From Vermamoeba vermiformis (Eukaryota), in NCBI GenBank assembly GCA_045837725.1, contig JBEWZL010000263.1:1-64000 (forward strand): a stretch of 64,000 nt of DNA. The letters run 5' to 3'. The position numbers were made by a program, and so were the translations under genes. Under the pieces are notes generated by a model. The model was not told the origin of the DNA. It saw only the letters and a program-made list of their open reading frames with translations, and made no database searches. This document shows, in pieces, positions 1 through 64,000 of this stretch (its first letter is position 1; each line of letters begins with the position of its first letter).

Positions 1-1658
1 AAATTCGGCATTCACTCATGTGAAGACATATCTAGTGGCGAAACAAAGAATATGATGAGAAGAAATTGAAAGAACGCGAGGAAGTGCGAAAACTCCTCGA
101 AGAGAGAAGAAAAGAACGCGATGCTGCACGACAACTTTACGACAAGGAGTTTGGCAATGATGAAGAGGTATCACCACAATATCTCGCATAGTAACTCTAG
201 GCGGCACTTAGATTAATTATATATTTTAAGGGGGACCCAAGAGAACGAGAGGAGCGAAGAAAACAGCACGAAAGTGACATTTTGCGGCGGGTCGAGGAAC
301 TTGTAAGTATTCAATGCTACGCAAAAATATTGGTAGTTTGACTATATTAATATTATTTCTTAGGTTAAGCAAAGGAAAAATAAGGGCGCTAAGGGTCGTT
401 TACCCCGCTCTTCGGATGCTGCTGCGCTCAATCCGTTCAAACTATTCAAATTAAAGAAGATCAAGTATAATATTAGTGTTCAAGGTTATTTTTGCGATAT
501 GATAATGAAGGTACCACCCGATGGAGAGGTCGCCAGATTTTACGAAAATTTCAAAGAGATAAATTCAACCACGACCTTTTCCGTAAGTATATACGACATT
601 ATAAGACCTAAAATAAGGCATAATTAACTCTTATATTGCTAGTATTTCCCAATATTATACCTTGATCGTTTCCACTCGGCTCCAGATCTCAAAGTTTTGT
701 TGAAGTTGATCGACGCTCAAGATTCAGGTGGATTTGTACGTAAAATAATACGAAATTACTATTCGTATATATGTATTTATGCTCTATTTATTTTAGACGG
801 CCTTACATTGGGCAGTACAAGACGGTAACATTGAGCGCATTGAAATGTTATTGGCGAATGGCGCCAATACTGAGTTAAAGTCAACTGTGGCCGTAAGTCT
901 CTTCATTTGTTATTAAAATAATAGTATTAATCATTATGGTGGATCAGAAACATCGACCTATTGATAAACTGAAAATACATTCGCCGCACGTCAAGGCAGC
1001 TGTTCTTGAACTGTTTCAGAAATACCAAAATATGAAGGACAATAGCAACGCTAACACCAACGAAGTTAATAATACGAGAATAGAACAACATAGAGCGGAG
1101 GTTAGCGAGCAATTTCCTTTTTTGGAATTACCCGCCGAACTGCAAGTAATGGTCCTCGAACAACTGTCGTGTTTGAACTTGACGAGAGTGGAGCGTGTTT
1201 GCAAGTATTTCAGAGACATGCAATTATTATCGCATCACTTGGCAGATTTACCCGATATGGAAGTCGTCACTTTTGCCGCATCCAGTAACGTTGCAGGGCC
1301 ACAGAGTTTTTGCCAATTGACAGTGATGGCCACGCCAACAGTGTTCCACTTCGGACTTATTGTGGGACAATACTACAAAGTGCCGTCAACACGAGGTGTG
1401 GATCGCGTCATTGAAGAATTGATCGGAAGAATTGAAATGTTTGCAAAGCTAAATCGGACATTTATATATGACGTAGAAAAGCTACACGAGTTCTTATTGA
1501 CCAGTTGGCAAATGAATCGACGGATCTACATTCTTTCACAAGCCGAGCACAGCAATAACATCACGATCTATGTCGAGGAGGATTCGCACTTTGGTGTGGG
1601 TGTTGACTTCAAATCACCTCTTGATGCTGCCCCGGCAAAGCCTAAATTCAATTGGTGA
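1..1658 (+). CDS. Ankyrin-repeat + F-box protein (5' end outside window, multi-exon)
   Basis: Spliced exons give an ankyrin repeat, DSGGF|TALHWAVQDGNIERIEMLLANGANTELKS. The last exon has F-box FPFLELPAELQVMVLEQLSCLNLTRVERVCKYFR. Confidence 0.75.
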
Positions 1659-1955
1659 AATAAACGTGTCAACTTCTGTGTTGGAACGACTCCGACCTAC
1701 TAAGTATCTTAATGTACGTGTGACTTGACGACTTTGAACCTACGATATCTAATACAGAATCTGAATTACACCTGCCGAGAAGATGTTGAATAAGTCCACG
1801 TGGCCAAGAAAGACATTGCTCGTCCAATTAGCTCTCGACCGGGTTAGTGAGGGACAGCGGATCCTTCTAATCATCGCGTGTCAAAAATTGACGGATGTAA
1901 TATCAGTGCTACAATGATTATAAAATATTAGATCAAACTAACTCGAAGCAATTTA

Positions 1956-3265
1956 TTAATAATTGTTCCTTGGATGATACGGTAGCGACCATTTAATGGC
2001 GAGTCCGCCGTTATCCGTTAATTTAATGAACATGTGATGCTTCATATAAGAATATTCCCACCAATAGGTCGGAAATTCCTCGTCGAAAATTAATTGTCTC
2101 AAACGATCAAGCTTGATCTCGTTTTTTTCTTCGTTTGATCCGTTGGCGCGTACAAAATCTTCAAATTTTGGAAAACCCCACAATTTTTTCCTAGTCGCTT
2201 CTCGCTTTTTAATGGGAGTATAATTAAAGGAATGAGCCTGGCAGAAATGAAAAAATGTTGGAAAAACTTGGATCTTGAGAACGACTTGAAGACCTGAGCC
2301 ATCGCGTATCTTCCAATTGCCTAATTTGGGTATAAAACTGTTCAACCGATGCGAGGTCCAGTATTTCCAAGTATTACAGACCAATGGTGCCATAAAGAAG
2401 TCGACTGGATCTAGCTTCAAAAGTACTTCACGCTGGATCTCTAATGGCAAGTCCAAAAAAGGAAATCTGTCTAAATAGCATCGCTCCTCTTCTTCATTAG
2501 GCACGTTTAATTTGTATTTGATCGCAAAAGCACGTTTGTCCAGCTGTTCAAAGTCTCTGAACATTTGCCGCATTGGTTCACTTATTGCTTTATCGACAGG
2601 CCTATCATTCTATACAAATATGTTAGTACATTAACTTAACAAGATATAGGCGTATATTAAATCTTGATAAATGAACCTTACTGATTTTGTTCGTGCATCT
2701 GGATCGCATCCGTAATACAGAAACATCGCTGCAGGCAATATTTTGTCGGCCAATACAACGCAATGTAAAATCGTCTATTATAAATACTATATTAAATAAT
2801 CGTCGTAAATATTGCTTGTTCTGCAAGAATATTAAAGCCTTTTTGAGGCAAAATTCCTCGATCTCTTTTTATTGCTTACCATCTGATCGTGCTTAGCATC
2901 TCTAACATTTAAATCAGGCCGCAAAGATAATACGGCATGAAACATGTCAGTGTCTTCTATCTTTTTAAGAGCGAATACTGGTTCCAAATCCTGTAGTCAA
3001 AATAGATCAGTTGACAGCCGGATTAGACGCTCATAAATTCGTCAAAAATAATTTATATACGTACAGGGTTAACAGGAATATTGCGGAATGGTCCTTTCAA
3101 CACGGGCCACGCAGGACTTTCTAAATCTGCTTTGAACCAACGATAAAATAATTTAATCTCCTGCACAGTTCCTTCTCTAATTATACTGCAAAAAATACTT
3201 CGAATTTTCTCGATAATTTTGATGCGGTTCTGCTTTGGTAGATTCGCTTTCTTGTTTAGCTCCAT
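1956..3265 (-). CDS. Ankyrin-repeat + F-box protein, paralog of the adjacent gene
   Basis: Exons give DLNVRDAKHDQM|TILHCVVLADKILPAAMFLYYGCDPDARTKS|NDRPVDKA (ankyrin), then F-box FPFLDLPLEIQREVLLKLDPVDFFMAPLVCNTW. Confidence 0.75.
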
Positions 3266-3615
3266 TTTTACAGGTTCTTCGACACTTAAGCGCCCTTATC
3301 TACTAAAAAGTGCAAGTAGTATCGAGGAAACAAGAACTTTAGGTGTTGTTGTCATCTGTGTGAGAAGACAAAGACCAAAAAAGGCTGGATTTGACAGCTC
3401 TCGTTTCGTTTCAACCAAAACTCGGGTTGTGAATGGGAGTCTATACGCTATCTGGTCATCTACTACTTACTATACTTATAGTATTCAATAACAGAATTCA
3501 ATAGTATTTTATTACGAAAAATGTTTAACGGGTGACCTTAATCAGGTTGTCTTGTGTTTACAATAAATTAATATATATATTACAATAGTACAATATGGCG
3601 TTACGGTCGATGGAT

Positions 3616-5335
3616 CTAAAACGTTACTTCGAGAACATCATCGAAAATAAAGTTGTCGTCAAAGATCGGTTCAGCAGTGTTAGCGAACGGATCCGCTGTG
3701 TTTGTGTTCAATAGAGACTCTTCAGAACAAGTCAATCGACGCTGAAGTAGTATGCCAAGTGGGTCTTGGTACTTGGCTTGTTTGGCAGACAAAGATCTGT
3801 AGCCAGGAAAATTGACCGATAATTGGTGGGCGTGCGTTACGAGCTACAATAACAGAATTAATTATCGAAATTATTATTATAGTACCATTGATATATATAC
3901 CTCTTGTATTTTGAAGCTCGGAATATCAAACGTGCCCCAAAGATAGGTCAATAACGAAGCCATTTTGAGTGTCGTCAGATCGTGTATTTGCAAGCTCTTA
4001 AATAGACTAATAAAATGATCACATTCTTCATTCATAGCACTATAGTCTTTCAAGAACGCAAATTTCATCGCCCGGAACATGTGCACGTACACTGGAGTAA
4101 ATCTGAGATTCGGATCAGATCAGCAAAACGGTTCCTATGCACGATGCATATCAATTGTTAATAAGTACGTACTCTTTGAGAGGTTCGCTCAGACTTTTTG
4201 CTGAAAATTCGACAAATTCAATGGCGTTCAAAAGTTCTTCTTCAGTGCCGCAATTGCGAAGGTTAATTATCGTCTAAAATAAAGTCATTAGTTTAATATA
4301 TGAATATCATTATTACTAAGTAATAATACCTTTGTCATGTTGAACAGTTCAGGCAACAAGTCCCATTTTTCGGTTAATTTCGCTAAACTGGCTAGCCGCT
4401 TATGTAAATCCTTAACAGACGCTGGAACGGTTATTATGGCATAATAATAGCGCAATTTAAGTGCGATGCTTTGCGGAATAGGCTTTGATTCGTAAGGTCC
4501 AGTTACGAACAACTCCACTTTGTCTTGACTACGTTGCATATTATAGACACTTGAAGCCAAGCTCTTGCATACTTTCAAGTAGTTTATGCCTGCTGCATTG
4601 TCTTGCTCCATTAAATGGCATAGGCCTAAATGGTAGAACCCGTGTGCTGCATCCATCGTAATGCTTGACATTGCTTGTGGAAGATATTGCCTACAATCGA
4701 TAAACTTATGAGTCTTGTTCATTTAAATGCTCGGTGTATGAGACCGTTACTTACTTGGCTTGATCCATAAATAAATGGGCTTGGGCTGGGTGGCCGAGAG
4801 CCAGAGCCGCGTACCCGACACTTGAAAGGACCCGAAACCTTTGTTCAGGAGCTAACGTGATATTACTTGAGAAATTTATAAGCAGGTTAGTGGTTGGTGG
4901 CACGTACCTGATAAATCACTTGGATTTGGTAACCAAAGTGGACAGAAGCGATAATCAGTGGTCTGATAATAAGCACTCGTGTAATAATTTACTAGCATAT
5001 TAATATCGCTCGCTGGGCTCGTCAAAATGGCGTTTTCGAGACCCGCGGAAGAAACTGTCCAGATCGGGTGAGCACGTCAATTATTATTGCAGTGAATCTT
5101 ACCTCCATTGGCGTATTCGACTTTTTTTATTATTTTGATTTTTTTTGGTGCGGTAGCCTCCTCTTGGTTTGGTCTTTTCATAAACACAATCCAGATTTAA
5201 TTTGGAGCATCTGGAGCAAGGTGCTTCACCATTACAGCGCCTGTGATTCGTACGACAATGAGTGCATGCCAAAGAGACGTATAGCCCCTTTTTAATCTGC
5301 AAATTATTGGAGGGAATAATTGTTGGAGTGTCCAT
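3616..5335 (-). CDS. Zn(II)2Cys6 binuclear-cluster transcription factor (multi-exon)
   Basis: ACTHCRTNHRRCNGEAPCSRCSKLNLDCVY matches CX2CX6CX5CX2CX6C. Helical downstream exons follow, with an acidic-hydrophobic C-terminus (DDNFIFDDVLEVTF*). Confidence 0.8.
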
Positions 5336-5777
5336 CTGGCTTGTTGTCAATCCGTCTGATTCGCGATGTAAAATTTTTCTCGCTAAACAGAACGAACACA
5401 AGAAATTTTACGAAAAATCGCAATTTTGAAGTATTACCGTTAATTAACCACTGCGTGCAAGATTTTTTACCCAATCCGGAAATTCCACCCGCACTACTAG
5501 CGGACTGAGCAGTTGTCATTAGTTTTTAAGTGGTTGTTGTAACCTTTTGTTCGTTTGTTTTGGTTTAAAATGATTTCAGGGCAATTTTATTTTTTTTATC
5601 GGATGATGTTGTCGACAAAGTAAGCGAACGTATATTATATTTCTTTCGAGGATTATTAATTTAGGCCTACGATTCGATATTTACCTTATTTGTATTATTT
5701 ATATTCATATTTATTTTGATTGATCGAAGCAATTTAACTAACAAATCCACCAAAATGAAGAGCAACCTTCTAGATTC

Positions 5778-8700
5778 ATGGACGACGAGAGAGATAGACC
5801 ACGTTCAGATAGGCGAGAGGGTGCTTACAAAATGGGTAGGTTTATCGACGGATTTAAAGCTAAAACCCGAAGCCGAGTAATGCAAAATTATTCAAAAAAT
5901 TCAAATTGCATTTTTAAGCACTAATTAAATATGACAAAAATCATATGTCACTTAATCTGTTTATTTAAATTTTATTGGCTCAATTTAAGGTTTCTGGACC
6001 TTTAGCTAAAACTTTTCCGCGCGTACATCCAGAATCTTATTTGACGGGCTTTCTCTGCTAGCTTTCCATAGAATACTAGCTAACCTACTTATATAGACCG
6101 AGACTACGAAAGAGGTCGCGGAGATTATCCACCACCGCCTCCACGCGATCGTGGATATGACCGAGACCGGATGACGAGCTCTCGTGACTACAAGCCCGAC
6201 AAGCGCGAGCATTATGACGAAAGACGAGACCACAGAATGGACACTAGTCCTTATCCACCTGACCGTCGTTCAATGAAGCGATCTCGCGAGTACGATCAAC
6301 GAGAGCCAAAAGAGCCTTATTCCCGCGACGAGCGAGAGATGTACGACAGACGCGAACGAGATAGACGTATGTATAATAATATTCATATTAACAAAATTCT
6401 ATAAGCAGTAACGTACCGAAAGATTCCTTTTTTGTTTCGGTTAAATGACGCATTTGCGAGCTGTGGCATAATGATCTATTTTTAGGCCGCGATGAGGAAC
6501 GAAGTCCGACTCGCAAGCGCGGTAGATATGATGAAGGACCTGAGAGCTTGAGAGGCTCTTCTTCTGGATCTGACGACAAAAAGTACACATCTGACCGAGA
6601 TCTTCACCATCGCTACGAAGAAGCTAATTTAAATTTCCTTTTTAGGAGAGCTCAACCTTACGGCTCAAAGACACCACTATTGTTTGAAGGTCTAATGAAG
6701 AGCTACAAACAGTTTTTTGAAATTCTCGGCGAACACTTGCCACAGCACGAGGCCCAAAAGCGCTACGAAGAGTACAAAAAAGAGTTTAACAAACGGAACT
6801 CGAGGACTTTCTTCAACGAGCACTGCAAGGAAGAATGGTTCAAAGAGCGCTATCACCCTGAATGGATGAAGAAACGTCGCGAGACTAAGATTGAACGCGC
6901 AAAGGCTGAGGCCAAAGTATTTGCTGACGAGTTGGAGCGAGGAGTGCTCAAGTACAACTTGACTGCTGATGATTTTCCGCACTTGCTCACGAAGGCTAGC
7001 TGTAAGTATAACACTTGAACACCAACCACGAGCCGCAAGAAGATCGTGTACTAATGTTAGCCTTTATAGACGAGGAAGGAGCACCAAGCCACTCATCGCA
7101 TCACCATGATGACGAAGAAGAGCATTCAATTAGTGATGGTTCATTAGAGGTCCGTGACGAAGGTCCTGAAGTGACGGAAGAACACGCCGCACAAGCAGGC
7201 GAAGAGCACTCGGCGAACAATAACAACAATGAAGACAGCGAGGGCGGCAAGACTAAAGAAGGAGGAGGCAAACAAATCAGCATAAAAAGCTCGCGACCTC
7301 TCGACCCGCGAATTGATTCAAGTTTGGACAGTTATGCTGCTCAACAAAGCGCTGAGTCTAATACTAACAAGGCACCTGGACCTCAAGAGACCAAGGACAA
7401 AGTGTATGTTGCATTACCACAGTAGCCTAGTTAATGCTAATCATTCGACTTAGGATTCATTTCTTCCCGCCACGTGACCCGCACACATTGTTCATTAAAA
7501 CCATTCCGCCCAGCTGCTCTCGTGAAGAACTGTTAGCGGTCATCAGCAAGGTTGAAGGCGGTGAATTGCGTCGTCTTATTATTGGACAGCCCAATCCTTA
7601 CAAGTATTTCCATCGTGTCGGTTGGATCACGTACACGAGCGATGAGGCATGCGACTATGCCTTGAAGACCTTCAACAATTACAAGGTAAATGCAATGATT
7701 GGAAGTCATTTACAAGGCACGTATTAACTCTCTTATAGTTCCCCGATTTTGCGCTCATGTTGACTACGCACATTCACCGTGGTGGAGAACAAGTGCGCGT
7801 CACTCCAGCCATCTCAAGCGATCCTGAACGATTGGCTCGTGATTTGAAGCAACTCAGACAGCTGGCTGTGCAATTGGACAGTGAGAAGGGAATCACTGAA
7901 AACATTCTCGTGAAGCGAGACGACCAGGATCTGGACAAGGACTTGGCGGTAAGTACCACGAACTTACCATTGTTATATCACGTATTAATCATATAGCGTA
8001 GTTGCATCAAAAAGTTGATCGCTACAACATGTACATTAGACGCGTGCACGCGTACTGCTATTACTGCAGCGAAGAGTTCTTCGACCCTGAAGACTTGTTC
8101 TTCCGCTGCGGTGAGCTGCACTTGCGCGGCACTGAAAAGAATCACGGCGATCAAGACGCAACAGCGTGGTACGACAACGTTGACAGCAAGTTCAGACAAC
8201 GACTGGAGACCCCTGATGACCCGACGACTTACGGCGGTCAGAAGATGATTGACAGATTCAAGGACGAGTACGCCACTGAGCGCACAGTGAGGGTCGAAGA
8301 GGGCAAGTACCGCTGTGCCTTGTGCGACAAGTTGTTCAAGGGTCCCGAGTTCGTCAAGAAACACATCATTGCGCCGGTCAAGGCTGATCACGTGCAAATT
8401 CCCGAGGAGGTTGTTATGAAAGCGATCGATGAGCAGTACTATGAGAACTATTTGAGTGACCCGAAAAGAATTCTGCCGAGCAATATTAACTTCACGAAAG
8501 AAAATGAAAAACAAGCGCAAAGAAACAAAAAACAAAATCAACAGCAACAACAATTCGACGATGACAGACAACAACAAGGGTACGTATATTCGTATGATAT
8601 TATATATGTATGTGCTAATATTGTATTTGCAGCTATCGTGGTAACCGAGGCGGAGGTCGTGGTCGAGGTGGATTCAGAGGTGGCAGAGGTCGCGGAGGAT

Positions 8701-8934
8701 TTAATCGCGGTTACGGCGCGTATGGCAATGACGGTCCGCAAGACGTAAGCAACACTTCCTTATAAGGACATAATAGGCACGTGAGCTAACAATGTTGTTT
8801 TGTAGAAACCGATGTACGAGTCAAGAAAGATTATGTCGTATGTTGACTTGGATGCGCCCCCAGATGACTCGATTGAACTCGACTATGCTAAGGCCTTGAA
8901 ACAATTTGCTGAGAAACAACAGCAAAATAAATAA
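5778..8934 (+). CDS. SRRT: SERRATE/Ars2 RNA effector homolog
   Basis: RD-rich N-terminus; FFNEHCKEEWFKERYHP; RRM (TLFIKTIPPS...RVGWITY); YIRRVHAYCYYC; zinc finger CALCDKLFKGPEFVKKHI; NYLSDPKR; C-terminal YVDLDAP. Confidence 0.93.
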
Positions 8935-9134
8935 ACTGCTTTTTTGGTGTTAATAATTTTGGTTGAATCCGGATTTGGACACGTCACGCGAGATCCAACA
9001 ATATGCAACATTACTAAAGTCGACGTTAAATGTTCTAGTGTGTAAGCAAAGTGGTTGGAAAATAAATAAATAAGGTTTATGATTCAAGAAGCGGATTGAC
9101 ATCTGGGATCAAATCTACTGTCGCGTGCCAGTAG

Positions 9135-9891
9135 TTAGAGCAACAAAGCAATGACGCTAAAAATGGCAGCAGCGCCAACGAAGAGTTGAGGTGCACTGCT
9201 AGGCCAGCCGCATTCGTGTGCTGTGGAGAGATCGGTTTTGGTGTCCCAAGTGCAATCCATAGTTTGCTTGACGCGAGCAGTGCAGTTGCCATTAGCGCAA
9301 GTGTTCAAGTAGAACTCGCCGTTAGAGCACTCACCCCAGTTAGTATTGACAGAGGAAGTGTTGTAAGCAGTGACAGCAAGCAGATTCTTAGATTTGCAAT
9401 CTTGCTGGGCGTATTGGTAGGTAATGGGAGCGTTGGCATTGTACAAATTGGCGTACTCGTCGTTAGTGCACGAAGCCTTTTGGAAATTGCCTGTTAAAGT
9501 CGCAAATTAATTCAAGTAATATTCAAAAAAAATCTAAATGATTTTTTCTTTGACATTTTAAACCGTAACCGACTTATATTCAATAAAATATAATATGATA
9601 TGCGCTCGAGTACGTACTGCAGTCAAAAGAAACGACACGGGAGCTGGTGCAAGAAGTGCAATACGAATCTGTTCCGCAGTCGAACTTGTAAACTCCGTCG
9701 CTTTGGCATTTGTAATAGGTGTAAGCGGCGTTATAGTACAAGCACTTGGCAATAGTAAAAGTCGAAGCTACTTCAGCGCCAGTGCATCCGTCGCTTTGGT
9801 AAGTGACGTAACGGACGTACTTCTCATCCGCAGCAGTAGCGAGAGTAATGGCGGCAGCCAAGATAAGAGTAACGACAATAAGCTTGGACAT
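9135..9891 (-). CDS. Small secreted, Cys-rich, probably GPI-anchored surface protein (2 exons)
   Basis: Signal peptide MSKLIVVTLILAAAITLATA, many Cys and Tyr residues, hydrophobic C-terminal tail LFVGAAAIFSVIALLL. Confidence 0.7.
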
Positions 9892-10402
9892 GGTTAGTGT
9901 TGTTCTTTTAGTGAGAAATAAATAAGTGCGTGACGTAAATCGGAAAAAGCCGGTTCGGATTTCAAGCCACGTGCTGCGCTATTGACCGGAATTGCTCCGA
10001 TTCAACTGCAATTTTGTCATAGACTAGATTTAGCGTGTAGCCGGCTACTATCGCAACAATCACTGGTAAATCGAAGTGTCCAGCAAGCAACCGCCCCAAA
10101 TGCATGAGTAATCAGTGAAATAGACGCCGAAGTATTTTTTCTCCATTCAAAAAAGCAAAAAATGTTTGATTGTGGATGCGTTCCGACAATTTTCGTGGCT
10201 TGTGAGCTTGGTCCAAGTGAAACGACGTCAGGGGCAAGGAGTCCACAAGGCCAGAATATTTTGGATATTTATTTGTTTATGTTCACTTGAATAGGTGCAA
10301 CATTTATTAACGTAAGTATTGTGCGTCCCTCCCAGATCTCCATTGAATTGTAATTAATTATTAAAGTGCATGTTTAGATAATGTTCATATTTACTAGACA
10401 TT

Positions 10403-13222
10403 ATGGAGCAATCAGTAAAAAATAACATTATCGGCATTATTAAACGATTTTTTGCGGGAGATCCAGCCGCTTTGCTAAATAAATCAGAAAATGACCTTAT
10501 TGATATTAGTAAGTATTCGCAGCATATAAATTCGCACTTTTAAATTTAATTAAATTTGAAAAACAAAAACTTAATTAAATCCGGTACTTACAGGTGTCAC
10601 TTTCATTACTCAAGTAATGCTTGGTATATTTCGCAGAAAAAGAATGAGACCTTACATAATGCAATTACTCGATATTCCTCCCATCGCTGAGCGAGTCGCA
10701 GAGTGGAGATGCAGCAAGATCGACGACCAATACGACTACCTGTTTGAAAGCAATATATTGCACTTAGCATGCGAAGTATATGATAAGGCATTCATATTGT
10801 ACGTTGTATATTGAACGAAAAATAATGACTACGAAGGGAGATCGCATCCCGAACTAACGCGATATTGTTCTCAGGCACGTGATCGAAAAATGCGGCAAAG
10901 AATTGATGTCAATACCTAATTACGACAACATATTACCAGTGACCATGTTGCTCTATAATCATCATTACAAAGACGTGTTTGACGTGCTCAAATACTTTCA
11001 AGACAACGACGCGGATGTGACTCAACTCAAATTAGATTTATACGATCGCATAAGCAATGAAAAAACTCAATCAAAGAAGACAATTCGAGAGATTATTAGA
11101 TTTTTCTGCGAAAGTCAGTTATTGACACCGAAAGACGTTACAAGAGTGGAAAAGCAGTTCAAACAATTGTGCGGTATAAACGAGTGGATGTACTCCAAAA
11201 AAAATAACAAATTTCCGAGATTGAACGAGGAGATAATCTATTTTTATGCTATGGCCGTCAAGTCACAGCCTCCGTAAGTACAAAAAATCGTTGTTTATCC
11301 ATAATGATGACACTTTGACACTTTGACACGGATCTATGCTGCTCAATGACACGTGTCAAATCGAAGCATAGGATTTAATCGTGTGTTATGCTTATAAAGC
11401 ACTAATCTTTTTGTAGTACTCGAGAAGAAGGATTATACCGCTATCTGTGTGATAATCACATCTTTCGCTTTATTATGGGTTCGCAAGCGGAGTTGACAGA
11501 TGCCCTGATCCGCAACAAATTGACTGACCAAGAAATTGAAGAGATAATTGAAAATACATTTAGCTCCCTGGAGTACTCTCCTCGGCCTCACACCTCCATG
11601 AAATTTCTCGAAACCTACATGCCGCTACTGCCTAATAACGAAGCAATCATGGAAGTGCTCTCCTACAGTGACACCTCGCAAATGTACTTGTGGATCTGCA
11701 AATTGAAAATGCACACCTACAACTTGCCCACAGAATATTTGCAGGTGTTAAAACCACACGTCGAAGGTACGTCCGATAATATTTCCTTTTATGGAAATTC
11801 AATTTTTTGGTGCTAACGTTTTTATATTAGCGTGGGTCTATGGTCCTATAAGTTCTAAACACGAGCAAAGTACGTACAGTATACTAGTATTAATGTATTA
11901 ATTGTGCTTCTAGTTGACTTTGCATTTGACATCCAAAAGTTGCCGTCAGATCTGATCGCGCAAGTGGTCGGATTTGTTCCGTACAAATCAGTTAGAGCAT
12001 TCGCACTCACGTGCAAGAAATTCCGCGAATTCGTTGACAAGAATTTACTTATTTGGCAATCACTGACGCAGAAATATTTTCCGCTGGACGATAACAATAA
12101 TGCACGAGAAAAGACCTCATTTCTCACTAAATTCAAGTAAGTGATGATTATTTCCTTTTTAGGCAAGTCATGCATGCTGACGTCTAGTCTTCAGAAATAA
12201 GTTCGTCTCAAGGTCCAACCAACCACTTCCCGTTCGCGCTGCTCGAGGCTTCAAATCGCTCGAAGTCACGCGAAATAACCTTGTTTGGAGTTCGCCGGAT
12301 AATTTCGGACTTTTTGACATGGAGACGTACTCCATCATGCAAAAAAATCACTCGCTTGGTTACGATTGCTTCGTGCGCATGTTCAACGACATTTTGTTCG
12401 TTAAAACTACTAACAAAGTCGAGACTTATGCAAAGCATGATTTGGTAAGTTCCAGTATTATAACTATATAAGGAAAGATGGCTTATTGACCGCCCATTTT
12501 TAGAGCAAAATTGGCAGTTTTGATGCACCGTGTACAGAACAATACTTTGCAGTCAACGACCAATATCTATTCAGCGATGGTATGTTCGTTCATGAACAAT
12601 GTTAAATTTGATAAATAATATGGTGTGACTAACGAAAGATTTTAGATTTTGTTTACGATATTCAACAAGGCGAAGTAATTGCTAATTTTCGAGTAAACGA
12701 ATTGCGACAATGCTTAATCCGCAATAATATTTGCTACGGCTTCTCAAGCTCCTGTTTATGCGTGATAGATCCGCGAACGAATCCAGCGTTAGTTGTTGCA
12801 AAGGATCTTGAATTTGATTCCCGCGAATTGCCAGCTTTGAACGTGTACGATAATACTATATATACTGCACATGATTACGTGGAGATATTTGACATTAGAA
12901 TGATGAATCAAAGCAGAAAATCTCAAGGGAGACTGGTAAGCGAATCTGGATCCACATCCGAAATTTGCTGCCGATCAACCTCTAACGTCTTAACTAGGGT
13001 CGCAACAAGATTATTGATCTAGTATCCATGAATGTCTGGTCGGACAAAGTTGTTTGGGACTTGACAGATCTCGAGTGGAGTTACGTCGAAGCAAGTGCAG
13101 ATCCAGGAACGCGATTGACTGTTTGTAACGGCAAGCACGTGATACACTCAGAGGGCTACAGCCTCAACGCAAGACCTCTTAGTGGCACGCACTATTTTCC
13201 TTACGGTGATTTCCGAGAATAA
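10403..13222 (+). CDS. Ankyrin-like N-terminus + F-box + degenerate beta-propeller-like C-terminus (multi-exon)
   Basis: NILHLACE...IPNYDNILPV (ankyrin-like); F-box IQKLPSDLIAQVVGFVPYKSVRAFALTCKKFREFV; beta-rich tail with VEIFDIR and VVWDLT. Joining these into a single gene is inferred from splice sites. Confidence 0.55.
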
Positions 13223-13313
13223 ACTCGGTATTTTTTTCGTTTATTATTCTTTATCGATTCCGTATAATATTATGATACATATATCGGCTTAATGAATTTG
13301 CATTTTTAACAGC

Positions 13314-14927
13314 CTAATAGGCTGTAATTTGATTGATCTTAGCCAAGAAATGATTGTCAAATTGTTGCAACATCTGCATCATTGCTGGATCTCTGCTAGT
13401 GCACGAACTCATCACATTTTTAACGACTTCAATCAACGAATCAACGGGATGAATCAAGAAGTTACTAATGACATAGCGGCCAAGCTACACGACGATAATT
13501 AGTAAATGCATCCAGACACCTCAGGGACGATTGATGATTATCTCATTGATAAGAGACATTATACTATATAAGCACGTTATTAATGCGTACCATTTGACAG
13601 CGCGGCGATTGCATAGCTTTTTGCCACAAAGAGAGCAAAGGATCGAATCCATTGACCTGTGGATGGACGAAGAGTTAGAACTTGGTTGAATGTACTAGCA
13701 CTAGCATTGACGTACCTTGTCCAACAAGTGCACAGCCACCATGCTGCTGATCATGGCATTAGTACCAGCAGACATATCCCCGATGAAGGGAGGCACATCC
13801 GTGAGTTTGAGGGCTCTAGGCGGCAAATAGGTCTATGGTGGCCTCAAGATCAGCAAGGAATAGAGCGTTAATAATCACCATAATACGTACTTGCATAGCG
13901 ATAACGGAGGTATAATTGGTTACAAAATGAGTCGAAGCAATGACTTCAACGAACAACGCCCAGCCGTGACCAAAACTAAACAAAAAAGTCATTAGTGATC
14001 CATTTTAGAAGAAATTAACGAGCTATTCGCTAGGAAATTAATGCGCGAAAAGCAACACGTTGGTTTCAAATGGTAAATTCGCTTGTACCGGTGGTACTTA
14101 CGCGTATTCAGTAGTAGACAACTGATTTGCTTCATCCTTGAACATGGTAATGCAAGACTTAATGGTATAAGTATGAGCATCCCACACTAAGTCAAGCAAC
14201 TGGTCCGCGGTCACTGGATGTACCAAAAATAATCAGATTAATCATTTTGTAACGACAAATTTAAGTTACGTACTCGATGAACCTTTTTGGCAGCTTTGAA
14301 TACCCTTCATAGCATCTCGCCAATAGGACATGAGAGTTTGGTCGCACGAATCTGCAGTGGTACAAAACTTGTTGGGGCCGGAGTTTGCAGCCTTGATAGT
14401 TACTTCAGGGACCATTCCGAGCTCAGCAGCAGCAAGGTAAGGAGGGATAGTAAGATAATAGTTCATGGCTATAATATTCGAATATTAAATTCCGAGATCC
14501 TTATAGGTAAAATACGTACCAGCCCACCAACTGGTTGGCGAGATGCTGTCTCCTCGATTGAATAATCGACCGGAATTATATTGCCAATTAAATTGCAAAG
14601 CAAAACCCCAAAACCAATTGGATTTGTCGTTCGATGTATCGCCCATCCTTAAAATGTTTTAACATTATTAGAAATACGTAATGGCTTAAAAACCTTATAA
14701 TATTCTTACTGAGGTGCAAGAGTAGCGTTAATGAGGGGTGCCCAAAGCGACGAACGTCCTGAATAGAGCCAAGGATCTACGGTTGCAGCCTTATAGTAAT
14801 ACAATTAGGTCCAAACTTATAATAATTCTACGTTCTAAGTAATAAATTATTTTAACAATCGTACCGAGCAAAAGGAAGCTGCGGCGAGTAATAACACTGC
14901 CGAAAATATGAGGGATCTGAACTGCAT
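13314..14927 (-). CDS. LEG1: LEG1 (liver-enriched gene 1) family secreted protein
   Basis: Signal peptide MQFRSLIFSAVLLLAAASFCS. The spliced core SNWFWGFALQFNWQYNSGRL...ISPTSWWAAMNYYLTIPPYLAAAELG, together with LWDAHT, FGHGWALFVEVIASTHF and LPPRAL, matches the LEG1 motifs as recalled. Confidence 0.85.
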
Positions 14928-15119
14928 CTCTTCGGTTGTGTACTAATAGGGTTGGTGCCTAAATAAACCTTTTTACAGTCCTCCTTCCAAAAACGTACAT
15001 GTTACCAAATATAGATATCTTCTGTTCGTAGAAAACCATTCAAAGAAGTCAAAACATAATAATTTTGTTTTTAATTTGATTAATTTCGGGTATGAATAGG
15101 AAGGTGGGTTTTTTGCCCT

Positions 15120-18100
15120 TTATTTTTTCATTACATTGGTATTATTGCCATTTTCTTCGAGTTCAACTGATTCGTCCAGCTTTCCTTCCAACAAATTCGT
15201 AATGCTGCCGGATCGCTGCAAACTCGGCTTGTTGGCAACGAGCACGGAGAAACTGCTTGACTTGACGAGCTGAGGCTTGTTGTCCTTGCCAGTCACGACT
15301 TGGGTGTCGTTGTTAACGTCGTTGTTGCGCATGTAGGTGATGTGCTCGATGGTGTTTTTAACGATGAAGCGCACGACTGTGACTTGCTTAGTTTGGCCTT
15401 GACGATAAGCACGACCAATCGCTTGTGACTCCACAGCCTGTGCTTCTTTTTTCGTGCCACTCACGGGGTCTACAATGAAGCATGAGCGGGATGAAGCCGA
15501 GGACGTGATTCAAAAGGACTTACCTAACAAGATGACGTGACTGGCCTCCATCAAGTTGGTGCCTGAGGCTGCACTTTGCAACGACAAAATGATCACACGC
15601 ACATCGGTGTCTTTTTTGAAGTTTGTGATGGCCTTTGTCTTACGCCACACATTACTATCATCGACGTTAATATTCTATTACATGCAGGAGTGAAACAAGA
15701 CAACGTACCCTTCGACGAACACGTGCTCAATGTTGTGTTCAGTGAACAGCTCTGATGCATTCTTCAACACTTGAGGGAACTGCAGTACGTTAGCCAAGGC
15801 AAGTATTCAGAGAGTTTTATCGACTTACCGATGAGAAGACAATGGCGCGGTTCTCTGGGTTCTTCAACAACTTTCTCATGAACGCGACAACACTCGCCAT
15901 CTTCGAGCCGTGAAACTCGACCATATCGAGCTGTGCTTCTTTTTCTTCCTTTTCTGAGTCCTTTTTGATGGCTTTCAATGCCTCCTTCTTTCTCTTGTCG
16001 TACTTGGGCTGCAAAAATAAAGCGTGTTAGTTGTTTTGAGGCCTTAAAGTCCAATCTCGGGTGGCTTACGTAATCCTTGAGCTGCGCAATCATATTCTCG
16101 AAACGAGCAATCTTGTTCTCAGCCTTGGTAATCTCCTTGTTGAGGTTATTGATTTCTTTCTCGTAGAACGCTGCCTTGGCGGGATTGGTCAACAACGCCT
16201 CTTTGCGATCGAGGGTCTTTTGTTTAACGGCGCGTTCGAGCTCTGCTTTGCTCTCCTTCTGCCAACGAACATCGTTCTGTAGCGTTCGGTAAGAAACAAG
16301 ATGTCTAGTGAAAGTTAAGTTGAACTTACCAATTTCTGATTGGTCAAATTCTCTGCGAACATCGACAACGAGACGGTCTGACTGAACGAGCACAACAGAC
16401 GACGATTATCTATAAATTGATGTGTTAGCGATCATGGCTTGATCAGCTTATGAACTACATCACTTACATTCTTCATCGACCGGATCCATGCCTTCGTACA
16501 TAATCTTTTCGAGCTCTGAAAACTCGAGCAGCACCAAGTCCTCGACGCAATCAGGGATCTCATACTCGCCTTTGACACTCTCTTTGGTGTGTCTCCAGTA
16601 CAGCGTGCGCAACAGAACATCGACAATAGGCATGCTGCAATAGGGTTAGCGTTGCATTCTTTCGCAACTATTTTGATACGTACATTTCAGGTCCAATGTT
16701 CCACGTGTTCGGTTGAATGCCAAGTGATGTCGGATTGACCACAATGTACTCGAGCAGTGTCAAGATTGTTAGACTAGCGTAATAATGTTATTGTTATTCG
16801 CATGGGGCAAGTCAAGTGAATTCGAACAAAGGACTTACTGATTCGGGAACGGCGTGCCAGTGACGTACCACAAGCTGTTGTAGTGTAAGAATGGATAGCT
16901 GCACTTGTAGAACTCTTGTACGATGTACTCGTGTGCTTCGTCCATGACAATTCTGTGGAACTTGAAGTGTTCCAACAGCGGGCAAGTCTTCGCCATCGGA
17001 TCTTTGGCACGATGCACGGCCTAAAAGGAAAGGCTTAGTACTCGTCGGTTGCAGTTACAGACACACGTCCTCGTACCTTTAACTGATTGGTCACCCAAGC
17101 AGGTCGTTCGAGCTGTGCGGCTCGTTTCTTAATGTACGTGCTCTTCGTGGTGCCCGTGTAGAAATAATTCGGGTTTTGCATCAATTGATACGTAAAGATA
17201 ATCACATCGTAGTTGACGAAATCATCGTACGAGTACGCCTTGAGCTGGTTGATGGTCGAGCAAAGAGCGACCTTCAAGTCTGACACCTTTTCTATCTCCT
17301 GTTGCCACTGCTTGGCAAGGTGATTCGGGCACAGCACTAGTCATATTAGACTCATGGGTAAGACCAAAGACTGAGTTAAAACGCTTACCTAATGTAGCGC
17401 GTGAATTGAATGGCTCGTCTCGTTCAACTTCGTCCGGATCAACATCGGTAGGATTGGCCAAAATAAGACCGATAACTAAGCACTACATTAACACGTGCTT
17501 TGGATATTAGCCTTTACAAACATACCTTCCATTGTTTTTCCTAGACCCATTTCATCAGCGAGAATGCCTCCACGAGGAGTTAGCACAGACACGTGGCTGC
17601 TGGCAGACTCGGGCAGCACGAACTCTTTGCCGTAAAAATCACTTCCGTTGCGCAGCAAGATGTCAGAGCGTGCTGTTCGCCAGGGAATAGCGCGACAGAA
17701 CGAGATGCCGCTCTTCATTAGATCGTTCTCCACGCCCTTCATCCACGAGATCGCATCGAGTTGGTACTTGTACAACTTGATGCCCTTAAAGCCCTCGGGC
17801 TGTTTCTCAGCCGTAAGTGATTTCTGCTCATAATTAGCGATGGGCTGCAGAGGTACGGGACGATGTTACCTTTGGAATGTACGGGCCTTTCGAGTTGAGT
17901 AAGTCATAGACTGACATCTGGAACGCGTCTTGCATGGCGGTTTGAATGAATGTCTCGCCAGGGATTCGCTTCTTGCCGCTTCGCACTAACGTCTCAAAGC
18001 TGCACGAAAAAAGTACGATGAGCACGTGCACCTACTACTTGACGGGACTTTGCAGGACTTACCGTCGCACGTTGATATCAATCTCGACCTTCCACAGACG

Positions 18101-19130
18101 AGTGTTGTCAGTGATGTTCCATAATTGGTATTTTTCTTCGGTGGCTTGAGCGATAGTGGTCGGAATGATTTTAACGTTCCACAACTTGTCGTCGCGCAGA
18201 TCGAGCGCAGAAGGCAGCACATTGAGCGTGCTGTTTTGCTTAGGAAATAATTTCGCATAACCAACTACATCTTCGTCCTTATCCCAGAGCTATCACAAAT
18301 AAATCTCGTTAGATCCTTATTTGAAACAGTGTAACGGTCGAAATTCAAAATATGCGTATTTACCTCGTAAAATTGTTGCCATGAGTGTTGTTGAAAAGGC
18401 GTAACAATATTAAAACTGACTGGCGTTCCTTTATGCTTCTCTAAATAAGTGTCGCGTTCTGCGAGCAACTCCATCTCTTGAGGCGATCCAGGAGTGATGT
18501 AAGTGAATGCTAAAATAGCAAATAATTATTTAATATTTGACGACAGTTCAAGATTCAAAAAGCAGCTAATAATTTAAGCAAAATTTAATTAATTAAATTA
18601 CGCGAAGTTTAAAATTGACTTACCGTTGTAGTTTGGATTATTAGGCGAATATGATACCAAATTCTCCACAAATAATAAGGAAGCTGCCAAATGCCAACCC
18701 AAAGCCTCATCTTGGCTCAGTTGACCCCAACGGGTAGAAACGAATCTGCAATTCCAAAGCTCTTTGCGATGCAAGTAAGTGAATATTTGGAACAAAATTT
18801 CATCAGGTAAAATGTTTCCCCATAAATCTTCGGGATCGGCAGCAAGGATCTGCGTGGCAGCTCTCGTCAGCTTGGGTTTGGTTGGTGTAATTGCAAGTGG
18901 CTCCTCATCTTTCTTTTCTTCAACAACTGCCTTTGCTTTCGACGCACCACGAGCTAGTTTTGGTGTAACGGTGACTTTAGCCGCAGGCTGGTTTCAATCT
19001 CCATCCGCTCCTCATCTTGCTTTTTCTTCAAATTACTCGAGGCCTTCTTTGCTAGTCTTGGTTTTTTAGTCACTGGCTGTTCTTCTTCAGGCTCGGCTTC
19101 TTTTACGACTCTCTTTCGCTTAGGCGGCAT
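15120..19130 (-). CDS. F-box-containing SNF2-family ATPase (Rad5/SHPRH-like); apparent 1-bp frameshift near 18993
   Basis: F-box LPDEILFQIFTYLHRKELWNCRFVSTRW; Walker A GGILADEMGLGKT; RIVMDEAH; YVTGTPF; SGTNLMEASHVILL; QAIGRAYRQGQ. Confidence 0.88.
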
Positions 19131-19223
19131 CGTGGTCTTTCAAATGAGATATTTATTCGAAATGGAATTTTGGCGCTGGAACCAAAAACGATAGTCTTGG
19201 CACGTGCTTTTATAATCTTTACT

Positions 19224-22200
19224 TTAGTACTTCGATTGTGATAATTTTTTGACTACTTCAGACATCGTTGGTCGTTCTTCTGGATCCTGAGCCCAACACT
19301 GCGAGATCAGATCCCGCAACACTTGCGGACACGTGTCAGGAATTTGGAGACGCTTGCCTTGTATTACAAAATCAGCTACGTCCCAAGCATACCTGAATTC
19401 ATTATAAGGTTGCGCTTGTGCGATGATTGCCCACATGAGAATGGCAAAACTGTACACATCCGCACTTCGCTCGTACTTTTCGTTTTTCAAGATTTCTATG
19501 AAGCATTAGACGAGTCACAAGCATTCCATATGAGTCTGCTTACCGACTGCCATATAAGCTGGGGTTCCAACACCCTTTGTGAACTTGCTGGTCACTTGCT
19601 CAGTAGCAGATCGAGCAGTTCCAAAATCAGCAAGTTTGACGTTCACTATTGCATCTTTCGAAGTCGACACTACGAGCACATTCTCTGCTTTGATATCTCT
19701 ATGCAGAATATTGTTGCTATGAAGATATTCAAGCGCTTCTGCAATATCTTTGATAATCTTGAGTTTCAAGCCAAAATCGAGAGGTGGACCTTCCAACAGT
19801 TTCTGCAGACTTCCTTGCGACATAAACTCGGTCAAGATGGCCAATTTTCCAGGCACTCGAGACGCTCCGATGAATTGTAGAACGCCTTTGTGATGCAAGT
19901 TCATCATCATACGCACTTCTTGCTCGAACTCACGGTAGTACTCGGCTTCCATGTCTTGGATCTACAATGTCGTGGGTCAATACATTAACTGAGAGGACCT
20001 ATTGAGCACTTACTTTAAGAGTCTTATAAGCTACTATTTGGCCTTTGTAAATGGCTCGGAAGACTGCGCCAAAGCCTCCTTCACCGATGGCAGGGTATTC
20101 TGGCTTGACATCGTCGACATCGATCCACGTGGACGGCTCACTTGCGGCATCAAACTCGATCAATGTGTAGATGCTCTCCTCGGGTAGTTCGATCCAAAAT
20201 GACACTTTTGTCTTTGTGGTCATTGTGAGTGTCAAGCGAATGTTGACATCTGTTGACAGGCCGTGAGGTATCTCGAACACTTGAGGGTCAAACTGCAGTC
20301 TGTACTTTGGCGAGTTAACAGGTCTAAGCTGCACCACAGTTCGGTTGTGAAGTAATTTGTCGTAAAGAGAACCTTTCTTTGATGACTTGCCGAGTGACTG
20401 AATGTTGAACGAGTCAGTGGCCATTTGATCGACCACTAACAAATTGCCTCGTGTTCCAAACTTGAAGTTGGTCTTCGAGAGCTTAATAGGCATGTCCTCA
20501 AGAAGTTTAAATGTAAAATCTTCAGGCGGTGACGACTCCTTGTCGACGTGAGCTGAAGACAAAGTCAACATTTCCACACGGGACTTCAAGTCCTCGATGC
20601 GTTTTCGTCTTCGGATTAAGAACATGGTAAGCACGACACTTCCGACAATAAATATGGTGCCCAAAGGTATCACGATGCCGAGAATTAGCGGGTAGGGACT
20701 TTTTTCCGGTTCAGTGCAGCTGATGCTGGCTTGGATCGCATTTCCATTGACTTGCTTGTGCACGGTACACAAGGGATTGCCAATAGCCGTCACTCTGAAT
20801 GAACCTGCGGCTATACTTCCACATCGCGTGGAGAAGATGTTGAGGTTTGGAATCACGTTGCTGGTGTAGTCACTGACGTCCAGTTGAACTTCGCCTTCGA
20901 GTGTCAAACACTGAACGTTTACGACGTCCAGTGGCTTCATGATAAGTACACCTCCGTCTTCGAGAACCAGGTCTGTCGAGCGTTAGAACATGTTCGTAAT
21001 CTCATATTGCAAAACGTACTAGACAAGGAAGTCGAGTTGTCGTAAGTGACTACTGAGCCTGCAGGGACTACCAACGAGGATGAACTAGCGCAGTTATCTG
21101 GTGCCTCGTTAGTATATTCTTTTGCGTGGGTTAATGCAAACCTGTAGTCGAACAAATGTACGGGCGATTGGAGCAACAAAACGTGTTGTCACCCATGTTG
21201 CACGAGACACCAGGAGTTCCGTACATGAATTTGTCGGGTAGCGTAATACAACCGTACAAGTAGTTGCTTTTGACGTTAATTATGTTCAAACTAGCCACAC
21301 TGGACAGTGACGGCAATGTGCCAGTGAGTCGATTGAATGCAACCGAACTACAGAGATTCAATTAGACACTAGGGACCTAGGACTTAATGTGATGTGCTTA
21401 CTATTCGATAAGAGATCGAGAAGTTGCGATCTTTGACGATATTGTGCCTTGCAGTTGATTGTTAGACAAGTTCCTGTCATGACACGTTAGCGCTCTCTTT
21501 GACACCTGTCATTCATCAGCACTTACACCACTTGGAGCGGGATCGAATAGAGTTCGTCAGGTATTGTGCCAGTCAACATGTTGTTGTGCAAAAGTAGGCG
21601 TTGCAGTCCACGAGCCTTCGTCAAGTCAAGTGGAATAGTGCCGGTCAGTTGATTGTGATTGGCCGAAAAAGTCACCAATCGTGGTAAGTTGCCAATTTCA
21701 GGTGGAATTGTGCCAGTAAATTCGTTGTTATTTAGCAAGAGATGTGTTAATTGAGGCAGCTCGCCAAAAATCGCGGGAATTGTGCCCGTCAATCTACTTT
21801 GACCAACGTTGAATGTCTCCAATGCACGCAACGTTGAAATACTTGCAGGAATAGTGCCTGAGAATTGATTGCCTTGGGCACTAAATGTTGTTAATCTCGA
21901 CAGGAATCCAATGCTGTCTGGAATGACACCTGACAGCTGATTGTTGTCCAGCAGTAATGTCCTCAAGTTTGACAGTGTTCCGACCCACGTGTGAATGGTA
22001 CCAAAGAACTGATTGTGCGAGAGACCGATCCAAGCCAAGTTTTGTGCTTGATACAGCTGCGTCGGTATCGTGCCCGTCAGTTGATTAAAGTCCAGGGAAA
22101 TCGCGTCCAATAATTGCATGGCGTTAATAGTCGCTGGAATAATTCCCGTGAGCTGATTGTATTGCAAATATATTTGTCGGCATGATGACAGCTGAGTGAT

Positions 22201-23123
22201 GGTGTTTGGAATAGTGCCATTAAGCTGATTGGAGTGTAGATACAAATTTTGCAAGTTGATCAAATTGTTAATGCTGTCGGGGATCGTGCCCGTAAGTTGA
22301 TTACTAAATAAGTAAAAATGGGTCATGTTGACAAGATTTGTAAACATAGATTCTGGAATTGTGCCAGTCAATTGATTTTCGAATAAATGCAGTTGACCCA
22401 CGTTCGTTAGCTGACCAAATGACTCTGGTATAGTGCCTGTCAGATTATTTCGACTTAATGCTAATATTTCTATGCGTCGTAGTTGTCCAAGTTCTTCTGG
22501 AATTGTGCCTGTGAGTCGATTTGAAAATAAATGAAGCCTGGTTAGCTGCGTGAGGGATCCAAGTGACTTTGGGATAGTGCCGTGAATCATATTATTGAAT
22601 AAATAGAGTCCTACAATCAAACAAGAAAATAAATAAAAGAAATCACAATGGATGTCGGCATACCTAGCATTTGACTCATTGAGCCATACTCTTCGGGTAT
22701 TGTGCCAGTAAATTGATTAGAATTTAAGTCCAAAAATGCTAAGCTCGGCATCTGCGCAATAAAATGAGGCAGCGTTCCTGTCAGGGCATTCGAAGACAAG
22801 TAAAGCTGAGCCAATACTGTCAAATTTTTAAATGACGCTGGCAATGTTCCTTGGAGATTATTTGACGGTAAAGAGATCGAAAATACACGAGGCCCGTCAA
22901 CCCAACCACATTGGATGCCATACCAGAGACATTTTGATATTGAAATATTAAGCCAATTAGTCTGCTGAGTCCAATTTTGACCACTAGTTGCATAATAAAA
23001 TTCTCTTAATATTTCTAGCTCTGTGTCATTTGGATCGATCGGGATAACTTGTTGATCGGCGCAGATGGCGGGAGAATGGAGTTGTAATATTAGAACAACT
23101 ACAAATAAATATATTCCCCGCAT
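19224..23123 (-). CDS. LRR receptor-like transmembrane kinase (TKL group)
   Basis: Signal peptide; LRRNT (CLWYGIQC); about 19 24-aa LxLxxNxLTGTIP repeats; TM helix LILGIVIPLGTIFIVGSVVLTMFLI-RRRKR; kinase motifs GEGGFG, HRDIKAEN, DFG, DVYSF. Confidence 0.93.
21523..22870 (-). repeat. Coding tandem 72-bp LRR repeats
   Basis: Recurrent GGAATTGTGCC/GGAATAGTGCC units every ~72 nt encode the GTIP of 24-aa LRRs. Confidence 0.85.
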
Positions 23124-23238
23124 TTTAAACGAGTTGTGCTGTAGTGACACATGTTATATAAAAAAATCAGAAGTTTCGTCGACACATTGCCTAAACGAAC
23201 ACAAAAACATATTTTTGTTTATTAAGCGATACAAAATA

Positions 23239-25463
23239 TTATGCGCTCTCAGTTTCAGTTTGTTGTATCTTTCTATTGAACTCGATCTGCTGCATGTATT
23301 TTGACACGGAGATCCAATGCGAGGTCTGCAGCTTCTTTACAGTCTTGCTGTTTGTATCAGAAGGCTTAGCATTGACTTTCAACATGCTGATCAACCACGC
23401 AACAGCACGAGAAACAACACTGAGCTTCTTGCGTGCAATCTTGTAGCGGTTCAACACATCTCGTTCAGCTGCGAATCTGTTGTTCAGTCGACCGATCCAC
23501 TTGAACATTTCACCTTTCACAATGTGCTCTATGTCGTGTGGCATGGATTCGAGGTTCGTTTGCTCGAGCACGTGACGTTTCTTGATCCACGCGGCCACTT
23601 CTTCTTGCAGCTGTTTCTTCAGGCCGTCAATGTCAACGCCGAACACGAGCTGTGAAATCTTTTCAGGCAACTCAGTGTCACCTTTATCGTGTCGAAGTAT
23701 CAAGTCTGACTCGATGGTTGTTACGTGGTGCAACATGTGGTGAATCTTCGAAGTGGAGTTTTCATCTTTTAACTCTGACGTGATGCGCTTCTCAGCCTCT
23801 TCTTTTGCTTGTTTGAACTCTCGTAACGCTGTTTGATAGACGGACCATGGAATCAGAGAAGCGATGGCTGTGAGTGCTGCTGCGGGGGTCATGTCGTAAC
23901 ACGTGTGAATGCCTGCTGTCTTGAGTAAGGTTAGAACGAGCACTAGAACGGTATCTGTGACTTACTGCTAGCGACACTGCGTAATCACTCGTCGTCACGC
24001 CTTCAATGCATTCAGTGCACACGAGCACTGGCAGCACTTGCATGTGATAGATGATGAATTCTTTCAACTCTGCTGGTCCATTGCCGCTTCCATAAGCCAC
24101 GAGGACAATCGCATCAGAGTCATTTTTCAGAGCATTCAGCGCGCTGAAACTGAAGCCGGGGTACAAATGAAACACGTGCACTTTTTCGCTGAGAAGGCGC
24201 AAGTGATTAAGTCTGTTTTCAGACATGCTCAAGATGTCCTCGTTGATGTCTTCAATCTGGGAGTCCTCCCAAACAAGTGTACCCGACGTCTCTAACTTGA
24301 CAGGATCTAATTTTCTATTGAAGGTTCGAAAGGCGTTGAAATTGTTGGCGTGAACTTTACGGATCTTCGCTGGATGCAGTAACTTGCCATTGAACCAGAC
24401 CCAGACCATGCCGATGCGAGGGAACTCATTCTGTCCTTGTTGGTGAATAATATTGATGGCTCCTATCAAATTAGACACTGCATCGCTGTTCGGATCGTCC
24501 CAGTGTTTCATGGATGCCGTAAAAATGACCGGGACTGGATCTCGTGGCAACGCGAAGTGCAGCGCTTAACAAATACATTAGGCATTGTATATTTTGACGT
24601 ACATGTAGTATGACTTACCTGCAGCTGTGTACATGAGAGTATCAGATCCGTGGATGACAACAATCCCTCGATACTTTGGGCGTCGTTCGTTAATCAACAC
24701 AGCGAGTTCGTTCCACTTCTGCGGCACCATTTTCGAGGAATCAATGCCCTCTGGGAACACCTCTTCCCACACCAGCTTATTCAGATCGAACTCCTAAAAA
24801 GGTAATCGTGGTTATATTGCAAAGTCGAGAAAGTTAAAATGGCAAGAGCCATAATTAATGTACTCACTAGGGTGGCCAGCAATGCTTGTCGGTCTGTTAA
24901 TCGCTGGCGAGATCTGGATCGCGATTTGGCTTCGGCAATTTCATCTTCAAATTGTTTCTTAAAAGCTGAGGAATGTTGTCCGCTTGCCAATTGATTATTT
25001 TCGTCGCGGACACTCGTAAGCGTACCGCCAGTATGCAAAATCAAGACCTAAAATTGAGATCAGGATCGCGCAAAGTAAGTAATCAATTTAGACTTACGGG
25101 AAGCTCAGCGCCTTCTAATGACTTCTCTATTAGGCTCGCCTGCTCTTCTAATTTATTATGAATGGCCTGTATTGCATCGTCTACTTGGGCTGCATCGGTA
25201 ATTATTTGAGTTCGGACTCCGCCTTTGTGCATCTCGTTTATGGATGCAGCAAGGGAGTCAATTTCACTTCGAAAAGTCGTCTCATCTATTGGTTTATCGG
25301 AATAAAATAATAAAAGCAAATTATCCTCGTAAGAAAAGAGCATATGAATCAGATCGAACGGAGGTATTTGCGCGAGACGTAAATTGTCGATTCGCGCGTG
25401 CAACAGCTGATATAAAGCTGAAACCCCGTTTTCAACGGATACTTTGAGCACTGTTCTATGCAT
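23239..25463 (-). CDS. Type I (cytosolic) asparaginase/glutaminase-fold protein with N- and C-terminal extensions
   Basis: LHTGGTLT, DSSKMVPQKW, VIHGSDTLMYTAA, RKVHANNFNAF, LYPGF, YGSGNGP, DMTPAAALT. Confidence 0.85.
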
Positions 25464-25543
25464 TTGTAAATTTAGAAAGAATAATTTTTTCGATCCAATT
25501 TTCAGAGCGGATGTAGCGCGATGTTACGTACGCAGTTGTGTGA

Positions 25544-27186
25544 TTAGGCAAAAAATCCTAATTTATTGACGCCAAGAATACCCATTTTTCGTTCTTTATG
25601 CAATACTTCGTCCATCTTCTGCAACACAGACGTGCCTACGAAATGTGCGGCCTAAAAAAGGTAAGTAAATATTAACCTTTAATCGAGTATACTATATATG
25701 TTATATATATGATGTTTACCTTTAATATTTCAATAAATGAAGACGAATCAATAGCTCCATTGCCCATTTGAATGGCGCAGGAATTGCCCTGCAATATTAA
25801 TTTAGTTCTTTGTAATAATACTAGAATATAAATGACATTATTTATGAGCTTACCTTCTTATTAATACCGACTATTAATCGACATCCTGGGCAGAACTCTT
25901 CTTCCAGTGTCGCATCCACAATATGTTTGTGGCCAACCTGAAGTCAAAATTAGCTTTAAAGAGTTTTGAATGATTACAAGTATTAAGATATACCTTGGTA
26001 AGAGTAACAGTAATAGGGATCTCTTCAACATCAAGTTCTATGCAGTCTTCTGGATCGTCGCTCACTTCCAACTCCACTTGGCCAGTACGAATGTTCTCTT
26101 TGACTTTAACGCTTGGAATTCTTATAATGAATGTTAGTACCATATTAAATTAGTATAATTAATATTAACGCTTACTTTGTGTTGTAGAGTGCAGCGCGAG
26201 CAGCTAACGCGATCGCATCCACCAAGTTACCACCAGAGTCCAAAACCTTTGAAAATTGTTAGCGTACAATGACATACTACAACATTTATAATAGACTTAC
26301 GAGAGCATCGACGTAGATAATCCAGACTTGTTTGCCAGGGACTAAGCACAACTTGTCTGACTTGAAAGCAGCTGAAGACTGCAACAGTCGTTCAACAATG
26401 TTGCTCAGTTCTAAATTAAGCTCTTCACCACCACGACCTTCGAATTCGGGTGAGGCACTCGGCGCACTAATAAAATAACCGATCAGATCTTCCAGTACAC
26501 GAGCATTAATTACTGTAAGGCCTTTAGGCAGCAATCGCAACACATCGAGTAGCCATCATATAGCTACTTATACATATGACTAAACATAGAATCAACTATT
26601 ACCATTCTACTGAGACGTGCACGCGTCCTTGGTTAGGGAATTGAGGATCAGGGTCACCTAATTCGGCTTTAACACCGACTAAAACATCTGTAGTATCCAA
26701 AATCAATCTAGTTCAATCATTTGTTAGATTCGATCGCAATCGTCTTTTTAGATCGGCATGAGATCTTTACCTGCAAGATCCGTTTGTCTGTGCTAATGAG
26801 CCTGTTTCAAAACTGAATGGCCTAAAGTCCAAACATCCTCGACCATCAGCACGAATATCTTGCGCGATACCGTCAACGATATATCTGTAAACAGACCGTT
26901 ACTACGCGATCCGATCGCAAAAATAAAGTTGGCTAAGCGAGCACCAAAAATCGTACAAAATTATTATAATTATGACCTATGATAATACAAAAATTGTACA
27001 ATAAACTGGCGCATTAATTCGTATTGTTAAGCAAATAATAATTAAAATATAATTGCAAGCTTGCTGTTTAAGTCAGCATTTCTAAGCCCATTATATTAAT
27101 ATAATTAATCGATAGTTGTGGTATTATTTAAATTTTTAAGCTTACTTGATTTCTGAGGAAGATAATTTGACGATCTTAGTTGACAT
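25544..27186 (-). CDS. EXOSC7: Exosome complex RNase PH subunit RRP42
   Basis: DIRADGRGCLDFRPF; ASPEFEGRGGEELNLELS; LCLVPGKQVWIIYVDAL; VSDDPED; C-terminus KLGFFA. Confidence 0.92.
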
Positions 27187-27354
27187 CTGTTACTCGCTGA
27201 ATACTATGTACAATACTGTTATTATAATACACTAACAAGCTATAGTGCTTGTTTTATCGTCAAGAGCTAACAAAAAATGGCTCTGTAAAAGTGAACAAGC
27301 TTTTTTTTGTCGATCCAGCACTAGCACAGAATTGTTAAGTCCTTTATTGAATCC

Positions 27355-28877
27355 CTAGCTTAATAAGAAGCTAGTATTACTATAATCATCCAGTAATGGA
27401 TTAAAGCCCGACTTGGTCGTCAAGGAGTTGACCTTCAAACCGTAGTTGGTCATAAAATCATAGTTGGTTACGATGCTGCACGGTGCTTGCAGAATATTTT
27501 GAAATAAATTTGATAAATCTTGGAAATTAGTCGGAAAATAAATGTCGCAGCCGTACTTTGGCGAGCTCTTCAAGCTGTAGTACTCGATCGACCTGCCGTT
27601 ATGTGTCCTATGTATAACGGGCTTATTCTTGTGTTTCTGCGGCTCATCTTCGGTGTTTGGAAAGTGTTCGAAGTCTACCAAGAGCAGATGTGGTCGCGCG
27701 AATCGTTCTTTGATCATTTTCAGCAGTTGTATCGATCCAGAGGGCACCCAAACCGATTTGTATTGCTTATTGTCGCATATAGATAAATATTCTTTGATAA
27801 TTGGGTCCGTTACTTCTTCATCAATCATTTCTATCGTTGCATCGTAGCGCAGATCCCGCTGGTTAATAAGCCGAGGTGATTCAATGTCGCGCACCATGAC
27901 TTGTCTAAATACACCTCCCTTCTTAATGACATAATCATGTGGCAAATTGTCTAGCAGCTACAATAGTAGGACACATTAGCAAGCATCTTTAAAACGCCGA
28001 TCTATCAGTGTAATTACCTCCAAACCGATTACAAAACATTCATCTTGTATTTGCTTGTTCCATATCAATCCGTCGATATTATGCACGTTAATTTTGCCGT
28101 CAAATTTGCCTTCAAATCGTTGTTGAAGCATAGCTGCGAATTTAGGACTGATTTCAACGCAGTTGTATGAGGTCCGCTCGTAGAGCTGAGGTTGATATTT
28201 CTTCAAATAGGACATTATATGATATGCGCTTCCTCCACGACCAGGTCCGAATTCGTAGATTACCAGTGGTTGAGTACTAAGTTTCAGGTTAGTTTTTGAG
28301 ATCCTCAAATTTTTGTAAGGCTTACTTTGATTTGCTTGATATTTGCATAAACTTCTTAGCGATGTAATTGGCTATGGAGTGTACATAAAGACTGCCAAAG
28401 AACTCGCTTGGTGTTCGCCAGCCAGATCCACTGTTTTGTTCTCTGCAATGAAAAATGTTAAAAATCGGAAGAGGTGTAAAAATTAATAAAAGTAACTTAT
28501 GACCGACGCAAATGACATTGATTTAATTTTCAGGTGTCATGTAACAAATCAAATTGAAAATTTTATCAGATCTGTGTTGTGCCATACCTAAACCATTTGC
28601 TCACTTCTTTAATATACTCTTCTTTATCTTGTAAATATGGCACAATGGAGAAATCGAATTTTTTGTCGGCTCTATTGTTAATAATATCTGCTCTTTGCAT
28701 AAAATATCCTTTTTCGAGATTATACAGCGAATCTTGAATCCATTCACGCATTAATTGATAATCTTTCTTTGGTGCACTATTATTTGCCGCAGTACTACAA
28801 TTTCTTGCAATTTGTTTTGGAGATCGAGTAAGTTGACGACGGAGGAACGCTACTGAGACTAGTCCTCGTGCAAACAT
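27355..28877 (-). CDS. MidA/NDUFAF7-family mitochondrial SAM-dependent methyltransferase
   Basis: Mitochondrial presequence; MREWIQDSLYNLEKGYF; WRTPSEFF; IYEFGPGRG; YNCVEISP; LLDNLPHD; CDIYFPTNF. Confidence 0.85.
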
Positions 28878-29102
28878 TGTGGTGCATGCAAGTTAATAAT
28901 AAATATGTTATATATGAACTGTACGTAGGTAATTATGTTGAAAATGATTGACAGGGATATTTTCGTGTTTTTGGTTCAAAGAAAGGGTTGTGACGTCGGC
29001 CAAATTTAATTTTGCATACTAAGGCCTAACAGCCACCACAAGGATCAGGTATAATTGTACATAGTATAATTGTAAATTTAGAAATACCTGCATCTGTGGA
29101 AA

Positions 29103-32100
29103 ATGAACACCAAGCTGGAGTTGACGATCAAAAATACAGAGCAGCGATGTAAATTAACTGATTTAGATATCAATGTAAATATCACTGGATTTTTAAGCAA
29201 GACGTCGGTTACAATGACGTTCTTGAACGAAACTGACTTGGATTCTGAAGGAGAGGTAACCTTAACATAATTGAACAATATTTTTAGCGAGTATTAACGT
29301 GTTATCATTAACAAACCAGCTCGTTTTTCCAATGCCAGAAGGTAAAATGAATATTCTAATTTTCAAATAATTTTAGTCTTGACTTACCTCGTCGAATCTA
29401 CGTAGGCGCTGCTATAAGCGGTTATGCCGTCGATATTAACGGAGAACTCGTTGATGGTGTCGTAGTCGAGGTACTTAGCAAGCTCATATTTGTTATTCTG
29501 CGTTCTGAACATTTTCCGTTGATAGAAAGAGAAAGCTCGGATCACGTTCGAAGCTGAAGCAAGAAGTGTTGAAAAACCATCTGCTTCAATTGTAGAGCAT
29601 GTAGTAGGCAACGTTTTTCGTACAAGAAGTAAGTTTTGATGCTTAAATACAGCAGATCTGATCGGTCTTTTCAGTTACTCCATTACCTAAAAAGGCAACG
29701 AGAATCATTCGGGTATCATACGTTGAAGAACTTACTCCGATCTCGAAATCTCAGCAAATCAAATCAGCAAACAAGAATCAAAGAGATGTGCAGTGGAAAC
29801 TGTCGCTCGAGAACATCGGACCTTTGAGCACACTTGCAATGAATGCGATCATCGCTGGCGGCGGGGCACCACGTGTTCGATTTGACGGTAATACTGTTGG
29901 CTCCATTAAACCACTGCCAGATGTTATTGGGCCTGTGGCATGGCGTTTTAAGTCCGAGAACTGCACCATCAAACAGTACGTGACGAATTATTTTTTGGCT
30001 CACAAGCGCATTATTAACACCACTGGACTTAGGGGCTTTGAAATAGACGTGCCTGGTGTAGCTTCACAGATAGTCGAAGTTGATGAAGACAAACAACAGT
30101 ACTTTGTGCTGAACGATGACTTCTCGTCAGGTACGCGTAGTTAGTAAGTGTCAATTGAGCTAACTCATGTTCAGAATTCAACTTCAACGAGTCTGTGATG
30201 CAAGCTGATCGTGTCGCACTCTTGTGGGACGCATCAAAGTCACGTGAAGTCCGCAACGAAAAAGACGTTCAATTGATCAAGACTTACGTGCAGAAGGTAA
30301 GAATGCGATTGTAACTGCTAGTAACATATCAACTAATATTACGATAGCTGTCGAACATCGTCATTGACTTGATCGTCTTCCGCGACACTTCTGAAGAGCT
30401 CGTGACATTCAAACTTGTCAACGGCAATGCTGCGCCATTAATCGAATATCTTAACAAGGTACGCACTAATAGTGACATCTAACCAAGGTATTCTAATAGT
30501 GTATGATAGATACCATACATTGGAGGCAGTAACTTGGGTCAATTGTCCATCACCAAGACAGTGCCCGTGCAAATCAAGGACGGTGAAGAGATTGTCATTA
30601 GAGACACGTACAACTATTACTTGATGTTCACTGACGGCTTGCACAACTTGTCTTTGAACTCCACGCCTGAGAAGCTTGAAGCCCCTGTGTACATTTTTTC
30701 TTCTTCGACACTCTCTGACGGCACCCTGTTGAAAGTGTGGGGTAAGTCACATTTGTATTATAAATCCTTGATATATACTTAATATATTCTCGCAGCACGT
30801 AAGAGCGGTGGTGAATACTTCGATCTGAACTCGACCTCGTCAAGCACGTCAGAGATTGTTTCCAAATTAGGCAATACCAAGTTCCAGTACTTGTTTGCCG
30901 AGATTGACGGTGCCGTTGTGAGCGAAATTTACCCGTCGTTGCCGAGTCCTATTCAAGGCAAACAGTTCACCATTGCTGGCAAGATCAACGGTCAAAATCC
31001 CGCGACAATTGCTTTGGTAAGAAAAATTGATAGTTTTAAGCCTTATTAACATCGTGCTCGTATAGAATTATGGTTACGGAACACTTGTCACTCGGCGAAT
31101 GAAGTTCCAAATCAATCCTGCTAGTGCGCTGAAAAACAACTTGGCTGCAAGGTACTGGGCTCAAAAGAAGATTGACGAGCTTCAATTGTTCCCTGAAGTC
31201 GCTGAAAATGAGGCCAAGATATTGAGCGTAAGACTAACTCATTGAGCCAAAATCAACTTTGACACGCTCTAACAGCCCTATTTTTAGATCGGTCAACAAT
31301 ACAACATTGTCACGCCAAATTCATCCTTGATTGTGCTTGAAAGCCTCGATCAATATGTCAAGTGTAAGTATAACTAAGAGTGTCTTAATAGCGTGTTAAT
31401 AATGAATTTTGGGCAGATGAAATTGAGCCGCCAAAGAGTTTGCCCGAAGTGCGCAAGAATTACTTGGAAATTATGAAGAACCGCAAGCAACAACAATTAG
31501 AGCGCGACAACGAGAAGATATTGTCAGTCGTGAGCTTTTGGCAACGCAGAGTGGCGTGGTGGAACGAAGACGTGACGTCACCTGAACACAGCGAGCCTCA
31601 GATCCAACATCACTTTCAGTTTGGATTTTTCAAACCTGACGTGCTTCAAGTGGCCCCTAAAGATGTGATTGATCTCAAACAAGCTGATTTGAACGACGCA
31701 CTGCGGCAAAAGATCGTTGAAGATGAGGAAGAAGAGAACAGAAAAGCAATTGAAAAGCAACAACAAATTGAAATGCCTCATCTTGAAGAAGTTGTGCAAG
31801 AACAAGAGATGATTGCCGCGAGAGATAACGAGATCAGATTGATCGAGCAGGACGTGAAAGAACTCAACGAGATGTTCAGGGACATTAACCAACTCGTGCT
31901 CGAACAGGGCTCATTGATCGACCAAATTGAATCCAACATAGATAACTCCGCTATTGACTTGGGCTACGATAAATTTGCAGCCCCACCACCGCCAGAAGAA
32001 GCAACATGGGGCTTTGATGAGGACCTTGATATCCCGCACTCGCACGAAGAGTTCGCTTATGCAGATCCATTCGCGGACTTGACGACTGCTGCCGCTGCTG

Positions 32101-35100
32101 CACCGCCACCAATGAGTCCAACCGGCAAACGCGAGTACGCGAAAGATGAAGAAAAGCCGAGATCTGAAGACGAAAACGCTGGTGCCTTTGGTCTATTCAG
32201 CGATGAAGATGACAGCGGTGGTGCGCTGTTTGGGGAGCCTGTTCCCGCGAGCTATAGTGATGCACCGTCCAATCCGTTCTTCGATAGACCCACCCCTTCA
32301 CTGTTATCCTCCTCGTCATTTCTAGATTTCAATGCGCCTGCCGCCGAGATCGCTGCAGCTCCTGTTGTTCGACAATCATACGCAGCCCAAGATGCTTCGT
32401 ACATTGACAATTCTTTCACAGGTAAGTACTCTAATGATGATATTAATACGGCATTGGACCATTGTTAAATTCTTACATATAGCGTCATATGATGCCTTTG
32501 ACGGTGATTCAGAGAAAATGGACGACGGAGCTTCGTTCGAGGGATTTACTTATCAGCCCCCCGAACCCAAACCAGCCCCCAAGCCAGAACCTGTTTTTGA
32601 ACGCACAATCAGCAAGAACGAAATGAAGAAAAAAGCGAAAAATCTCGCGACTGGGTAAGATAATAACGTTGTTATTAAGGCATAAGATTTTTAATCCTGC
32701 AGACAAAGGAAAAAAGAGAAAATGGAAGAGGAAAAAACGAGCACAAAGGCGGTACGCAAGCCTATCCAATCGTTCGCTGCAAAAGAAGTCGAACCAGCCA
32801 AGCCCGCGAGACACAGCTCGAAGAGGCAAGTCCTGATTGGTACTGCTATTGTGGTTCTAATATTTCACTCTCAGGGACCTCAGCACCACCGAGACTAAGT
32901 CAACCACAGTGCTGGGCAAAGGTAAAGATGCCGCTAAGAAACCTGCTGGGGCCGCTATTCCTTCTCAAGCACCCCCACTGCCGTCACAGACCACTACTCC
33001 AATAACGAATCAACCTACTCCAATGGGTCAACCTAGCTTCTACGGGGGTCAGCCACCTCCACCACCTGCTGCAAAACCTTACCCCGCTGCTGCACCCTCT
33101 GCTTACCCCGCTGCACCCGGCGGAAGTGTCCTGCCTCAGTCAGCGCCAATGCCAATCGTGCCTGACTCCGGTCAAGAACGATTCAGAACTATTTCTTCAC
33201 GCTCTCGTGGTAGTATAGCACTACAAAATGCTCAGCTGATTGCAGAGGAGTCTGATTCTATTGGCCGTGGTACTTTGGACCAGTTGCGGTCACAGAAGGA
33301 CACGTTGAACAATATGAAATACAACATTCGAGCTGCGGATGAAGATGTCCGTCAAGGCGTCACGGAGTTGAAACAAGCTGAACAGCAGCAAAAGAGCTCG
33401 TGGTTCGGTGCCCTAAAGAACATTAAATTGGGCGCTGACGTTGGTGGTTTTCTTGGAGGCAAACGGAAAAGTAAAGATATGCCTGCAATGACTCTCCCGA
33501 CAATAGGATTCAATAGTGAGCCTGTTTCGGCGAACAGAAGGCGCAATACAAGACAAGTCCAACTTGAAAGACAAATTGATGACGTCAAAGAAGTCATGGC
33601 CAAGAACATCGATCGAGTGCTCGATCGTGGAGAGAAAATAGAGAGCCTAATTTATAAATCAGAAGCACTATCCGGTGAATCTCAGATGTTCTACAAAAAA
33701 GCTTCTCAACTCAAAAGATCTTACCGATTCAAAAAATATGGTGGAGGTAATTGCAAATACTATCGTAACCATCTACCACACGATTAACACCGTCATTGCC
33801 ATAGGCTGCTTGATTTTGATCTTTTTACCGTTCATTCTGCTAGTCAAGTTTGTCATTTGGGCGGTGACACGTGTCAAGAAGGTCATGAACAACAGTTGGC
33901 CAGAGTACGAACAGTTATCTGACACACCCACCGTTATCACGAAGTACCTGCCACTCACTCATAACGCTGTTACTGAACCGGTCTATTTCACGCCAACCTT
34001 GCCCTCGGTGCCAAGCGAATTACCCTCAGACGAGTACTTTAGCACTTTGTTGAAGGCTCAAGATGAGGTCCAAACTCAACTGAACACCGCTGCGGCACCT
34101 GAGCCTGAGACTGACACTACTGTGAACAAGACCGAGAAGGGTTAGTAGTTATTAGATAAGCCCAATATAGTCGCTAACAAGGCCTTCTAGTCGACCCCAA
34201 GATGGCGTGGGTTAATTGGCACGCACGACAAGCGCAGACTTGGAAAGAGTTTGAACAGAAACACTTCACGACAGGCCTGTGCTTCATGCAGAAATGGAAT
34301 GAAGTCCGCGTTGGCCAATTGCAGCGCGTGTTAGGTACGTCAAGTATTCATGCTCAGGCCTAATCAGGGACCAATTTCTCGCATTGACGTTAATTACAAA
34401 TTCATTGTAGAACGAGAATTGAAACGAGTGGATGAAGAGTTTAACAGCACTAAGACCGATTTGGCGTTCTATAAGGGCGATGAGCGCAAGACTGCGTCAA
34501 TGGAAGTGCGACAAGTAAGGCTTAGCAATGTGAAATTCGAAATTTGAAATTCGGTCCAGATCAGACCTTGTTTTAACTTTTTTTCTCAGAAGTGGAAATC
34601 GAGAGAATTTTATATGTCGGCTATTGAAACTCTGGATAACACCTCCGAAGACAACCAGATCCACGCTCAGATCTTGGCCATTCAAAAGCGTGAACACGTT
34701 CATGAAAAGCTTTCATCGTTTTACATCGACGCCGCGCAATTTTTGTTCGGTCGCGGCAGGATTCACGAAGGCGCTACTATTTTGTCGACCTTAGCTGAGA
34801 TTGACTTTGAAAATCCTCAACTACTCAGGTAATTTACTTCACGAAATTAGAATTTCAGATACCGATGCTAATATCCTTTTTAGGGCCATGGCAATGAACA
34901 CGGATCACATCCCGCAGTTGGATCACATGACGGAAGCTCTCTACCGCCAGATATTGAAGCTCAGACCCGATGAACCGCAATCATACACTGATTTGGCCGC
35001 GGTATTGGCACGACGCATTTTCCGCACCATAAAAGGAAATACTGCTACTTCAACACGTGATTCCAAACTGCTTGCCACAGCTAACGAGGCAATGGAACTC

Positions 35101-35734
35101 TACAAGCAGGTCATCGTCAAGAAATGGGACGTGCGTTGGTGTCAAGTCGAGTTGACGGCCTTGTCTGAAATGAGCCGACTCGCTCACTTTGTGCAGTGGA
35201 TGGGACTCGATCAGTCATCGATGGTAAGCCTACAAAGACTATATTACTATCATAATAGTACTTACGATGCCGGCATTTAGGTGAATATTGACCGTCGCTT
35301 GGTTCAGTCCATTATGGATTTGGACTTGCACGTGATGATTCGCTGGGATACTGATCTGACCGACGCAGAAATAGTCGTCACGTAAGTCGATAGTCACCAT
35401 TTTTATACATAGGACTAATATGTTTCGCAGTGAGCCATCAGGTGAAGTGTGCAATAGCTTCCATAACAAGACAAAGACTGGAATGCTCTCGCGAAATTTC
35501 ACGTGCGGCTATGGACCGCAAGAGTATTGCGTCAGAACAGCGCAGCCAGGACGCTACAGAATTGAAGTACGCTTGTTCGGAGCCCCGCCCGCCGCTCCGC
35601 CAACCACTGTGACGGTCCGTGTTACGACTGACTGGGGCAGACCGGTGACGCAAGTGGAAGAGTACCACGTTATTCGATTGAATAAGGTCAAAGAGGCCGT
35701 GCATGTGATGGACGTGAACTTTAAAGAGTTGTAA
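29103..35734 (+). CDS. VIT-vWA-[Qa, Qb-like and R SNARE motifs + hydrophobic helix]-TPR-DUF2135 multidomain protein (about 23 exons)
   Basis: VIT: [41 protein letters not shown]. vWA: LLWDASKS, MFTDGL, ARKSGG, followed by YWAQKKI and [12 protein letters not shown]. SNARE motifs at about 31800-31960, 33200-33400 and 33545-33745. TPR-like/DUF2135 C-terminus: LRPDEPQSYTDL, IRWDTDLTD, EPSGE, FTCGYGPQEY. The exon junctions from 31363 to 34590 were checked for phase. Confidence 0.88.
32826..32874 (+). other. GC-AG intron
   Basis: AG|GCAAGT donor, CTAAT branch point and TCTCAG acceptor. Phase-2 splicing joins ...HSSK-R-DLSTT... in frame. Confidence 0.75.
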
Positions 35735-36473
35735 AATAGAGTACATATAAATCGCGTAGAACCCTTGCGGCTAAACTCATGGATTCTGAGAGTAACGATG
35801 GATTGCAATCGCGGAAAACGATCGCGAGCATTTTTACGTCTTTAATATCGCCAGATTTACCATCGCGACTTTCAATTTATATTAGCCGATCCGTTGTATT
35901 TTTGAATGAAATTCGCTTTCTTTATTTTTGCCTGTACGCTATGAAAATTCGAACTGGAGAATCATTGGAGCACGTTGATATCAACTAATTTTTATTTGCT
36001 ATGATTGAAGAAGTTTACTATTTTATAAGGATTCGTAATTTGACCTAAAATAAGCTTCGTGCTGATCCAATTTCAGATCTAAAAAGCGAACATTATTTGA
36101 ATTCAAAAAATCTTCATCTAATATATTTCAATAATAGTTCTACTTGAATAGGACATTCTCCAATTATGGGCAAAGATTTGGGCCGCATCTGTCTGAAATA
36201 GGGTCGCCGTTTCGACTTGAGAGCTGCATTTAGCATGTGCTCCTTTTTTTGGTCGAAAGGCGTAGAAAAGATTCATGAAATTTACCGTAGCTTTTTGGCA
36301 CAGATTTCTTAATTTGTAAAACCTTTGATTGGCTTAAAAGCAAAAACTTTTCAACATGACTCTTTCAATTTCAGTTTCCGACGGATAACAACTGCTCTCG
36401 GGTGTAAATTTTGTAAATATAACCATTACTCCTTGTACATAAGCAATCTCCGACGCGGATCTGATTCGAAACA

Positions 36474-36920
36474 ATGTCAATAATTCTCGACTTCAACGGA
36501 GTGCAACAGATCGCCCAGGCGAAGGCTTTCAAATTAAGCCAAGAAGATAAATCAAGTACAGAAGTCAATTTTCATCAAGCCGCAAGCTACTGCTTCGATC
36601 TGACTCTGTTTCAAGTAAACAACAATTGGACCTCTGCGGCTAAAATATTGGCAGCCAATAGAACGCGCAATGTCATCGTATTCCCTCTCATTAAGCACAG
36701 TAACGTTGTCGGAATCAAATACGCTGCAGTGGACGGCGATCAAAGGATAGAAATTACCATCTCGGCCAAATCCAAGCGTACTTTGAGCCGCCGACGACTT
36801 TCTAGAAGCCGGTCATCATCGAGCGAGATGATATTGCCCATATTACCCACTTGTACGATATCCTATTCCGCCCAAGTCAACATTTTGCAACGGATCGAGG
36901 ACTTGGTCGTCATTGTGTAA
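36474..36920 (+). CDS. Hypothetical single-exon protein (148 aa)
   Basis: ATG-initiated ORF flanked by AT-rich DNA, with beta-strand-like segments and an RS-rich stretch. No recognisable family. Confidence 0.45.
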   Translation: MSIILDFNGVQQIAQAKAFKLSQEDKSSTEVNFHQAASYCFDLTLFQVNNNWTSAAKILAANRTRNVIVFPLIKHSNVVGIKYAAVDGDQRIEITISAKSKRTLSRRRLSRSRSSSSEMILPILPTCTISYSAQVNILQRIEDLVVIV

Positions 36921-37739
36921 AAACAACCGTACATAATGTTTGTATAGTGTAGATACTGTAAATTTGTAGTATATGTTAACCTAAAATGTAAAATAAAACG
37001 AAATTCTGCCAGCAAACAAGCCTTATAATTGCGATACTCGTCTATTTTAGCCGTCAGATCACGCTACTTTGTCCCGAATTAATATCATAAAAGTGGAATT
37101 TCTCGTTTAGGAGATACAATAATCTCGTCTATTGTTAGAACACAAGATTGCGGAGATTTGTTGCTCATTTTTCGAGCAGACTTCGAAGGTTTTGTTAGTG
37201 ATTGACAGCGTCAAAAGTGTCATGACTTCAATCCTAGACGAATTGAAAGTGTATATATACTTGTCATATTTGACAGTGCCCTTAAAGTCGGCAATAAGAT
37301 ATCCAATTGAATGCGTCTACTCAAACTTTCAATCGCGTACATTCTTTTCATTTGAATTGCAACGACGAATGGCCCTAGAGAACCGAACGAAATCTAACGC
37401 CGATAATACCATTAAATGTACTCGAGATGCGCTATTAATGCGCAATATACCCCGCACTATATTTTTAACCACACGTGTCGCTAAAGTTAGCAACTGAATG
37501 CAGGGCATACAACTCATCAAGTGCTCGGCTGCAAGGTATACACTGTGTTATACTTCAGCAACACAGATATGGGCTACTCCGCAGGCTTAATAAGTCACTA
37601 TTATCACAACACACAATTCACTCAATGCAAAGTCAAATTTGACGCGAGATCCGCGCGACTCACATAGATCGGCAATTCAAGTCTAATTAATAGCGCAGTG
37701 TTATTAATAGGACGTACCTTTTATTTAACAGTATAGGAC

Positions 37740-39041
37740 CTATTTCTTAGCGGCCGCAAGAAATTTAACAAAAGATTTGCTCATAATCTCGTGGCCTTCT
37801 TCATTGAGCGGATCTGTAATGCACGGCGATGTTTCGTCGAAAGTGTACCTAGCAATGACATTAGTGATCGATATTAATACTCTACTATAGCCATACTTTA
37901 AGCTCTTGTAAAAGTCCATGGCGCCAGCATTGTCTTTGAACACAGTCAACATGACCCAGCTCATCTTGTAACGGATGGCCATCAGCTCCATTAACTGTAT
38001 ATATTGTTAATATAGTGCTCTATATAATCATGACAATATGATTCACAAGTTACTTACTTGCATAATAAATTTTCCGACTCCTTTTCGGACAATTGGTTCT
38101 GTTAACTGGATCTCATAACTACATCATAAAAATGAATTGTTAGGAACACATCGATACTATAACGAGTATATTGATATGATAGCTGTATTTAGTACAAAGA
38201 TTTCCCAAGGCGTTTGACCGCTACGCAGATTTAGAAGCCACGCAGCGGGATAGGCACTTGGTTAACGCCAATTTGAATATGAATATGATTTGTATAATGT
38301 CGCTTACACATATAATACTTCAGTCCTCTTTTCGTCTTCATATACGAATCTAAAATGAACAAATCCGACTGGTTTTTTACCGCCAAACGGATCTGCCTTT
38401 TGTTCTTCATTATTTGTGTTGGTGTTGTTGTCTGTAGCTTGACCACTGACGTCGAATACTATAATATACAATGCGTCGTCTTCTTTCATTTCAGACTTCT
38501 TGCCAGAGTCGCTCCAGCCCCAATTAGCTTCGTACAGATCGAACATGTTTTTCTTGGTCAGATCGAAGCACCAGTTGAATAGTTCCTTCGACATATTCTC
38601 GCCCTTGTAGCATTCTAACACGAGGTTAACGCTGCAAAGCAAAAGTAAGTAAAATAAAATTAATTTTTTGGATGTGGATTTGGCTTACCCGTTCTTGTCG
38701 TATTTTCTGAAGGCATTGAAGTTATCTAATAAATCGTTGACCTTTTAATAATTAATATGATTATTATGAGGCCAATAATCAACATACAGCATAAGGAGCG
38801 GCGATCTTGGCCTTGGATTCTTTGGACTTCTCCAGATCCTGTTCAAATATTAGCAAAAATCTAAAAATATAATATCATCGCGATATGACGTGCCTCCTTT
38901 AATTTTTGTTTTCTATCTTGCTTACTGGCTTTTTTCTTCTCCTACAAAACAGATCGAAAATGTCAGATCCCGTTTGCTTTATTGGTTTCGGTCAATATTA
39001 CGGGTTATTGTATTATTTTGTTAATTCTTGTAACGTACCAT
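37740..39041 (-). CDS. NAA40: N-alpha-acetyltransferase 40 (NatD)
   Basis: WCFDLTKKNMFDLYEANWGW; PVGFVHFRF; YEIQL; RKKGVGKFIM; VMLTVFKDN. The first exon is ATG only, and one intron is GC-AG. Confidence 0.92.
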
Positions 39042-39209
39042 TGTGTATTGATGACTATATTGCAGGATACAGATACAATCAAAAGTAACCGTTTAAAACA
39101 CTGCGGATCGACCAGGGTCAAAAATACTTCGCTTGAACTCACCGCGCGTGCTCCTCGTTCCTGTTATAGCCACGAGCACTAACACGCCAGACACTACAAC
39201 ATATTTATA

Positions 39210-41211
39210 ATGCTCTCGACTGTTTGGCGCGTGGCAGTGAGGTCACGAGGCATCTCGAAAGCTAGATCGAGCTTGACTTCAGCAACACAAATCAATAACA
39301 ATAAGACTGAACAATGTAAATATTATAGTACCAATGCACGAACAAATACACGTGGAGTTGAAGGTATTGTTGCCGGAGAAACAAATATTACAAAAAATAT
39401 TTTTTAATTAATTATCTGACACAATTAATTTTGCAGGCAGTCTATTTTCGTGCAATAAAATAGTACAGAAAAAAATAGAATTATTTAAACCCTTCAGATC
39501 TCAAAATACATCCAAATATTTTGCATCTACAGAGGCCAAAACACGTAAGTAGCATTTCATTCTGATTATCCAATGGATATATATTAAACCCATTATTAGT
39601 ATCGGCTACAGAATACAAGCCCGTTAAATTAATCGAGACAAAACAAGTTAACTACAACACTATGATCTACACTTTTGAACTCCCGCCCAACGAATACTTG
39701 AATATGCCATTAGGCAAACACTTGACTATTAGGTACTAATCGACACCTACTATACATAGGTAGTATATTGACTTACAATCATCTTTTACAGAGCCAAAAT
39801 CGACGGTCAAAATGTCAGCCGTCCGTTCACTCCAATAACACCGCAAAATGTGCCTGGACGAATAGATTTGCTTATTAAGGTAATAAAAGACATCGTATAT
39901 GCTACGATACGATATTAATAAGCTCGCAGTTGTATCAACAAGGCAAAATGTCTCAACACATGGAAAAAATGAAGATCGGACAAACGATTGAATTGATGGG
40001 CCCTATTGGCATGTTCAATATCGACGCCAGCAAGTACAAAGAGATTGGTATGATTGCTGGTGGTTCAGGCATTACTCCCATGTTGCAGGTTTGTATAATA
40101 TTTCCTTTTATGGTAACACTTTCTTTCGCCTACTGACTCGCCTTGTAATTAATATAGGTCGTTAGAAACCTTCTCGCTGACCCGCATAACAAGTCTAAGT
40201 TGACCTTGCTATTCGCTAACAATACGGAAGAAGATATCGTCTTGAAAGATTTGCTCGACGATCTGGCTCAAAAACATAAAGACAGATTTTCAGTGCGTTA
40301 CGTCTTGGTCAAGGTAAGCTCAGGAAATCCAAATATAAAATAATTTGCATAAATTTGCGGATAAATGTCCGGTTGGGACTGTCAGTTGAAATTATCAAAA
40401 CATAAGAACGAGATCTGATCATTTTATTCTATATTTAGCCTCCGACGAGCGGCCATAACTATGAATCGGGTTTCGTTAGCGACACTATCATCAAGAAGTA
40501 CTTGCCAGGTCCTTCATCCGATACTTTGTTGTTGATCTGCGGTCCTTCAGTTATGGAGAAGTCGATCATGAGCCATTTGAGCAATTTGGGCTACCTCCGA
40601 GAGATGTACTTCACTTTTACTTATGCACAACGATCCTCTGATGAAGAGCTCCCACTCTCTACGAATAATACTCAAACGGAGAAGGGTTCTTATTATTTTA
40701 TTTCTATTCTAGACTGCATTCCTGATCTCTTTTTTAATATTGCTCAAATCCGTTAAATTATAGCCCTGCATGCCTTACCTATAGTCATCATACTAATATG
40801 AGCTTTATTTAGAATACACTCTCTCAGAGGTTGAAGATCACGATACCGAAGATGATTGTTGGATGGCTATTCACGACAATGTCTACGATGTCACTAAATT
40901 CGTCAATGAGCACCCTGGTGGTATGATTATTACGGTAAGTGGCTTATATTAGTATTATTTTAAACCGAAAGTAGTAGCCAGTACGCGATCTGGTTACGGA
41001 TCTCACTTTGAAGAATTCACTTTATAATAATTTAAACTAGACGAGTCAAAATAAAGACTTGATAATTATTTGGACCAAGTTTAATTAATTTTTATACGTT
41101 TAGGACTTCGCAGGTCGAGATGCAACAGAAGCCTTTGAAAACGAGTTCCCTCACAGCGATGAAGCGAAGAAAATGCTGGCAAAATACAAGATTGGCGTGT
41201 TAAAGAAATAA
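39210..41211 (+). CDS. NADH-cytochrome b5 reductase fused to a C-terminal cytochrome b5 domain; likely mitochondrial presequence
   Basis: [39 protein letters not shown]; then [36 protein letters not shown]...[16 protein letters not shown]. Confidence 0.85.
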
Positions 41212-41829
41212 ACAGCCATTAAGAATCACCTTCATCGTCGCTGCGTCAAGCAGATGTACCACATTTCGTAGTTTCCATATGAAAAAATGGCCACAGCTGA
41301 TTCGGTAAGGCTTTATTATTCACACATAAGCTTGACTAACATATCACCCTTCAGCTGCGTACTGTTGCCGGCGATAAGACGGAATTTGAAACAAAGCCGC
41401 GCGGGCTTTAAGTTCTAAATCCGCTCTGGGAAAAGTTTGATCAAATATGAATAGGAATAGGAAATCTATATGATAAGATACGCTTATTGTCAATATATAG
41501 GAGCAGATATTTCCCGAAAGGAAAGTTTTTCAACATTCGCCGCGAGTCAGATCGAATCTGCAATGCATGATCCAAGCGGAAACTCGTTGACACCAGTGAT
41601 GCTTATATGATTAACGGTAAGCATGAATACATCATAGTTAATAAGGCTCTAATTTAGCTTTCAAGTCTTTAAATGGCGGAAAACTCGTCAATGTCTCTAG
41701 CGTAATAATTAAATTTACAGCTAAATCCCTGGTGAGATTGCCAACATCGCATTTTTTAGCTAATCGCTGCTGTGAACCACGAGTCAGACGACCTATCAAG
41801 TTACTCGTACGACAACAGAATCTTTTTAG

Positions 41830-43838
41830 AGATTGGATCCAGATCGCGAACTACAGAAGGATGGTAAGGCATTTAAAAAGATTCTGATGGCATTAAGGTA
41901 TTATACTTAATGGTTTTGACTACAGAAATTCTTCAAAGCACTAACTAAGCTCGGCGTTCTGAGCATTTGCTTCTTGTTGGCCTGCATCGCAATTTCAATT
42001 GCTATACGCTCAATTACAGCAACAACTAATCCCCAATGTCCTGGAATAGACCGCAAAGCACTAGCTATACACGAGGGCATCATTGCTGGGTCCAGGTAAG
42101 CAATGCAATCAATAAACACTTAACTCATCCGACCGCAAAAACGCAATTAGGATTTAATTTACTGCTTCTAAAAGAAACGCTCGGAAAACTCGAAGTCTTA
42201 ATGTTATTGTAATATAGGGGTCAGTTCTTCGACGAGATCGAGGGTCACTGGTACGTCCAGACAACAAACAATTGGTTCATGCACAGCTACGCGAACTTTG
42301 AGGTCAACGTAACCAAGTCAAGTCGAGGTGCAATGTTCGAGTGGAAGTGGTTCTACTCGATGGTTTTAACTCCGTCGGGGGTCACGGACGAGATTCAGCC
42401 AGATCCGAATGGAGCAACTTTTCTATTAAATGTGATCGCCCCGGAAGTTGTTAAAAGCTTCTGCCCTGTAGACAGACCTCTTATCATCTTAGATCATAGT
42501 AAGTACTCCTATATTATTCAAATTCAAGTTTAAATTTGACCGCGAAACAGAACCAGATCAGCATCTGACTTTATTCGACTGCGGCATTGCTGGAGTGCCT
42601 GAAGGAACGTTATTTATCCTCTCTAGAAGCCCTATGCGAGACGATAAATATGTTAATAAGATTTTCGAGGATGCAAAGACACTGGGCGTGGATGTGCTCG
42701 TTCGAACAGATGTGCCTCAAGCGGATTCAGGCGTCTTCGGCTAGTAAGTCAAAAAGCAAGATATATTGCGCATTATTATATGACCGAAATCTTTTCATTA
42801 AATTACAATGGTTGGAAATTGGGCAAGTTACGGAAATTGATTTCTAAATTTACAAATCTGGATCTGATCCCTACAACTTTTAGTCTCGCCACGCTATCGA
42901 ACGAAGGCTACAAATTCTACTCGATCATGATAGTAGTCTTCTTAATATTCAGCCACATCTGCCCGACTGAGACCACGACCATCCAATCCTTCGCGTACAC
43001 GTCGTTGTGGTCGTGGAATGTTGGTGTCAAGAAATTTGATTTGCAGGTCTTATTGTTGGTGTTATATCACATCAATTGGTTCGATCAGTTGTCGCATATG
43101 ACGTTATTAGGAGACTTGCTTGCTTGGTAAGTTGATCGCGATCCAGAGCTGACCACATCTAACTTTCACTCGCGCAGGTACACTATCTTTGCATCATATG
43201 AGATTGGTCACTATATTTTACCCGTTATTCTGGCACTGCAAATCGCACAGCTGTACTCGTTCAAAGATTTCAAGTTCGGTGTGATCATGACATGTGCCTA
43301 CTTGTCGCTCATAGCTCTCGCCACCACACTCGTAAGTACCGATGTCGCAAGTAATATCTGATAGCTAATGTCGGCCTCAAAGGTACCCTATGTCTTCTAT
43401 GCCAAACTCTTCGTGCAGTGCTCAGCGGTGATACGTGTCATTGGTCACATGTGCGAGCCCATTCCTCCCGTGTTGTCCGGCAGTGAAAAGTTTGAACGGT
43501 AAATTCACTAATAACGCCTCAAACACGCCTAATACTGTCCATATAGACTGACCTCGATGAGCTTGAGACATCAGATCGTGTTGCCCATTGTCTTCTTCCT
43601 CGGCATCATCTCTGAAGGTGCGGCAGGTATCCCGTGCAGAACATTCTCGTACGCGAGCTACATTATCTTAGCGCGCCTCAAGCTGTTCAAGTCACGCGTG
43701 TTGATCGACGTCGAGGACTGCGACAAGATCTCAAAAGACATTCAGACGCACGGCTGGAAGGGCCACGAAGCACTCGCGACTGTCATGCACTGGAGCTTCA
43801 CTGACGTGTCCTCTGGCATGCAAAAGAAACTAATGTGA
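41830..43838 (+). CDS. Lipocalin-like domain + His-motif multi-pass membrane domain (Mpo1/DUF962-like); 5' end unresolved (possibly ~41287)
   Basis: IEGHWYV and LFILSRSP resemble lipocalin SCR1/SCR3. Hydrophobic exons follow with LYHINWFDQLSH and RVIGHMCEP. Confidence 0.55.
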
Positions 43839-43915
43839 ATATTTTATTATTATTATTATTATTGTGTTATTTATCTTGTAAGTAGAATGTTTTTTTTAGT
43901 GTATGAAGCTTGATT

Positions 43916-45518
43916 TTATTTCTTCGGCCGATGACGAACCACGTAAGTGTTCTGCTCCAAATTGACGAGTTTCTTTGCGAGCTCTTCTTTGACAGCCGTT
44001 GAAGTGTTCTCTGAGATGTATTGAAGGAACCGCAGTGATGTCAAGCGCGTCAGTTCTCTGCCGTCATTGGTGCTGTGCGACACGGACAAGAACGTCAATC
44101 GTGTCAGCACACTCAATGCAATCACATCGTCGTCGCGGTGCAAGTTAGTAATGGCGAGCTCCTGCAGCTTTGTCATGCGTGTCAAGCTCTGCCACAAAGT
44201 GTCATCGTAATTAGCGATGTGCAAGTCCGTGAGGTGAGCCGCGTCAAGTTGATTGAAATCCATTATATTGCCTTTCAGTGTAAGGAGTGCTAACCCACGC
44301 AGGGCTGACACGTTGTTCAAACGAGTGCACTTGCTGATCACGCACAGATGTGTCAGTCTGCTCAAAGCCTGTAAGTCCAAGGTTGCAGGGATGTTGGAGG
44401 TGCGATCGGTCAACGAGAGGTGGTGCAAGCGTGTCATAGTTGAGATGACTTCAACATTGTTGCCAGACTTGTAGGTCAACTCCAAGTATTCTAGTTTCGT
44501 CAGCGGTGCCAAGACCATCAAATCAGCATCCGTCACGAGAGCTGTGTCCAATTTACGCAAGTTTGTCAAGCGCGACAAGAGTGCTGTGTCCTCCAGATCG
44601 CAATCCTCTTTGGGCACCAACTTCAATTGTCTCACGTGGTCGGATTGAATGTACCGCAACACTTTCATCGACGGTGCTGCTGTTATGAGCACCTCTTCTA
44701 AGTGCTTGAGTGCAGTGAAGTGCGACAATTGTTCTGTGTCTTGGTTCCAACCTCCACTCAAGGACTTTAGTGTCGTCAAGCCGGACAATATCTCTAAGAA
44801 GTCATCGCTGGCACCTATCACCATTAACGAGGTCAATCTCGTTGATGACACTTTCATCGCTGGACTGATGCGCAGCTCTTCCAGATTGGGCAAATTAATC
44901 TCCATATTCACCTGCCTAACCCGCAGTACAAGAGACTTTAGATTAGTAAACTTTGCTAGATCAAATGGCTTGTTCGTATAGTACAGTAGTGAGGTTAATT
45001 TTGTGGTGCTGACCGCTGCCAGGAGTGGATCCGCAAGCACGTTACTGATGCTGAGTGACTGTAGAGTAGACAAACTATCAGGGACTAGTAAGTGCCGTCC
45101 ACCAATGACCTCTGAAAGTGATAGATGTGTCAACTGTGATTGTTGTAGCAGCCATTCAGCTGGCGCAGAGTACGCAGACAAGATGGCGCAGATTCGTTAC
45201 ACCTTCTAACGAGGGGAGCATCGAGGGATAATACAAAGTCGTTAAATGAGATAAAGAGTCCAATAGTCCGCCAATAGCGGAGAGCAAGCGGGCCTGCTCG
45301 AGTCTCAGGCTGAAAGGTCTCGTTCGCTTCATTAACGTGTCGCGCAGTTGATCAGCATTTTCTGGAGTAACAGCACAATATATAGTAATGTCGTTGTAAT
45401 TAATTGTTATTTCCCATTCTCTGCACACTGCACGAGCTAGCCTTCTTGCTCTATCTTCAATCAAATAAGACAAAATCGCTTTGATAATTTCTTTGGGAAG
45501 TGTCTGCATGAAGCGCAT
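43916..45518 (-). CDS. F-box + leucine-rich repeat protein; apparent frameshift or cryptic intron near 45181
   Basis: F-box MQTLPKEIIKAILSYL...RAVCREW, followed by repeated LxxLTxLxxLxL units. Confidence 0.8.
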
Positions 45519-45868
45519 TAATATTAACACCAATAATTATTTAAAAATAACAGCGTTCTATTCAAGATTTATTAACACTAAAAATATTGATGCAGCTAAA
45601 TCCGCCAATCATACCTCCATTTCTTGGAGCCAATAATTTACTTCAATTGGTGAGATAAGCACATATGTGTATGAGTAGTTTGCACGAGGAAAAAGAACTG
45701 CAGAAACCACCGGAAAAAGAAAAGTTTGACAGTCAAATAATTGTCAACGGGTGCATTTGGCACTAGCCATCGTTCTATGACACCGATGCTGCAGTATTCT
45801 AAGCTTTAAAGACAGAGGTTGAACGTAAGCTATGACTAGATTTAAATTTCTTTACTAGATACTCGAGT

Positions 45869-47001
45869 TTAGAAGCTAATGAGTGCAGCAAAGCACACCA
45901 ACAAAACAGCCTGGGCTAGTCCTCGTGCAACTGTGCTGGATCCGCCACTCACTTTTTTGCCAGGAGTATTAGCCGCACCCGGAGCACCAGCGCTCGGAGT
46001 TCCCTCACTACCCGGGCCAGCACTCGGTGACACAACGGCAACGCATCCACCTGGACCAACGCCATTGCCAGTGAAGCCCTCCATGCACGTGCAGGTCACG
46101 AATGGCATCTCAGCCTGTTCGGCACATGTCGCGTGTTCGTTGCAATTGGCACTCGCACTCGCGCACGTGATAGGAGTGCAGGGGGAGTCGAGAGTGCCAG
46201 CACCATCGTAGTACGGCATGCAAGTGCATTGAGCCACGCCATCGTTGTCAGTGCAATTGGCGTTCGACGAACATGGAAACGGATCCTTAATGCATGGATC
46301 GGGCACTGGAGGTGTGAGTAAGTTAATGTAAACAGTGTATATTAAAGGATCTTACATCGGCATCTGCCATCCCTCAAGCTCCTTCCTCCGGTACAAAAAG
46401 TGCCCCGAACCAGATCTGCAACCGCATAATTATTCTGAATCACGATTCTTTTAATGTTGTTGGTGAGAGATGAATTGAATCCTTTTACAGAGTAGGCATT
46501 AGCATTAGTGGCGGTGACGAAAGGGAAGTTTTCGCAGTTTAATTGTTGATCGGCAGCGTCGTAGGCAAAAACTGCAGCTTCTGCTGTCACAAAGGAGGCC
46601 ACTCGTATGGAGAATGCGGTGATTGGCTCGGAGAACGACAATTCGCAATAGGAATTTTCTTGCGGATCACCCAGACCCAAAAACTTTTGTGGGCTAGCGT
46701 CGTTGTCTGGATACCAAACCTTATTTTTGTCCCAAGTTCCAGTGCCCAAGCCATAATAAGTTGCCACTTTGCAAAGGATACCTTGCAGCGTTACAGTTAT
46801 TGAACTAACCGAGATGTTGATCGGCCCAGAAAGAACTCCCTCAGGAAGATCGTCAAAATTAATAAGAAAGTCTGTCATCGTTTCGGCATCTACTGGTGCT
46901 GGCTCATCCTTGGGTGTTGAAGGACAACCAACGTAACCGATCGCTTGGTCGACCGAGAAAACCAAAAATATAAATATGACTAGTATTTGGATCGTCTTCA
47001 T
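45869..47001 (-). CDS. Secreted/GPI-anchored protein: N-terminal beta-sandwich domain + EGF-like repeats
   Basis: Signal peptide; EGF repeats CSSNANC...CTCMPYYDG and CNEHATC...CTCMEGFTGNG; Pro/Gly/Ser linker; hydrophobic tail. Confidence 0.8.
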
Positions 47002-47175
47002 GATGCAGTCAGTTTCTATTGCTGTGATGAAGACGAAAAAATGGACAAGACTAAAAAATAGCCAACAACGGTTAAGTTTCGAAAAATTTGAGTTCTAAAA
47101 TTAGCTCTTAGCTAAACGTAGTAATCGCGAACCTCCGAACAATAAAAAGAGACTTTACTCTTCTATTAAATCTGC

Positions 47176-50100
47176 TTACAATGTGCTAGGGAAGTTAGCA
47201 ACGTTAATCATCTGCTCTTTTTGTTGTCCGTTGAGCGAGTACTCCAATCTCACCTTCATCAACAAGGGCTTTTGACCTTGTAGCGTGTTCTGTACTTGCA
47301 TTGTCTGTGTCACCTTGCTCATGTTGTTAGGAGGCAACAAAGTAGATGAGGCAGGGTTGAGGGCCAAGTTGATGTACTTGGGCACGGCCGCTTGCAACAC
47401 AAAGTTGTTAACAGGGAACGGGTTGCCGTTGGTGTAAGTGGCAGTGACGAGTGTGTCTTGAGGCGAGGACTTGGAGAAGTCGAAGGTGATGTTGATGCCA
47501 TCGCCAGTCCAGACAGGCATCGTGGGGAACTGAGGAGTGGCTGCAATTGGGGTTGGACCACCGAGACCCAAGAGACTCATCATGTCGGGCAAGGGTTGAG
47601 GTGTGGGGACGGGACCAGTGGGCATGCCAAGACCAGGGGTAGGGTTGGTGTTGACAGGGCTGCCACCAAAGATTTGACCGAGAATATCGGTGTCACTACC
47701 CACGCTCTTCGTGCCCGGGTTAGTGCCGAGGTTGGTAGAAGGTTCCAAGCCCAAAATATCAATGAGAGGATCACGAGCAACAACAGGTTGTTCTCTGTGC
47801 TCAACGACTGGTGTGCCGTCACGTCCTCCACGACGCATCTTAGTCTCACCAACAGGTTGGTTGGCTGGTGCTTCAGGGCGTTCAGGAGCAGGCATACGAT
47901 CCAAGATAGTGCCCTTGATGTCGTTCAATTCCATCAGCTGGCTGTACTCCACTGAACGTTGTTGCAACTCCAAGTTGATTGAGCCTTGGTACTTGCTGAC
48001 CAATTTGTGAAGGGCACTAAACGCACGTGTTAATTATTGTCCAAAGGTCAAATAATGCAGTACGTACTCTTGTTGAGCAGCGCTAAATCGGCTAGACAAC
48101 TTGAGCAAAGCAGTCAAGATAAACTTCTTGCTGAGAGTAGTGGTGACAGGGTTCTTCAAAACAGCGCGCATCAAGTTGACAACATCTTCTTCAGTGACCT
48201 TGATGGACTCTTCGCCGTCTTCACCGCCGCTAGGAGTGTTGGCAATTAACAAATCTCCGAACTCACCAATGCACCAAACACCCACGCGAACAAGTGCTTG
48301 CTGTGGTTAATTACACGTAAGTCTCGCGCCTAAGAAACAAGTGTCAACGCCACGTACCTGTGTTGAATCTTTAGTGAGGGCCAAGTACATCTTTTGTACG
48401 GCGTAGGCTTGGAGCTCGGGAGTGAGCGAAATGATAGAAATCATGTTCGAAGCGACTTCTTCAGGGACGTATTGCCCAGCCTAGCATACAAGTTATTAGC
48501 ACGTGATATTGTTATATTAGTATGTGCACGTACGATTGACATAATTCGAACAATGGTATCGATGTGCCATCTCTTGGTGGGTGCGTATTTCTCAGTAACG
48601 AAGCAGAGCTTTTCGGTCAAATCAGCCTTGAATTCTTGATCGGCAACCAACAAGTAGTTGAGCAATTCGCGGACCAAGACCTTCACACTCGATTCGTTCA
48701 CGAGGGCGTAAATCAACTCCAAAGCTCTCTTGCGGATAGAAATATCGGGGTCCTAAAGACATCACGTTAACGTCCAATCAGATGTAGCTAGATGTGTGCC
48801 GTACCTTCAAGCACTCGACGACTGTGTTTCTGTGTTTTTGCACTGCTTCGATGTCAATGTTGACGACCTTGTTCAAAATGTTCAAAGCGACGTAGCGAAT
48901 ATTGTTGTCGCGGTTAGCCAAAAATCTGCCCAAAATGTTGATAGCCAAGACACGCAAAGCACTCTCGGAGTCAATGGACATGATGGTGTTGACGCACTCG
49001 TACAAAATTGCGTTACCAACATTGCGCATGTTGTCAGTGTTCGTGGCAACTTGAGCGAGAATGTCATTCATAGCGTCACTAGCATCGGCGCTGCCAGTGC
49101 CCAAGATGCGCAAGAACTTCAAAATTTTGACTTGCAAGAACGGATCTGTGATGCCGCTCACGTCGTACTCGGGACTGTAACCAAATTGAACCAAGCTCTT
49201 CAAAATACGAACCAATTGTTGCACGATTTGACCCTACGCGGCCATAAGATATTTGCATAATATTGATTTATATCGAGCACTTACCTCACGGAACAAAGGA
49301 ATCAATTTGGGTTCCATGTCACACATCTGGATCATAAGGGTGACACCAGTGATCAGTACACCATGGTTCTTATCGACCAACAGTGACTTAACGCGGGGCA
49401 CAAAGTTCTCCAAAAGCTCGGGGACTTTCTTCAAAATTCTGGTGACGCTCAAAGCGGCCTAAAATGTGATCTGTAAGCCACGGAAATTTTGAACGAAAAA
49501 GCTGCGTTGAACCACGATAATATTTATGAGCATAATATTATAGAATATATTAAAATAACAATTTGCAAACAAAAAGGTGACAGTAGTAGGACGTGACATA
49601 AAAAACGGAAAATAAAAAATATTATCTGAAAAAGTTTCAATTTGCCGGCCTACGTCAGCCTTTGCGATTTAATATGACGCGTTGTATTATCTCGTAGTGT
49701 GAATACTTCAATTTAATGATATTAAAATTTACCTTCTTGCGGATGTAGGGATTTGAGCTGCTGAGGAGCTGTTCGACCAAAGGGGCACAATCGCGGGCAA
49801 TTTCGATAGAACCAATATTACCAATAGCAGCAAGTGCCAAACCGACGATATATTGATTGCTATTACGAAGATCCCTATAAATATTGAATCAAGGAGAAAA
49901 ATTTTGTTTGAAAATTGAAAATTAACCGCTATATGAAATAATATCATAAATAATTCGTATAAATACTAGGTGATGTAATATTATCAAAATTGTAAGGATA
50001 CTGCGTGAGTGAGTTTGTGACCAACATCAGCACTTCTTGGTTTTCATCCAACAACAACATCAAGCCCAAATAGCCAATACGCTTGTCAGAATATGATCCA

Positions 50101-50342
50101 GACACGATTAATTTTAAACACTCCATTTGTCCAAATTGAGTGGGATAGCCAAGCATGTTGATGTAGAGAAGCTTGGCGACGTTGCGCGGTCTTGCGTGCG
50201 GATCGTCAGCCTTGATGCTGGTACGAATAGCTGCGCACTCCTTGGCAATCACATCACGTTCCTCTGCGGCTGTTTTGCATTGTCTTACAGCCTTGATAAG
50301 ATCACGAAGGCGCATAGTGCCTGATCCGAATAAAGCCTGCAT
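47176..50342 (-). CDS. AP1G1: AP-1 complex gamma adaptin
   Basis: [60 protein letters not shown]-terminal GAE ear FVLQAAVPK. Confidence 0.97.
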
Positions 50343-50621
50343 TTTATAGTCGTATTATTAATATACTATGTGCAGGTATATATTGTGGATTATAGCCAAA
50401 TACAATAATACAAACTGAAAAAAACCGAAGCACAACGATAATTTTTTTATCAACTTTAGTTTTGCACGTTACGAAGCGAAGAAAACTCTGTGCTGGCCTT
50501 GCTTCATTTGTTCGCCCTATTTAACGCACTTCGACCACGTACCTCACTTGTTGGTCGATTAATTTCTTTAAACACTTATTCCCCCACTCAATTTCTGTAG
50601 CTATATTTTGGAACTAGAACA

Positions 50622-51386
50622 ATGAAGCTTGTTAGGTAAGGATCTTTGCTTAAATATTATAAAATAATACGGCTTATAATATTAAATATTATTTACATTT
50701 TGATACGATTAATAGAGCTGCACCGCGAGCAAAATTTTTTTTCAACGCTGGATTCTCCCATTTTTTCCAGCGATTACAATCGCGAACATATATAATCTAT
50801 AAAAATACATCATTAAATATTTATTATTATAAATAACCCATTGTTACTGATATTTTTCTTGCCAGATTCTTGATGAAACTCAACAGCGAGACTGTTATCA
50901 TTGAACTTAAGAACGGAACGATCATTAACGGCACCATCACTGGTACGTACTTTAAGCATTCTATATTTATTTACGAGCTCAAGTATCTAATTTTCTGCGA
51001 TCGTCTTTAGGTGTGGATGTGAGCATGAACACTCACTTGAAAACAGTTAAAATGACCGTCAAGGGCCGCCCTGCTGTTCACCTCGAGAGCTTGAGCGTCA
51101 GAGGCAACAACATTCGTTATTACATCTTGCCGGACACACTCAATTTGGACACTTTGCTCGTTGATGACACACCTCGCCCCAAGTCCAAGGGTGTCAAGAG
51201 AGACAGTAAGTAGCGGCTTTTTATACTTAATTGCGCATATATACTACACTATGACCATTGATAGATTAACCGTGCAAATACTAACTTAATTATGAAGCTG
51301 GTGCTGCTCGTGGAGGCCCCCGCGGAGGAGGTCGAGGCGGTCGTGGCGGCCGTGGTGGTCGCGGTGGTCCCCCAAACAGACGATAA
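50622..51386 (+). CDS. SNRPD1: Small nuclear ribonucleoprotein Sm D1
   Basis: MKLVRFLMKL...IELKNGT...[11 protein letters not shown]...[27 protein letters not shown], with a C-terminal RGG tail. Confidence 0.96.
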
Positions 51387-51621
51387 AGCGCTGCGTGTCC
51401 ATAGAACCCACAGCTTGTGCAGCCTTGTATTGCCTTATATAAATAGTCCAAACTAACCTAATTGCAAATGTCTCGTTGAACCTATTTTTGAACCTTCTTG
51501 TACGAAATAATAATAAAACAAGTCAAACACAGGGACTATCAGGTCGAGATTATAATTAAATTTATTATACAAGGTGGTGTAATTATAATCCAGTTGACTA
51601 TTAACAGAGTTGCGAGGAGTG

Positions 51622-52278
51622 TTATTTTGAATGGCCTAGCTCTTGTAGTAGTGTGTCTTTAGCTTCGTTAATCTTCAGTGCTAAGTAAGGAGACCCTCCT
51701 TGATCGGGATGATTCTTCATCATGAGTTGACGATGCTTCTCTCGGATTGATTTTGGATCTTTTGCCTCCCTGTAGCACGTGTTAATTACGGCGTTGATGA
51801 CGATAGAAATCATACTTTTCTGTTATATTTAGAATTAATATGGCTTCCTTGCGTGTTAGTGAACCTGGAAGAGGTCCTGTGAACGGATTTTTGGCTTGTT
51901 GCTTTTGTTTATTGGGTGAGTCTGGACCTTCGAGATCTGATCCGCACCGTTAGTTAATGAGCAGCACATACTCACGTACTATTACCCACCTATTTTTTCA
52001 TAGGCTGCACGTATCGCGTTCTTAAAGCCTCCATGTCTAACGACTGCACGTCCAATTAAAGATGCCGCAGCAATTCCTGCTCCGATAATAACACCAATCT
52101 ATTTTTAAAAATTAGTCCTACTATTAATATGATATATTGTGCGCTTAAAATAAATATTTAGCTTTTTGTAGTGGTTAATAAATAATAATATTTATCGTAA
52201 TTACTGACACGCAACACAAAGGAGGCTCATCAGTATTTAAATACGCACATAAGTGTACTATAATGAAGTGCTTACCAT
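51622..52278 (-). CDS. PAM18: Mitochondrial import motor J-protein Pam18/Tim14
   Basis: N-terminal hydrophobic [51 protein letters not shown]. Confidence 0.9.
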
Positions 52279-52456
52279 TCTAAACTTATCGTCAACAAGC
52301 AAGTCGCGAGGTGTTCAAATGAGTTCAGACAGAAAAAATTAGTTTGCAGTCCCGCACAGCCCTTTTCTCCGTGACCACAGTGGGAATAGTAGTGCACAGT
52401 TATAGCACATTAATATTTATATCTTTTTGTAAGAATCAGAGCGAAATAGAGGAAGA

Positions 52457-54719
52457 ATGACAGATCAAGAAGCGACGAAAACAACACCAACGAATAATAT
52501 TGAGCTTCCAAAAGTCGGAATTATTGGCGCTGGTATTAGTGGCCTATCTGGTATGCAAATATACAGTTAGGATAATTTTGGATAATTTTTAATTAATTTT
52601 TTTGGATCGCAGCTGCCATTGCCCTCAAGAACTTAGGAGTCGATGTATCGGTGTTAGAGCAAAGCACTAGTATGTTATAAAATATATACAACCTTTTGAG
52701 AGGTTATTTACGTGTACCCTAGAGGACGGAAGGAAGTGGGGCTACAACTTGACATTGATGGACTCAAGTAAGTAATCCTACATATATTTGGACTATATTA
52801 ACTTATTCTAGCCATTGATCAGTTGAAGGAGTTCAATGAGAGCATCGTCAACAAGCTGGATCTGAAACACTCCCGTCCAGCGACCAGAATTCCGTTATAT
52901 GACGATGGTAAGAAATCTGAAACAATTAATTATGCGACAGTACTGATTTAACATTAAATTGCGCTGGGAACAGACAAAGAACTGGTGTTTATTCCTGGCC
53001 CGAAAAAAGAAGATAACGTCACCTTGTATCGCGTGTCAAAAGATCAACTGCACCAGTCACTCATTGAATGCTGCGAGAGTTTAGGGTAAACACTATAATT
53101 TATATTATCAACATTACACATACCGAGATGTGAGCCGAATTCTGTTTGAAAAATTGCAACGATTTGCGCTGAATTCTTAATCTTCCTTAATTAAATAGCT
53201 TTTACCCGAGTATCACACAATACATAGTATCGTAAATTAAATAACAATTTAACGGTTTTATACTCGATTTTAGGATTAAAATCGCTTGGGGAACCGATTT
53301 CCATAATTACGAAGAATATCTGAACAAAACCGGATCAGATCCGATCCGATTGACGAAAGCCATTGCGACAGAGAAGGACGAAAGTGATGTTCAGGTGCGC
53401 GTGTTTGCAAAGACAAATAACGGCAAAGATGAAAATACTGTGGAGCACACCTTTGACATATTGATCGGAGCGGATGGAGCACAGTAAGTACGCTTTTGCA
53501 CCTGCCAATTAAAGTCAACGGAGCGGAGCGGGTGGCTTGATTGCCAATTAATATACATCATGTTCGCTTGGTTCAACCAACGAATTTTAAGGGCACGCGG
53601 CAGTATACCAATAACGACGAAATCTCCGTTTATTAATAATCGCGCTTTTATTGCCAGATCCGATGTACGGAAACAAATCAAACACGAAAAGAAGAAGTTC
53701 TTGAATGTAGTCGCTATTAACGGCGTATTGGATGCGAGTGGGCTTGAAAGGTAAGTTCTGTGTTGCGATCCGGATACTTTGCAATAATTTATCAATAGAC
53801 TAAGTTTTGTAACAGCGTAAAAGCAAGTCCTCGGCTAACAGATTACTGTAAGTCCCTTCCTATGCCATATGTTCTCGTACCAGCTTATTTGACACTGGTA
53901 TAAACAGATTCGTTCATCCAACTCGGTAAGGGAGACTCGATCTGGGCTACACTCATCGACAATGAACTCAATTGGCTCGTTCACTTGCCTACGCGCGAGA
54001 AAGACCTTCAAGAGACGATAAAAGACAAAGAACAACTGAAAGCGTATCTATTGCGACAGCTGACAATCAATCACTCAACAGTGCGCTCAATTATCGAGCA
54101 TACACCTGCTGAGAATATATCAACGCCGCAAGGAGTATATGCACAAGAGCAAATGAATCTAGATCTGAAAACTAAGCGTGTGGTGTACGTTCTTTGCAAT
54201 AATTTATTTGTACGCGTGCTGATCTTCGATTAGAAACACTCTTGGAGGCCGAGTAACGCTAATAGGCGATGCATCCAACCACTGCCTGCCGTTTTTAGGT
54301 CAAGGTACGCCATTCAGATATTTAGGACCACGATTAAATCCATCTAAACCTTTTTAGGTGCGAATCTAGCGGTAAAACATGCGCATCTGTTTGCTAAGGA
54401 ACTACGCGCGAAAGTGGCGGAATTTGACCCACAATCGACGGACTATAAAGATCTGTCCCGAACTAAGCAAAGAAACAAGCTGATTGAATCATTTCTCTCC
54501 GACGCTGAGATCGAGATCAACAGACGCTCGAAGCCCTTCATAACGGGAAGCGAAGCCGTAAGTACACAAGATTGTATGAATACTTCCCACGCACAATTTT
54601 GATATTTGTACTCGGCACAGGGATCAGCATGGTTTCACAAAAAAGGATTCTTATCCAGATCCTTCCGCAACGGAGCGCTGCGACTACTCGGCAAGTTATT
54701 GACGAGGAAAAACATATAA
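52457..54719 (+). CDS. FAD-dependent monooxygenase (group A flavoprotein; multi-exon)
   Basis: IIGAGISGLS (GxGxxG); DILIGADGAH (DG motif); RVTLIGDASNHCLPFLGQGANLA (GD motif). Confidence 0.88.
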
Positions 54720-55171
54720 TGCGGTCGCTAAGTAATGCTGCGTTTCATGTCTCCAATTACTTGCCTTATTTGACACCTGTACAAATAAGGAAATTCGTTT
54801 TATGCTTTGGATCTTCTTCTTTCCGTAATCAAGATAAACCGCAGCCTAACGCTGTAGCTTTTGCAATAACGTGATGTCGCTGTAATCCGTCAAACCTCAA
54901 AAGTGTGTGATTTTGGGGCGTGTGATACTTTATTATTATTGTGTTTACGGAAGATTGAAGCGTTCACCAAAAAATTTTAATTATTCATGTTTTACCCCGA
55001 AGACGGAACCCACACGACGTATTTATTGTAGTTTATTTATTTGTTTGTAGTCTTGCATTCCAAACGTCAGGACGGGAGTATACAAGTTTATTTAATTTGT
55101 CGATCAGCATCCATCTACAAAGCGAAGAGTCTTCAATTTGAAATGACACTATAGACAGAGAAGCAATATAA

Positions 55172-58100
55172 ATGACATCAAAGAGTGAACGATACGAGAA
55201 AGCGCTCGTTGTTCGCCTCGGACAAACCGACCTCAATCGCAAATCGAACTACTTCGTGGTCGTAGAAGTAGAGAACCATAACAACGCGTCATACTTAAAA
55301 GCAACAAAGAGGACAGATGTAGCGAAGAACACATACAAGCCTCAATTCCTTCAGAACGTATTCCAATTCACTATTACTCAAATCTCTACCGAATCTTCTC
55401 CTTTTGAAGCCAACATCATCGTTGTTATCAAGCTCTTCGAGGTTAAATTGAAGGAGAAATTAGTTGGAAATGCTCAGCCTAATAATGATGCCATTTCATG
55501 CGTCGGAGTGTCCAAACTAGCCTTGAATTCTTATTCATACAGATCTCTACTCGAAGGCTTGTCAATCGACGCCAAACTTTCTTCTCCCTCTCAACCATCC
55601 AAACCCAGCTCCAAAAAGAAGAAAGACAAGGATATTAGTTTATCAGAATCAGAAGACACCACCGACATGGGAGTAATCACCCTCCATCTCCAAATCCAGG
55701 CAAAGGTAACACCTTTTTTCCTCCGTCCTTTAGATTTTCTCCGTACCACGATTAATCAGTTTTCTCTATACAAATCATACCTCCCAGTAATCTTATTGTC
55801 CCTCCAAATTAAAATTTTATTTTTTGTCTCCCAACCATTAGAAACCCGTTCTTTCTCGATTAAATTAATGCTCAGGCGATTCAACTTTGCGGCATAATTC
55901 ATTTAAGCGTGCGATATTAATTAAACAAAAGAAACGGAACTCTTTTCTGTGCAGCGATTCGTTCTTTTCTTCCCTGCTGCGAGATCTCCTAAAATTGTGT
56001 GATTTCTCAAATTTTAATCATTATGCAGGAAATATTATCTCCGAGGACACTCGCAGATAGCATCGATGAACGATCTTCAGAATTGTCATTGACATCATCT
56101 ACTGCCTCGACTGCTCCATTGGGATCTGCTGCGACAATGAAGCTGCTAAGCATTGCCGATCAAGTATCCCAACGACCTTGGGTGGCTAAGATATCCCAAA
56201 AGCTATCGTTTGCTATGAGTAAGTCCATCACAGACGTTGCCGTTAGCCCAATTAAATTTCAATTTCAACTTTTGACGCAGCAATTTCAGTGAAATTTGAT
56301 AATGATAATTGGGAAGATAAACTAGGACTAAACATGATCACTAACGCCGTTTATTACTTGTAAGATTCGGAAACGGGCATAAGAAAGTATATCCTCCGCT
56401 TCCACGGCCTGTCAAATACGATCCACCGTTGTAGACCTTTTGTGACAGCTAAATCCACGGTAGACGCACGTGAAAGCAAACCGGCAAAGGCAGTAACCAC
56501 AACAGCACACCATGGAAGGTAAGTCTCGATATGAATTTGTGTTTCAATTCTATTACTTTGACTTTTGCAATTGCTAATTGGCGTTTTATCAATTTGAATA
56601 GAAATGCGCTGTGGTACGATACTTTATACGTAGAAGTCGATAACAAAGAGATGAATGATGAAGTTGGACTGTTAGTCAACTTGGTCGAGTACAGAAACAA
56701 GAAGATCTTGGCCAAATTCATTATTCCCACCGCAAAACTCGTGCCAGGCGAGCAGTACAACATCTGCTTAGTGCTGAATCAAGAAGGCACTTGCTTGTTG
56801 TTCTCAGTCATGATGGAGAGCTTCTTCTCCTTCAACGACTTTATCTTCTCTAAGTTCGCGGACATGTCCCGGCTCGAGGTCTTCTTGTCGGGTGTAGGCA
56901 AGGCCACGAAACAATCGAATGCAGGCACACCAATGACGCCCAAAGAGTCTGTTTTGGCCGCAGATCCCTTCGATTCAGCCCCGGTCATGGCGGTGTTGCA
57001 CATTGAACAGGATATCGACGCGTACCTCCGAAAGATTAAAAAGGTAATTGCTAAATAATTTAGATGGACCAAATCTTGTGCCCCATTTCATATCAAAGCA
57101 TCGCAAACTGAAACTGACACTTTACCGTAAAAAGGAACCCCCGCAACTACCTTTCCAGAGGATATTCTTGGAGGACGCGGATGCGTTTGAAAAAGTGATG
57201 CCGTCGTACTACAAAGTTTCTACGCCAAGTTTACCGTTTATTTTCCCGCAATGGAACTCGCTCTTCGAATACATCTGTGAAGCAGTAAGCCTTTGCATTT
57301 ATTTATTGGCATACATGATTCGACAATACTATCGTCCAAATCACTTGTCCCTTAGCACACTTTAAAATACGTATCATTGTGTATTGACGTTGAGATTTGT
57401 AGGAGATTTTGTCACAACCACGATCCGGATTGGTGCTTGAGCTGTTCCGCTTGGACTTTCCCAAGAAAGTAAGTTTTAGATAATATTACGGCACACAATA
57501 TAAAATCTTTACCCGTGTGTTGCGATTGGCAACACGGCAATTCAAAAACTTGCCTTTTATGGAGCTGCTTCATGAACGGCACGAGTAAAAAAAAGTTAAA
57601 TCCGGGATTTTATGGATACCGTGAATTGACCAGTTTTAATTTGTAGGAAGCCGCGCAAGTAATTTTTTCGGGTTATGCTACAATACCCTTCTCGGATGTC
57701 GGCGACGGTGAAGCTCTTGGTTGGGCAGGCGAGATCAGTCAAGTTGAAACTCGTCTGCATATTGTTTCGTTGCCTGAAGATCCTAAGATGGCGATGATCC
57801 GAGCAAACGACAAGCTTATCCGTATGGAAGAGAGTGTCAGCGAGAGCGACAGTCTTAACTCTCGCAGATCGTCCCGAACAGAATCTTCTCGATCAAGTAC
57901 GTTATTCAAACAACCTGAGCCCGTGAATGGAGAATACGAAGATATCGTCATGAATATCAAGTTGGAGCTTCGAAGGTGGTCCGGCAAAGACTTTATGCAA
58001 TACTTGAAACAACGCGCACCCGAATCCAGCGGAAAAAAGTTGCGTGCTAGTGGTGCCTCAGACTACGAGAACACTTCAAGCAGCAGTAGAGGTTCACTAC

Positions 58101-59644
58101 GAAGACGAGACTCATCGCCTGCGGTCAAGCCTGCACGTGCTAATCCAAACGTGACAGTGCTGTCTCCGACCAAGGTCTTCCCTGACGGCGTGGATTACAC
58201 TCAGCCGCGCGTCAAGAGAGGTTCGGGCTCGTCTTCAACGGCCTCAACTACAAGCCAGCCCCACAGCCAAGACTTCAACTACGAGCATCAAGAGCGAAAG
58301 AAGAGATACGCATACTCAGACAACAATATGAACAATAACAATCCTTTGTCAACTTCTCAAAACATGAAGAGCAAGCGAAATTTGAATTACAGTTTTGAGT
58401 CGAACGACGAAGATGACGAGCGGTACCTGTCGAGCAGTAGCACGCACAGTGGACATCATTACAATCCTCCTCTTCAACGAGGACACGTGGCACATACTCC
58501 ACGAAGTCAGAGCAGCAATCATTCTGACGTGGTAATGAACTTGCGGGAGAGTTATTCTCCGATCTCCATGCCACCTTCACCGCGCTACCCACCCATTGGT
58601 GTGTCGAGCTCTTATATGAACTACACACCGACTTCGACACCGACCAATGCCCCGCCTCAACCTTTCGCTCAAGGCAGCTTCCAACAGCGACACCTGATGA
58701 TGCAGGGACAACTGCCTCCTCTTCAAATCCCTCCATCACACAACGTGAACTTCAATCAAGGTCCTCCTAGTTTGAGCACGAGCACGAGTGCCAGCAGTAG
58801 CAACACGAACAACCCGGCTGTGCAATATCAAAGCAGCTTCGAAGAGGCATCGATCGAGATGGCCATTGAAGCCGCGCTCAGCAAGATCCAAGAGATGCTC
58901 AACGACTCGCTGCACAAGAAACAACTCGTCATTGACCGCATGCGTAGTGACGCCAGTCAAAGCCAGCGTTTGATTGATTCGCTCAACGATCAATTGAACA
59001 GTCTTACCTTGCAGAGCAACACCTTGCGCCTGGAGAACGAACAGCTCAAGATTGCTTTGCGTGACAAGGACCAAAGCGAGCTCGCGTCGTTTACTGACCC
59101 GAACATCGACCAGCTGAGCAAAGAAGAACTGTTAGTCAAGTACAAGACCCTCTTGACCAGTCTCTCAGCCCAACAGATGGAGCCTCGAACACAGTTCTTC
59201 CAAGCCCTCGCCACTCAGCGCAAGAAGTCCCAAGAAGAGCTCGAAGAGTTGCGCAACACCCGTCAACAACTGCACCAAGAAGTACGCAACCTCGAGGACA
59301 AGAAGAATAAGCTCGACGATGACCTCGAGAATCGCACGGTGAATGACGCTTTGTTCTCGAAGCTCAATGCACTGTTGACCAATGCAGTCAAGGTGGCCAA
59401 CAACCAACACGCCAAACAGATGCGCATCGACTTGAACCAACAAAAGTTGTTGCAGCGACTGCAAGAAGAGGAAGAGCGCAACAGAGAGCTGCAGGTCAAG
59501 CTCAAAAACAACAGTCACGAGTTCACTGAGGCCTTGCTCTCGATGCAGCGCAAGTTGTTGAAACGAACAAAGCAATTCCACGAAGTGAAGCGACAACTCA
59601 AGCTCTTGAACCACGAGCTGACTCACGTGACTCATCGGGACTAG
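55172..59644 (+). CDS. C2-domain + coiled-coil protein, CCDC33-like
   Basis: C2-like KRTDVAKNTYKPQF; WYDTLYVEVD...KKILAKFIIPTAKLVPGEQYNICL and PQWNSLFEY...GLVLELF resemble CCDC33 as recalled. A long low-complexity region and a C-terminal coiled coil follow. Confidence 0.6.
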
Positions 59645-60103
59645 ATCTGAAGTTCAGTTCAATCATTGGATCCACCTTGGCAGTTTTGAAACACTTTTGT
59701 GTTTGCAGCCAGTGGATCCGTAAGAAGCTTTCGGAGGTTTCCTCACCAAACACGTTTGCTAAGAATGGATTTATCAAATCCTGCGGAGTATATATCAACA
59801 TAATAGCGACACCAACCCAGCACCCCACTCATTTGCCCTGTAAAATTACAACTACGATGTACATATGCTAATTTATTAACCCACCACCCAACCCCACCAC
59901 TGTACTGGCACTGTGGCCCTGTCTTAAGAACAGAGTGCAGTGCTGTGCAGCTTGTATTGTATTGAATAAAAATTGTTCAATGAACACCCGCGCAAACTCG
60001 ATCTGCACACCTGAATACGATACTATAAACACTGAGATTTATTCGAGCAACTTAAATAACTATATTATATATTGACGACATTATGCTACTGTTGTCTAGT
60101 TTT

Positions 60104-60884
60104 TTACACCATGCCTTTGACGCAACCACAAACCATTCTTTGAGCGAATGGAATGTAGCTCATAACGTACCAGGCAAAGGCGAGGAATTGAATAATGACC
60201 ATGAGAATCGTCAATAACATAGCACCAAGCTGTATAATAACGAGGGTATATAACCTGTAACATTATTGATTGGCAAAATGTGCACTTACGTAAATGGCAG
60301 AGAACAAAGTCAAACCGAGTGCAATGAAGAAAAGCAAAGGTGAAATTACACGTGAGGCTTGGAACATGCTCTTCAATTGTTTTAAAGGTCCAACCAAGAA
60401 TGAGGTGCTGTTTGGAGGTGAAATCCATCAATAAATAGAAACATGAAAGACTTGCCATTTAAGTACTTACGATAAAATCAAAGCAAGATTACCGAAACTG
60501 TAGAGTATGGCGAATATAATGGGCACGGCAATGAAGAAAGTTGACTGATCGCAAAAAATTTAATGACGTGGGAACGAGGCAATATGGCTTATACTTACAA
60601 CCATAATCAGCAAAAATGCAAGGATGGCGCATACAACAGTACCAGTAATTCTCTAATGAAAATAAAAAATAAATAATTTTTTTCCTAATTTTCAATAATA
60701 AATAACCGAATAATTCATTATTGCAATAGCCTAATATCCATCATCATATTACGTACCTGTTTGTAACTCAATGAAGGACAGCAGCTCTCGTTTTGAGTCG
60801 CTCCAGTCAATTCACCAAACCATGTCGTGGGGAGCCTCCTCCTTCGTCACCACCAGATCCGATAGCTCTTTTTAATGAGTCCAT
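60104..60884 (-). CDS. SFT2/Got1-family vesicle transport membrane protein; apparent 1-bp deletion at 60829-60832
   Basis: CPSLSYKQRITG; FAILYSFGNL; TSFLVGPLKQLKSMF; QFLAFAWYVMSYIPFA. Confidence 0.88.
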
Positions 60885-62290
60885 TTATTGTGTATTGTAT
60901 TCTATTAATGTGACAAGCGTTGTTTCGCTCGTTGGGTTAGCAGGTTAAATACCAGCACGAACAATTTCAAAACTTCTTTCGATTTTTCGTTGCCAGTCTC
61001 ATTTGCGAACAGCGCTACAAAACAAAAGATATATTTGAGTGCTAATATTGTAAGGTAGCGAGCATTATTAATGTTGCTAAAGAAAGATCTTGAGGTCACA
61101 AACACTTCCCATCTCCGCAAGTGGCATTTACAACGAAGCAATAATATACACTCGTAATTATGCAAAATTCACACGTTATGCGGAGATCAAATTGCGATTG
61201 GAGATGACGCTGCAGCTTCTGTTCAGTTAAATAATACTTGTTATTTTATTGAAACATTTCCCTTTTGGTTTTATAATTATCCGACTGGTGAAAGGTAAGA
61301 GGATGCACTACGGTAAAATATGATTTTATATCGTTGAGAAGATGCTATTATTTTTCAATCTACGAATCAACACAAACTTCGGCACCCCTTCAACTTACAC
61401 TATTAATTTTAGGTACACGGTATCTCTTTGATTCGATTTGATGCTGTCGCGGGTCATTGAACTCAGATTCCGCTTGAACTTGTTTTAATTCGTGGTGCAA
61501 GATCCCGGCATCAAAGCGGCTTAATTCAATCGCTACAAAACATATAAACTGACGGCGTATGGCCTTAATCTGCTTTGTGGGTGCGTATATCAACGAAGAG
61601 AGATTTCTCGTAGAATTGAACCGGTTTTGAAGTCGCTAACTCGATGTATCAGCCCTACAATAGGAAAATTGCTGGATCCGAGTGAATTTCTACATCAAAT
61701 ATCTTGCTCGAAGATACTCACTGCTAAATAGCCGGCTGCTCTTGGGCAAATATCTGGACGATCTGCGATCCGGGTATTGCGATCCACCTATCACTCCAAT
61801 TCCGCTTCTTGATCGTGCAACATGATACAACACGATATTAGCGCAACCGTACTGGTACGTTCACCGAAACACAGCACGTTATGAAAACAAAGCGAGTTTC
61901 AAATCGACAAAATTAAATCGCAGCGCAAATGTTGGTGAATAGGAATCGCGAAGGGTAGAACTGGTATGAATTTCTCAGATTATTTCATGATACACGCACG
62001 TGCTTCATTAAGGCCAACATGCGATGAAAACCACCATGAACAGGTTTTTTCACGGAAAGTTGCTAAAACAGGTTTAATGAATTGAAATTTCTCATGAATT
62101 CGGGCGACAACTGGAGTAATTAACGAAGGTTTTTTGATTTTGGCGCTGCGCCAGAGACATAAAAAGTCGCTTTTGCTTCTTAACATTTCAACAAACGAGT
62201 CCGAGCAAGGAACACGAAAGAAACACTTTGTTAAATATTTTTTTTCTGGTCCCTGTACATATCTTTTTATTTATTTATTTATAACTCATA

Positions 62291-64000
62291 ATGCAAGCCG
62301 TCACAGTCCCCAAACGCGATAAGGTCCTCTTGGAGCGAAAGGGAGTGGATGCGACTACGACAATCTTCATCGAAAAAGGACGCACAGAGCCTCGTCGCGA
62401 CACTATCTTCTTAGAGTACCTCAACAACAACACTGGCGATGCTATTCGCGTGGCCAATCACAACAATCAGATTGCTAAGATCGTCAGCTTCATTCAACAA
62501 TGCATGGCTGGTCAAGTCAACTTGCCTTCGAACGAGCGAGCAATCTTCGAGCTCGAGAAGTGGAACGCAGACATGGACAAGTACGTGCTCGAGCACCCCA
62601 ACCTTGGTACTGCCATCACTCGCACTATCGAAGACGCCCAGAACGTTTTGCGCGCCTTCATCCCAGTGATCCGCAACATCAACAAGGGTGATCACTTCCA
62701 AAAACTCACTCATTACGCTGCATTAGAAGCCTATTCTGCCGCCAAGGCCAAGTAAGTACTCGCGATGCAAATCGTTTCAGAAAGGCGATCTATTTTTAGA
62801 TGAAATTTCAGTACTTTATTTTGGTCGCCTCCCAAACAAGCAACTTTCAGACCTATTCAATCAAGTGTGTTAATCATGTTTGTTACAGCGAGAACAAGGT
62901 TCGCACCTCCAAGAAGACACGAGTTGTCAGCCGCCGCGAATCCAGACGAGCTCAAAAAGATGCTCGTCGTATGGGCAAAGGTCTGAGTGTCGCTGCTAAG
63001 CAATTGGTGCTTAACCGCAAGATGAGACGCATGGTTCTTGACTTGGTCGACATCATTCAAGATATCATTTATGCTGGTATGGGCAAGAAGGACAAGACTC
63101 AAACCACCGTCACTGAGACCACCCAAACTACTACTCAGACCACCACTCAAACGGTCGCCACTACCATGCCTTATGTCTCTATGACTCCCTCTACTGACAT
63201 GAATGCTCAAGCCACCGTTACCACTACTGGTTATGATGGCAGCGTTCTCGTCGAGAGATTGCCCGTGCAACCTTTGCCCACCACTGGCTACGCCTCAGAA
63301 GTCTACGTTGCACCTGTTGCACCTGTTCAAATGTCTGAGACCATCATTCAAAACATCACCACTGAAGGTCAACAACCTCAAGTCGGCTCCACCATCACTC
63401 AATCCAAGGTCATGCGCAGAATCTCCCCTGAGCACCGCAAGGAATTGGCTCGCAGAATGTTGCGCATCTTGACTGAATTGAACAAACACGACGATGTTGC
63501 CCGCGGTATCCGCTCCATGATCAAGTTGATTGACGTCGGTGTCAACCTCGCCTCCAAGAACACCAAGAAGGTCGCCCACAAGGGCAGCGAGCTCAAGGAA
63601 ACCAACTTGCGTCTTGCTTGGGACGAATTGATGGCTCTCTTCGGCTACTTCGCTCCCAACGGCGACATGAAGCTCATCCTCAGAGACAGCAAGCACCTCA
63701 TCAACTCTTTCCGCAAGGACGAGCGCACTCGCCACATTTTGCGCGAGTTCCGCGACTTGATTGAAAGCAGCTTGAAGCATCCCGATCGTGTCAACGAAGA
63801 GGAACTTGTTTTGCGCATTGAGCGTCTCATCGACGATACCACCAACTTGACTGAAGACTACGTCAACAGATCTCGCGCTGTCTTGAAGCTCTGGGGTCGT
63901 CTCTTCAAGAACATCGAGCGCGATGAAGAGTTGTTGCGCTTGCAATCTTCCATCAACCGCTTCTTCGAGAACATCTTCCCCGTCCAGCACGGCCGCCCTG
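62291..64000 (+). CDS. Large helical protein, possibly HAM1/DUF4449-type N-terminal region (3' end outside window)
   Basis: AGQVNLPSNERA...IEDAQNVL...INKGDHFQKL resembles the G-x-LPSN / KN-x-D-xx-Q pattern of that family. The gene shows highly-expressed-type codon usage and continues through an intron to the window end. Confidence 0.45.

Follow-up and report, generated by a model that had tools for sequence, protein, structure and literature searches.

SNARE motifs usually fall cleanly into the classes Qa, Qb, Qc and R, each of which has a fixed place in the bundle. The locus described here raises the question of whether a single SNARE helix can belong to one class over its first half and to another over its second. 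The locus lies in a window of 64,000 nucleotides, this being the whole stretch of Vermamoeba vermiformis DNA that was analysed (contig JBEWZL010000263.1). An earlier note on this DNA had read the second SNARE motif of the gene as a chimera, with a Qb-type front fused to the syntaxin tail missing from the first motif, and had judged that this fits a patchwork bait better than a conserved fusogen. The peptides and places that it gave for motif 1 and for the two halves of motif 2 proved correct (Table 1).

Table 1. Coordinates of the gene and of its features in the window.
Feature	Position	Strand	Residues or size	Details	Basis
Whole gene	29103..35734	+	1,820 aa (conceptual product)	22 exons, 21 introns	
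Backbone N block, VIT + VWA-like	29103..31586	+	aa 7-631		Pfam, blastp
Motif 1, Qa SNARE	31812..31961	+	aa 707-756	IAARDNE to NIDNSAIDL	PDB search, AlphaFold2
Linker, low-complexity	31962..33172	+	~350 aa	4 exons	Translation, motif scan
QERFR[TK]IS[ST]R motif	33173..33202	+		Conserved; just upstream of motif 2	4-member alignment
Motif 2 N-half, Vti1-type Qb	33215..33292	+	aa 1122-1147	Layers -7 to -1; IALQNAQ to DQLRS	
Motif 2 C-half, syntaxin-type Qa	33293..33406	+	aa 1148-1185	Layers 0 to +8 plus tail; QKDTLNN to QQQKSSWF	
Linker, motif 2 to R-SNARE	33407..33535	+	43 aa	Gly-rich, basic KRKSK stretch	Alignment
Motif 3, full-length R-SNARE	33536..33746	+			Pfam Synaptobrevin, 2.2e-17
Intron, R-SNARE/TM helix boundary	33747..33804	+	58 nt	Frame kept	
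TM helix, predicted	33807..33866	+	aa 1300-1319		Kyte-Doolittle
Intron with apparent stop	34141..34190	+	50 nt	Holds TAG 34143-34145; TM/tail exon joined in frame to downstream exons	
Backbone C block, TPR-like region + DUF2135	34701..35731	+	aa 1531-1820		Pfam, blastp

Gene model and transcript evidence

The gene model was built by hand, and its translation contains no internal stop before the stop codon at 35732-35734. Introns are 44–76 nt long, with 20 GT-AG splice sites and a single GC-AG one, the latter in intron 14 (32826-32874), as determined from reads. Evidence for splicing came from the X5 contigs, which derive from the run of a relative, and from raw RNA reads (X21–X23); at least 16 of the 21 introns are backed by RNA among the rows listed (13 joints and 3 in the table of X5 and raw reads). 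The raw RNA runs carry the same species label and are 90–95% alike; their depth is absent over 31724-33993, which was counted neither way. The intron that separates the R-SNARE from the TM helix is supported by the X5 joint 33700>33803, between the ends of which the letters diverge, and in P0004 a spliced model spans the corresponding place. The TAG at 34143 was considered as the end of the gene and ruled out, as reads place it inside an intron: the joint was found in 5 reads of X21, 1 of X22 and 9 of X23, and an X5 contig of 1,521 nt, spanning 33817 to 35699, crosses it.

A SNARE cassette within a bacterial-type backbone

The outer parts of the product resemble a 924-aa 'VIT domain-containing protein' from the Deinococcus sp. 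QL22 plasmid NZ_CP097151.1. In blastp, residues 7-631 matched bacterial residues 8-562 (E 2e-40) and residues 1531-1818 matched bacterial residues 660-924 (E 3e-33). Pfam matches of the first exon to VIT and VIT_2 were both below cut-off; the match to DUF2135 was above it (29.8 against 22 bits). The N and C blocks are collinear with this one bacterial protein, which places the gene among the VIT-VWA-DUF2135 proteins, but the distance between the blocks is ~97 aa in the bacterial linker and ~900 aa here, where three SNARE helices and a TM helix intervene, and the intervening cassette is therefore read as an insertion. As predicted from sequence, the cassette is a succession of Qa motif, disordered linker, hybrid helix, R-SNARE and TM helix inside a VIT-VWA-TPR-DUF2135 backbone.

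The low-complexity linker following motif 1 is rich in proline, alanine and acidic residues and contains WGF, DPF and NPF motifs; because of this composition we infer that it is disordered. In the shorter linker between motif 2 and the R-SNARE, pLDDT (AlphaFold2) is below 50 and PTIGFN is invariant, within T[LI]PTIGFN. All 24 PDB matches of motif 3 at E≤1e-3 are R-SNAREs, the best being VAMP4 (2.1e-9), and its zero-layer residue is, in our reading, arginine. Neither Pfam scans nor the translated product revealed a Qc motif in the gene, and Pfam scans of the ORF pieces found no syntaxin N-terminal family or Habc domain. In the Kyte-Doolittle profile of the whole product the predicted TM helix is the one stretch above 1.6. 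A TM helix in mid-chain would place the two halves of the backbone across the membrane from each other, which is unexplained and is counted against our reading.

The NCBIfam scan of 13 backbone exons yielded nothing useful, the backbone piece preceding the cassette had no match among plasmids, the scan of genome contigs found nothing, and a weak search for longer homologous proteins found none. Two loci were retrieved from the metagenome scan, both matching the R-SNARE part alone; one of them (L001) is a VAMP of ordinary build that has an N-terminal domain. The literature search found no paper on the gene, on a SNARE motif combined with a VIT domain, or on DUF2135.

The second motif combines two SNARE classes

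Judged by the profile matches of its two parts, motif 2 (33215-33406) is one SNARE helix with a Vti1-type Qb first half and a syntaxin-type Qa second half. It sits in the frame of ORF 32861-33787 and forms a heptad helix with 16 layers and a glutamine at the zero layer. The alignment of four family members runs over 64 residues without gaps, all 16 layers (-7 to +8) being hydrophobic or small, and the zero-layer glutamine is invariant (4/4 members) and aligns with that of Stx1A. AlphaFold2 predicted one unbroken helix over residues 12-82, with pLDDT of 82-93 at the junction. The earlier suggestion that SNARE fragments had been joined in heptad register is thus borne out by the gap-free alignment and the single predicted helix.

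The N-half alone matched a sole Pfam family, V-SNARE_C (14.1 bits, E 0.061). An exhaustive search of 1.84 billion representatives returned one real match outside the family, a Vti1-like protein aligned to query positions 7-60. The local HMM of the N-half scored 22.4 bits against the Vti1-like protein (24.1 bits against its SNARE segment alone), a score attained by 0 of 1000 shuffled sequences, and 0 or below against the Qa proteins available. Motif 2 matches Vti1-type Qb motifs (PF12352 V-SNARE_C; PDB 1gl2_C, 2nps_C) from layer -7 to about +1, sharing with them the small residue at layer -3 (G or A in motif 2) and the glutamine at layer 0. However, the Qb profile is left unmatched over its final third: the window alignment covers positions 9-51 of the 66, and in all four members the V-SNARE_C alignment ends at position 39-52. 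Motif 2 also differs from Vti1-type proteins in having neither the N-terminal Vti1 domain nor a directly adjoining TM helix.

The Qa-like part begins at about layer 0/+1. The C-half alone had its sole Pfam match in PF05739 SNARE (23.5 bits, E 5.7e-5), a family that is not specific to Qa. Single-sequence halves were too short for PDB searches (no match for the C-half, one non-SNARE match for the N-half), and therefore a profile was used for the C-half; it is shallow, being built from four family members (Neff 1.8). At E≤10 it gave 25 matches: 20 natural syntaxin chains, 3 EsxB chains and 2 single-chain t-SNAREs of artificial design. Chains of class Qb, Qc or R were absent, in a database that is not known to cover several Qb and Qc groups and that over-represents Stx1A. 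The best match was Stx1A (E 3.5e-4), with the zero-layer glutamines aligned. The local HMM of the C-half scored 12.1 bits against the Qa motif of the relative P0007 (15.5 bits against the segment), which 0 of 1000 shuffles attained, and 0.0 bits against the Vti1-like protein (segment 1.0), within the shuffle null. Likewise, hhalign placed the C-half in register with the family's own Qa motif at P 6.5e-4, as compared to P 0.32 for Vti1. As a control, a true Vti1 C-half of equal length matched V-SNARE_C at 31.1 bits (positions 34-66), with PF05739 absent, and in the PDB retrieved Vti1a (4.7e-5) and Vti1b (2.5e-3) and no syntaxins.

The C-half is in register with syntaxin Qa motifs (Stx1A, Stx13 and the syntaxin-type chain 5buz_C) from the zero-layer glutamine to the Y-Q-x-K end, its layer residues being L, M/I, I, A, V, G/A, L, A, as compared to I, I, V, A, V, A, T, A in Stx1A. 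The tail reads A-x-x-Q-Q-K-S-S-W-F in the window and conforms to the family signature A-x-x-[YQ]-Q-K-[KS]. Motif 2 as a whole is nevertheless unlike a syntaxin Qa, since its N-half is not Qa-like, no Habc domain was seen, and it is followed by W-F, the Gly-rich stretch and a basic patch instead of a TM helix, the sole TM-like stretch of the product lying after the R-SNARE. Scored apart in Pfam and the PDB, the two halves did not share a best match to one Qb or Qc family. The Pfam matches of the halves, the C-half profile, the half-HMMs and the Vti1 controls thus uphold the view of motif 2 as a Qb-type front with a syntaxin tail.

The same dual Pfam pattern (V-SNARE_C and PF05739) is common to the window, P0001, P0002 and P0004. 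In two distant members the C-half is better kept, with 16–19 of 38 residues identical to the window, than the N-half (8–9 of 26). Since the hybrid is free of gaps and retains its layer residues in relatives that are 40–50% identical, it is probably old and has been maintained, and it looks like a working part rather than leftover debris. A patchwork bait, as opposed to a conserved element, does not agree with the presence of the hybrid in all four members found or with that of the motif 2 exon in spliced contigs from the relative's run.

The first motif ends short of the membrane-proximal layers

Motif 1 has a glutamine at its zero layer. At E≤10 it drew 44 matches from the PDB, led by syntaxin 7 (E 1.5e-8); Tlg2, Stx13 and Stx1A are among the others. 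A search with the Qa exon retrieved two relatives alone, with no reference syntaxins at E≤10. The motif ends at about layer +5 and GYDKFAAPPPP comes next. Its lack of the usual syntaxin ending after NIDNSAIDL, pointed out in the earlier note, was confirmed: the alignment to syntaxin 7 covers only positions 6-52 of the 65 in that chain, the tail being absent, and in the AlphaFold2 model of an 86-aa piece the helix stops at residue 73, about layer +5. P0007, however, keeps the continuation of motif 1 to about +6/+7, its alignment to Stx1A reaching chain position 71 of 83, as compared to 62 in the window. By comparison with P0007, the window and P0006 have a gap of 2 residues and then PPPP. Therefore, the truncation in the window appears to be a later, local decay.

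Alternative explanations

The possibility that motif 2 is a divergent, lineage-specific Qb of Vti1 or Sec9/SNAP-25 type throughout, its syntaxin-like C-half being due to convergence or chance, draws on several results that count against a hybrid. The language-model Atlas set both halves nearest to V-SNARE_C clusters (0.85 and 0.89), although these scores fall under the tool's own 0.9 line and its accuracy on protein parts has not been measured. In the PDB, the best matches of the whole motif are Qb proteins, Vti1b (E 0.098) and Sec9 (E 0.23); the Sec9 alignment takes in query positions 13-67 and so reaches into the C-half. For P0002 Vti1b (0.076, aligned over residues 137-190) ranks above Sso2 (0.29) and Sso1 (1.3), none of these being significant. 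Moreover, the whole 81-aa piece clears the V-SNARE_C cut-off (28.6 against 27.1 bits; 25.3 bits on the ORF). A Qb motif throughout is nonetheless rather unlikely, given that the V-SNARE_C alignment halts early in every member, that the C-half alone lacks the V-SNARE_C match which a real Vti1 C-half gives, that its profile finds syntaxins and no Qb or Qc chain in the PDB, and that its HMM score against Vti1 stays in the range of shuffled sequences. The least probable is the proposal that a captured syntaxin was split by a later insertion, motif 1 being the front part and the tail of motif 2 the severed end. The absence of layers +6 to +8 from motif 1 of the window, the Qa-type end of motif 2 and the register of the C-half profile with the family's motif 1 would all agree with it. 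However, as motif 2 is Qa-like from layer 0/+1, layers +1 to +5 are duplicated rather than continued; the two motifs overlap by ~19 residues instead of abutting, with 4 of 19 overlapping residues identical (hand count), and the continuation of motif 1 kept in P0007, together with the local nature of the truncation in the window, indicates that the tail of motif 2 is not the piece missing from motif 1.

The cassette might instead serve as a decoy (bait) or as an inhibitory module of the i-SNARE kind, absorbing a partner SNARE or a SNARE-targeting pathogen factor without fusion. PMC2171956 describes i-SNAREs that form non-fusogenic complexes, and a decoy would agree with the sharing of a single membrane anchor by three helices, with the truncation of motif 1 in the window lineage and with the failure to find a Qc motif in the gene. 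Conservation of the layer residues fits a decoy and an acceptor alike but contradicts a patchwork in decay, and we regard the decoy as improbable. The roles of fusogen, acceptor and decoy cannot be told apart by sequence.

A model for the origin and function of the hybrid

The explanation that we prefer to all of these, and consider somewhat more probable than not, is that motif 2 is a natural in-register Qb/Qa hybrid, recombined once as the cassette formed and selected since, in a single chain that supplies three strands of a bundle completed by a Qc. The hybrid would go back to a single event in which coding sequences of Qb and Qa type recombined with their heptads in register, at or soon after the entry of the cassette into the interdomain linker of the VIT-VWA-TPR-DUF2135 backbone, and selection would have kept it since. 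One chain would contribute its three helices to a four-stranded SNARE bundle, the hybrid taking the place of the Qb; a Qc SNARE of another protein would be the fourth strand, and the membrane anchor is borne by the R helix alone. Because motif 1 ends at +5 in the window lineage, the membrane-proximal end of the bundle would be three-stranded there, which points to an acceptor, tether or regulator and away from a full fusogen. Among the possible roles, we favour a single-chain Qa/Qb/R acceptor in need of a Qc partner. More tentatively, this acceptor may have been grafted into a membrane-spanning VIT-VWA-DUF2135 scaffold, with the hybrid providing the Qb strand plus a syntaxin-like end, to be triggered by a lone Qc that is cytosolic or sits on another membrane; the version in this form is doubtful.

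A conserved class switch at the zero layer would mean that the halves of SNARE helices can evolve or be exchanged as separate modules, which bears on position specificity in N-terminal assembly as opposed to C-terminal zippering. The host gene is itself unusual in carrying three SNARE helices and an anchor in a scaffold otherwise known from bacteria and, if the model is true, the single-chain three-helix acceptor would represent a novel type of device for fusion or tethering.

Comparison with known SNARE systems

A close parallel in helix classes is the yeast Golgi t-SNARE Sed5/Gos1/Ykt6, which pairs with the Qc Sft1 as v-SNARE in a 3+1 topology (PMC2171956). There, as would be the case here, Qa, Qb and R helices on one side await a Qc, but Sed5, Gos1 and Ykt6 are three separate proteins, whereas the helices described here are borne by one chain with one anchor in an unrelated scaffold. 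The SNAP-25/Sec9 family likewise has several SNARE motifs per polypeptide, the Qb-type motif coming first, and a flexible linker, which here would be long enough for a parallel return. Motif 2 does not belong to a Qbc protein of this kind, as the linker leads on to an R-SNARE instead of a Qc, with a Qa motif upstream and a TM helix downstream.

Class of the second SNARE motif

The second SNARE motif (motif 2) appears to be a hybrid helix, Vti1-like (Qb) in its N-half (33215-33292, layers -7 to -1) and syntaxin-like (Qa) in its C-half (33293-33406, layer 0 to +8 plus tail). As a whole it retrieved only weak Qb matches from the PDB (Vti1b, E 0.098, query 11-60; Sec9, E 0.23). When 1.84 billion representatives were searched exhaustively with HMMER, five matches reached E<=1e-3: three family members (P0001, P0002 and P0004), the Vti1-like protein P0005, whose match was confined to query 7-60, and P0003, which was rejected as a low-complexity artefact. 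In Pfam, the N-half matched V-SNARE_C alone (14.1 bits) and the C-half matched PF05739 SNARE alone (23.5 bits, E 5.7e-5), a family that is not specific to Qa. The V-SNARE_C alignment ends at profile position 39-52 of 66 and that of PF05739 spans positions 2-34 of 53 in the window product and the three other members.

When the four C-halves were combined into a profile (alignment A3), 25 PDB chains matched at E<=10: 20 natural syntaxin chains (17 Stx1A constructs, Stx13, squid syntaxin and 5buz_C, the last counted as syntaxin-type from its alignment in the motif 1 search), two designed single-chain t-SNAREs and three EsxB. Qb, Qc and R chains were absent from these matches, in a database not known to hold every Qb and Qc group. 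The syntaxin alignments are in register from the zero-layer Q through the Y-Q-x-K end. With local HMMs cut from the family alignment A2, the N-half scored 22.4 bits against P0005 and <=0 against Qa proteins, the C-half 12.1 bits against the Qa motif of the relative P0007 and 0.0 against P0005. Neither 22.4 nor 12.1 bits was reached in any of 1000 shuffles, and the score of the C-half against Vti1 falls within the shuffle null. The whole-motif HMM aligns to Vti1 at positions 2-35 and to Qa at 27-58, which places the class switch near the zero layer. By hhalign, the C-half profile aligns in register to the family's own motif 1 (P 6.5e-4), and to P0005 over nine columns, one heptad off (P 0.32; offsets hand-counted from the zero-layer Qs). 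A 43-residue true Vti1 C-half gave V-SNARE_C at 31.1 bits without PF05739 in Pfam, and Vti1a and Vti1b with no syntaxin in the PDB; both resources are therefore able to recognise a Qb C-half.

Two results argue against a Qa-type C-half. In the Atlas feature search both halves lay nearest to V-SNARE_C clusters (138-150 shared features), with scores of 0.85 and 0.89 that are below the tool's own thresholds, its performance on protein parts being unmeasured. When whole P0002 was compared with the PDB, its motif 2 region ranked Vti1b (E 0.076, residues 137-190) before Sso2 (0.29) and Sso1 (1.3), none of these matches being significant.

Motif 2 aligns over all 64 residues with no gap in the four members, a shallow family profile, with conserved layers -7 to -1 (L/M, A/V, A, S/T, G/A, T/V, L), 0 (Q) and +1 to +8 (L, M/I, I, A, V/S, G/A, L/I, A). 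In the distant members identity is higher in the C-half (19/38 and 16/38) than in the N-half (9/26 and 8/26). AlphaFold2, given the family alignment, predicted motif 2 as an unbroken helix from residue 12 to 82, its middle part at pLDDT 82-93, and a separate R helix, with no confident packing (pTM 0.28). Flanking motif 2, QERFR[TK]IS[ST]R (33173-33202) is near-invariant in four family members, and PTIGFN, within T[LI]PTIGFN (33491-33514), is invariant in all four.

Origin of the hybrid helix

The SNARE peptides quoted in the earlier note are present where it had placed them. Motif 1 matches Qa SNAREs well (best PDB match syntaxin 7 at 1.5e-8, then Tlg2, Stx13 and Stx1A), but its alignment with the 65-residue Stx7 chain is limited to positions 6-52, and its predicted helix (AlphaFold2) stops near layer +5. 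Motif 3 is a complete R-SNARE (Pfam 2.2e-17), and its 24 PDB matches at E<=1e-3 are all R-SNAREs.

The proposal that motif 2 carries the tail missing from motif 1, as would be left by a split syntaxin, did not hold. The Qa-like part of motif 2 starts at layer 0/+1 and motif 1 reaches +5, so the two overlap rather than abut, and only 4 of 19 residues in the overlap are identical (hand count). Moreover, the Qa exon of P0007 (64% identical) keeps its own continuation, extending to Stx1A position 71 of 83 (1sfc_B) versus 62 in the window. Relative to P0007, the window and P0006, another Qa-exon relative, have a two-residue gap followed by PPPP; together with that continuation, this indicates that the truncation of motif 1 is a later, local decay. 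In-register recombination between Qb and Qa sequences would fit the hybrid better than a split syntaxin. No intron lies at the junction of the halves in the window gene model, and P0001 and P0002, both ORF-level proteins, read through it uninterrupted.

Bacterial-type backbone and inserted cassette

The first exon gave a weak VIT match and the last exon DUF2135 above the cut-off (Pfam). Searching plasmids by tblastn with the last exon turned up matches in three bacterial records, two of which annotate the matched gene as a 'VIT domain-containing protein'. A 924-aa Deinococcus protein is collinear with the window product, aligning at residues 8-562 with product residues 7-631 (E 2e-40) and at 660-924 with 1531-1818 (E 3e-33). 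Between these blocks lie ~97 residues in the bacterium versus ~900 in the window, where the SNARE cassette is found.

Features of the SNARE gene and its neighbourhood
Feature	Position	Strand	Remarks
Qa SNARE motif (motif 1)	aa 707-756		first in insert
~350-aa linker	31962-33172		between motifs 1 and 2; Pro, Ala, acidic residues; WGF, DPF, NPF motifs
Motif 2	aa 1122-1185		after ~350-aa linker
43-aa linker			between motif 2 and R-SNARE
R-SNARE (motif 3)	aa 1229-1299
TM-like helix	aa 1300-1319		sole one in protein
Post-TM stretch			~210 residues, last in insert; first 91 form the conserved segment
GC-AG intron	32826-32874	+	intron 14; donor GCAAGT; revealed by spliced X5 contig
50-nt intron	34141-34190	+	contains apparent stop TAG at 34143
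Adaptin C-terminal domain ORF	47176-48033	-	Pfam 2e-25; ~12 kb downstream of gene
SERRATE/ARS2	6449-8748		neighbour
LRR proteins	21523-22716; 43916-45196		neighbours
Asparaginase	23792-24565		neighbour
Methyltransf_28	27355-27957		neighbour
F-box	1956-2609		neighbour
HAM1-like N-terminal domain	62800-63999		neighbour

Motifs of the kinds present in the long linker are known ligands of endocytic adaptors and EH domains, a role they may have here. The post-TM segment 33867-34139 would be lumenal or extracellular on the predicted topology. It is strongly conserved in P0004, its last ~18 residues being near-identical, whereas the SNARE part is only ~42-46% identical.

Relatives in the collections searched are a handful (P0001, P0006, P0002, P0004 and P0007), P0001 and P0006, both listed with a longest contig of 6,346 nt, being taken to come from one contig. 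Nothing resembling this SNARE-in-backbone architecture was found in the literature searched. Each part by itself belongs to a known kind, and the novelty lies at the level of variants, in the class-switching helix and the overall architecture.

Possible mode of action

The single chain would contribute a Qa helix, a hybrid in the Qb position and an R helix but no Qc; each of the three has the zero-layer residue expected of its class, and the 43 residues separating motif 2 from motif 3 would allow the chain to return in parallel. Endosomal or TGN types are the closest PDB matches to the three helices (Stx7/Stx13/Tlg2, Vti1 and VAMP4/VAMP8), and at the yeast Golgi a Qa+Qb+R set that takes up a Qc forms a known fusogenic topology (PMC2171956). 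On these grounds our preferred reading of the cassette is a putative acceptor of three helices in one chain, which a Qc SNARE would join. A regulatory, tethering or inhibitory role would be at least as likely as fusion, given the one anchor and the short motif 1 in the window's lineage. The acceptor reading does not account for a TM helix between the two halves of the bacterial-type scaffold.

Gene model and splicing

The region is eukaryotic, with short ORFs joined by introns of 44-76 nt that have GTAAGT-like donors, CTAAC-like branch sites and YAG acceptors; the GC-AG intron is the sole one of the 21 with a non-GT donor. The 22 exons, from the ATG at 29103 to the stop at 35732-35734, encode an uninterrupted product of 1,820 aa. 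Splicing was assessed from reads and contigs of four runs: at least 13 of the 21 introns were seen as joints and three more in a second listing, the evidence in all these cases being X5 contigs and raw RNA reads X21-X23. Run X5 comes from a relative, mostly 90-99% alike; its 'RNA' label is a guess, yet its contigs lack introns. The X21-X23 reads over 29000-35800 carry the same species label as the best-matching DNA and are 90-95% alike to the window, none >=99%; they probably derive from a diverged strain, haplotype or paralogue.

Splicing of the 50-nt intron, which carries in-frame TAG TAG, links the TM and tail exon in frame with the downstream exons, and its joint is present in 15 raw RNA reads from three runs and in one X5 contig spanning 33817-35699. 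Overlooking this intron makes gene callers stop the protein at TEKG, and the database model P0004 is one such case. Retention of the intron would yield a shorter VIT-VWA-SNARE protein ending ~90 residues past the TM helix.
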